From: Octopus vulgaris
Lineage: Eukaryota
Direction of reading: 5' to 3'
NCBI GenBank assembly: GCA_951406725.2
Contig: OX597815.1
Location: 58,900,001 to 58,964,000, forward strand
DNA length: 64,000 bases
In this document: positions 1-64,000 of the stretch, piece by piece
Numbering within the stretch: the stretch's first letter is position 1
Layout: the number at the start of each line of letters is the position of its first letter
Program-made: the position numbers and the translations under genes
The notes under the pieces: model-generated
Databases searched by the model: none
What the model was told of the DNA's origin: nothing
Seen by the model: the letters and a program-made list of their open reading frames with translations, nothing else

Positions 1-210
1 TGTGGTGAGACTTGACCAAACGACTATAAATAGTAATGGTCTGAGTGAGAGACAGAAACACAGTAGACATTAATTGCAGGAAGTCGTAAGGTGTCGTTTT
101 GCTAGTTTGCCGCAATATCGTTTGTTGGTTCATGTATAGTTAGTTGGATTGTTACATTGTTGTTACCCTGTTTTGTTATGTGTTTAAGTATCATCATAAC
201 AACTGGTGAT
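1..210 (+). mobile_element. Probable Gypsy LTR (possibly partial) with PBS-like sequence
   Basis: TATA-like CTATAAATA at 24-32. Ends ...CATAACA at 201, followed directly by ACTGGTGAT, the usual LTR-end plus TGG primer-binding-site arrangement. No second LTR seen. Confidence 0.4.
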
Positions 211-734
211 ACAACAGTCCTCCACCACTAACATTTCTCATCCCACACACATAACACTGACCATCCTGCCAAACTGCTGTTGATAGTTCATATTCTTTAT
301 TTTCAATGTACTAACTCCCACTGGCTAGTCTGACAGGTAACTCGTTATTCTTGCCTCACTTGTTATTGTCATTTACACATGGCTTCCTTTCTACCAGACC
401 ACTCAGTATCCCCTCTCCCTACCCAAATTGATATGGGCCATTCTTCTCCATATATCTTTCCCTAACTCTAGAAATTTATATATCTGTCCCTTGATGTGAT
501 TGTTAGTTTCTGTCTATCCTCATATTAGTATGACCTTATTTTCTCTGCCTCTTAACCTTCCTCAGTAAACCGAAGTTCTCTATTAAGGTTCTACCTCATT
601 CTCTTTCCAATGATTGATTCTTTCAACACACATTTCACCCACTCATCTCATTTGCCCTCTGATACTGGAACAGATTATTGCTATATGAACAGCTACTATT
701 TGTTTTGCACATTTGTTCTTGAAACAACTGTAAG

Positions 735-945
735 GTGGCAAGTTGGCAGAAAGTTAACATGCCAGGCAAAACGCTTAGTGGTATTTCGTCTGTCTTTATG
801 TTCTGAGTTCAAATTCTAGTAAGGTCAACTTTGCCTTTCATCCTTTTGGGATCAATTAATTAAGTACCAGTTGCATACTGGAGTCAATCTAATTGACTGG
901 CCCCCTCCCCCAAAATTTTGGGCCTTGTGCCTAGAGTTGAAAAGA
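735..945 (+). mobile_element. tRNA-derived SINE with target-site duplication
   Basis: B-box-like GAGTTCAAATTC and central GCCTTTCATCCTTTTGGG...TAAGTACCAG motif. Flanked by a 19-bp direct repeat with 2 mismatches: TTCTTGAAACAACTGTAAG (716-734) and TTCTTGAAACTGCTGTAAG (946-964). Confidence 0.75.
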
Positions 946-1282
946 TTCTTGAAACTGCTGTAAGAAACTCTGCATACCTTGTTACTTCCTTTCGTACTCA
1001 TGTAACAACTCAGCCATCATGTTTAAAGATATAAATTTCATAATCTAACCTGATGCCAGTTGTTTTCCTGTATATACTTTTATTCTGATATAGATTGATA
1101 GCTGACACTTGGCATACCACTGAAACATCTGTGTAGAAATGTAAACAAACTGTGGTGAGTTTGTAGCAAACATATCCAAGCATGTAAATGCACACTATCT
1201 TGTTTTAAATGAGATATTTTTACAAAATAATTCTTGGATAGTAATGTTCATAAATCAGTAAAAACTGTTTTCCAAAATATGA

Positions 1283-1627
1283 GTACCGCATCGACTAGCT
1301 GTGGGCACGTAACAAACGCATCGACTAGCTGTGGGCACGTAACAAACACCATCCGATCGTGGCCGTTCGCCAGCCTCGTCTGGCACCTGTGTCGGTGGCA
1401 CATAAAAAACACCATCCGAGCGTGGCCGTCTGCCACCTGTGTCAGTGGCACATAAAATCACCCACTACACTCTCGGAGTGGTTGGCGTTAGGAAGGGCAT
1501 CCAGCTGTAGAAACACTGCCAGATCTGACTGGCCTGGTGCAGCCTTCGGGCTCCCCAGACCCCAGTTGAACTGTCCAACCCATGCTAGCATGGAAAGCGG
1601 ATGTTAAACGATGATGATGATGATGAT
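1283..1627 (+). mobile_element. RTE-family 3' UTR fragment with (GAT)n tail
   Basis: Matches the 3' UTR of the RTE copy at 60200-60657 (GGTTGGCGTTAGGAAGGGCATCCAGCTGTAGAAAC...CCCATGCTAGCATGG) and ends in (GAT)n. Contains a 30-bp tandem duplication at 1287-1346. Confidence 0.85.
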
Positions 1628-2980
1628 ACCTTACTAGTGCATCTTATCATTTGTTGCTGCTTATGAGCCAGGAACTATACTAATTAGATATTAAAAAATA
1701 AATTAATTATTATGAAATTCCTCATCACTGGTGATAGAAACTGTGTTTAGTGTAATGCTATCCAATACAACTGAATTTGTTCTGAGGTTGTGTACTAGAA
1801 AGACTTACAAAAATTTGAATTCAGCAAGAGTCTATTTAGTTACAGTTCTTATGTTACCTATTCATAAAAAAAATTGGAAGGAGCCAAGTGTTATCTTGGT
1901 TATGTAGACATGCAATTCTGATGAAGGGATATGATTTACTTGATTTATTCTCAAATATTTATACTAGTTGTTAACATCGCAAAATGAGTTTACTTCATAC
2001 ATTTTATTTCCTTTTTCTTTTTTATTTATTAATGATCTGAAGATGAAGTGCAAGAAAGAGTGAAGGCCTGTTTAAATAAGTTTTATAGAAGTATAACTGC
2101 CCCACTAAGTCCCATGACATACATCCGCTGATGGGAAATAACATCATTAGGTGAGACTAAACGGTGAGACTAAACGGTCGTTTAGAAAAAGCGCGGGCTA
2201 AAACTACGCACCTTCACTAGTCAGTTAAGGTGAGACAGTGTCACGTGACAACTTGCTGGGGCTGCCTGCTGGAGCCTATGTGGCAGGTATTTAAAGAGAG
2301 AAATTTGACAAGACAGTCAGTCACCGGCTGACACTCACTGACGATACATCGAAGAGGCCAGGGAATAGAAGAAAGAAGACATGCACTCAACACCAGAGCT
2401 GAAGACACCGCCGAAAGGGGGGGGGGGGCACCACGTCAAAATGGTAGAGGAGTAGGGGCCGAAACCGGACATGGTTCCTCCTGATGATGTCTTGAGCTAA
2501 CTGAATCCTATAAAGGAGCTGTTGTGGTAGCAGACCACGAAACACGGTTGTAATTCCTATGTAAACCTATATTGCTTTCTAACATAGACTAAGGAAACAA
2601 GACACAAAAAAATTTTCATGACAAAATTTTAAATTGGACCAGTCAAAAAATCATGCATTAATTTTTTCCAAAACCAGTTATTGAAGAAGTAATTACTTAA
2701 ACAAATTTCTTCATAGCAAATATTAATTTCAGGTAGCTGTAAAGGTTATAGATGTTATTTATTTTATTATAAATAAAAAGAGAAAACAATATATTTTATT
2801 TACTAAATGGCATCTGCACAAATTTGAGGTTGATGCCCATCTGTTTCAACATCTGATCAAAAATATTTTAATGAAATTTTGACAATCAGTAATGATTACA
2901 TTTAGATTAAATCAGAAATAAATTTTTTAAAAAGTCATCATTCAAAAGTAGAACTGAACATGCCTATTGCTAAAATAGAG

Positions 2981-3669
2981 CTATAAAGGCTGGGAGTTAC
3001 ATAAAGTTCTTAATGTCATATCTTTATAATTAAACTGTGGAGTTTCCAGTGGAGTAAGTACTTCATCAACATAAGTTTGATACTCATTGGCAGTTGTTTT
3101 CTTGGATTTAATATCAAGCTTTTTCTCCAGGTTTTCAATTTTAAGACGTAACAGTTCATTTTCTTCTTGGTAACTTTCCAGACTTTTTTGTAAGGATTGG
3201 TAATTTTCCACTTCTTTTAATAGTAATAAAATATGCTTGCGGAGATCCTCATTTTGAATTTGCAGTTCTTCAATAACTTGCTTGTCATCTTTTGGCATTT
3301 TGGTCATAACAGGTTGTGCTGGAGCATGAATGCGAGAATTTATACAATCAGATAAAGTATCTAAGTTTTTAGCTGCATGAGACTGGTTTCGACTTACGAG
3401 ATACTGAATTAAAGAATCATTTTCTTCAATAGTACGATAAATAGTGACAATACGGGGTTCAAAATCAGCTTTTGGACTATTTGGTGTACTCTGAGGTAAT
3501 CCTGAAGTAGCTGAATGAGAAGGATCTGATTTCTTTAAATCTTCTTGCTGGGCATTCTTTTCTTTCCGTCGAATTATTTCTTGTTGTCGATTATGGTGAC
3601 AATGCTGTAGTTGGAGTGAATCTTTTGCTTGTTCCGAATTTACTTCAGACATAGCCTCTAATACACACT
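2981..3669 (-). CDS. NRBF2: Terminal coding exon of nuclear receptor-binding factor 2 (Atg38 homologue, PI3KC3-C1 autophagy subunit)
   Basis: ECVLEAMSEVNSEQAKDSLQLQHCHHNRQQEII resembles the end of the NRBF2 MIT domain (human AYLSEAMKLTQSEQAHLSLELQ, from memory). KMPKDDKQVIEEL...DLRKHI resembles its coiled coil, and LTPLETPQF the C-terminal motif. Acceptor TTATTTTGCAG ends at 3670 (phase 1); TAG stop at 2981-2983. Confidence 0.85.
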
Positions 3670-4282
3670 CTGCAAAATAAGCCATAAGGATAAATTCATA
3701 AGTAAAAAACATTGATATGATTGACAGAAAGGTAAATAAATATATATGGACATGGATGTAGTTAGGACTTTAATCTTACTGAATTGCATAAATTATTTTC
3801 TATCATAAATTGCAATACAATAAAGCACTCTGAGGTAGTTTTAAACAAAACTGTGTAAGAGATATTTAATTAATATATATTTAGTGTAATAACAACATCA
3901 CCATCAGTCTTCTCGTCTTCCTCTTACTCTCCCCCTTCTCCTCTTATTCTAGGTTTCTCACTTACTACCATGATAACCCACTCCACTCTCTCTCACACAA
4001 CGCTGAACTTAACATTAAATTTTTAACATCTTAGATAAACACTTTACCCTGTCCCACCACCTTATGCAATACCAATTCTTCACTTTAAGAAACCTACAAT
4101 CTAAAAAGAATTAGCAATTGAACATCTTAGTAACACCACATTATACAAAAAAGTGTACATCACACCTAGTCAGCTTGGGATTACTATTAACACTAACTGG
4201 ACCAACATTTTTCACAACAGAAAGTTCTCTAAGAAGACTAAACTTAATTTCGCAACAAAAAATATTTCCCTCCCCTCTTTTT

Positions 4283-4940
4283 ATCATCATCATCATCACC
4301 ACCATCTTTTAACGTCTGCTTTCCATGCTGGCATGGGTTGGAGGACTGGTAAGCTAGGAGGCTGCACCAGGCTCCAATGTGATCTGGCAAGGTTTCTACA
4401 GCTGGATACCCTTCCTAATGCCATCCACTTCAAGAGTGTAGTGGGTGCTTTTTACATGCCACTGGCACAGGGGTCAGTCAGGCAGCATTGGCATCAACCA
4501 TGCTTAAATGGTGCTTTTTACGTGCCATTGACATGGGAACTAGTTAGGCGACACTGGCATTGACCATGCTCAAATGCTGCTTTTTATGTGCCACCAGTAC
4601 GGGAGCCAGTCAGGTGGCACTTGCATCGACCACACTCAAATGGTGCTTTTTACATGTCACTAGCATAGGTGCAGTCAGGCGGCATTGGCATCGGCCACAA
4701 CTATAATTTCATTTGACTCAACAGCATATTGCTTAACGATTGAAGGGTACTTTTCAACAGATCAGTTATGTGACACTGGCATTGGCCACAGGTTCGATCT
4801 CACTTAGCTTGCTGGGTCCTCTCAAGCACAGCATATTTCCAAAGGTTGTGCTTCACCACCTCACCCCATGTCTTCCTGGATCTACCTCTTCCACAGGTGG
4901 CCTCCAATGATAGGGTATGACACTTCTTCACACAGCTGTC
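4283..4940 (-). mobile_element. RTE LINE 3' end (ORF tail, 3' UTR with ~57-bp internal repeats, (GAT)n tail)
   Basis: (CAT)n at the left end, repeated GGTGCTTTTTACGTGCCA units, and degenerate GRGRSRKTW-type coding sequence at the right end. Confidence 0.8.
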
Positions 4941-5039
4941 CATACAGACTCATAAACCTAGGCCCAAACTTAAAATCAGACCTATAGTCTCAGGAATTGA
5001 TGGTCTTTATAAATTTTTTGGCTTCTAAACTCCTCGAAC

Positions 5040-5683
5040 CTTTACTCTATCCCTAATTAGTTGGGCTATGGACCTCTCCATGACCTTCATTACCTGCAGC
5101 TGTCTTACCAGAAATATAGCATCAATGGTGCAAACCCAAACTGCATCTCATCTAAACTGACTCTCTCCCTAATTAGTTAAGCTATGACTCTCTCCGTGAC
5201 CTTCATTACCTGATCCAACAACTTGACACCTTTGTAATTATAATACACACTCTGCAAAATAAGCCTTAAGTGTCACCTTTACCTGTGTAGCAGTTGACTA
5301 TTATGCTGCTACACCAGTCATTGGGTATGACTCCTTCATATATCACCTGGTTAACTATATGGGTAACTAGGCTATAGCCGACACTGCCAGATATTTTGAG
5401 CATCTCTGCAGTAATTCCTGATGGGCCGGGGGCTTTTCCTGTCTTCATACTCTTAATTGCCTTATCTACCAAGGTACTGTCAACTCGGATAGCTGGTCCC
5501 TCTGTTGGGTCGACATTCAGCAGACTCTCTATCTCCCATTCATTTTCTTTATTGAGCAACCTTTCATAGTGGCATCTCCAAACCTCTCTCTTTGCAGCCT
5601 CGTTTAGTGCAAGTGAACCATCATCCATGCAGACACATTTCTCTCCTATAACATCACGATTCTCTCTCACACACTGTCTTGAA
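5040..5683 (-). mobile_element. RTE LINE internal fragment (N-terminal RT region)
   Basis: ORF 5266-5670 (KAIKSMKTGKAPGPSGITAEMLK...IPNDWCSSIIV) belongs to the same family as 58174-58770. Confidence 0.85.
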
Positions 5684-5685
5684 AC

Positions 5686-7190
5686 ACCTCAAAATGTTTA
5701 CAATTGGAATGTGTTATTGTTCCAGTTCAATACTCTGATTGGGCAGCTCTCATTGTACCAGTGATGAAGCAGGATGGCTCAGTGCGCATTTGCAGAGATT
5801 ATAAACTTACAGTCAACCGGTCAACTGTTTTAGACAAGCACTTGTTACTTAAAATGGAAGAAATGTATGCAACTCTGCCTGGAGGCCAAAAGTTCACAAA
5901 AATCGATCTCAGTCATGCATATTCCCAGATGCTTATTCTTGTGCTTGCACTACAATTGCTACCCATATTGCGTTGTTTCAATTTACTAGATTACCATTTG
6001 GAATTAATACAGCCCCAGGAATTTTTCAATGCATTATCAACAACATTGTTAAAGATGTACCATGGGCTTGTGCATACCTAGATGATTTACTAATCACCGA
6101 GCATTCTGATGATGAACATCTTCATTACATTATCTATCATACTTGCTCATCTTCACAAAAGCGGATTAAAACTGAAGAACAAATGTGAGTTTTTTTTTTT
6201 ATTCTGTTTGTTATCTTGGTTACCAACTTAATAAAGATGGTTTGCAAATTAGGAGTGATTAAAGTGCAGTCTATTTTAAATGCACCAGAACTTAAAAACA
6301 ATAGTGAGTTAAGATCATATGTAAGAATGTTATCACATTATTGTCGTTTTTTACTAAATATTTCAACTGTGTTGATATCCTTATATTCCTCATTGCGTAG
6401 AGATTCCTTTGGGGGTGGAATGTTACTTACTAGTTCATCTGTACTTGTGCATTATGATCTGCATGAAACATTTAATGCTAGGTGTGGCCCTTTGTCATCG
6501 AATGAACGGCAGTACTGTTTGTCCTGTAGCTTTTGCCTCATGTACTCTGTTACCAGCTGAAAAGAACTATTCTCAGTTGGACAAAGAAGCACTTGCAATT
6601 TTATTTTGTGTCAAGTAATTCCATTAATATATTTCGTCGTTTTGAAATTTATACTGATCATAAACCTTTGATTGCACTACTTGGAGAAGAGTGGAGTATT
6701 CAGCAAGTGTGCTAACCAAGAATGCAGAGATGGGCTTTGATGTTAAATGCTTATAGTTATAGTATGTATTACGTTCCTGGGACTAAGAATGTTACTGCTG
6801 ATGTATTGAGTCGTTTACGCTTGACTTCTTTGTTACACAAAATTGAACAACCAGCAGAAGTGGTACACATGATGCAACATTTTAGCAGCACACCTATCTG
6901 AGAATAGGATATACTTTGACTAACAGACAAGAATCAAATACTGTCCAGTATCAAACATTATCTTTTAAGAGGGTGGCCATCCAAAACAAGTGTAGAATTA
7001 AAACCATTTTTACAGCGTAAAGATGAACTGAGTCTGCACAAGGGTTGTATATTTTGGGGTCTTCGTATAATTGTACCCCTTAAATTAAAACAATAATTGC
7101 TTAATGAACTGCATGATACTCATCCAGGCATAAATCAAATGAAAGCATTATCTTGAAGCTACTGTTGGTGGCCCAATTTGGATGCTGAGA
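5686..7190 (+). mobile_element. Degenerate Ty3/Gypsy pol fragment (RT, RNase H, start of integrase)
   Basis: Motifs SDWAALIVPVMKQDGSVRICRDYK, RLPFG, YLDD, PVAFAS...EKNYSQLDKEALAI, YTDHKPL and LHDTHPG...WWPNLD. Many stops and frameshifts. Confidence 0.9.
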
Positions 7191-9130
7191 ATCGTAATGT
7201 CACAGGAGAGAAATGTGTCCACATGGATGATGGTTCACTTGCATTAAACGAGGCTGCAAAGAGAGAGGTTTGGAGATGCCACTATGAAAGGTTGCTAAAT
7301 AAAGAGAATGAATGAGAGATAGAGAGTCTGCCGAATGCTGACCCAACATAGAGACCAGCTATCTGAATTGACAGTACCTTGGTAGATACAGCAATTAATG
7401 GTATGACGACAGGGTAAGCCCTCGGTCCATCAGGAATCACCGCAGCAATGGTCATAATATCTGGCAGTGTCAACTATAGTCTAGTCACCCGTATAGTTAA
7501 CCAGGTAATACACAAAGGAGTCATACCCAATGACTGGTGTAGCAACACCATAGTCAACTGCAACAAAGGTACAGGTGACGTTTTCGATACAAATAATTAC
7601 AGAGTTATCAAGTTGTTGGATCAGGTAATGAAGGTCACGTAGAGGGTCATAGCCAAACTAATTAGGGAGAGAGTCAGTCTAGATGAAATGCAGTTTGGGT
7701 TCGTGCCAGGAAAAAGCACCGTTGATGCTATATTTCTGGTAAGACATCTGCAGCCAAAGATAAACCTCTGTACCTGGCATTCGGTGACATGGAGAAAGCC
7801 TCTGACAGGGTCGCCTGATCACTTATCTGGTGGTCAATGAGGAAACTAGGGATAGATGAATGGTTAGTGAGAGCTGTGCAAGCCATGTACAGGGATGCTG
7901 TCAGTAAGGTGAGATTGGCAATGAGTACAGTGAAGATTTCTGGGTAAGGGTAGGAGCCCACCAAGGATCAGTCTTCAGCCCCCTCTTATTCCTCCAAGCA
8001 ATAACAGAGGAATTCAAGACAGGATGCCCCTGGGAGCTCCTCTATGCTGATGACCTTGCTCTAATAGCTGAGTCACTATCAGAATTAGAGGAAAAATTTC
8101 AGGTCTGGAAGCAAGGATTAGAATCAAAGGGCTTTAGAGTCAACCTAGCTAAAACCAAAGTCTTAATAAATAGGAAGGCAGACAAACCACAAATCCCTCC
8201 AGGTAGATGGCCCTGCTCAATCTGTAGAAAAGGTGTAAGTAGAAACTCCATAAGATGTACCCAGTGTAAGCTATGGACACATAAGAAGAGCAGCAATAAC
8301 AAAGGAAGGTTAACTGGGAAGATAGTTTGTTTCTTTTACATGGCAAATGCTCAGGTGCAATAAACACTGAAAATGTGCTGAGAACAGCTTCTGTCACATT
8401 CCAAGAAGAAAAACTACAAGTAGTTGATAGCTTCTATTACCTAGGCGACCAAGTCAGTAGCAGGGGTGAATGTTCTGAAAGTGTAGCTCCTAGAATAAGA
8501 ATAGCCTGGGCAAAGTTCAGAGAGCTCCTCCCTCTGCTGGTGAAAGGGACTATATGATGCATGTGTATGAATAGCCATGCCACATAGCTGAGAACATGCG
8601 TAAGCTTGCAAGGAATGAAACCAGCATGCTCTGCAGGATGTGTAATGTCAGTGTGCATACTCAACAGAGTGTAAGGAACTTGAGAGAAAAGTTGGACCTA
8701 AGAAGCATCAGATGTGGTGCGCATGAGGACAACTGCACTGGTATTGTCGTGCTGTGAATGAATGAGGACAGCTGCATGAAAAAGTGTCACACCCTAGCAA
8801 TTGAGATAACCTGTGGAAGAGGTAGACCCAGGAAGACCTGGGATGAGGTGGTGAAGCATGACCATCAAACATTAGGCCATACCAAGGCAATGACTAGTGA
8901 CCAAGACCTTTGGAGAAATGCTGTGCTTGAGAAGACCTGACAAGCCAAGTGAGACCATAACCCATGGCCTATGCCATTGGGTGTAACCAGCCCACTTATG
9001 AGTACTCTTCATTCATTGGACAATAAACTTTGCTTGTGAAGACCTGTTGAGGCAAGTGAAATTAAAATCAAAATCGCTGACATGAGTGATGACAGTACCG
9101 CCTGATTAGCGCCCATGCTGGTGGCATGTA
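7188..9130 (+). mobile_element. 5'-truncated, degenerate RTE LINE (RT, Cys-rich finger, C-terminus, partial 3' UTR)
   Basis: YADD (CTCTATGCTGATGAC at ~8040), GRWPCSICRKG and GRGRPRKTWDEVVKHD. Collinear with 58230-60200. Confidence 0.9.
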
Positions 9131-9134
9131 AACA

Positions 9135-9372
9135 CACCAGCATTGGTTGTCAAACGATGTTGGGGGGACAAACATAGAGACACATATATGCACATGTATA
9201 CATACATATAAGACAGGCTTCTTTCAGTTTCCGTCTTCCAAATCCACTCACAAGGCTTTGGTCAGCCCGAGGCTATAGCAGAAGACACTTGCATAAAGTG
9301 CCATGCAGTTGGACTGAACCTGGAATCATGTGGTTGGTAAGCAAGCTACTCACCTCACAAACAGTCCTGCAC
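9135..9372 (-). mobile_element. tRNA-derived SINE, 5' portion
   Basis: Same family as 34996-35400 and 51725-52135 (CAAATCCACTCACAAGGCTTTGGTC...GGACTGAACC). Confidence 0.8.
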
Positions 9373-9508
9373 CTAATATATATATATATATATATATATA
9401 TAAACAAGAAGGGTAGTAATATTATTTACTACCAGGTGCCCAGCACAAAAGACGAATTAGTCATAAGACAAAAATATTATTCATATAGAAAAATATTATT
9501 CATGTAGT

Positions 9509-9593
9509 TATACAATTAGGGGCTCCTAAATTAAGATGCCGAGTGCTGGGAACAGCACCTCGGCATCTTAATTTAGGAGCCCTTAATTGTATA
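9509..9593. repeat. Near-perfect ~85-bp hairpin palindrome
   Basis: TACAATTAGGGGCTCCTAAATTAAGATGCCGAG-TGCTG / GGAA / CAGCAC-CTCGGCATCTTAATTTAGGAGCCCTTAATTGTA. Confidence 0.9.
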
Positions 9594-9605
9594 TATATAT
9601 ATATA

Positions 9606-9643
<38 letters not shown>

Positions 9644-9782
9644 CATATACATATATATACATATACATACATATACATATATATATATATATACATATAT
9701 ATAAATTCAGGGTGAATACTTGATAAATGTAAGCACCTGTATATGCCAGCTAGTAGCATAGGTGAGAGAATATATGTGACAA

Positions 9783-10185
9783 ATGAAATAAATGAAAAAC
9801 ACGACACAAAGGATGTTGTGGACATAGTACTTCGAGCTTTATAGAACAACTTATTCTTACATCAGGATGTATAAATCGACATAACAGATAGTTCAAAAGC
9901 CCTCTGCAGCCACATGCAACTGTTACTCCAAGACTTGTATCACATTACTTGTAAGGTTTGAGAAAAACATTTGGTATTGTTTATAATAGTAGGTAAACTG
10001 AGTATGTATTTTCAAACCTTTCATAATGTGATACAAGTCTTTCGTGTAGCAATTGCATGCTAAGTTGAAGGAGGACATAATCTGTTATGTCGATTATGCA
10101 TTCATGTAAGAATAAGTTGTTCTATAAAGCTCGTCAAACATATGTATCGCAACATCCTTTGTGTCGTGTATTTTTTATATCATTA
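9783..10185. repeat. Imperfect ~400-bp fold-back element between (TA)n tracts
   Basis: ACACGACACAAAGGATGTTG pairs with CAACATCCTTTGTGTCGTGT. CGAGCTTTATAGAACAACTTATTCTTACAT pairs with ATGTAAGAATAAGTTGTTCTATAAAGCTCG. AAGACTTGTATCACATTA pairs with TAATGTGATACAAGTCTT. Confidence 0.85.
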
Positions 10186-10189
10186 TATT

Positions 10190-10236
<47 letters not shown>

Positions 10237-10250
10237 TATATACATACATA

Positions 10251-10284
<34 letters not shown>

Positions 10285-10344
10285 CATATATATACATACA
10301 TACCATATATATATATACATACATATATATATATATATACATAC

Positions 10345-10375
<31 letters not shown>

Positions 10376-10400
10376 CATACACATATATATGTATATATAC

Positions 10401-10433
<33 letters not shown>

Positions 10434-10434
10434 C

Positions 10435-10507
<73 letters not shown>

Positions 10508-10530
10508 TATACATATATATATATACATAC

Positions 10531-10561
<31 letters not shown>

Positions 10562-10983
10562 CACATATATATATATATATATACATACATACATATATAT
10601 ATATATATACATACATACATATATATATATATACATACGTACATACATATCACATACATATACATATATATATACATATATATATACATATATATATATA
10701 CAATACATACATACATATATATATATATACATATACATATATATACATATACATATAATATACATATACATATATATATATACATATACATATATATACA
10801 TATACATATATATATATATACATACATATATATATATACATATACATATATACATACACACACACACACACACATATACATATATATATATACGTATATA
10901 CATATACATATATATATATATACATATACATACATATATATATATATATACGTATACATATATATATATATATATACATACGT

Positions 10984-11014
<31 letters not shown>

Positions 11015-11275
11015 TACATACATATATATATATATATATATATACATACGTACATACATATATATATATATATATATATCATACGTACATATATATATAT
11101 ATATATATATACATACGTACACATATACACACATATATATATACATATACATACATATATACATACATATATATATATATACATACGTACATACATATAT
11201 ATATATACATACGTACATACATACATATATATATATATATATACGTACATACATATATATATATATATACATACG

Positions 11276-11332
<57 letters not shown>

Positions 11333-11353
11333 GTATGTATATATCTATATATA
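10186..11353. repeat. (TA)n/(TACA)n compound microsatellite
   Basis: Directly visible. Confidence 0.97.
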
Positions 11354-11870
11354 CTCTTTTACTCTTTTACTTGTTTCAGCCATCCGGCTGAGGCCATGCT
11401 GGGGCACCGCCCTTGTTGCTACCCTCTCTAAGTCCAGTTTGCCGTGGCTGGCCACTGATCTAAGAGAGAGTTTGTAGCTGCTGCCCTTAGGTTACCTTTG
11501 TACCTTGCAGTGGGTTCATCTGGGATCCCGGAAAGCAGCTTGTCTAGATGTTTTTTGAAAATGTCCACATCCGCATCATGTAGATCTCTTAGTTTTCTTG
11601 GCAGTTTGTTGAACAGCTGAGGGCCTCTGAACCCCAGGCTATTACAGTATCTGCTTCTTACCCTGGATGTGGAAGACGGGACCTTTGGCACCACACAGTG
11701 ACGTCCTGTACGGGGATTGGAACAGCTCTCAATTCCAAAATTTGGTGCTAGTCCCTCCAGGATTTTCCATATGTATATCACTGCATATCTCTCTCGTCTT
11801 CGTTCCAAGGAGTACAAATTGAGTTCCCTAAGCCTCTCCCAATAGTTCTTTTCTTTCATGGTGGAAATCC
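11354..11870 (-). mobile_element. CR1-group LINE 3' fragment (family B) with (AAAAGAGT)n tail
   Basis: [31 protein letters not shown]...GPQLFNKLP...PDEP...RAAATNSL, homologous to the ORF2 C-terminus at 26300-26741. Confidence 0.92.
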
Positions 11871-17771
<5,901 letters not shown>

Positions 17772-17774
<3 letters not shown>

Positions 17775-18139
17775 CTCTTTTACTTGTTTCAGCCAGCCAT
17801 CCGGCTGAGGCCATGCTGGGGCACCGCCCTTGTTGCTACCCTCTCTAAGTCCAGTTTGCCGTGGCTGGCCACTGATCTAAGAGAGAGTTTGTAGCTGCTG
17901 CCCTTAGGTTACCTTCGTACCTTGCAGTGGGTTCATCTGGGATCCCGGAAAGCAGCTTGTCTAGATGTTTTTTGAAAATGTCCACATCCGCATCATGTAG
18001 ATCTCTTAGTTTTCTTGGCAGTTTGTTGAACAGCTGAGGGCCCCTGAACCCCAGGCTATTACAGTATCTGCTCCTTACCCTGGATGTGGAAGACGGGACC
18101 TTTGGCACCACACAGTGACGTCCTGTACGGGGATTGGAA
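17772..18139 (-). mobile_element. Second, near-identical CR1-group family B 3' fragment, cut by the gap
   Basis: Almost base-for-base the same as 11359-11722; ends at the N run. Confidence 0.9.
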
Positions 18140-18239
18140 NNNNNNNNNNNNNNNNNNNNNNNNNNNNNNNNNNNNNNNNNNNNNNNNNNNNNNNNNNNNN
18201 NNNNNNNNNNNNNNNNNNNNNNNNNNNNNNNNNNNNNNN
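18140..18239. other. Assembly gap (100 N)
   Basis: Run of N. Confidence 1.
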
Positions 18240-18301
<62 letters not shown>

Positions 18302-18373
18302 ATATATATGGATATATATATATCCATCAGCATTGCCCAAATGATGTTGGCATCACCTATATATATATATATA

Positions 18374-18476
<103 letters not shown>

Positions 18477-18490
18477 TATATATAAATATA

Positions 18491-18715
18491 TGAGGTAATC
18501 ATATATGGTAATCATATTTGTAGATATTTATTTATATATTACATTTTTTACATATATATCATATCATTTGGATTAGCGTTGTTCCCATTCTAGTGGGTTT
18601 TGAAAACCCACTAGAATGGGAGCAAGCGCTAATCCAAATGATATGATATATATGTAAAAAATGTAATATATAAATAAATATCTACAAATATGAACCATCT
18701 GATCTGATTACCTCA
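18491..18715. repeat. ~225-bp near-perfect palindrome centred on 18602
   Basis: ...CCCATTCTAGTGGGTTTT-G-AAAACCCACTAGAATGGG..., with arms extending to TCATATTTGTAGATATTTA / TAAATATCTACAAATATGA and TGAGGTAATCA / TGATTACCTCA. Confidence 0.92.
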
Positions 18716-18758
18716 ATTTTTCTAATATATAATACCTGTACATCATCTCCAAACCTTC

Positions 18759-23544
<4,786 letters not shown>

Positions 23545-26500
23545 CCAAAGCGGAGGTACGCAGATGTTGTGCACGCCACAAACAGCCAACATGATGTTGT
23601 CGAAAGAGCAGCTGCTGAGCAACAATCTTTTTTGTGCATGGCACAAAAGATTGTACAGCAGCTGACCTGGCTTCATCAAACCCAAGCCCGCAGGTGGGAC
23701 TACCCACTATATACCAGACCACCACAGCAAACAGACACAGGATGGACACCGCCGGCGACAACAACGTACACCTCACCTCGATACTCCTACTGAACATCAG
23801 AGGACTGCAAACACTCAGTAACAGGACAAAGATCCCGTTCCTGAGAGACTTTGTTGCATGCAATCAAGCCTTATGCATAGCACTTACAGAAACGCACCTG
23901 AAACCGGACATAGCAGATGCGGAGTTACACATACCACAGTATGCTGTACTACGGACCGACAGGAAAGAAAGGAGTCATGGAGGTGTTGCTATGTACATCC
24001 GTGAGGACCTCACACCCCAGGTCCTCTTGTCATACTCAAACTCGGTGTGTGACACACTAATTGTACATATTAGGCAACTTGATGTAGTTGTGTGTGCTAC
24101 ATATCGCCCTCCAGATGCCCCAAGCCATGTGGGCAAGTTCGAAGACTGCCTTATAAAAATAGAAGAAATTCTAACCACATTAGAACAACACATAGGTGTG
24201 CTTCTTATGGGAGACTTCAATCTGCCCAATGTCAGATGGCCCGAGGGCCTTTCTCTCCCAGGAATGACAAGATGTGAACGAGGACAGGCGAGGTCCCTCC
24301 TGAACCTCATCAACACCCTGTACATGGAGCAGGTAATACTCCAACCAACCAGGGCAGGTAACACACTGGATCTCTGCTTCACAAATGACATGGATCTCAT
24401 CCATAATGTGAAAGTGACACCGACACTACTCTCGGATCACAACATGATAGAGCTGACCATGTATGGGCCAAAAGAGAGCACGGACATGCAGCCTACAAGA
24501 AACCCTCAAAATCTTTCCAGCTTGAACTACCATAAGGCAAACTGGAAACAAATTGAGAAAGAGATCCTCAAACAAAACTGGCCTGAATGTCTCTCCTTGC
24601 CAGACATCGACGTGAAACTTCAACAATTCATGTCTGTAATGCAAGCCATATGCTACAAATGTGTCCCAGAGAGAAAGGCCACTGTACACAAGAACAAAAT
24701 CCCCAGAGAGAGGAAAATTTTAATGAGACGGCGTACGAAATTTTCAAATCGCCTAAACAAACAGATTGAAAGCAGTGAAAAGTCCCACCTAAAAATAAAA
24801 CTGTTGGAAATCGAAAAATGTCTGCAACTCTCCCATGAAAAGGAAAGAGCAGACAAAGAAGCCTGGGCTATAGAAAACATAAAATCTAACCCCAGAGCTT
24901 TCTACAGGTATGCCATAGAAACAGCTACAGTGCACTGTAGAATAGGGCCACTCCTAGAAAAGGATGGCACACTTACAGGAAAACCAATGAGGGTAAGTGA
25001 AATACTGAATGAGCAATTCAAGAGTGTTTTCACTCCACCCCTTGGGCATCTCCAAATCACCAATCCAACTGACATTTTTACCACTGCAGATATAAAATCA
25101 GAGGCGGCGACGATAGATTACATCGATATAAAGGAAGACGATGTAACCAAGGCTATAGATGAAATGAAAACAGACTCAGCTACTGGCCCCGATGGATTCC
25201 CGGCAATCCTCCTAAAAGCATGTAAGAGAGTCCTAGCAAGACCACTGCAGTTCCTCTTTCAGAGCTTCCTTGCAGCTGGCAAACTTCCAGGAAAACTGAA
25301 GGAAGGTAAAATATGCCCCATTCATAAAGGAGGTAGCAGAGCGGAAGCCAAGAACTATAGACCTATCTCTCTGACCTCACACATCAGCAAGGTCATGGAA
25401 CGAATAGTCAGAAGGAAGCTGATCACCTTCCTTGAAGAGAATGACTTGCTGCCCGACACCCAACATGGTTTCCGACCAGGGAGAAGCTGTTTAACTCAGA
25501 TCCTACAACACTATGACTGGGTGCTGAAACGGCTGCTCAACCACTCAAATGTGGAAGTGATATATCTCGACTTTGCAAAGGCCTTTGATAAAGTCGATCA
25601 TGGAATGATATGTCACAAACTGCGTGATCTCAACATAGTTGGAAAACTGGGAGAATGGCTTCATGACTTTCTGAAGGATAGAAGTCAGGTGGTAGTAGCC
25701 AATGGGGCCACCTCCATTAACACACAAATAGTGAGCGGTGTTCCGCAGGGCACTGTTCTGGGACCACTACTGTTCATAATGGCCCTCTCAGACATGCCCT
25801 CAGCCACGCAGAGAGCCACGATCACAAGTTATGCAGATGATACAAAAGTTTCACAGGCAATACAGAACCCTGAGGACACTAAACACCTGCAATGTGAGCT
25901 GGACGAAATATACAAGTGGGCTGAAAAGAATAGCATGCAGTTCAATGCTGGAAAGTTTCAAGCTTTATACTATCAGCATGCAAAACTGAATGCAATACCC
26001 AATGAATACACTGGACCCGGAGGGATTGCAATCCCAGAGGCACAATCAGTGCGTGACCTGGGTATTCACATGAGTGATGACGCGACCTTTCATGTACATG
26101 TTGCTAAACTGACAATGAAATGTAGACGGCTGGCTGGCTGGATTCTTAGAACCTTTAGAACAAGAGAACAAGAAACCATGATGGTCCTCTGGAAGACACT
26201 TGTCCTAAGCCACTTTGACTATTGCTCTCAGCTATGGTCACCATCCAGTGTCAAGTTGATCACAGAACTTGAGGCGATCCAACGAAGCTACACAAAGAAG
26301 ATAGCCTCTATGCAGAATGTAAGCTACTGGGAAAGACTCAAGAGATTAAAATTATATTCCCTGGAGCGTAGGCGGGAAAGATATGCCATAATATACATCT
26401 GGAAGATCCTGGAGGGAAGTGTCCTGAACTTTGGCATCGAGAGTTACGCAAATGCCAGAACTGGGCGCCACTGCGTGGTGCCTAGGACTCCAAACCTGCC

Positions 26501-26831
26501 ATCAAGATGTAGGACAAGATTCTGTGATAGCCTGGGCTTCCGAGGCCCACAGCTCTTCAATATCCTCCCGAAGAACCTGAGAGACCTGCATGGGGTGGAT
26601 ACAGATGTCTTTAAAATGAAGCTGGATCTCTTCCTGTCAGGTGTCCCAGATGAACCAACTTCACGGCAGGAGGGGCAGATGAGGGCAGCTGCATCGAACT
26701 CTCTCATGCACCAAATAGCAGTTGCTAGAAAGCCTCCATGAAGTGAAACCAGGTAGCAACACCAAATGGCGGTGCCCCAGCATGGCCACAGCTCATAGGC
26801 TGAAACTAGAATCAATCAATCAATCAATCAA
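23545..26831 (+). mobile_element. CR1-group LINE (family A), 5'-truncated in ORF1, ORF2 intact, (ATCA)n tail
   Basis: ORF1 tail ending at 23793, APE-RT ORF2, short 3' UTR and AATCAATCAATC tail. (TA)n on both sides. Confidence 0.93.
23742..26741 (+). CDS. LINE ORF2: apurinic-like endonuclease plus reverse transcriptase
   Basis: EN motifs LLNIRGL, LTETHL, GGVAMY, YRPP, MGDFN, LDL and SDH. RT motifs [39 protein letters not shown] and YADD. First ATG at 23742; the frame is open from 23619. Confidence 0.95.
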
Positions 26832-26998
26832 TATATAAATATATATATAAATAAATATATATATATATATATATAAATATATATATAAATAAATATATAT
26901 ATATATATATATAAATATATATATAAATAAATATATATATATATATATATAAATATATATATAAATAAATATATATATATATATAAATATATATATAA

Positions 26999-27061
<63 letters not shown>

Positions 27062-27475
27062 TATATATATATAAAATATATATATAAATAAATATATATA
27101 TATATATAAATATATATATAAATAAATATATATATATATATATAAATATATATATAAATAAATATATATATATATATATAATATATATATAAATAAATAT
27201 ATATATATATATTTAAATATATATATAAATAAATATATATATATATATATATAAACATATATATAAATAAATATATATATATATATAAATATATATATAA
27301 ATAAATATATATATATATATATATAAATATATATATAAATAAATATATATATATATATAAATATATATATAAATAAATATATATATATATAAATATATAT
27401 ATAAATAAATATATATATATATATATAATATATATATAAATAAATATATATATATATATATAAATATGTATATAA

Positions 27476-27514
<39 letters not shown>

Positions 27515-27545
27515 TATATATATATATATATAAATATATATATAA

Positions 27546-27590
<45 letters not shown>

Positions 27591-27694
27591 TATATATATA
27601 TATAATATATATATAAATAAATATATATATATATATATATAAATATATATATGAAAATAAATATATATATATATATATATAAATATATATATAA

Positions 27695-27775
<81 letters not shown>

Positions 27776-27823
27776 TATATATATTTATATATAAATATAT
27801 ATATATATAAATATATATATATA

Positions 27824-29422
27824 TCATCATCATCATCATCATCATCGTTTAACGTCCGCTTTCCGCGCTAGCACGGGTTGGACGGTTTGACCGGGTCTGG
27901 GAAGCCAGGGGCCACACCAGGCTCCAGTCTGAATCTGGCAGAGTTTCTACGGCTGGATGCCCTTCCTAACGCCAACCACTCCGTGAGTGGATTGGGTGCT
28001 TTTTACGTGCCACCTGCACAGGGGCCGGAGGGTCCGGCATCGTCACGATCGGTTCGAGCATTTTAACGTGTCAGCGGCACGGGGGCAACGAGGTCCGGGG
28101 TACTTTGGGGATCCAGGGTACTTTGGGGATCCGGGGTACTTAGAATGAGTAGGGGGTATGTGGAATTGCTGCAGAAAGCAGCCCGGGTCTTTGTAGTCAC
28201 AGCATTTATCGTCACTGAGTAAGGAAGGGTTGGTGTAGGTTCCTAAGAAATAAAGACATTCGTTATCGTCACTGAGTAACGTTATTAGGTAGAGGAAAGA
28301 ATACAGATATTCTAGAGTTGAGTTGGGGAGGGGGGGTCCAGTTGAGGTGGGTAATATAGGGGAGCAACCAGTGGGGAAGGTTGGAGTAAGGAGGAATGAT
28401 GGCAGGAAGGGTTGGTGTAGGTTCCTAAGAAATAAAAACGTAGGATATTACGAGGCGGGAGGGTGCTAAAGGGGGATAGTCGGAATGAAGCAGTGTCAGG
28501 AGGAAGCGTAAGATCGGTGGGCAGTTGATGAGCTATGGCGCTAGCAGCTTGTCTTTTCACAGTGAAAGCATATGAGGAGAAGGGGTAGTGGGGGGAGGAG
28601 GAGGGAGTAGGGCGTACCCGGTGTAGATGAGTAAGGCGTATCCGGTGTAGATGGTGAGGACAGGGTATACTGGTATTGGTGGTGGGGGGTGAGGAACAGT
28701 GTTCACCAGTATTGGTGGTGTTGGCGGTGAGAACAGTGTTCACCGGTATTGGTGGTGGGGGTGAGAACAGTGTTCATCGGTATTGGTGGTGGGGGTGGGG
28801 GGCGGGGCGCACCGCCAATGGCTGGAAGATGGGAAGAGATGGGATTACGGCTTGAGGTAGCCTAGCCTAAGGTTAAATTTTGTAGAGAGAGAGATAGAAA
28901 GATAAATCAAGTTATGGCGAAGGCTTTAAAAGTAGCCTTAAAAGGTTAAATTTTCGTAACAATGTATGAATAAACGTAGTAACAACGAATAGAAATATTA
29001 AGATAAATTTTTAAAGAACTTGCTGCGGACATCGATCGGGAGTTGAAATTGAAGAAGTAAGTTAGTTGAATTGGGAATTTAAATTGTAGAATCGTAATGG
29101 TAAGAGGAGGAAAAAAAGACCGCCAATGGCTGAAAGATGGGAAGAGATGGGATTACGGCTTGAGGTAGCCTAGCCTAAGGTTAAATTTTGTAGAGAGAGA
29201 GATAGAAAGATAAATCAAGTTATGGCGAAGGCTTGAAAGTAGCCTTAAAAGGTTAAATTTTCGTAACAATGTATGAATAAACGTAGTAACAACGAATAGA
29301 AATATTAAGATAAATTTTTAAAGAACTTGCTGCGGACATCGATCGGGAGTTGAAATTGAAGAAGTAAGTTAGTTGAATTGGGAATTTAAATTGTAGAATC
29401 GTAATGGTAAGAGGAGGAAAAA
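27824..29422 (-). mobile_element. Composite non-autonomous RTE-derived element 1 (two 308-bp 5' monomers, C-rich body, RTE 3' UTR, (GAT)n tail)
   Basis: (CAT)n plus RTE 3' UTR at 27824-28085. Near-identical units start at 28811 and 29119 (ACCGCCAATGGCTG). (TA)n on both sides. Confidence 0.75.
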
Positions 29423-29439
29423 TATAAATATATATATAA

Positions 29440-29485
<46 letters not shown>

Positions 29486-29909
29486 TATATATATATAAAT
29501 ATATATGTAAATAAATATATATATATATATATAAATATATATATAAATAAATATATATATATTTATATATAAATATATATATAAATAAATATATATATAT
29601 ATTTATATATAAATATATATATAAATAAATATATATATATATATAATATATATATAAATAAATATATATATATATATATATAAATATATATAAATAAATA
29701 TAGATATATATATATATATAAATATATATAAATAAATATAGATATATATATATATATAAATATATATAAATAAATATAGATATATATATATATATAAATA
29801 TATATAAATAAATATAGATATATATATATATATAAATATATATAAATAAATATAGATATATATATATATATAATATATATAAATAAATATAGATATATAT
29901 ATATATATA

Positions 29910-29976
<67 letters not shown>

Positions 29977-30039
29977 ATATATATATAAATAAATATATAT
30001 ATATATATATAAATATATATATAATAAATATATATTTAT

Positions 30040-30142
<103 letters not shown>

Positions 30143-30184
30143 TATATATATAATATATATATAAATAAATATATATATATATAA

Positions 30185-30219
<35 letters not shown>

Positions 30220-30232
30220 AATATATATATAA

Positions 30233-30569
<337 letters not shown>

Positions 30570-30580
30570 TATATAAATGA

Positions 30581-33500
30581 AGCCCGCAGGTGGGACTACC
30601 CACTATATACCAGACCACCACAGCAAACAGACACAGGATGGACACCGCCGGCAACAACGTACACCTCACCTCGATACTCCTACTGAACATCAGAGGACTG
30701 CAAACACTCAGTAACAGGACAAAGATCCCGTTCCTGAGAGACTTTGTTGCATGCAATCAAGCCTTATGCATAGCACTTACAGAAACGCACCTGAAACCGG
30801 ACATAGCAGATGCGGAGTTACACATACCACAGTATGCTGTACTACGGACCGACCGGAAAGAAAGGAGTCATGGAGGTGTTGCTATGTACATCCGTAAGGA
30901 CCTCACACCCCAGGTCCTCTTGTCATAGTCAAACTCGGTTTGTGACACACTAATTGTACATATTAGGCAACTTGATGTAGTTGTGTGTGCTACATATCGC
31001 CCTCCAGATGCCCCAAGTCATGTGGGCAAGTTCGAAGACTGCCTTATAAAAATAGAAGAAATTCTAACCACATTAGAACAACACATAGGTGTGCTTCTTA
31101 TGGGAGACTTCAATCTGCCCAATGTCAGATGGCCCGAGGGCCTTTCTCTCCCAGGAATGACAAGATGTGAACGAGGACAGGCAAAGTCCCTCCTGAACCT
31201 CATCAACACCCTGTACATGGAGCAGGTAATACTCCAACCAACCAGGGCAGGTAACACACTGGATCTCTGCTTCACAAACGACATGGATCTCATCCATAAT
31301 GTGAAAGTGACACCGACACTACTCTCGGATCACAACATGATAGAGCTGACCATGTACGGGCCAAAAGAGAGCACAGACATGCAGCCTACAAGAAACCCTC
31401 AAAATCTTTCCAGCTTGAACTACCATAAGGCAAACTGGAAACAAATTGAGAAAGAGATCCTCAAACAAAACTGGCCTAAATGTCTCTCCTCGCCAGACAT
31501 CGACGTGAAACTTCAACAATTCATGTCTGTAATGCAAGCCATATGCTACAAATGTGTCCCAGAGAGAAAGGCCACTGTACACAAGAACAAAATCCCCAGA
31601 GAGAGGAAAATTTTAATGAGACGGCGTACGAAATTTTCAAATGCCTAAACAAACAGATTGAAAGCAGTGAAAAGTCTCGCCTAAAAATAAAACTTGGAAA
31701 TCGAAAAATGTCTGCAACTCTCCCATGAAAAAGAAAGAGCAGACAAAGAAGCCTGGGCTATAGAAAACATAAAATCTAACCCCGGAGCTTTCTACAGGTA
31801 TGCCAAAGAAACAGCTACGGTGCACTGTAGAATAGGGCCACTCCTCGAAAAGGATGGCACACTTACAGGAAAACCAATGAGGGTAAGTGAAATACTGAAT
31901 GAGCAATTCAAGAGTGTTTTCACTCCACCCCTTGGGCATCTCCAAATCACCAATCCAACTGACTTTTTTACCACTGCAGATATAAAATCAGAGGCGGCGA
32001 CGATAGATTACATCGATATAAAGGAAGACGATGTAACCAAGGCTATAGATTAAATGAAAACAGACTCAGCTACTGGCCCCGATGGATTCCCGGCAATCCT
32101 CCTAAAAGCATGTAAGAGAGTCCTAGCAAGACCACTGCAGTTCCTCTTTCAGAGCTTCCTTGCAGCTGGCAAACTTCCAGGAAAACTGAAGGAAGGTAAA
32201 ATATGCCCCATTCATAAAGGAGGTAGCAGAGCAGAAGCCAAGAACTATAGACCTATCTCTCTGACCTCACACATCAGCAAGGTCATGGAACGAATAGTCA
32301 GAAGGAAGCTGATCACCTTCCTTGAAGAGAATGACTTGCTGCCCGACACCCAACATGGTTTCCGACCAGGGAGAAGCTGTTTAACTCAGCTCCTACAACA
32401 CTATGACTGGGTGCTGAAACGGCTGCTCAACCACTCAAATGTGGAAGTGATATATCTCGACTTTGCAAAGGCCTTTGATAAAGTCGATCATGGAATGATA
32501 TGTCACAAACTGCGTGATCTCAACATAGTTGGAAAACTGGGAGAATGGCTTCATGACTTTCTGAAGGATAGAAGTCAGGTGGTAGTAGCCAATGGGGCCA
32601 CCTCCATTAACACACAAATAGTGAGCGGTGTTCCGCAGGGCACTGTTCTGGGACCACTACTGTTCATAATGGCCCTCTCAGACATGCCCTCAGCCACGCA
32701 GAGAGCCACGATCACAAGTTATGCAGATGATACAAAAGTTTCACAGGCAATACAGAACCCTGAGGACACTAAACACCTGCAATGTGAGCTGGACGAAATA
32801 TACAAGTGGGCTGAAAAGAATAGCATGCAGTTCAATGCTGGAAAGTTTCAAGCTTTATACTATCAGCATGCAAAACTGAATGCAATACCCAATGAATACA
32901 CTGGACCCGGAGGGATTGCAATCCCAGAGGCACAATCAGTGCGTGACCTGGGTATTCACATGAGTGATGACGCGACCTTTCATGTACATGTTGCTAAACT
33001 GACAATGAAATGTAGACGGCTGGCTGGATGGATTCTTAGAACCTTTAGAACAAGAGAACAAGAAACCATGATGGTCCTCTGGAAGACACTTGTCCTAAGC
33101 CACTTTGACTATTGCTCTCAGCTATGGTCACCATCCAGTGTCAAGTTGATCACAGAACTTGAGGCGATCCAACGAAGCTACACAAAGAAGATAGCCTCTA
33201 TGCAGAATGTAAGCTACTGGGAAAGACTCAAGAGATTAAAATTATATTCCCTGGAGCGTAGGCGGGAAAGATATGCCATAATATACATCTGGAAGATCCT
33301 GGAGGGAAGTGTCCTGAACTTTGGCATCGAGAGTTACGCAAATGCCAGAACTGGGCGCACTGCGTGGTGCCTAGGACTCCAAACCTGCCATCAAGATGTA
33401 GGACAAAATACTGTGATAGCCTGGGCTTCCGAGGCCCACAGCTCTTCAATATCCTCCCGAAGAACCTGAGAGACCTGCATGGGGTGGATACAGATGTCTT

Positions 33501-33714
33501 TAAAATGAAGCTGGATCTCTTCCTGTCAGGTGTCCCAGATGAACCAACTTCACGGCAGGAGGGGCAGATGAGGGCAGCTGCATCGAACTCTCTCATGCAC
33601 CAAATAGCAGCTGCTAGAAAGCCTCCATGAAGTGAAACCAAGTAGCAACACAAAATGGCGGTGCCCCAGCATGGCCACAGCTCATAAGCTGAAACTAGAA
33701 TCAATCAATCAATC
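30581..33714 (+). mobile_element. Second CR1-group family A LINE, disabled
   Basis: Nearly identical to 23685-26831, but with TAG at 30926, frameshifts near 31643, 31693 and 33357, and TAA at 32051. (ATCA)n tail. Confidence 0.93.
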
Positions 33715-33747
33715 ATATATATATATATATATATAATATATATATAA

Positions 33748-33800
<53 letters not shown>

Positions 33801-34057
33801 TATATATATATATATATATAATATATATATAAATAAATATATATATATAAATAAATATATATATATATAAATATATATATATAAATATATATATAAATAA
33901 ATATATATATACATAAATATATATATATATAAATATATATATAAATAAATATATATATATATAAATATATATATAAATAAATATATATATATATATAAAT
34001 ATATATATAAATATATATATAAATATATATATAAATATATATACAAATATATATATA

Positions 34058-34121
<64 letters not shown>

Positions 34122-34186
34122 TATATATAAATATATATATATAAATATATATATATAATATATATATATAATATATATATATATAA

Positions 34187-34250
<64 letters not shown>

Positions 34251-34418
34251 TATATATAAAATATATATATAAATATATATATAAATATATATATAAATAT
34301 ATATATAATATATATATATAAATATATATATAAATATATATATAATATATATATATAAATATATATATAAATATATATATAAATATATATATATAAATAT
34401 ATATATAAATATATATAT

Positions 34419-34527
<109 letters not shown>

Positions 34528-34548
34528 TATATATAAATATATATATAT

Positions 34549-34597
<49 letters not shown>

Positions 34598-34839
34598 TAT
34601 ATATAAATATATATATAAATATATATATAAATATATATATAAATATATATATAAATGTATATATATAAATGTATATATATAAATATATATATAAATATAT
34701 ATATAAATATATATATAAATATATATATATAAATATATATATAAATATATATATAATTAATACATATATATAAATACATATATATAAATATATATATATA
34801 AATATATATATATAAATATATATATAAATATATATATAA

Positions 34840-34912
<73 letters not shown>

Positions 34913-34995
34913 CAATAGCCAAGATAAAACTCTGGCTATTGAATAATATCTTGGCTATTGGATAATTGTCACATATTATTTTACAGATATATATA

Positions 34996-35400
34996 TACTC
35001 TTTACTCTTTTACTTGTTTCAGTCATTTGACTGTGGCCATGCTGGAGCACCACCTTTTAGTCGAGCAAATCGACCCCAGGACTTATTCTTTGTAAGCCTT
35101 GTACTTATTCTATCGGTCTTTTTTTCCGAACCGCTAAGTTATGGGGACAGAAGCACACCAGCATCGGTTGTCAAGCGATGTTGGGGGGACAAACACAGAC
35201 ACACAAACATATACACATACATATAGATACATATATACGACAGGCTTCTTTCAGTTTCTGTCTACCAAATCCACTCACAAGGCTTTGGTCGGCCCGAGGC
35301 TATAGTAGAAGACACTTGCCCAAGGTGCCACGCAGTGGGACTGAACCCGGAACCATGTGGTTCGTAAGCAAGCTACTTACCACACAGCCACTTCTACACC
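34996..35400 (-). mobile_element. Full-length tRNA-derived SINE with CR1-type 3' tail
   Basis: Minus-strand A-box TGGCTGTGTGGT, B-box GGTTCAGTCCC, and tail GGTGCTCCAGCATGGCCACAGTCAAATGACTGAAACAAGTAAAAGAG. Confidence 0.9.
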
Positions 35401-35506
35401 TATATATATATATTATGTATATATATATTATATATATTATGTGTATATATATATGTATATATATATATTATATTATATATTATATATATATATTATATTT
35501 TATATC

Positions 35507-35537
<31 letters not shown>

Positions 35538-35577
35538 TATATATTTTATATATATATATATATTATATTATATATTT

Positions 35578-35610
<33 letters not shown>

Positions 35611-35626
35611 CTTATATTATATATTA

Positions 35627-35669
<43 letters not shown>

Positions 35670-35671
<2 letters not shown>

Positions 35672-36490
35672 TTGGAAACAACTTGCACATGCAAGTGCTA
35701 CCAGTCAAAAGCTCTGTATACCGGAAGCCACCAAGTGTATGGGGTCATCAGGAAAGAATGCGCACCGTTTCGGGGCCTACCTCTCGACAGCATCAGTGTG
35801 CACCGGCCCTCCTCCCTGATATGAGGCCCTGCTTGCTAGATCAGCTGGTTATCAAGTTAAGCTCAATATCCTTCTAGCCATCGCTCATCATCTCTTTTTA
35901 ACCAAATCCAGTGACTAGCCTTCTCCACTGTAGATTGGATATCGGTCATGGTGGTATTGACTTTATGATGAGTTAGGCCTAGCGATAACAACAGTTGTCT
36001 CACACTGTGTCCAATGAACCCTCTACATCCGACTTCGATTGGAAAATGTTCCGCTTTCCAGCCTGTGCCTTCACATTACTCGAGGAGGTTTACATAACGG
36101 TTCAATTTTCGAGCCCGAGCGGTGTCCATATTATCTTCATTAGGAACCGTTAACTCGACTATATTTACAACTTTCTTTCTTTCATACCACATCAAAATAT
36201 CTGGTTTTTTCGAAATTGGGATGGGAAAGAAAACCTGACACCCAGGTAAATCTGCAGTTACCTCGCAATAACCGTTCCACTTGTCATTTCTCTCAGGAAG
36301 TTTCTTGATCTTCTTCTTGAAATGGATCCGCTGACCTGGTCGCACGAAGGTAACAAAATCTCTAGATGGTACTTCTAACGGTTTTTTCTCAGTGTTGTTG
36401 AGATGAATTTGGTTCTTTATAGCATTGAAGAGAACCTTAAGGACCAAGTTGTGCCTCCATGTATACCTGTTCAATGCTAATAATTTTTGT
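35670..36490 (-). mobile_element. 3' fragment of an RLE-type non-LTR retrotransposon (HERO/NeSL-like)
   Basis: RYTWRHNLVL, KPDI...IVELTVP.E, RKLNRY, then past one stop PIEVGCRGFIG and EKASHWIWLKRDD. These are restriction-like endonuclease motifs. Embedded in (TA)n. Confidence 0.88.
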
Positions 36491-36569
36491 ATATTATATA
36501 TTATATATATATTATTTATATATATATATGTTGTATATATATTGTTCATATATATATATATATATATAC

Positions 36570-37710
36570 ACTGAAGAATTCAGGGTAGAGGTAGGGGTCC
36601 ACTAAGGTTCAGTCCCCAGCCCCCTCCTATTTATCATAGTCCTCTAGGCAATAACGGAGGAATTGAAGACAGTATGCCCTTGGAAGCTCCTCTATGCTGA
36701 TGACCTTGCTCTAATTGCTGAGTCACTATCAGAACTAGAGGAGAAGTTTCAAGTGTGGAAACAAGGATTAGAATCGAAGGGCCTTAGAGTCAACCTAACT
36801 AGAACCAAAATCCTAATAAGTAGGAAGGCAGGCAAACCACAAATCCCTTCAGGTAGATGGCCCTGCTCTATCTGTCATAGAGGCATAGGTAGAAACTCTA
36901 TAAGATGTTCCCAGTGTAAGCTATGGACACATAAGAGGTGCGGTAATATCGAAGGGTGGCTAACAGGGAAGATAGTTTTTGTTTGTGGCAGATGCTCTGG
37001 AGCAATAAACACTGAAAATGCACAGAGAACAACATTCCAGGGAGGAAAACTAGAAGTAGTTGATAGCTTCCATTACCTAGGTGACCAAGTCAGAAGCAGG
37101 GGAGGATGCGCTGAAAGTGTAGCTGCTCGAATTAGAATAGCTTGGGCAAAGTTCAGAGAGCTCTTACCTCTGCTGGTTACAAAGAGCTTCTCGTTCAGAG
37201 TAAAAGGTAGACTGTTTGACGCATGTGTACAAACAGCCATGCTACATGGCAGGGAAACATGGGCCGTGACTGCTGAGGACATGCATAAGCTTGCAAGGAA
37301 TGAAGCCAGTATGCTCCGATGAATGTGTAATGTCAGTGTGCATACTCTGCAGAGTGTAAGTACCTTGAGAGAAAAGTTGGACCTAAGAAGCATCAGATGT
37401 GGAGTACAAGAGAGACGACTATGCTGGTATGGTCATGTGGCGAGAATGGATGAAGACAGCTGTGTGAAAAAGTGCCACACCCTAGCGGTTGAGGGAACCT
37501 GTGGAAGAGGTAGACCCAGGAAGACCAGGATGAAGTGGTGAAGCACGACCTTCGAACTTTGGGCCTCACCGAAGAAATGACTAGTGTCCGAGACTTTTGG
37601 AAATATGCTGTGCGTGAGAAAACCCAGCAAGCCAAATGTGACCATAATCTCGTGGCCTATGTCAGGGCGTTACCAGCCCGCTTATGCGTACCTTTTCCTT
37701 CTTTGGACAC
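36570..37710 (+). mobile_element. 5'-truncated RTE LINE fragment
   Basis: LLYADDLALIAES, Cys-rich finger and GRGRPRKT; same family as 59040-60150. Confidence 0.9.
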
Positions 37711-38488
37711 CAAAACTCTGAATCCGTGAGATGCATTACGAATCTATAGCAATTGGAAGGGCATGATCTAACTGAAATCAACATTGACGACTGTATGATG
37801 TGAGGGCTAAGAAGAAATTAAAGTGTCACCTCTGGAGTTTGCAAATGACCAATATACTGATACGTAACTGGACAGAATAAATTTTCAATCTATAAATGTC
37901 TTTGAATAACCAGTCATTCACCTAGGAAGGCCTTGAAATCAATGTTACCATCTGGGGACTATGTGTGGCCTAGTGATAACAAAAAGGCTGAAAAGAGGTC
38001 TGCAATCAAATAACTTTAATCAACACTTTGCAACTGAATTGGTGGAGGCTTTTACTTGACAATTTATGCACCGCATTATAGAAATCACAATGTAAGTGTA
38101 TTTCAAAGCAAACTGTTACACTGTTGTACCATTGAATTAGAAATAATGCGCAACTTTAATGCTCGGGTAACCCTACAGCTTCAAAGAGCACAACAGTCTT
38201 TGTTGTTGCTTAGATAAAATTACAAAATTGTGGGTGTTAAGTCCCCATGAAGGGGTCTTTCTAACTTGTAAAAAGATGAAATTTTATAAATAATACTTCA
38301 TTTGTATCTAATATCTATGGTTAAAATTTCATCAACAGCAAAAATATATGAATTGTCATGGGGGTTATGGCCCTTATGCATAGAATATAATTTCCAAATT
38401 TCATAAAGATCCATTGAGTACTTTTGACCTAGTTTTGGATCATAAAAGAAATGACTAAAATTTGGGAGTTAAGGCTCCCATTATGGTG

Positions 38489-38895
<407 letters not shown>

Positions 38896-38898
38896 ATA

Positions 38899-41520
38899 TA
38901 TTGTTGTTGGCATCCTTTCTGTCTTGGGAGACAATGGAGTTGCGCATAAAATAATCTAGTCCAGCTTTTACATTTCATGTCCTAATACATCTGCTGAGGC
39001 TGTGTAGTCTTATCCTGGACAAACACTCCCTCTTGCAGGTGCCGCAGATGTAGCGAAGACTTTGCCTGGCTGGTTGTAATGTCATAGTTTCTTGTTGACG
39101 TCTTCTTGTCTTTCCATTTCTCCTCTCTCTCTGTATATCACTCCTTTGCGTTCCCACTTTTACGGTACATCGCCAATCTCCACAGTTGCTGGCAACTGCT
39201 TCCAAGTTGCTAATATTGTTGTTGCAGGTCTTCATGTCCCTTTTGCAAACATCCTCGTATCGTAAGAATGGTCTTCCCACAGACCTAGTGCACCTAGCAA
39301 GCTCTCCATAGAGTATGTCGTTGGGGATTCTGCCATCTTCCATACGGCTAACATGTCCAAGCCATCTCATATGTCTTTGTGCAGGGAGTGCAAACATGCT
39401 TGGTATTCCTGTTTGCTTGAGGACATCCTTGTTGGGGACATGATTCTGCCATTTGATGCCAAGGATTTTCCGGAAGCAGCACAGGTGAAAGATATTTAGG
39501 CGACGCTCTTGGCATGTGTATGGCATCCAAGTCTCACTTCCATACAGTAGAGTGCTAAGTATACATGCCTGGTAAATCTTCGTTTATGTGATCTTGGTCA
39601 GCTTATTGTTGTCCCATGCCCATTTGGAGAGTTGGGCCATCACAGCAGCTGCCTTGCCAATGCGTATATTGAGCTCAGCATCAAGAGATAGGTTGTAGGT
39701 GACGGTAGAGCCAAGATAGGTAAATTTCTCCACCTCCTGTAGTCTGTGGTCTGCAATATGTATGTTTGGGGTGACCGATGTAGCCTGACCCATGATGTTG
39801 GTCGTCTTGAGGCTGATAACTAAGCCAAAGTTGCCACATGCTTGCTCAAAACAGTTGATGAACCTTTGTAGGGCTTCTTGTGCATGTGATACCAGAGCGG
39901 CATCATCAGCAAATAGCATCTCCTTGATTAGGACGCTTCTGATTTTGGTCTTGGCACACAGACACAAGATATTGAACAGTTTCCCATCACTTCTACTGTG
40001 CAGAAACACTCCATTATCGATGTGCTCAAAGGCATGTGTCAGCAGCAGCGAGAAGATGATGCCAAACAATGTAGGAGCAAGGACACAACCTTGCTTTACC
40101 CCATTTTTTATTTGGAAGGTGGCTGATGTTGAACCATTGTGCTGTATGGTGCCTTGCATATCATCATGGAAAGATTTGATGATCCTCAGCAGCTTTGGTG
40201 GACATCCTATTTTTTGGAGCAGGAGGAAGAGGCCTTTTCTACTTACCAAGTCAAAGGCACTTGTCAGATCAATGAAGGCCATATATAATGACATTTTTTG
40301 CTCTCTGGACTTCTCCTGAAGGTGGCATATGGAGAATATCATGTCAATAGTTGATCTGCTTCTTCTAAAGGCACACTGCAACTCTGGATAAATTCGAGAA
40401 GCAAGCAGTTGAAGCCTGGACAGGATAATGCGAGCAAAGGCCTTTCCAACAGTGCTTAGAAGAGATATTCCACGGTAATTGTTACAATCACCACGGTCAC
40501 CTTTGTACTCTCTTCCCAGCACTGACACAGAAGCTCATGAAGGTGCCAAAGCAGGATGGTGTTTTTGCTTGTTTTGATGATCTCTAAAGGGATGTCGTTT
40601 TTTCCCTGAGCCTTGTTACTTGCTAGAGAGTCAATAGCCTTGGTGAGCTCTGCTATAGAAGGCAGACTGTCAACTTTGCACATGACTGGCAAGATCTTGA
40701 CACCCTCGATTGCAGCCTCAGCTACCGTGGTCTCCTGTGAGTAGAGATCCTGGTTGTACTCCACCCAACTATCCATTTGCTTGCTTTGGTCCTTGATGAG
40801 ATCCCCAGTAGTTGATTTCAGAGGGGCTGACTTGGTTGCGGATGGACCGAGAGCCTTCTTCAAACCGGCATACATCCTACGGGTGTCGCCACTGTCAGCA
40901 GTTGACTGGATACTCTGACAAATTTCCTGCCCATACCTATTTGCACAGCGTCTGGCAGTCAGTTGGGTTTTATTTCTTGCCTTTCTGAGTTCTTCGAGTG
41001 ACTTTGTAGAAGAATCACTCTTGTATTGCATCAGAGCTGCACGCTTTGCTTCGATAACTGGTTCCAGCTCTGAGAGACCAGCACTGAGCCAATCTGGGTT
41101 TTGCCTTTCTCTCATGCCGAAAGTATCTATTGATGTCGTATACAAAGCTTCCCTGATATAATTCCACCTACTTTCAGCAGAGGTTGGGCAGCTACTGAGG
41201 GCAACCTTGAGAGAAGCAGCAAAACATTGTCGCAGGGTAGGGTCCGAGGTTCTGGCAGTGTTAATGCATGGTCGGCCCATTTTCTTGGAGTGATGGACTT
41301 TTTTAGGCAGAATCCTCATCCTGCTTCTTATTAGTGAATGATCTGTGTCACAATCCGCGCTGTGGTAACTATGGGTCAGTTGAACAGAGTTTAGAAAGGA
41401 TCTTTGTGTAATGATGAGATCCAGCTGATGCCAGTGGTGAGATCTTGGATGTCTCCAAGATGCATTGAGGGATGTCTTGTTGAAAAAGAATGTGTTAGTG
41501 ATGCACCGGTTATGGTATGT
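38899..41520 (-). mobile_element. RTE-BovB-like LINE, 5'-truncated and degenerate
   Basis: NYRGISLLS, GVKQGCVLAPTLF, LFADD, DGRIP.DILYGEL, GRP.LRY.DVCKRDMK and a C-terminal C2H2-like motif. Short 3' UTR ending GGATGCCAACAACA. Confidence 0.9.
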
Positions 41521-41644
41521 GCAAAATTCACGTCATCTCTGACCATTGTCATTTATGTTGCTAATACCAAAACACATACACTTATATACATACATATATA
41601 TATATACAATTGATTTGTTTCAGTTCCTGTCTACGTAATACATG

Positions 41645-41689
<45 letters not shown>

Positions 41690-41705
<16 letters not shown>

Positions 41706-42080
41706 AAAGATAAATTGATAGATACAACTGAGTGGGCAAGGAAAAATATGAGAGTCTGTGTAGTGCTTTTTTATATTTTGATAAGCCTGGTACTTTTTCT
41801 ATCAGTTTCTTTTTGTGAAACCAGTAAGTTGTGGGGATGTAAATAAACGAACACCAGTTGTGAAGTAGTGATGAGGAAGAAACACAAAGACACACACATA
41901 GACTTACATATATACATACATATACATACAACTGATTTCTTTCAGTTTCTGTCTACAAAATCCCCTGACAAGGCTTTGGTTGGTCTGAGGCTATAGTAGA
42001 AGACACATGCCAAGTTACCACACAGTAGGACTGAACTGAAGACCATGTGTTTTGGAACCAAGTTTGTTACCTGCACCTAT
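41690..42080 (-). mobile_element. Degenerate tRNA-derived SINE
   Basis: ACAAGGCTTTGGTTGGTCTGAGGCTATAGTAGAAGACAC...GGACTGAAC matches the SINE family. Confidence 0.75.
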
Positions 42081-42276
42081 GTGTGTTTGGGTGTGTGTGT
42101 ATGTGTATATGAGTGTATATATATATGCATATATATATGTGTATACATATATATGTACATATTACATGTACATCTATATACATCTAGACATACATGTATA
42201 CACATACATGTATATCTATAGAAATACATCTATACATATACATGTATACATATACAGCTATATATATACATGTATA

Positions 42277-42314
<38 letters not shown>

Positions 42315-42340
42315 CATATATACATACATATACATACAAT

Positions 42341-42579
42341 AGAGAGTTGTTTTTGTTTCACTTTTAACATGTAAGACTGAAATAGTGGAGAAGATATGAT
42401 ATTGCTGTGGGCTCGCCCTAGGTAAGAAGTTAAACATTTTTTTTGCCCATGACATTCCATGGACCCTAAGTAAGGCATGTGTAAAATTTGAATGAAATTG
42501 GTTGTGTAGTTCTCAAGTTTTCAGGATTCACACAGACGGACAGACAGCAGACACACATTCTCAGTTTTATATATATAGA
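42341..42579 (-). mobile_element. Possible non-autonomous Helitron 5' end
   Basis: The minus strand begins A|TCTATATATATAAAA, followed by a (GTCT/GTCC)n microsatellite and CCAATTTCATTCAAATTTT, as in invertebrate non-autonomous Helitrons. No 3' CTAG hairpin found. Confidence 0.45.
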
Positions 42580-42584
42580 TATTA

Positions 42585-43628
42585 CATCATCATCATCATC
42601 ATCATCATCGTTTAACGTCCGTTCTCCATGCTAGCATGGGTTGGACGGTTCGACCGGGGATCTGGGAAGCCAGAAGGCTGCACCAGGCTCCGGTCTTATC
42701 TGGCAATGTTTCTACAGCTGGATGCCCTTCCTAACGCCAACCACTTTGTGAGTGTAGTGGGTGCTTTTTACGTGCCACCTGCACTGGTGCCAGGCGAGGC
42801 TGGCATCGGCCACGGTCGGATTGGTGCATTTTACGTGCCACCTGCACGGAAGCCAGTCGAGGCGGCACTGGCTTCGGCCACGATTCGGATGGTGCTTCTT
42901 ACGTGCCACCGACATGGAAGCCAGTTGATAGTGCTTTTTACATATCTCCAGTCCAGGGGTCCTGGCATCTGCCGGGTGCCAGTCATAGGATTGGTTCAAT
43001 TTCGATTCCGATTTCACTTGCCCCAACAGGTCTTCGCAAGCAAAGGGGGTAGGCATAGGTGCCTGTCGTCGGATGAGGTTCGATATCGACTTCGCTTGCC
43101 TCAACAGGTCTTTGTGTGTCCAAGGGAGGAAAGGCATGCATAAGTGGGCTGGACTCACTTGTCCTGCCTGGTCTTTTCACGCACAGCATATTTCCAAAGG
43201 TCTCGGTCGCTGGTCATTTCCTCAATGAGACCTAAAGTTCAAAGGTCGTGCTTCACCACCTCGTCCCAAGTTTTCCTGGGTCTACCTCTTCCACGAGTTC
43301 CCTCAACTGCTAGGGATTGGCACTTTTTCACACACCTATCTTCATCTATTCTCGCCACATGACCATACCAGCGCAATCGGCTCTCTTGCACACCACAACT
43401 GATGCTCCTTAGGTCCAACATTTCTCTCAGGGTACTAATGCTCCGTCGAGCATGCACACTGACATTACACATCCATCGGAGCATACTGGCTTCATTTCTC
43501 GCGAGCTTACGCATGTCCTCAGCAGTCACGGCCCATGTTTCACTGCCATGTAGCATGGCTGTTCGTACACATGCATCATACAGTCTGCCTTTTACTCTGA
43601 GCGAGAGGCCTTTAGTCACCAGCAGAGG
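42585..43628 (-). mobile_element. RTE LINE 3' end (ORF C-terminus, 3' UTR, (GAT)n tail)
   Basis: LPLLVTKGLSLRVKGRLYDACVRTAMLHGSETW...GRGRPRKTWDEVVKHDL, then 3' UTR and (CAT)n on the plus strand. Confidence 0.92.
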
Positions 43629-43690
43629 TAATATATATATATGTATATATATATATGTATAAATGTATATATATATATATATATGTATAA

Positions 43691-43729
<39 letters not shown>

Positions 43730-44026
43730 GAATGAACTAGGAACCATATGGTTTTGAAGTGAACTTTTTAATCTTGTACCCATACTTGCGCGAATATGGG
43801 TGTAACTTTTCTGATGAGGCAAGGGGTGGATAACAATTGACAGCTAAGCGTGACAATTTGACAACATTGAATAGGACTGTGAATTCAAATCTATGAACTA
43901 TCGTCTGATACGAATGTAATGCAACGTATTAGTATTTGTGGAAGCTTTACCAATAATGCAGTAGTACAGTACCAGAGTCATAACATAACTATATTATGTC
44001 TTCGGTTTAATTCCATATTCAAGATT

Positions 44027-44393
44027 GGGATCTTTTCGGTTTGAAAATTATGACCCTAGTATCGATCTATTGCATTTCAATCTGGGTTAGGGTTAGGGCT
44101 GGGGGGAAGGGTATCTTTTTTTCTTCACAAATGTAAATCCAATCTGTTTCTTAAACGAGGAACATATTCATACGGCACAGAATGTTTTTTAACTCAATAG
44201 ATGTAATTGATTGGTTGAAATTGCAGAAATTGAAGAAAAAAAACAACAAATATCTTACAAACTATAGAATTTTCTCGATAAAGCCAAGCGAAAAAGATGT
44301 TTTATAAACACATTCTACCAGTATACGAAGTTTTAAATTTTTTAGTTACCTAGAAATTATGTTAAAAACTGCCGTTCAAACCGAAAAGATCCC
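44027..44393. mobile_element. 367-bp MITE with 19-bp perfect TIRs and 6-bp TSD
   Basis: GGGATCTTTTCGGTTTGAA (44027-44045) and TTCAAACCGAAAAGATCCC (44375-44393). AAGATT on both sides (44021-44026 and 44394-44399). Confidence 0.92.
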
Positions 44394-45519
44394 AAGATTG
44401 TTTACTTCTTGACGTAAATGGAAATAAAATAGATAACGCTCAAAGTTAAAGATAAGTGTTTAACAAAGACTGTAACATTTCTAGATATACAGTCTCATAA
44501 AACTTCATATTCTATACCAGGTAATCTTTTACACCATCAAAAGATTATAATTCAAGCAAACTGCAACTTCAAACGACATCGTATATTTCATGATTTTTTT
44601 TTAACTTCCAACTAACGTGCATACTAACTGTATCCGTGCAAATTTCCGTGGATACTACTAGTTATATTTTACATACAAACTATTGAAAGAGTACAGAATC
44701 CCTAAAAAGAAACATTAATACAGAGCCGTTACTTTATGCATGCAGATCAGGGAACAACGTTAATACCTATTTTTTTGTTTTTCTATGGTAAATGTTTTTC
44801 ACAAGACACAAAATATAATTTGCGTACACACACACACACATATGCAATAGTCTAGTTTATTAAACAAACAATAACAAAAATCATGTCAAAAACGTTCAAA
44901 GATGAACAAAATTTTAAACGGCGAAGTTAAACATTTCTCGCATAATCTAATTATTTACGCGTTGAAAACAAATCCAAAGAAATTATCGAACTATCAAAAA
45001 GTAAAGTCGCAGCCGATTATAATGAAGCAATTCGATTAGAATTCCGCCCAGGTTTATCTCAAATAGTGCTTGTTTTCAATATTTATATGAATTAATTAAA
45101 CTACGAAATTTATATATTGACGTTACTGCTATTTCTAGGTTTGGGTAGACAGCAGTAATTACATGCATACACGAATCTGTCACTAGTTATTTTGTTTATA
45201 TCAACTCTGATCAAGCAGACCTATGATCGAAATCATTCCACCCATAGCAATCCCATTTTTATTTTTCATACCTAAGATTTCGATGGATTTTAATAACTAA
45301 ATTGTAATTTCTGGGATGTTGGGTGAAAGAAGTTAAGCTCTAGATCTCTGATCCAGCAAATCAAAGGTTTTCAACATCCCATCTTTAATTTTTCAGACTA
45401 AATCATCCGGCAGATTTCTGGAATAGCTATCCGGAAAGGACTGTAAAAAGATGAGATGGTCGTGACTGGAACGTCTTTTAAAAAACGCAATCGGAAAGAC
45501 GATATATATATTATTTATA

Positions 45520-45667
45520 AGGTCCAGCTTGCATCTACTTTGTGCAAGTTCCTCAGACTCTTTGGGAGAATATTAAAAAGCTGTGGTCCCTTGAAACCCA
45601 GTCTGTTGCAGTAACTGGTCCTGAAGCGTGATGGCATTGCTGGGATCTTTGACACTATGCAGTGTCA
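45520..45667 (-). mobile_element. Short CR1-group ORF2 C-terminal fragment (third lineage)
   Basis: Minus-strand translation [41 protein letters not shown]. Confidence 0.8.
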
Positions 45668-45737
45668 TACATACATAGGCATGTAGGCGTGTATACGTGT
45701 GTATGTGTATATGTGTGCATGTTTGTGTGTGTATATA

Positions 45738-45775
<38 letters not shown>

Positions 45776-45963
45776 TATATATATATATGTGTGTGTGTGT
45801 GTATGTATATGTGTGTGTATATGTGTGTATGTATATGTGTGTGTATATGTATGTGTGTGTATGTGCATATGTTTGTATATATGTGCGTGTATGTAGTAAT
45901 GTATGTGTGTGTGTACACGAGTATATATTTATGTGTATGTATATGCATATGTATATGTTTATG

Positions 45964-46010
<47 letters not shown>

Positions 46011-46101
46011 GCATATGTGCGTGTATCTATATGTGTGTGTATGTATGTATGTATGTATATGTGTATATGTATATATATGTATGCATGTGTGTATTTATGT
46101 G

Positions 46102-46132
<31 letters not shown>

Positions 46133-46619
46133 ATGTGTAAGTATGAGTATATGCATATGTATGTATGTATATGTGTATATGTATATGTATATATACGTAT
46201 GCTTGTATATATTTATGTATATGTGTGTGCGTGTGTATGTGTATGCATGTGTATATGCATGTATATATTTATGTATGCGTATGTGTATTTATATATATAT
46301 ATATACTTGTATACTTGTGTATGGGTGTATGTATGTGTATATATATATATGTATATATATATATGTATATGTATGTATATGTATGGACTTAGGTATATAT
46401 ATGTATATGCATGTATATGCATATATATATGTGTATATGTATGGACTTGTAGACTTTTATATATGTATATATATATATATGCATGTGTTTATGTATGTAT
46501 GTATATGTGTATATGTATGTGTATATATATGTATGCTTGTACGTATTTATGTATATGTGTGTGCGTGTGTATGTGTATGCATGTGTATATGCATGTATAT
46601 ATTTATGTATGCGTAAGTG

Positions 46620-46658
<39 letters not shown>

Positions 46659-46717
46659 TTTTATACTTGTGTATGGGTGTATGTATGTATATATATGTAT
46701 ATATATATATATATATA

Positions 46718-47890
46718 TATGTTAATAAAATATATGCATATATATAAACATATATGTACGTACCTACCTCTACATGTACATATACACGCATATATGTGTA
46801 CAGGACACCAAAAAGACGTCGAACACATAGAGAGACGAAAAACATAGACACAAACCAAGGAACAAGACAGGCAAAAAAAGGAGATACAGGACAATAAGCA
46901 CAACGAAAAATCCCCTTCTTCAGTCGCTAAAGTTTCATCTACTAAACGTTTCGAAGGATAAAAGCGAGACGTATACTTCGAATGAAAAATTCCTTCCTGC
47001 GAAAAGCAAATCAATTAAAATTCTGAGATCTTGTCGCAGAGGGGTAAAAAAAGCAAGACGGTAACGACAGTACAAACATATAAACAGTAAAAAATATATA
47101 TATAAACAGTGGAAAAATAAATATATAACAGTGAGAGACAGGACAAGGAGAACAAGATAAGAAGGGCTGTTAACGCCAGACGAAAAAAAGTATTGCAAAC
47201 GCTGGATTATAGTGGACGACGAGAGAGGAAGATGTCGACCAGTGGCCTTAGAAGGCGGGCGAGAAAGGACGGGATAGCAGTTACGACGGAAGTACGTCGC
47301 AGATGGACGACGGGAATGGGGGAGGAGGAGCAAGAGGAAGAGAGAGAAGAAGGGGAATGGTGCGAGGAGACCATGAAGAACAGTGAGGGGGAGAGAGAGA
47401 GGAAGAGACAAGTTAAGTGAGGGAAAAAAGACGAAAAAGGGAATGGGAGAGAAAGAAAGAAAGATGCAGAGTCGCGTGAGAGTTAATATCAAGGCGAACT
47501 TGATAAACAGAACAATCTTACTTAATAGGGTGCGTGCGTTTAGTCGTATAATATGTTAATAAAATATATGCATATATATAAACATATATGTACGTACCTA
47601 CCTCTACATGTACATATACACGCATATATGTGTACAGGACACCAAAAAGACGTCGAACACATAGAGAGACGAAAAACATAGACACAAACCAAGGAACAAG
47701 ACAGGCAAAAAAAGGAGATACAGGACAATAAGCACAACGAAAAATCCCCTTCTTCAGTCGCTAAAGTTTCATCTACTAAACGTTTCGAAGGATAAAAGCG
47801 AGACGTATACTTCGAATGAAAAATTCCTTCCTGCGAAAAGCAAATCAATTAAAATTCTGAGATCTTGTCGCAGAGGGGTAAAAAAAGCAA
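46718..47890. repeat. Element with two essentially identical ~340-bp direct repeats around a ~500-bp purine-rich core
   Basis: 46718-47056 matches 47551-47890 (TGTTAATAAAATATATGC...GGGGTAAAAAAAGCAA); lies within (TA/TG)n. Confidence 0.88.
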
Positions 47891-48034
47891 ATATATATAT
47901 ATATATATGTATGTATGTATATGTATGGACTTGTAGACTTTTATATAGGTATATATATATATGTGTGTATGTGTGTAGATATACGTATGTGTATTTATAT
48001 ATGCATATGCTTATATATTTGTGTATGGATGTAA

Positions 48035-48074
<40 letters not shown>

Positions 48075-48443
48075 ACTTGTAGATTTTTGTATGGGTATAT
48101 ATGTATGTGTATATGTGTAGATATGTATATGTATGTACGTGTACATATGTGTATGTATGTGCATGTATGTATATGTCTGTATGTATGTATATGCATGTAT
48201 GCATTTATGTATACATGTATGCATGCATGTGTGCATATATGTATTTATATGCGTATGGATGTGTATGTATATTTATATGCACATATGTTTTTATATGTGC
48301 ATATGCGTTTATATATGCGTGCAGATATTTATGTGTGTTTATGTGTACAGAAGTACGTTTATATGTGTGTGTTTATATATGCATAATTATGTATATGTTT
48401 ATGTGAACGTGTGTACATTTATGTATGTATGCATACGTGTATT

Positions 48444-48476
<33 letters not shown>

Positions 48477-49454
48477 GTGTGCATGTAGTGTGTATATATA
48501 TATATATATATGTGTGCATGTAGTGTATAAGTGGATGAGGAGGAAATGAGTGAGAGAACATGTGTGTGTGTGTGAGTGTGTGCGTGTGTGCGTTTAAGGG
48601 AAGGGAGAGGGGAGTAGAAGAAGGAATCCCTTTGGCCTGCTGGAACCCCAGGGGAGTTCTAGGAAATAGCGTCACTGAATGTGTGTCGGTGGGCGGGCAG
48701 GTCATAAATTATACCTTTTATGATTTTGAGGATGGGCAGATGCCATTTTTGGGTCTAAGAACTTCATCTACTTTGTATGATTGTACTGTGGAGGTGTGTG
48801 TGTGAGTCTGTGTGTGTGTTTTTGTGTGTGTGTGTGTGTGTGTGTGTCTGTGTGTATAGAGTAGGGGAGAGACAAATAGAGAAAAGGGAAAATAAAAATA
48901 AAATAAGGGAGGAAGATGAGGAGGAAAAAATGTGTGTGTGTATATGTGGGTATATATGTGTATATATATATATATATATGTGCGTGTGTTTGCGTGTTTG
49001 CATGTATGTGTATGTGTATTTGTATATATGTGTATATATATGTATGTATATATATATGTATGTATATATATATGTATATATATATATATGTGCTTGTGTA
49101 TTTATATGTATGTGTGTGTGTGTCTGTATGTATATACATGGGCATATGTATATGTAAATATATGGATATTCACATGTGTATGTATGTGGGTTTGTATGTA
49201 TATTTATTCTTTATGTTTTTTCATGTATATTTATCTACTTTCTCCCTCCACTTAACAACAACAAACTGACTAAAAGCAATTGTCTTCTAATTTACCTAAA
49301 ACTCTATTTATTCATTTATTTAATTTATCACTGATTCTTTTGACCACTCCCCTAAGAACGATAGTTTGTGCCCTGCTTACCCAAAAAACGTCCCCCACCA
49401 CCACCCCATTAAATCTGCCTAAATGTATAAATACCAGACCTTATTTTGACAGCC

Positions 49455-49505
49455 AGCTTCCTGAAGATTTCATTTGAATGAAACAGTTCTAGTCCTGTAG
49501 AAGCT
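49455..49505 (+). ncRNA. Type I hammerhead ribozyme motif
   Basis: AGCTTC-CTGAAGA-T TTC ATTT GAA T-GAA-ACAG TTCTAGTC CTGT-A-GAAGCT: stem I 6 bp, stem III 4 bp, GUA cleavage triplet, weak stem II. Confidence 0.7.
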
Positions 49506-50256
49506 CCTTCCATAAAATAATATATATATTATATAATAATAATATTAGGGAGTATAACTCTAAACCTACAGGGAAAAAATCAAATGTAGTATTGAATCCA
49601 ATTTCACAATATAAATGTATATGTAACTTAGAGAAAAAACCACTATTATGCAATTCAAACAATGATAGACATAAACCAAATCATAAAATTTGTATAATAC
49701 ATATAACTAGATCACAAAAATTATAAAAATGAATAATCAATATATAGTATGTAAAAAAAGGAATAAGAATAACTTAAATGCAATCTATATAGGGTCTACT
49801 TCTTGTAAAATTAAAGTAAGAGTAGCTCAGCTTATGTATTCCTTTAAAAATAGAAATCTTATGAACTCTACTGGGCCCAGTAAATATATTTAGGAACATA
49901 AATCTCAACAAATTAAGTATAATTTAAAGTGGGAGATAGTTTGCAAGGGGAAATCATATAGTATAAGTTGTAATTCCTGTTTATTATGTTCTAGTGTATT
50001 TAAAGAAATAATATTTAATAATCATAATAAATTAGTTAATTTATTGGATGAGTGTAAAATTAAATGTAGACACAAATTACTTATATAATAGAGTGGTTGT
50101 ATAAAGTCAACATAACGTGACAGTCCCATAGAGGGAATTACACCACCGCTATATAGCCCTAGGAAGCACCGACGCTTCCTGTCAGCTTTAACACATTTCC
50201 TCTGTCCTTATATTTGCAAAGGGGAGGCAAGCACCCCCACCAGCTAGGACCAGCAA

Positions 50257-50296
50257 CCTGAAGACATGCATGTTTCTGGGTATTTCCCATCATCAG
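50257..50296 (-). ncRNA. Hammerhead core, antisense copy lacking the 5' strand of stem I
   Basis: The minus strand reads CTGATGA-TGGG AAATA CCCA-GAAAC ATGCAT GTC-TTCAGG. Confidence 0.6.
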
Positions 50297-50318
50297 GCCG
50301 CTTGCGGGGACATGCTAC

Positions 50319-50364
50319 CCTGGACTGATGACGGGCAATACCCAGAAACATGCATGTCTTCAGG
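50319..50364 (+). ncRNA. Minimal type I hammerhead ribozyme with palindromic stem III
   Basis: CCTGGA-CTGATGA-C GGG CAATA CCC A-GAAAC ATGCAT GTC-TTCAGG. Confidence 0.75.
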
Positions 50365-51537
50365 TTGCTGGTCCTAGCTGGTGGGAATGCTTGCCTCCCC
50401 TTTGCAAATATAAGGACACAGGAAATGTGTCCAAGCCGGCAGGAAGCGTTGAGGCTTCCTAGGGCTATATAGCGGTGGTGTAATTCCCTCTACGGGACCG
50501 TCACGTTATGTTGGCATTATGCAACCACTCTATCGCTCCACCACCGCTCATGTCTCTTTGAGACATTTAGAAATTCAATGTTTCTAATTACTTATATAAT
50601 AAATTTTTAGATAAATAGTGAATATATTTAAACCTTATTTTTGTTTCTAATTTGTAGTTATAATTTGTACTAGTATTAATTCTATGATTTAGCATGTGAT
50701 TATATATTGTATATCACATAATTGAATATTTATTATTAAATTAATAAATAAATTAAGTAATTAATTAAAATACATTTTTCTATCTATTTACTCTATTTTT
50801 TTACCTTGAATATTTAACATAATAAATGTATTGTAGGCAACTGATCCTAATGTTTTAAGTTTCATATTTAGTTAATGGAGTTTCTTCTATAAGAAAAATC
50901 ATCATTTTATTTTTTATAATAGATATTAACTCTATTTGCTTATTTATTTAACTATTACTGTTAACCTGAAGAGTGACTATAATTTTAAATTGAATTGATT
51001 TTCGATTAAATTTAAATTTAATTGTAATTCAAATTTGATTATGTCATGAAATGTACATAGTTTTTTTTACTTATATATTGATTATTCATATTTATACTTT
51101 TTGTGGTCTAGTTATGTTTTATAAAAATATATTTTATTTTTATTTATGATTTGGTTTATGTCTATCATTGTTTGAATTGCATAATAGTGTTTTTTTTCTC
51201 TGATTTATGTTATATATATATATATCACATATATATATATTATTTAATTTATAATATATATATATATTATCATGTATATATATATGTATCCATGTATATA
51301 TATATGTATACATATATATATATACATATATATATATGTATACATATATATATATGTATACATATATATATATATATATATTATCATGTATATATATTAC
51401 GGAGATGTACTCGCATAGCAAGTAATTTGATCTGAGATCGTGTGCTGAAACGAAAACAATTGCAGCGTGGAAGGTGTTTATAAGCCATTTAAGAAACACA
51501 CAAAAGCCGTTCGATTCACTCCAACATTTAAGTTTAA

Positions 51538-51587
51538 TTTGTCAAAATATTTTCGTCGCTAAAATCCGCGACCTGTTCACTGACAAA
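51538..51587 (-). ncRNA. Hammerhead-like fold with G3-C8 variant core
   Basis: The minus strand reads TTTGTCA-GTGAACA-G-GTCGC GGATTTTA GCGAC-GAAA ATAT TT-TGACAAA: stem I 7 bp, stem II 5 bp. Confidence 0.55.
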
Positions 51588-51672
51588 GTCCGTGCTGCAT
51601 CATGTATATATATGTATACATGTATACATATATGTATACATATATATATATGTATACATACATATATATATA

Positions 51673-51714
<42 letters not shown>

Positions 51715-51724
51715 ATATATATTT

Positions 51725-52135
51725 CTTTTTTCTTATTTTTTTTACTTGTTTCAGTCATTTTGACTGCGGCCATGCTGGAGCACCACCTTTAATTGAGCAA
51801 CTCGACCCCGGGACTTATTCTTTGTAAGCCCAGTACTTATTCTATCGGTCTCTTTTGCCGAACCGCTAAGTGATGGGGACATAAACACACCAGCATCGGT
51901 TGTCAAGCAACGCTAGGGGGACAAACACAGACACACAAACATATACGCACATACATATATATACATATATATGACAGGCTTCTTTCAGTTTCCATCTACC
52001 AAATCCACTCACAAGGCTTTGGTCGGCCTGAGGCTATAGTAGAAGACACTTGCCCAAGGTACCACACAGTGGGACTGAACCCGGAAACACGTGGTTGGTA
52101 AACAAGCTACTTACCACACAGCCACTCCTGCATCT
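51725..52135 (-). mobile_element. Full-length tRNA-derived SINE with CR1-type tail
   Basis: Same family as 34996-35400. The 20-mer at its 5' junction, GCCACTCCTGCATCTATATG, is triplicated at 52121-52180. Confidence 0.9.
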
Positions 52136-52331
52136 ATATGGCCACTCCTGCGTCTATATGGCCACTCCTGCATCTATATATATATATATATATATATAGA
52201 TATCATATATATATGTTATATAATTTATACTATATATATATATATCATAGAGATAAGAAAATAATATTTTGAATGCAGTATTGCTGTGAAAATAGCAGAA
52301 AGATTGAGTATTTTACTTTATGTGACTGGAA

Positions 52332-53025
52332 AAGTTGTCAGCAGAATGCCATGGGACTCAAACCTGCACCCTTCAAGGATTGGTTGAATACTCTGCCATT
52401 CAGCTAAACTGCTGACAACAAATTCCATCAAATTAAACACTCAATACATAGCTTCTTTGAAATGCACCAACATGTTTTATATCCTGATGTTGGATAAATA
52501 ATTTAAGAAAGCAGATGGAAAGAAAGTATTCACACAAAACACTAGTATTACTGTTACATGATGTTAAATGCTCTCTGCCAAAAACTAGCAGTATTCACAC
52601 TACATATCATTACTGTTACACAAGGTTAAATGCTCTCTGCCAACAGCTCACTGTGAACTGCTTAACAATCAATTGCTCACTGTTCTTTATTTTATAGCAG
52701 TGTGTTAGTCTACTTTTAGACACTTGAGGTGGTCAGAATACTTCCACAACAATATGAAAACAAATTTTTTTGTATTGTATCATACAGACAAGAAAATAAT
52801 ATTCTGAATGCAGTATAGCCATAAAAATAGAGATAAGGTTTGACACTTCCAAAAACAAAGTAAGTTTGTTTACATATGTTGTTGCATTTCAAATAAGCTA
52901 TGTATTTAGTGTTTAATTTGATGGAATTTGTTGTCAGTGGGCAATAGTAGAATACTTAATAGTAGAGTACTCAGCCAGTATCTGAGAGGTGCAGGTTTAA
53001 CCCCTTGGCTGTCTGCTGACAACTT
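52332..53025. repeat. Inverted repeat whose arms contain outward-facing tRNA-like sequences
   Basis: 52332-52474 is the imperfect reverse complement of 52876-53025. The left arm on the minus strand has A-box TAGCTGAATGG and B-box GGTTTGAGTCCC. Confidence 0.7.
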
Positions 53026-53272
53026 ATATCATCATCATCATCATCATCATCGTTTAACGTCCGTTTTCCGCGCTAGCATGGGTTGGACGGTTTCGACCGG
53101 GGTCTGGGGAGCTCGGGACTGCCCCAGGCTCCAGTCTAGTCTGGCAGTGTTTCTACAGCTGGATGCCCTTCCTAACGCCAACCACTCCGCGAGTGTAGTG
53201 GGTGTTTTTTACGTGCCACCTGCACAGGTGCCAGAGGGGTCTGGCATCGGCCACGTTCGGATGGTGCTTTTT

Positions 53273-54385
53273 ATGGAGGGGGTGCAGAAATATAGGGGAG
53301 CACCAGTGGGAGGGGTGGTTCAGAGGACAGGTACTAGGCAAGTAGAACGTAGGATATCGAGAGAGGGGTAATGCATGGTGAAATAGCGTATTGAAGAGGG
53401 GGTTCAAAGAGTAGACACCTATAATGGTGGTGGGGGGTGCAGAAATATAGGGGAGCACCAGTGGGAGGGGTGGTTCAGAGGACAGGTTCTAGGCAAGTAG
53501 AACGTAGGATATCGAGAGAGGGGTAATGAATGGTGAAATAGCGTATTGAAGAGGGGGGTTCAAAGAGTAGACACCTATAATGGTGGTGGGGGGGGTGCAG
53601 AAATATAGGGGAGCACCAGTGGGAGGGGTGAGCACCAGTGGGAGGGGTGGTTCAGAGGACAGGTTCTAGGCAAGTAGAACGTAGGATATCGAGAGAGGGG
53701 TAATGCATGGTGAATAGCGTATTGAAGAGGGGGGTTCAAAGAGTAGACACCTATAATGGTGGGGGGGTGCAGAAATATAGGGGAGCACCAGTGGGAGGGG
53801 TGGTTCAGAGGACAGGTTCTAGGCAAGTAGAACGTAGGATATCGAGAGAGGGGTAATGCATGGTGAAATAGCGTATTGAAGAGGGGGTTCAAAGAGTAGA
53901 CACCTATAATGGTGGGGGGTGGTGCAGAAATATAGGGGAGCACCAGTGGGAGGGGTGGTTCAGAGGACAGGTTCTAGGCAAGTAGAACGTAGGATATCGA
54001 GAGAGGGGTAATGCATGGTGAAATAGCGTATTGAAGAGGGGGTTCAAAGAGTAGACACCTATAATGGTGGTGGGGGGTGCAGAAATATAGGGGAGCACCA
54101 GTGGGAGGGGTGGTTCAGAGGACAGGTTCTAGGCAAGTAGAACGTAGGATATCGAGAGAGGGGTAATGCATGGTGAAATAGCATATTGAAGAGGGGGTTC
54201 AAAGAGTAGACACCTATAATGGTGGTGGGGGGTGCAGAAATATAGGGGAGCACCAGTGGGAGGGGTGGTTCAGAGGACAGGTTCTAGGCAAGTAGAACGT
54301 AGGATATCGAGAGAGGGGTAATGCATGGTGAAATAGCGTATTGAAGAGGGGGGTTCAAAGAGTAGACACCTATAATGGTGGTGGG
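53273..54385. repeat. ~155-bp G-rich minisatellite, 7 units
   Basis: GCAGAAATATAGGGGAGCACC recurs at about 53284, 53439, 53597, 53769, 53924, 54079 and 54233. Confidence 0.95.
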
Positions 54386-54462
54386 AGAAACGACATCTGG
54401 TATAGTTGGAGCAAAATAGAGATATCCGGTATTGGTGGTGGGGGTGGGTAGGGTGGGCGCGC

Positions 54463-56329
54463 CGCGAAGAATCGGCAGCCAATTTCTAATCAGCCCTGTA
54501 AGGGAGATAGATCTTAAATATCTATAATGATAACTAGTGAATTATACAGAATATGCAAAAACGAGGCGAGGCTGAAATAGTAAACAGAGTGGCGACTAGG
54601 GGGATCAGAATAATAATAATTAATAAATAATAATAATAAATAGAGATACGGATGAATTAAAGTTCAAAGATTTCTTATCTTGGGATCACTTCGTTTACGG
54701 ACAGACTTGGCAAAAGGAATTCGGAATCAAGAATGAGGCAGGTTACTAGCTTAAGTATGCATAGCCATGGCGAGGGGTAGGAAGAGAGGAGTCCAGACAG
54801 ACGACAATGTAAAAAGAAGGGGAGAGAAGGGAAGAGAAAAACCCCGCGAAGAATCGGCAGCCAATTTCTAATCAGCCCTGTAAGGGAGATAGATCTTAAA
54901 TATCTATAACGATAACTAGTGAATTATACAGAATATGCAAAAACGAGGCGAGGCTGAAATAGTAAACAGAGTGGCGACTAGGGGGATCAGAATAATAATA
55001 ATTAATAAATAATAATAATAAATAGAGATACGGATGAATTAAAGTTCAAAGATTTCTTATCTTGGGATCACTTCGTTTACGGACAGACTTGGCAAAAGGA
55101 ATTCGGAATCAAGAATGAGGCAGGTTACTAGCTTAAGTATGCATAGCCATGGCGAGGGGCAGGAAGAGAGGAGTCCAGACAGACGACAATGTAAAAAGAG
55201 GGGAGAGAAGGGAAGAGAAAAACCCCGCGAAGAATCGGCAGCCAATTTCTAATCAGCCCTGTAAGGGAGATAGATCTTAAATATCTATAACGATAACTAG
55301 TGAATTATACAGAATATGCAAAAACGAGGCGAGGCTGAAATAGTAAACAGAGTGGCGACTAGGGGGATCAGAATAATAATAATTAATAAATAATAATAAT
55401 AAATAGAGATACGGATGAATTAAAGTTCAAAGATTTCTTATCTTGGGATCACTTCGTTTACGGACAGACTTGGCAAAAGGAATTCGGAATCAAGAATGAG
55501 GCAGGTTACTAGCTTAAGTATGCATAGCCATGGCGAGGGGTAGGAAGAGAGGAGTCCAGACAGACGACAATGTAAAAAGAGGGGGAGAGAAGGGAAGAGA
55601 AAAACCCCGCGAAGAATCGGCAGCCAATTTCTAATCAGCCCCGTAAGGGAGATAGATCTTAAATATCTATAACGATAACTAGTGAATTATACAGAATATG
55701 CAAAAACGAGGCGAGGCTGAAATAGTAAACAGAGTGGCGACTAGGGGGATCAGAATAATAATAATTAATAAATAATAATAATAAATAGAGATACGGATGA
55801 ATTAAAGTTCAAAGATTTCTTATCTTGGGATCACTTCGTTTACGGACAGACTTGGCAAAAGGAATTCGGAATCAAGAATGAGGCAGGTTACTAGCTTAAG
55901 TATGCATAGCCATGGCGAGGGGCAGGAAGAGAGGAGTCCAGACAGACGACAATGTAAAAAGAGGGGGAGAGAAGGGAAGAGAAAAACCCCGCGAAGAATC
56001 GGCAGCCAATTTCTAATCAGCCCTGTAAGGGAGATAGATCTTAAATATCTATAACGATAACTAGTGAATTATACAGAATATGCAAAAACGAGGCGAGGCT
56101 GAAATAGTAAACAGAGTGGCGACTAGGGGGATCAGAATAATAATAATTAATAAATAATAATAATAAATAGAGATACGGATGAATTAAAGTTCAAAGATTT
56201 CTTATCTTGGGATCACTTCGTTTACGGACAGACTTGGCAAAAGGAATTCGGAATCAAGAATGAGGCAGGTTACTAGCTTAAGTATGCATAGCCATGGCGA
56301 GGGGTAGGAAGAGAGGAGTCCAGACAGAC

Positions 56330-56332
<3 letters not shown>
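54463..56332. repeat. 382-bp tandem repeat, ~4.9 near-identical units
   Basis: CGCGAAGAATCGGCAGCC at 54463, 54845, 55226, 55608 and 55990. Confidence 0.97.
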
Positions 56333-56381
<49 letters not shown>

Positions 56382-56624
56382 CTTGTAAATATGTTTCAGA
56401 ATATTTGAACCCATAAGAAGGTAATTCACTATATTTTGGCTGCTATTTCTAAATTTTTGGTATGTGTTGAAGCAACTTGTTGCTAAATCCTTAATTTTAT
56501 ATATATATAATTTTGTCTTAGATTGTCTGACTGAAAACTCCCAGATTTTTCAAGTCTATTTTACTATTATCAATATTTGCTGTCTCGTTAAATATGCTAT
56601 GCAGATCCCAAAAGAATATTTTCC

Positions 56625-59600
56625 TCCCTCTCTCTCTCTCTCTCTCTATTTCAGTCTGTCTCTCTCTCCCTCTCTCGATTACCACTCACCTCGCCAAGAC
56701 TTCCGCCAACACCACCACACATAAACCAGCGCATGCAGAAGATGCTTGCCTCTAAACTTCCTAGTTCGAGATGCGCCCACCCTACCACCCCCTCCACCTG
56801 TACCGGAAGTTCCTATCATTCCTATCCTCTGTCATACTTCATTGTCTCCCATGTATACTTCTAAAGGCTTTATGCCCTTCCCACCCCTACTTAAGGCTAT
56901 CTCCTATGTAAGGTAGTGATCATATAGTGCAAAAATATGATAGTGTAGTGTATGCAGGTTGTACTGAAGGCTATTGTATTGTTTGTTTATGAATTCTGCC
57001 AAATGTGAGCTTTCTTTTCAGGTACATGAAGCTACTGTCCCCCATCCCAGGGTCTCACGGGCCCATACCTCCCACACCCTCAGGGTTGACACTCTCTCAA
57101 CATTGGCACACTGAAAGGTAAGTCTGGTGAGATTGTTGAGATGCTTGACCGGAGATGTGTCGATATGTGCTACATCCAAGAAGTAAGGTGGAGAGGAGTT
57201 TCTGCTAGGTTCCTCACAGGCAAAGAACAAAAGTACAAGATTTTCTGGGTGGAGAACACTGTCGGGGTTGGGAGTGTGGGTATACTTCTTGCTGAGAAAT
57301 GGGTAGATAAGGTAATCAAGGTAGTCAGAGTATGCTACAGAATACTTAAGATTAGATTAGTGCTTCATCATAGGTTAGCAACCATTATCTTGGCCTATGC
57401 CTCTCAGCCAGGGCTACCCGATGGACAGAAAGACCGATTCTATGACACCCTCTTGCAGACTACCGCGTTGACGAATGACAGGGACCTTCTGTTTGTGGCT
57501 GGTGACTTCAATGGACATGTTGGACAACATACAGGGGGCTTCCATGGCGTACATGGGGGCTACGGTTATGGTTCCTGCAACGGGAAGGGAACCAGGCTGC
57601 TGGAGTTTTGCAATGCAAATGATCTTATGGTTTGCAAAACTAACTTCAGGAAACCTGCCAGTTACCTAGTCACCTACTGATCTGGCAGACACAATAGTCA
57701 AATTGACTACATCCTCACCTGAAAAAGGGAAAGATGGCTGCTTATAAAAGCCAAAACCTTCCCAGGCGAAGAATGTACCCCACAACATAGACTGGTAGTT
57801 AGTGACTTTAGGATCCGGGCTAAGTGGATGCCCAGAAGACGACCAGCATGGAGGAGAAGCGTTTGGAAGCTTAAAGATCCTGCGAATGGACAGAGATTTA
57901 GAGACATATTACTCAAAGCCTTTGACAAAATAGAAGACAACTTGAGGTTTCTATGGGACAACCTGCTGAGAGCCACTGACCAGATCTGTGGATGGTGCAA
58001 AGTCCCCTCTCGACTCAAAATAACGTGGTTTTGGAACGATGTTGTAGACAGGGCTATTAGAGAAAAGAAACAGGCTTGGAAGAACGGTGGTAGCAGGGAA
58101 TTGTATCAGAATGCCAGAAGGGAAGCTAGGAGACAGCTTTATTTAGCCAGAGGGGAAGCAGGTAAGAAAAACTTTGCCAATGTTCTGCAGACTTGAGGTA
58201 TTTCCTGTTGCAAGACAGTGTGTGAGAGAGAATCCTGATGTTGTAGGAGAGAAATGTGTCCGCATGGATGATGGTTCTCTTGCACTAAATGAGGATGCAA
58301 AGAGAGAGGTTTGGAGACGCCACTATGAAAGGTTGCTGAATAAAGAAAATAAATGGGAGAAAGAGAGTCTGCCGAATGTCGACCCAACAGAGGGATCAGA
58401 TATCCAAGTTGAGAGTACCTTGGTAGATAAAGCAATTAAGAGTATGAAGACAGGGAAAGCCCCTGACCTATCAGGAATTACTGCAGAGATGCTCAAAATA
58501 TCTGGCAGTGTTGGCTATAGCCTAGTCACCCGTATAGTTAACCAGGTGATACATGAAGGAGTCATACTCAATGACTGGTGTAGCAGCATAATAGTCAACT
58601 GCTACAAAAGTAAAGGTGACGCTTTAGATACAAATAATTATAGAGGTATCAAGCTGTTGGATCAGGTAATGAAGGTCACAGAGAGGGTCATAGCTCAACT
58701 AATTAAGGAGAGAGTCAGTCTAGATGAGATGCAGTTTGGGTTCACACCATTGATGCTATATTTCTGGTAAGACAGCTGCAGGAGAAATACCTAGTCAAAG
58801 ATAAACCCCTGTACCTGGCTTTCATTGACATGGAGAAAGCCTTTGAGAGCTGTTGGTAGATGTTGTGGCCTATGAGAGGGGTGTAACCAGCCCACTTATA
58901 TAATGCTGTTGAGGCAAGTGAAATCCCTTATCTGGTGGTCATTGAGGAAACTAGGGGTAGATGAATGGTTAGTGAGAGCTGTGCAAGCCATGTACAGGGA
59001 CGCTGTCAGTAAGGTGTGAGTTGGCAACGAGTACAGTGAAGAATTCAGGGTAGAGGTAGGGGTCCACCAAGGTTTGGTCCTCAGCCACCTCCTATTCATC
59101 ATAGTCCTCTAGGCAATAACGGAGGAATTCAAGACAGTATGCCCCTGGGAGCTCCTCTATGCTGATGACCTTGCTCTAATTGCTGAGTCACTATCAGAAC
59201 TAGAGGAGAAGTTTCAAGTGTGGAAACAAGGATTAGAATCGAAGGGCCTTAGAGTCAACCTAACTAAAACCAAAATCCTAATAAGTAGGAAGGCAGGCAA
59301 ACCACAAATCCCTTCAGGTAGATGGCCCTTCTCAATCTGTAGAAAAGGTGTAGGTAGAAACTTTATAAGACATACCCAGTGTAAGCTATGGACACATAAG
59401 AGGTGCTGCAATATCAAAGGAAGGCTAACTGGGAAGATAGTTTTTGTATGTGGCAGATGCTCAGGAGCAATAAACACTGAAAATGCACAGAGAACAACTT
59501 CCGACACATTCCAGGGAGAAAAACTAGAAGTAGTTTATAGCTTCTGTTACCTAGGTAACCAAGTGAGTAGCAGGGGAGGGTGCGCTGAATGTGTAGCTGC

Positions 59601-60657
59601 TAGAATAAGAATAGCCTGGGCAAAGTTCAGAGAGCTTTTACCTCTGCTGGTGACAAAGAGCCTCTCGCTCAGAGTAAAAGGTAGACTGTATGACACATGT
59701 GTACGAACAGCCATGCTACATGGGAGTGAAACATGGGCCGTGACTGCTGAGGACATGCATAAGCTCACAAGGTATGAAGCCAGTATGATTCGATGGATGT
59801 GTAATGTCAGTGTGCATACTCGACAGAGTGGTAGTACCTTGAGAGAAAAGTTGAGCCTAAGAAGCATCAGATGTGGTGTGCAAGAGAGACGACTGCGCTG
59901 GTATGGCCATGTGGTGAGAATGGATGAGGATAGCTGTGTGAAAAAGTGCCACACCCTAGTGGTTGAGGGAACTTGTGGAAGAGGTAGACCCAGGAAGACC
60001 TAGGATGAAGTAGTGAAGCATGACCAACAAACATTGGGCCTTACCGAGGCAATGACTAGTGACCGGGACCTTTGGAAATATGCTGTCCTTGAGAAGACTC
60101 AGCAAGCTCAAGTGAGACCTTAACCTTGTGGCCTATGAGAGGGGTGTAACCAGCCCACTTATATAATGCTGTTGAGGCAAGTGAAATCAAAATCGAAATC
60201 AAATTCGATGACTTGCATCCATGCTAGTGGAGCGCTAAGAGTGTGATTGTTGCCAGAGCAACAAGCTGGCCTCCGTGTCGGTGGAATGTAAAAAGCACCA
60301 TTTGCGCATGATCGTTACCTGCGTCGTCTTACTGGCACTTGTGCTGGTGGCATGTGAAAAAGCAGTCAAGTAAGGTCATTGCCAGTGCCGCTGGAGTGGC
60401 TCCTGTGCAGGTGGCATATAAAAAGCACCATTTGAGTGTGGCCGTTGCTAGTACCGCCTGACTGGCACTCATGCCAGTGGCACATAAAAGCACCCACTAC
60501 ACTCTCAAAGTGGTTGGCGTTAGGAAGGGCATCCAGCTGTAGAAACTCTGCCAGATCAGATTGGAGCCTGGTGGAGCCATCTGATTCACCAGTCCTCAGT
60601 CAAATCGTCCAACCCATGCTAGCATGGAAAGCGGACGTTAAACAATGATGATGATGA
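56625..60657 (+). mobile_element. Near full-length, degenerate RTE-clade LINE (5' UTR, APE, RT, Cys-rich finger, 3' UTR, (GAT)n tail)
   Basis: EN motifs IQEVRW, GVG, AGDFNGHVG and QIDYIL. RT motifs NYRGIKLL, QFGF and YADD. C-terminal GRGRPRKT; tail GATGATGATGA. Several stops and frameshifts. Confidence 0.93.
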
Positions 60658-60674
60658 GATGATATATATATATA

Positions 60675-60716
<42 letters not shown>

Positions 60717-60829
60717 ATGAACTCTCCCATCATTAGAAGGTTCAACAATTTCTTACTGAACAACCACAAAGATGATTTGTTTATAGTGATCAAATGTTTG
60801 TGTAGACATAAGCTCACTCCCTCCATCAA

Positions 60830-61005
60830 ACTGACATTACCTGTGCAGGTGCAACTGGGTATCACATATCAGATGTCGAAATAATTGCAGAGCAACATGA
60901 AATGAAGCGCTTTGCTCAAGAACACAATGCAACGCCCGGTCTGGGAGTTGAATCCATGATCTCGCAATTCTGAGTGGAACACCCTAACACTAAGCTATGT
61001 GCCTT
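60830..61005 (-). mobile_element. tRNA-derived SINE 5' fragment of another family
   Basis: The minus strand reads TAGCTTAGTGTTAGGGTG...GGATTCAACTCCC...TTGTGTTCTTGAGCAAAGCGCTT. Confidence 0.65.
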
Positions 61006-61029
61006 CTCACACACACACACACATTACCA

Positions 61030-61250
61030 ATTGACAATCGGTGTTGGTGTGTTCCCCCATTACTGCTTAACAACTAGTGTTGGTGTGTTTACGTCCCCGT
61101 AACTTTGCAGTTTAGCAAAAGAGACTGTTAGAATAAGTACCACGTTTAAAAACTAAGTACTGGGGTCAATTCATTTGACTAAAAAAAATCCAAGGCAGTG
61201 CGCCAGCATGGCCACAGTCTAATGACTGAAACAAGTAAAAGATAAAAGAT
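61030..61250 (+). mobile_element. SINE 3' half with CR1-type tail
   Basis: ...CCAGCATGGCCACAGTCTAATGACTGAAACAAGTAAAAGATAAAAGA. Confidence 0.8.
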
Positions 61251-61414
61251 ACATGTACTTCACCGTCATTCCTTCGCTTCACACTTACAACATTTACCAG
61301 GAGAATGACCACTAGATAGACATGAGAAAGAGAGAGAGCATTTCATGTAGGTTTCTGGTAGAGGTTCTAGGAGAAAGACTTCTGAATTAGGTGGTGGGTG
61401 AGTGTTGGGTAGGC

Positions 61415-62445
61415 ACATCATGAATAACCAAGCAGCATAACTGCCCCATGCCAAAGATATAAGGCTATATAAAATAGCCAAAGAAAATGAAAATGTGAAA
61501 AAAGCACATTTTCACCAGCATTTGCCTAATGTAACCACTATTTAACATACAACATGAGAAAAGTGAGTTATTCGACATAATATGAGTGAGATGAAATGAC
61601 ATGAAAATTAAAGCCAGGAAAGAAAAGATGAAATTGCTTATTTGAACATTAGAACTGCTTAACTTTACTATTTACTGCATAGCATGGAAATAAACAGGGT
61701 TTTATATATAAATGAATGAGATGAAGTGATGTAAGAATCCAAACAAAATTGAAAGCCAAAAAAAAGCACGTTTTAACTAGGATTGCTTAACGCAGCTACT
61801 ATTTAACTTATAGCATGGAAATATGCGAAATTTTAGACGTAATATGAATGAGATGAAATGACATGAGAATAAAGCTAGGAAAGAAACAATGAAATTGCTT
61901 ATTTGAACATTAGGTTTGCTTAACTTTGCTATTTAACACATAGCATGGAAATAAACAAGGCTTTATAGATAATTTGAGTGAGATGAAATGACATGAGAAT
62001 CAAAGTTAGGAAAAGAAAACAAAATTGCTTACCTTAACATTTCTTCTTCATACACGTCTATTTTGTATGACTAGAATTGCAAAAATGAGGTAGAACTTTA
62101 GGAAGCTATTTTACATGGAGTGGAGATAATACCCTTGTGCTGAAGTCAAAAGAGCCAACAGGTGTCATGAACAACCAAAGCAACATGGCTGCCCCAAGCC
62201 ATATATGAGGCCATATAAAATATTCAAACAAAACGAAAAGCAAAAAAAAGCACATTTTTGCTAGGATTGCTTAATGTAACCACTATTTATATTGAAACAA
62301 GCAAGGTTTTAGAAATAATATGAGTGAGATGAAATGACGTGGGAATTAAAGCTGGGAAAGGAAAAAAAACAAATATGCTTATTTGAACATTTGTATTGCT
62401 TAACGTTACACATAGCATGGAAATAAACAAGGCTTTATAGATAAT
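61415..62445. repeat. Old ~125-bp minisatellite with a higher-order ~750-bp duplication
   Basis: Recurrent GAGATGAAATGACATG, GCATGGAAATAAACA and TGCTTATTTGAACATT motifs; 61418-61545 resembles 62165-62290. Confidence 0.75.
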
Positions 62446-62650
62446 ATTTAAAAGATTGATTATTATGACTGGTCAGAGAAAGTGCTTAGCTGTATAAGTG
62501 ACTTGTCAGACTCAAATTGCTAGAGGCACATAACCCCTCAAACGGCCTCCTGCCATTTGAGTCTGACAAGTCACCTATACAGCTAAGCACTTTATAGGTG
62601 CAAAAACAATGGTCACTCTGATCAGCCATAACAATCAGCTTTCTAAATAT
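62444..62650. repeat. Fold-back with a 39-bp near-perfect stem
   Basis: 62479-62517 pairs with 62555-62593 (1 mismatch); outer arms at 62444-62478 and 62616-62650. Confidence 0.88.
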
Positions 62651-62699
62651 ATTTCTGCTCTATTTTAGGGTGTACTTCTTTTTTGAGTATATGAACTAC

Positions 62700-64000
62700 T
62701 CGTCATCATGATTTAGTGTCTGTTTTTACATGCTGGTATGGGTTAGACAGTTTGATTGGAATTGGTAAGCTGGAGAGGTGCACTAGGTTCCAGTCTCTTT
62801 TGGCTTGGTTTCTATGGCTGGATGCCATTCTTAATGCCAACCACTCAGTAGAGTGTACCTGCTACCTTTTATGTGTCACTGGCACAGGTGTCTTTGATGT
62901 GCTACTGGTACTGGCCATGACTACGATTTTTTTTTAGTTTGATCTGTCTTCACAAGCACTGCAAATCACCAAGAGTCTCAGTCACTTCTCATCACCTCAA
63001 TGAATCTCAACATCCAACAATCATATTTTACCATTTCATCCCATTTCTTCCTGAGTTTACCTCTGCCACAGATTCCCTCCACAGTTAGAAATTGGCACTT
63101 GTTTATGCAACTGTTTTCATCCATATGCATTACATCACCATACCAGCATGGTCTCCTCTCTTGCACACTACATTTGATGCCTCTTATACCCAATTTTTCT
63201 CTTTAGATACCTAACTCTGTTGTACCTGCACTGTGACATTGCATGTCTAGTGGAACATGCTAGCTTCATTTGTTTCAAGCCTTCACATGTCTACAGCAGT
63301 CACAGCCTATGCTTCACTGCCATGTAGCGTGGCTGTTCATACAATCTACCTTTCACTCTTAGGGAGAGCCCCTTTATTACCAATAAAGGTAACAACTCTT
63401 TGAATTTCGCCCAGTCCATTCTTATTCTAGCAGCTATGTTCTCAGAGCATCCTCTTCCACTGATGACTTGGTTACCTAGGTAATTGAAGCTATCTACTAC
63501 TTCTAAATAGCCCCTAGGCATCTTATGGAGTCTATTCTTTGTACATTCCTAGTGTTTATTGTGCCTACACATCTACCACACAAAAACTACTTCCTCTGAT
63601 ATTGCTGCACCTCTTATGTGTTCATAGCTTGCACTAGGTATGCCTTATGGAATTTATACGTACACCTTTTCTACATGTCGAGCAGGGCCATCTCCCTGAA
63701 GGGATTTGTGATTTGTCTGTTTTCCTACTTACTAAGACTTTGGTCTTTGCTAAATTAACTCTAAGGCCCTTTGATTCCAGACCTTAATTCCACACCTGGA
63801 ACTTCTCTTGTTCTGGTAGTGAGTGAGCTATAAGAACAAGGTCATTGGCATGGAGAAGCTCCCAAGGGCAGCCTGACTTAAATTCCTTTGTTATAGCCTG
63901 GAGGACTATGATAAACAAGAGAGGGCTGAGAACCGATCCCTGGTGAACTCCTAACTGTACATTGCTATACTCATTCTCAACTTTCACTTACTGACAGCAT
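62700..64000 (-). mobile_element. Older degenerate RTE LINE 3' part, running off the window
   Basis: GVHQGSVLSPLLFII, GCPWELL and GRGKLRKKWDEMVK, followed by the 3' UTR. Confidence 0.88.

What the first reader, a model, noticed from the sequence alone, without database searches (positions are those of the whole stretch)
5210..5265. Templated copy of the NRBF2 splice acceptor inside a LINE relic creates a candidate 42-nt poison exon
Seen: TAATACACACTCTGCAAAATAAGCC at 5241-5265 is identical to 3659-3683, which spans the NRBF2 3' splice site. It is in the same orientation and replaces a few bases of RTE sequence. On the minus strand it gives TTATTTTGCAG|AGTGTGTATTATAA...GGATCAG|GTAATG, a 42-nt segment (5251-5210) between a duplicated acceptor and a LINE-supplied donor. 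In the NRBF2 frame it reads E-C-V-L-stop. Inference: a decoy acceptor or NMD-triggering cassette exon 1.6 kb upstream of the real one.
Basis: partly seen in the sequence, partly recalled or inferred. Interest (0 to 1): 0.7.

Follow-up and report, generated by a model that had tools for sequence, protein, structure and literature searches.

The report
Repair scar copying an octopus acceptor
In an octopus NRBF2 intron, 9 bases of a dead LINE are replaced by a 26-base copy of the gene's own splice acceptor 1.6 kb away; this is likely an ordinary DNA-repair scar, and the RNA contigs examined show the gene spliced without the proposed extra exon.

Summary
The duplicate is real: 5241-5265 equals 3659-3683 (29/30 to 5270), far beyond chance. 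Against two sister RTE copies, 9 nt of LINE are replaced by 26 nt, with 1-nt and 3-nt junction microhomology. The gene is Octopus NRBF2 and 3669-2740 is its terminal exon. The poison-exon reading is weak. Only 14 intronic bases were copied, so the decoy lacks the T-rich, AG-free upstream zone (38% vs 73% pyrimidine; upstream AG at -15 vs -100). By a crude score 111 equal or better pseudo-exons lie on this strand. The stop is 28 nt from what would be the last junction, short of the 50-55-nt rule. One RNA run shows direct splicing of the upstream exon to 3669 and a second fits it, though contigs drop rare isoforms. A sister RTE in the window carries a like scar (63 nt copied from 1.26 kb) with no splice site involved. 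The insertion was neither confirmed nor refuted in reads. Verdict: likely a neutral templated-insertion repair scar that happened to copy an acceptor.

The parts
5241..5270 (-). Templated insertion: 26 nt (5241-5266) plus junction microhomology, copied from 3659-3688; replaces 9 nt of RTE
3659..3688 (-). Template: last 19 nt of the NRBF2 intron and first 11 nt of the terminal exon; real acceptor is AG|3669
2740..3669 (-). NRBF2 terminal exon: coding to TAG at 2983-2981, unspliced 3' UTR to about 2740, AATAAA at 2800 and 2768
   Evidence: (X4 record 9, X7 record 24)
5210..5251 (-). Proposed 42-nt pseudo-exon; TAA at exon positions 12-14, 28 nt before the donor; no inclusion seen
5094..5686 (-). 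Host RTE LINE relic, 5' piece (89.7% to the RTE at 58206-58782, with which it shares a 13-nt deletion)
4945..5096 (-). Second scar in the host relic: 53-nt repeat of 5160-5212 (87% identical; supplies a second CAG|GTAATG at 5094) plus about 100 nt with no match in the window, in place of about 1.1 kb of RTE
   Evidence: (D8); spanned by X7 record 29 (4838-5157)
4283..4941 (-). 3' part and short-repeat tail of the RTE relic
58847..58925 (+). Control event in a sister RTE: about 10 nt lost, 16 nt filler with 8-10-nt local matches, then 63 nt copied exactly from 60126-60188, rejoined at ATC

Best explanation
The segment is a 26-base copy of DNA 1.58 kb away that replaces 9 bases of an RTE LINE relic, likely left by microhomology-primed template switching during repair of a germline break, and likely silent for splicing. 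Shown: the deletion-plus-insertion, the template, and the junction overlaps. On the + strand these are 1 nt (T) at the left and 3 nt (AAG, inside a 4-of-6 imperfect match) at the right. Inferred: a broken or stalled 3' end in the relic primed on the NRBF2 intron/exon boundary, copied about 26-30 nt, released and re-annealed to the other end through the new AAG overlap, losing 9 nt. The enzyme (Pol theta end joining versus MMBIR/FoSTeS-type switching) is not determined. That the template is a splice acceptor is inferred to be coincidence. The copy stops short of the branch-point and T-rich region, so the spliceosome is predicted to use it rarely at most.
For: Anatomy. A second event of the same build in the same window: sister RTE 58847-58925, 63 nt exact from 1,263 nt away, about 10 nt lost, 3-nt overlap, no splice site involved. 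Its exactness against a 4.3% private substitution rate (P=0.004 two-sided, 0.065 one-sided) points to copying from DNA after retrotransposition. Of 293 maximal exact pairs of 18 nt or more, 9 had non-homologous flanks and 4 of these are direct, 25 nt or longer and within 2 kb, in about 41 kb of non-microsatellite DNA. Weak decoy: pyrimidines at -40..-15 are 38% vs 73%; nearest upstream AG at -15 vs -100; 300 of 1,275 YAG sites on this strand match or beat it and 111 of them have a 7/9 or better donor within 30-300 nt (crude score, consensus recalled). RNA: direct splice in X4; the X4 depths in the two bins at the acceptor are explained by three contigs (implied depth 104.5; predicted 12.99, observed 13). 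Literature passages: priming microhomology shorter than resolving microhomology in templated insertions (PMC7165422); about 100 germline events of 25 bp or more per human genome, most junctions with at least 1 bp microhomology (PMC8421209 section 10).
Against: Textbook Pol theta insertions are shorter and closer: first-round tracts rarely over 10 bp (PMC7165422) and templates mostly within about 20 bp of the break (PMC11541566, which searched only 500 bp). A 26-nt tract from 1.58 kb is atypical. For a single event, hitting the acceptor with 12 or more intronic bases has a prior of only about 0.1-0.4%, so coincidence rests on genome-wide numbers that I could not count (no genome held). The event cannot be dated: P(0 changes in 25 nt) is 0.52 at the host's private rate. 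The insertion was not seen in raw data, and contigs cannot exclude low-level inclusion. Only 2 RNA runs were laid, tissues unknown.
Confidence: 0.78

Rival explanations
1. RNA-templated patch: the 26 nt were reverse-transcribed from NRBF2 pre-mRNA (by RTE reverse transcriptase, during integration or at a later break) rather than copied from DNA; still neutral.
For: The copy is in the sense orientation of both NRBF2 and the RTE. Class 2 templated sequence insertions (microdeletion, microhomology, no target-site duplication) are proposed to be RNA patches (PMC5110952 passages). The intron is transcribed: depth 6-7 in RNA runs.
Against: The copy crosses the intron/exon boundary with intron sequence, so spliced mRNA is excluded. 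A template 1.6 kb away in cis is expected for DNA repair and unnecessary for a diffusible RNA. The sister event looks post-integration. Orientation alone is a coin toss.
Confidence: 0.1
2. Functional or regularly used poison exon / decoy acceptor that tunes NRBF2 level.
For: A correct YAG with 11 upstream bases identical to the real acceptor, a 7/9 donor 42 nt on and an in-frame TAA. With inclusion the stop would sit 958 nt from the 3' end, so long-3'UTR NMD could act (PMC8339359 passages). The other donors at 5109 and 5094 (143- and 158-nt exons) would satisfy the 50-55-nt rule. NMD targets are depleted in steady-state RNA, so contigs could miss them.
Against: No inclusion in the contig rows shown for X4 and X7. 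AG-free zone of 11 nt vs 96 nt, no branch-like motif in range; an AG-exclusion zone linking branch point and acceptor is described as required (PMC8819188 passage). Stop 28 nt from the last junction. The donor is unmodified RTE sequence. It is one of 111 comparable pseudo-exons. No conservation evidence.
Confidence: 0.05
3. Assembly or polishing artefact, or a variant private to the sequenced animal.
For: No listed read piece spans 5241-5270. The window has a 100-N gap and a 340-nt exact duplicate.
Against: The copy has a mismatch to its template and clean microhomology junctions inside an otherwise colinear RTE. Neighbouring junctions of the relic are recovered in independent runs: X7 record 29 spans 4838-5157, X1 record 8 spans 5658-5740.
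Confidence: 0.07

Closest known systems
Templated insertions (TINS) of polymerase theta-mediated end joining
   Same: Small deletion plus insertion copied from flanking DNA in direct orientation, short overlap on one side and longer on the other (PMC7165422 and PMC11541566 passages).
   Different: Here one 26-nt tract from 1.58 kb; typical tracts are under 10 bp and within about 20 bp of the break. No genetic test of Pol theta dependence.
Germline MMBIR-type templated insertions (MMB-TI)
   Same: Insertion with replacement, 25 bp or longer, junction microhomology or microhomeology, about 100 per human genome (PMC8421209 section 10 part 1).
   Different: The classes described there centre on inverted templates and quasi-palindromes; I saw no template-distance distribution in the part read.
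Class 2 templated sequence insertion polymorphisms (TSIP)
   Same: No target-site duplication, no poly(A), microdeletion and microhomology at junctions (PMC5110952 passages).
   Different: TSIP templates are distant genomic regions and are proposed to pass through RNA; here the template is local, and polymorphism is untested.
Poison exons and TE-derived pseudoexons
   Same: Intronic segment flanked by AG and GT with an in-frame stop, partly TE-derived (PMC8819188 passages).
   Different: No inclusion seen, short AG-free zone, stop too close to the last junction for EJC-dependent NMD, no conservation shown.

Membership tests
Templated insertion (repair scar) | Inserted bases match another genomic site beyond chance | tested here: met
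   25/25 and 29/30; expectation 2.6e-10
Templated insertion (repair scar) | Loss of recipient bases relative to the pre-insertion state | tested here: met
   9 nt missing versus 2 of 2 sister RTE copies covering the site
Templated insertion (repair scar) | Junction microhomology, no target-site duplication or poly(A) | tested here: met
   1 nt and 3 nt (4 of 6 imperfect); none of the retroposition marks. Overlaps this short also arise by chance.
Templated insertion (repair scar) | Present in genomic DNA, not only in the assembly | tested here: inconclusive
   Tables cut and swamped by RTE copies; 0 matches in metagenome contigs, an unsuitable collection
Pol theta TINS | Short tract (mostly under 10 bp) from within tens of bases of the break | tested here: not met
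   26 nt from 1,582 nt
Pol theta TINS | Dependence on POLQ | not testable with these tools
   Historical event
Poison exon | Included in transcripts | tested here: inconclusive
   Not seen in contigs of 2 RNA runs; direct splice seen in X4; rare forms are dropped and 255 of 270 joints were not shown
Poison exon | In-frame premature stop | tested here: met
   TAA at exon positions 12-14
Poison exon | Stop more than 50-55 nt upstream of the last exon junction | tested here: not met
   28 nt; next exon is terminal and unspliced to 2740; rule, not established for cephalopods in what I read
Poison exon | Branch point linked to the acceptor by an AG-free zone | tested here: not met
   AG at -15; only yTnAy-like motif at -9 (motif recalled, no octopus-trained model)
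Poison exon | Stabilised when NMD is blocked; conserved across species | not testable with these tools
   No such data reachable; no genome held

The most novel reading that the evidence does not exclude
A single repair event made a new regulatory exon by pasting a gene's own acceptor in front of a LINE-supplied donor, and it drains a share of octopus NRBF2 transcripts into decay or truncation. More boldly, kilobase-range templated insertions in octopus RTE relics draw their templates preferentially from sense-strand 3' splice sites of the host pre-mRNA, a recurrent route to new exons.
Probability: 0.05. Interest if true: 0.6.

Novelty: new member of a known kind. Interest (0 to 1): 0.13.

Why it matters
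As most likely read it matters little: one more templated-insertion scar. The small point of note is that two of three RTE relics aligned here carry insertions copied from 1.3-1.6 kb on their 3' side, longer and farther than textbook Pol theta products, and that LINE relics with many sister copies make such scars easy to census in cephalopod genomes. If the exon were used and regulated, it would be a clean example of exon birth by acceptor copying rather than point mutation in an autophagy regulator.

Tried and rejected
Chance match: rejected. The 25-mer as part of a dispersed repeat: only 2 copies in the window at up to 5 mismatches; genome-wide not checked, no genome is held. Spliced mRNA as template: rejected, the copy holds intron bases. 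Upstream NRBF2 exons in the window: tblastn of 6 N-termini found none, so the upstream donor and intron length (over 60 kb if the assembly is right) could not be examined. Read test of the insertion: 4 of 24 listed runs laid; bin 5168-5274 had summed depths of 3.2e5 and 3.3e5 in the DNA runs from other RTE copies; 15 of 270 joints, 24 of 975 loose ends and a small share of pieces were shown, none at 5241-5270, so this says nothing either way. Exact junction pattern in metagenome contigs: 0 matches, uninformative for an animal. Origin of the filler at about 4945-5043: no match in the window. Pfam on the RTE and Gypsy fragments: 0 families for both at E 0.01; their labels rest on the ORF translations and my recall of these families. 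Earlier scan findings: none by place or words. Paper searches listed nothing on this locus or on acceptor-copying insertions in cephalopods; these 5 searches are not an exhaustive test.

Full report
Observation. The 25-mer at 5241-5265 equals 3659-3683 in direct orientation, 1,582 nt apart, and extends to 29 of 30 (family D12). No third copy exists in the window at up to 5 mismatches on either strand. The chance expectation is 2.6e-10 for this word and about 9e-5 for any 25-mer pair. The 42-nt segment, its flanking CAG and CAG|GTAATG, and the E-C-V-L-stop reading are as described.

The gene. The minus-strand frame from 3669 to the TAG at 2983-2981 hits Pfam NRBF2 and NRBF2_MIT, below the curated cut-offs because the N-terminus is missing. 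It clusters with Octopus bimaculoides NRBF2-like proteins and aligns with Argonauta and Sepia NRBF2. The 46 upstream residues are not encoded in the window. RNA contigs run unspliced from 3673 to about 2740, past the stop, with AATAAA at 2800 and 2768, so this is the terminal exon.

The host and the scar. The copy lies in an RTE LINE relic on the minus strand (family label from ORF translations and recall). Two sister copies in the window cover the site (7187+ and 58206+). Both have 9 nt where the host has 26 nt. On the + strand the left junction shares 1 nt with the template. The right junction shares AAG within a 6-nt stretch where RTE, template and host agree at 4 positions; the host's single mismatch to the template lies here. 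There is no target-site duplication or poly(A). Over 541 gap-free columns the host has 14 private substitutions (2.6%), too few to date the insertion (P=0.52 for 25 unchanged bases). The relic bears a second rearrangement: about 1.1 kb lost and replaced by a 53-nt repeat and about 100 nt of unknown origin.

Is it special? I listed all maximal exact pairs of 18 nt or more outside low-complexity DNA: 293, of which 9 had non-homologous flanks. Four of the 9 are direct, 25 nt or longer and within 2 kb: this one, 33 nt at 28222/28404, 340 nt at 46717/47551 and 63 nt at 58863/60126. The other five are 18-21-nt matches that I did not pursue. The 63-nt case sits in the sister RTE and has the same build: about 10 nt lost, a 16-nt filler with 8-10-nt local matches, an exact copy from 1,263 nt on the 3' side and a 3-nt overlap at the rejoin. 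Its exactness suggests copying well after retrotransposition (P=0.004 if both copies had drifted at 4.3%, 0.065 one-sided; rough, because private rates include lineage differences). No splice site is involved there. For one event the prior of covering the acceptor is about 0.1-0.4%, but at roughly one scar per 10-15 kb of complex DNA a genome of this size would hold many such hits. That extrapolation is my inference from one window.

Would it be spliced? Exact identity covers only 14 intronic bases. At -40..-15 the real acceptor is 73% pyrimidine and the decoy 38%. The nearest upstream AG starts at -100 versus -15, and the AG at -15 is made by the copy's one mismatch. yTnAy-like motifs lie at -34, -30, -22 and -16 of the real site; the decoy has only the shared one at -9 (motif recalled). 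An AG-free zone joining branch point and acceptor is described as required (PMC8819188, passages). The donor is a fair 7/9 match but is unmodified RTE sequence, present at 7622 and 58663 too. With a crude score, 300 of 1,275 YAG sites on this strand between 3670 and 64000 equal or beat the decoy and 111 have a 7/9 or better donor within 30-300 nt. No trained splice model was available.

Would it trigger NMD? The stop ends 28 nt before the donor and the next exon is the last, so the 50-55-nt rule is not met (rule: PMC8339359 and PMC12277549, passages; shown for chordates, only suggested for a snail). Against my reading: the 958-nt tail could trigger EJC-independent decay, and the donors at 5109 and 5094 would meet the rule.

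Sequencing runs. Of 24 runs listed I laid 4, all Logan contigs. X4 and X7 are flagged 'RNA?' by the tool and behave as RNA: depth 77-78 on the exon, 6-7 in the intron, none at 2600-2706. In X4 a contig leaves the stretch behind 3673 with 184 loose letters; read by eye in reverse they give EEALHCHKRA, matching the residues before AECVL in P0009 with one change. That is a direct splice without the cassette. The two depth bins at the acceptor fit three contigs (exon 77, intron 6.2, upstream branch 104.5; predicted 12.99, observed 13), leaving little room for a fourth. In X7 one 1,142-nt contig covers 2746-3673 at flat depth, is listed once and runs on for 206 letters that were not shown, which is weaker support. 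Limits: contigs drop rare forms, NMD targets are depleted, and 255 of 270 joints and 951 of 975 loose ends were not shown. The insertion itself was not resolved in any run because RTE copies swamp that bin; nearby junctions of the relic were recovered (X7 4838-5157, X1 5658-5740).

Mechanism and comparison. The build matches templated insertions from microhomology-primed synthesis. It is longer and farther than typical Pol theta products (PMC7165422 and PMC11541566, passages), closer in size to germline MMBIR-type insertions (PMC8421209, passages and section 10 part 1 of 2), and shares junction features with class 2 TSIPs, proposed to be RNA patches (PMC5110952, passages). I read no supplements; template-distance tables there could bear on how atypical 1.6 kb is. 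I commit to DNA template switching at a germline break, splicing-silent (0.78); RNA patch 0.10; artefact or private variant 0.07; functional poison exon 0.05.

Verdict.

Noticed in passing
window 58847-58925 and 60126-60188: Templated insertion in a sister RTE: 63 nt copied exactly from 1,263 nt downstream with a multi-piece filler; same side and orientation as the finding.
   Followed up: partly
window 28222-28254 and 28404-28436: 33-nt exact direct copy 182 nt apart, the first flanked by a repeated 16-17-nt word; probably another templated insertion.
   Followed up: partly
window 5094-5686 (-), 5687-7186, 7187-9140 (+): Two RTE relics face head to head around a Gypsy-like pol fragment and are 5'-truncated within about 22 nt of the same RTE position; 88% inverted arms. 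The host is closer to the copy at 58206 than to its neighbour, so a simple inverted duplication does not explain it.
   Followed up: no
window 3670-3714: Two NCBI proteins identical to this exon (P0001, P0011) start at in-frame ATGs in the intron, i.e. single-exon models; RNA contigs show a spliced upstream exon, so these N-termini are likely annotation errors.
   Followed up: partly
window 3670-64000: The upstream NRBF2 exons are absent from the window, implying an intron over 60 kb filled with LINEs and (AT)n arrays, including a 13-kb array at 10184-23544 with a 100-N gap.
   Followed up: no
window 46717-47056 and 47551-47890: 340-nt exact direct duplicate 834 nt apart; recent duplication or assembly overlap.
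   Followed up: no
window 23619-26741 and 30581-33630: Two near-identical LINE copies with endonuclease and reverse transcriptase frames; the first has an uninterrupted 1,040-codon frame, so it is likely young.
   Followed up: no
window 5124-5131 and about 58750: A 13-nt deletion shared by two RTE relics 53 kb apart: a subfamily mark or a recurrent deletion.
   Followed up: no

Follow-up and report, generated by a model that had tools for sequence, protein, structure and literature searches.

Reverse transcription of Penelope-like elements (PLEs) begins close to the element RNA's 3' end, immediately downstream of a hammerhead, and usually stops early. Most of their genomic copies are truncated at the 5' end; they retain the pLTR hammerhead and frequently carry an inverted copy and a tail; the ribozymes are weak, depend on dimers or on protein, and are dispensable for insertion in vitro (PMC4209133, PMC8557442, PMC11167929). 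Targeting of (TA)n has been described for PLEs (Craig 2021, PMC8557442), opposite-strand pairs of minimal hammerheads (min-HHRs) 100–700 bp apart have been reported (Cervera 2014, PMC4209133), and a review describes a tendency of PLEs to land in, or next to, other PLEs. In Anolis, the enzyme's nick falls in AT-rich DNA immediately past the ORF-pLTR junction (Frangieh 2024, PMC11167929). Additional literature on these systems is found in PMC3088659, PMC6765202 and PMC6962438.

The systems closest to the locus studied here are the Hydra-clade PLEs (Craig 2021, PMC8557442), which include Hydra-1_Obim of Octopus bimaculoides. Like them, the locus contains a GIY-YIG endonuclease at the C-terminus, with CxxC and CxH motifs, a hammerhead located past the ORF stop and before the 3' end, a (TA)n target and an inverted 5'-truncated copy. 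Different from the Hydra-clade PLEs, the hammerhead of the outer element (HH4) has a far longer loop II, and just the last 108 codons of the ORF survive, in broken form. The locus has the CUGAAGAG...UGAAA core context and the U-run in stem I in common with Hydra-1_Obim; compared by eye, its endonuclease is of another family. That layout has already been published by Craig 2021 (PMC8557442), together with U·U closure in hammerheads and a Hydra family of Octopus; Penelope-13_HM there has an inverted copy and hammerheads on both strands. PAc (Poseidon, Anolis; Frangieh 2024, PMC11167929) is of a different clade, but it too has a pLTR hammerhead, an AT-rich target close to where ORF and pLTR meet, and a tail, which there comes from two RT start sites. 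Animal non-LTR retrozymes (PMC7229834; bioRxiv 10.64898/2026.07.22.740005) are also non-coding, with a type I hammerhead and a long target duplication; unlike them, the present locus has inverted arms with a tail, no tandem units and one coding piece.

We read these 2.2 kb as a nest of four independent, decayed PLE 3' ends in AT/(TA)n-rich DNA, and give this reading a probability of about 0.87. The ribozyme cluster is real but ordinary. Its features, with the hammerhead motifs named HH1 to HH5, are listed below; the window is the whole 64-kb stretch of DNA that was analysed.

2981–3676 (end approximate), minus strand: last coding exon of NRBF2, 72% to an Argonauta hians NRBF2-like protein
49455–49505, plus strand: HH1 (descriptor, folding, sequence comparison)
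49609–49759, minus strand: left arm of the outer element, an inverted 5'-truncated copy of its own 3' end, 79% to 51062–51225
49762–50088, plus strand: dead C-terminal GIY-YIG endonuclease of a Hydra-clade PLE (phmmer, profile, conserved columns)
50075–50090, plus strand: left copy of the 16-bp target-site duplication, covering the stop codon of the outer ORF
50091–50299, minus strand: inverted 5'-truncated arm of the inner element, carrying HH2 (arm alignment)
50257–50296, minus strand: HH2, incomplete (descriptor, arm comparison)
50300–50533, plus strand: direct arm of the inner element, resembling a pLTR end and including 22 unique nt on its upstream side (arm alignment)
50319–50364, plus strand: HH3 (descriptor, folding, sequence comparison)
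50534–50585, plus strand: one-sided tail of the inner element, 52 nt (arm alignment, flank comparison)
50586–50601, plus strand: right copy of the 16-bp target-site duplication (exact repeat)
50602–50962, plus strand: AT-rich stretch from the ORF stop to HH4, the putative 3' region by comparison with published Hydra layouts
50963–51062, plus strand: HH4 (descriptor, folding, sequence comparison)
51062–51225, plus strand: 3' terminal arm of the outer element, running into (TA)n (arm alignment, repeat scan)
51398–51598, minus strand: 201-bp insertion within (TA)n, carrying HH5 (repeat and flank scans)
51538–51587, minus strand: HH5 (descriptor)

The original prediction had claimed four to five hammerhead folds, belonging to several non-coding elements that had piled up here in and around a nested fold-back, with no RT ORF nearby. 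The coordinates agree with ours, and four of the folds are complete, possessing a type I core and three stems (HH1, HH3, HH4 with a weak stem I, and HH5 as a G3·C8 variant); the fifth, HH2, lacks stem I. The nested fold-back stands as well, since the outer arms (79% identity) enclose the inner pair. Beyond these two arm pairs, the pieces have just short AT-rich matches in common, in accord with the statement that the motifs are otherwise unrelated in sequence. The piling up of unrelated mobile elements and their link to PLEs were also right, but "non-coding" was not, as the outer element carries a PLE endonuclease relic at 49762–50088.

Judged from its sequence, the outer fold-back represents what is left of a Hydra-clade PLE after truncation, the endonuclease end included. 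The endonuclease frame contains one internal stop and terminates with the stop codon at 50086–50088. With the frame read through as X, phmmer gave 557 matches at E ≤ 1e-3, the best of them at 3.7e-14; among the 150 matches listed, 146 contain the CxxC..E motif, 138 contain CxH and 8 are at least 300 aa long. One profile, built from 35 of these 150 listed matches, recognised the relic with an E of 1.7e-24 as its sole match in the window. Five full-length or long relatives used as queries matched 49777–50076 alone within the 64-kb window; therefore, the RT part is absent here, as the original prediction had it. The RWK and DKT motifs and the CxCX5C linker are missing from the truncated copy and present in the homologs P0061, P0166, P0169 and P0174. 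P0061 (722 aa) possesses RWK-type, DKT, YxDD, CxCX-C, CxxC and CxH motifs, which are marks of the Hydra clade (Craig 2021, PMC8557442), and its match to the relic lies at its C-terminus; P0166, P0169 and P0174, which are cluster relatives of other matches, have the same motif set and the same C-terminal match. Among the matches, P0038 (35% identical), compared by eye, agrees with Hydra-2_Amil at 25 of the 26 residues shown in Fig. S7 (Craig 2021).

Among the 25 well-conserved endonuclease columns, 20 are kept in the relic. CxxC, N and CxH are intact; the five changed residues are a conserved H, L, W, L and E, of which the W is now a stop and the E, located between the intact motifs, has decayed to V. 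With H and E altered and the W turned into a stop, the gene is dead. The Pfam scan did not recognise the relic, and a word-index protein search with it found nothing; among 12 of its phmmer matches that were scanned, Pfam GIY-YIG recognised one. We had also considered the outer repeats as those of a DNA transposon; this reading was dropped because of the endonuclease relic.

The order of the outer element, namely ORF stop, 3' region, HH4, ∼146 nt and (TA)n, is that of the published Hydra consensus (Craig 2021). With the inner insertion discounted, the stop is 367 nt from the HH4 core, and the HH4 cut site is ∼146 nt from the element end, which places HH4 between the ORF stop and the 3' end; in six novel families, the hammerhead motif records start 104–183 nt from the 3' end (Craig 2021, PMC8557442). 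HH4 is of the form CUGAAGA-G...U-GAAA, with an AUA site, H17 at 51059 and a palindromic stem III. Its stem I is weak, being just 3 bp in length, and its stem II together with a long AT-rich loop II spans ∼75 nt. The Hydra rows of File S2 show C-G at 15.2–16.2, unlike HH4 (U-A) and HH5 (A-U). On the right side, the element runs into a TA array (51211–51397), and a short TA run is present on the left side, consistent with insertion into (TA)n; no clear target duplication was found for the outer element, for which the TA runs are the candidates. The inverted arm, which corresponds to the last ∼150 nt, sits directly 5' of the ORF relic, and its homology is clear as far as about 49625. Between this arm and the TA run there are ∼90 nt of unique sequence (49530–49620), possibly a left-sided tail of the outer element.

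The inner insertion is 495 bp in length (50091–50585) and lies between exact 16-bp repeats. For comparison, the longest repeat was 6–10 nt in 3000 flank pairs taken from the same AT-rich body in overlapping, not independent, windows. Because its target duplication covers the stop codon of the outer ORF, the inner element was inserted later. The inner arms (50088–50299 and 50322–50533) are 212 nt in length and 92% identical, with 18 differences; less the 3 nt common to the target duplication, they are 209 nt, which bears out the 209-bp inverted repeat described before. The inner element contains an inverted 5'-truncated copy and a one-sided tail, both described for PLEs (Craig 2021, PMC8557442); the tail, which is regarded as a PLE signature (Craig 2021, PMC8557442; Frangieh 2024, PMC11167929), is 52 nt here, compared to the quoted 30–40 bp. 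Such a layout suggests a PLE identity for the inner element. The arms terminate in a motif that weakly resembles, by eye, the 3' end of Hydra-2_Amil.

HH3, in the direct arm, has a CUGAUGA core, a GUC site, H17 at 50358, a 6-bp stem I and a palindromic stem III. The base of its stem II is C·A, perhaps through decay, where the twin arm has U-A; one Chara element also has C...A at this position (Craig 2021 File S2, PMC8557442). Just upstream of HH3, 7 nt (50309–50315, plus strand) are complementary to stem III and the cleavage triplet (50352–50358), and could act as a built-in inhibitor. HH2, in the inverted arm, has a perfect core, stem II and a palindromic stem III; no stem I is formed at its GUC site, with a C opposite the U beside the scissile bond. 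This stem may have been cut off or altered at the inversion junction. The descriptor match of HH2 falls in another register, which is probably spurious.

The two remaining pieces flank the nest. HH1 is of type I, CUGAAGA-U followed by a 4-bp stem II and U-GAAA, with a 4-bp stem III, a GUA site and H17 at 49499; 17 nt past it there is an AT/TA run. HH1 probably marks the 3' end of another, truncated PLE, which would stop at that run. We rejected decay as the cause of the U·U at its stem II base, because no form is more frequent in Hydra than U...U, which 14 of the 26 Hydra-clade rows of File S2 show when counted by eye (Craig 2021, PMC8557442). One 34-nt match (82%, E 7e-5 with the filter off) links 49300–49333, 120 nt upstream of HH1, to 50928–50960, directly upstream of HH4, on the plus strand; it reflects either chance in AT-rich DNA or a relationship between the HH1 and HH4 elements.

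The 201-bp piece is bounded by 15-bp direct repeats (51383–51397 and 51599–51613), with HH5 located 11 nt from its 5' end, and is probably a 5'-truncated PLE end; the 15-bp repeat is weaker as evidence of target duplication because it lies in microsatellite-like DNA. HH5 is a minimal hammerhead with a 7-bp stem I, a GUGAACA core (G3·C8 swap), a UUU site and H17 at 51545. It has an extra nt before a G-C-closed, 5-bp stem II, and its helix III is minimal and palindromic; an extra nt, G-C closure and a minimal palindromic helix III are all reported for PLE min-HHRs (Cervera and de la Peña 2014, PMC4209133). Different from the minimal hammerheads of PLE pLTRs, HH5 has G3·C8, whereas the natural 3-8 covariation reported is U3-A8 (Cervera 2014, PMC4209133; Perreault 2011). 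An engineered C3G/G8C double mutant kept partial activity (Frangieh 2024, PMC11167929). Searching the literature by title and abstract start, we found no natural G3·C8 family; the variant list of Lünse 2017 and the supplements of Cervera 2014 and of bioRxiv 10.64898/2026.07.22.740005 may include one.

Taken together, these observations are consistent with three steps. A Hydra-clade PLE would have entered (TA)n; left behind from it would be an inverted arm, the terminal third of a kilobase of the ORF, the 3' region, HH4 and the terminal arm. A second PLE-type copy would then have entered at the stop codon of that ORF, duplicating 16 bp and leaving the divergent arms with HH2 and HH3 as well as a tail. 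Two further short ends, with HH1 and HH5, would have been added in the flanking TA runs. The ribozymes served their parent elements, where they probably processed multimers of the element RNA with weak activity, either in dimeric form or helped by protein; at this locus they would be relics, presumably inactive at present, and the fold-backs would be by-products of the insertions.

Several points speak against the PLE reading: the window has no second copy of any of the four pieces, the inner tail exceeds the quoted length, Pfam and the word-index search missed the relic, HH1 is not clearly dead, HH4 and HH5 depart from the Hydra rows at 15.2–16.2, and the inner, HH1 and HH5 pieces show no coding trace. 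The last point favours an alternative in which only the outer element is a Hydra PLE relic, the other three being non-autonomous retrozyme- or SINE-like elements, or the inner one being a fold-back DNA element with a chance hammerhead. Retrozyme monomers are common, have been argued to derive from PLE pLTRs and can have long target duplications. However, no tandem units each with a hammerhead were found in 48800–52300, where just microsatellites and a 20-nt repeat occur, and the inner element is asymmetric in a PLE-like manner, with a one-sided tail and a truncation at the ribozyme, rather than having equal terminal inverted repeats. We consider this alternative improbable.

Host function of the cluster is unlikely, judging from the predicted folds. 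HH1, HH3 and HH4 are antisense to NRBF2, whereas HH2 and HH5 are on the NRBF2 strand. The last coding exon of NRBF2 is the one host exon found in the window, which is TA-microsatellite-rich animal DNA; the similarity of this exon to Argonauta suggests an octopod host. A search of the window with the first 55 residues of the Argonauta protein gave no upstream exon, so we infer the intronic position of the cluster, which probably lies inside a long NRBF2 intron. Folding costs were computed with the hammerhead fold forced at 37°C, as secondary-structure energies only. The cost is 2.1 kcal/mol for HH1 in context, 6.7 for HH5 and 11.7 for HH4. HH3 costs 4.4 kcal/mol alone and 57.8 within its element, where it is part of a 212-bp hairpin, because the complementary arm precedes it and is transcribed first.

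It had been proposed that the minus-strand motifs could cut the nascent NRBF2 intron and that the plus-strand ones could excise an RNA of ∼860 nt. In this alternative, the cluster would be host-exapted or accidentally active, with HH1 and HH3 releasing an RNA that may be circularised. The intact core and low folding cost of HH1, the low cost of HH3 alone and the partial activity of the C3G/G8C double mutant (PMC11167929) favour it. However, HH2 has no stem I, HH5 has a UUU site in addition to its swapped core, the 860-nt RNA would draw its ends from two different, independent insertions, HH3 would have to pay ∼58 kcal/mol (in secondary-structure energies only) to refold, PLE min-HHR monomers are nearly inactive (Cervera 2014, PMC4209133), and the position in an intron is inferred. 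Both proposals are thus unsupported; neither intron cutting nor excision is likely on these folding estimates, and the alternative as a whole is very improbable. HH1, with its low folding cost and naturally occurring U·U closure, is not clearly dead, and could cut if an antisense transcript were made.

The relaxed descriptor, which permits an extra nt after A9, one stem II mismatch, 3-8 core swaps and a long loop II, gave 5 matches in the 64-kb window, every one inside 49400–51620. The initial, stricter descriptor had missed four motifs because it allowed neither an extra nt nor a mismatch where stem II begins. Block-wise dinucleotide shuffling of 49400–51620, repeated 500 times, gave a mean of 0.036 and a maximum of 1, so the shuffle check suggested earlier came out in favour of the motifs, with five matches never reached; stricter versions of the descriptor gave 1, 2 and 3 matches, and each count was likewise equalled by 0/500 shuffles. 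Fifteen shuffles of the whole window with the relaxed descriptor gave a mean of 0.80 (range 0–4). These figures flatter the result, because the descriptor was loosened once the motifs were already known. The suggested check with Rfam hammerhead models went the other way, no family matching 48500–52500 at E ≤ 10; the Rfam scan of the whole window gave 0 matches at the gathering score. Rfam microRNA matches in the region were artefacts of hairpins or TA repeats. An origin of the motifs by chance, in DNA that is AT-rich and palindromic, is largely refuted and hardly credible: although Rfam is silent, the descriptor was tuned afterwards, shuffled 64-kb windows yield up to 4 matches and stem I of HH4 is just 3 bp, none of the 500 regional shuffles reached the observed count with any of the four descriptors, and HH4 follows a Hydra endonuclease on its downstream side, which is the place of the hammerhead in Hydra elements.

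Two leads, each a single case, go beyond the PLE reading, and we regard them as doubtful. Homology of the outer inverted arm sets in at 51062, 2 nt downstream of where HH4 would be cut (51059/51060), and the arm may represent cDNA extended to the 5' end of a self-cleaved element RNA before a template switch; or the G3·C8 of HH5 may be fixed in an octopod repeat family. A/T-run microhomology at the outer junction (49751–49759) explains the breakpoint equally well, and the inner inversion breaks about 35–60 nt upstream of its own cleavage site; the breakpoint lead is therefore one ambiguous case. If it were true, the arm would record, in the genome, cleavage by a PLE hammerhead in vivo, for which Frangieh 2024 (PMC11167929) saw no RNA ends at the hammerhead site in public RNA-seq; across the genome, Hydra copies would then have their inversion breakpoints concentrated at the cleavage site. 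Seen across many copies, such a lead would matter more, as it bears on whether PLE hammerheads cut during transposition in vivo. As it stands, the locus matters little: octopods gain a further Hydra-clade PLE family, and nested PLE debris, not a regulatory device, can lie behind dense groups of hammerheads and fold-backs in animal introns.

In addition, we searched for other copies and relatives. The window contains no additional copies of the four pieces. The metagenome-contig scan with one full-length relative gave 117 candidate stretches, of which 0 were confirmed, and DNA-pattern scans gave 0 matches in viral contigs and 0 in genome contigs. Two pattern matches in metagenome contigs were judged chance, because those contigs are 61% GC and have only the 22-nt pattern in common. 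Part of 49400–51620 was present in 20 of the 24 sequencing runs listed, half of its words in none; no RNA run among those listed contained the region. Literature searches on octopus with hammerhead, ribozyme or PLE inversions gave no description of this locus.

The window also contains other repeats. At 23619–26741 (plus strand) there is a 1040-aa open frame, with a 96%-identical broken copy at 30580–34731; judging from its motifs, it resembles an APE-RT LINE, presumably of a young family. The fragment at 36076–36579 (minus strand) has no Pfam match and presumably resembles the restriction-like endonuclease of a non-LTR element, whereas 5683–6560 (plus strand) would, in our estimation, be a Gypsy RT/RNase H. 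Abutting the TA run after the HH5 piece, 51731–52140 (plus strand) is a short interspersed repeat with several copies in the window, which we assume to be an octopus SINE. Tandem arrays are located at 54462–56333 and 53278–54385, with units of ∼382 bp (over 99% identical) and 155–177 bp, respectively. Finally, 46712–47056 and 47547–47890 form a 345-bp direct duplication of 99.7% identity, which is either a recent duplication or an assembly artefact.
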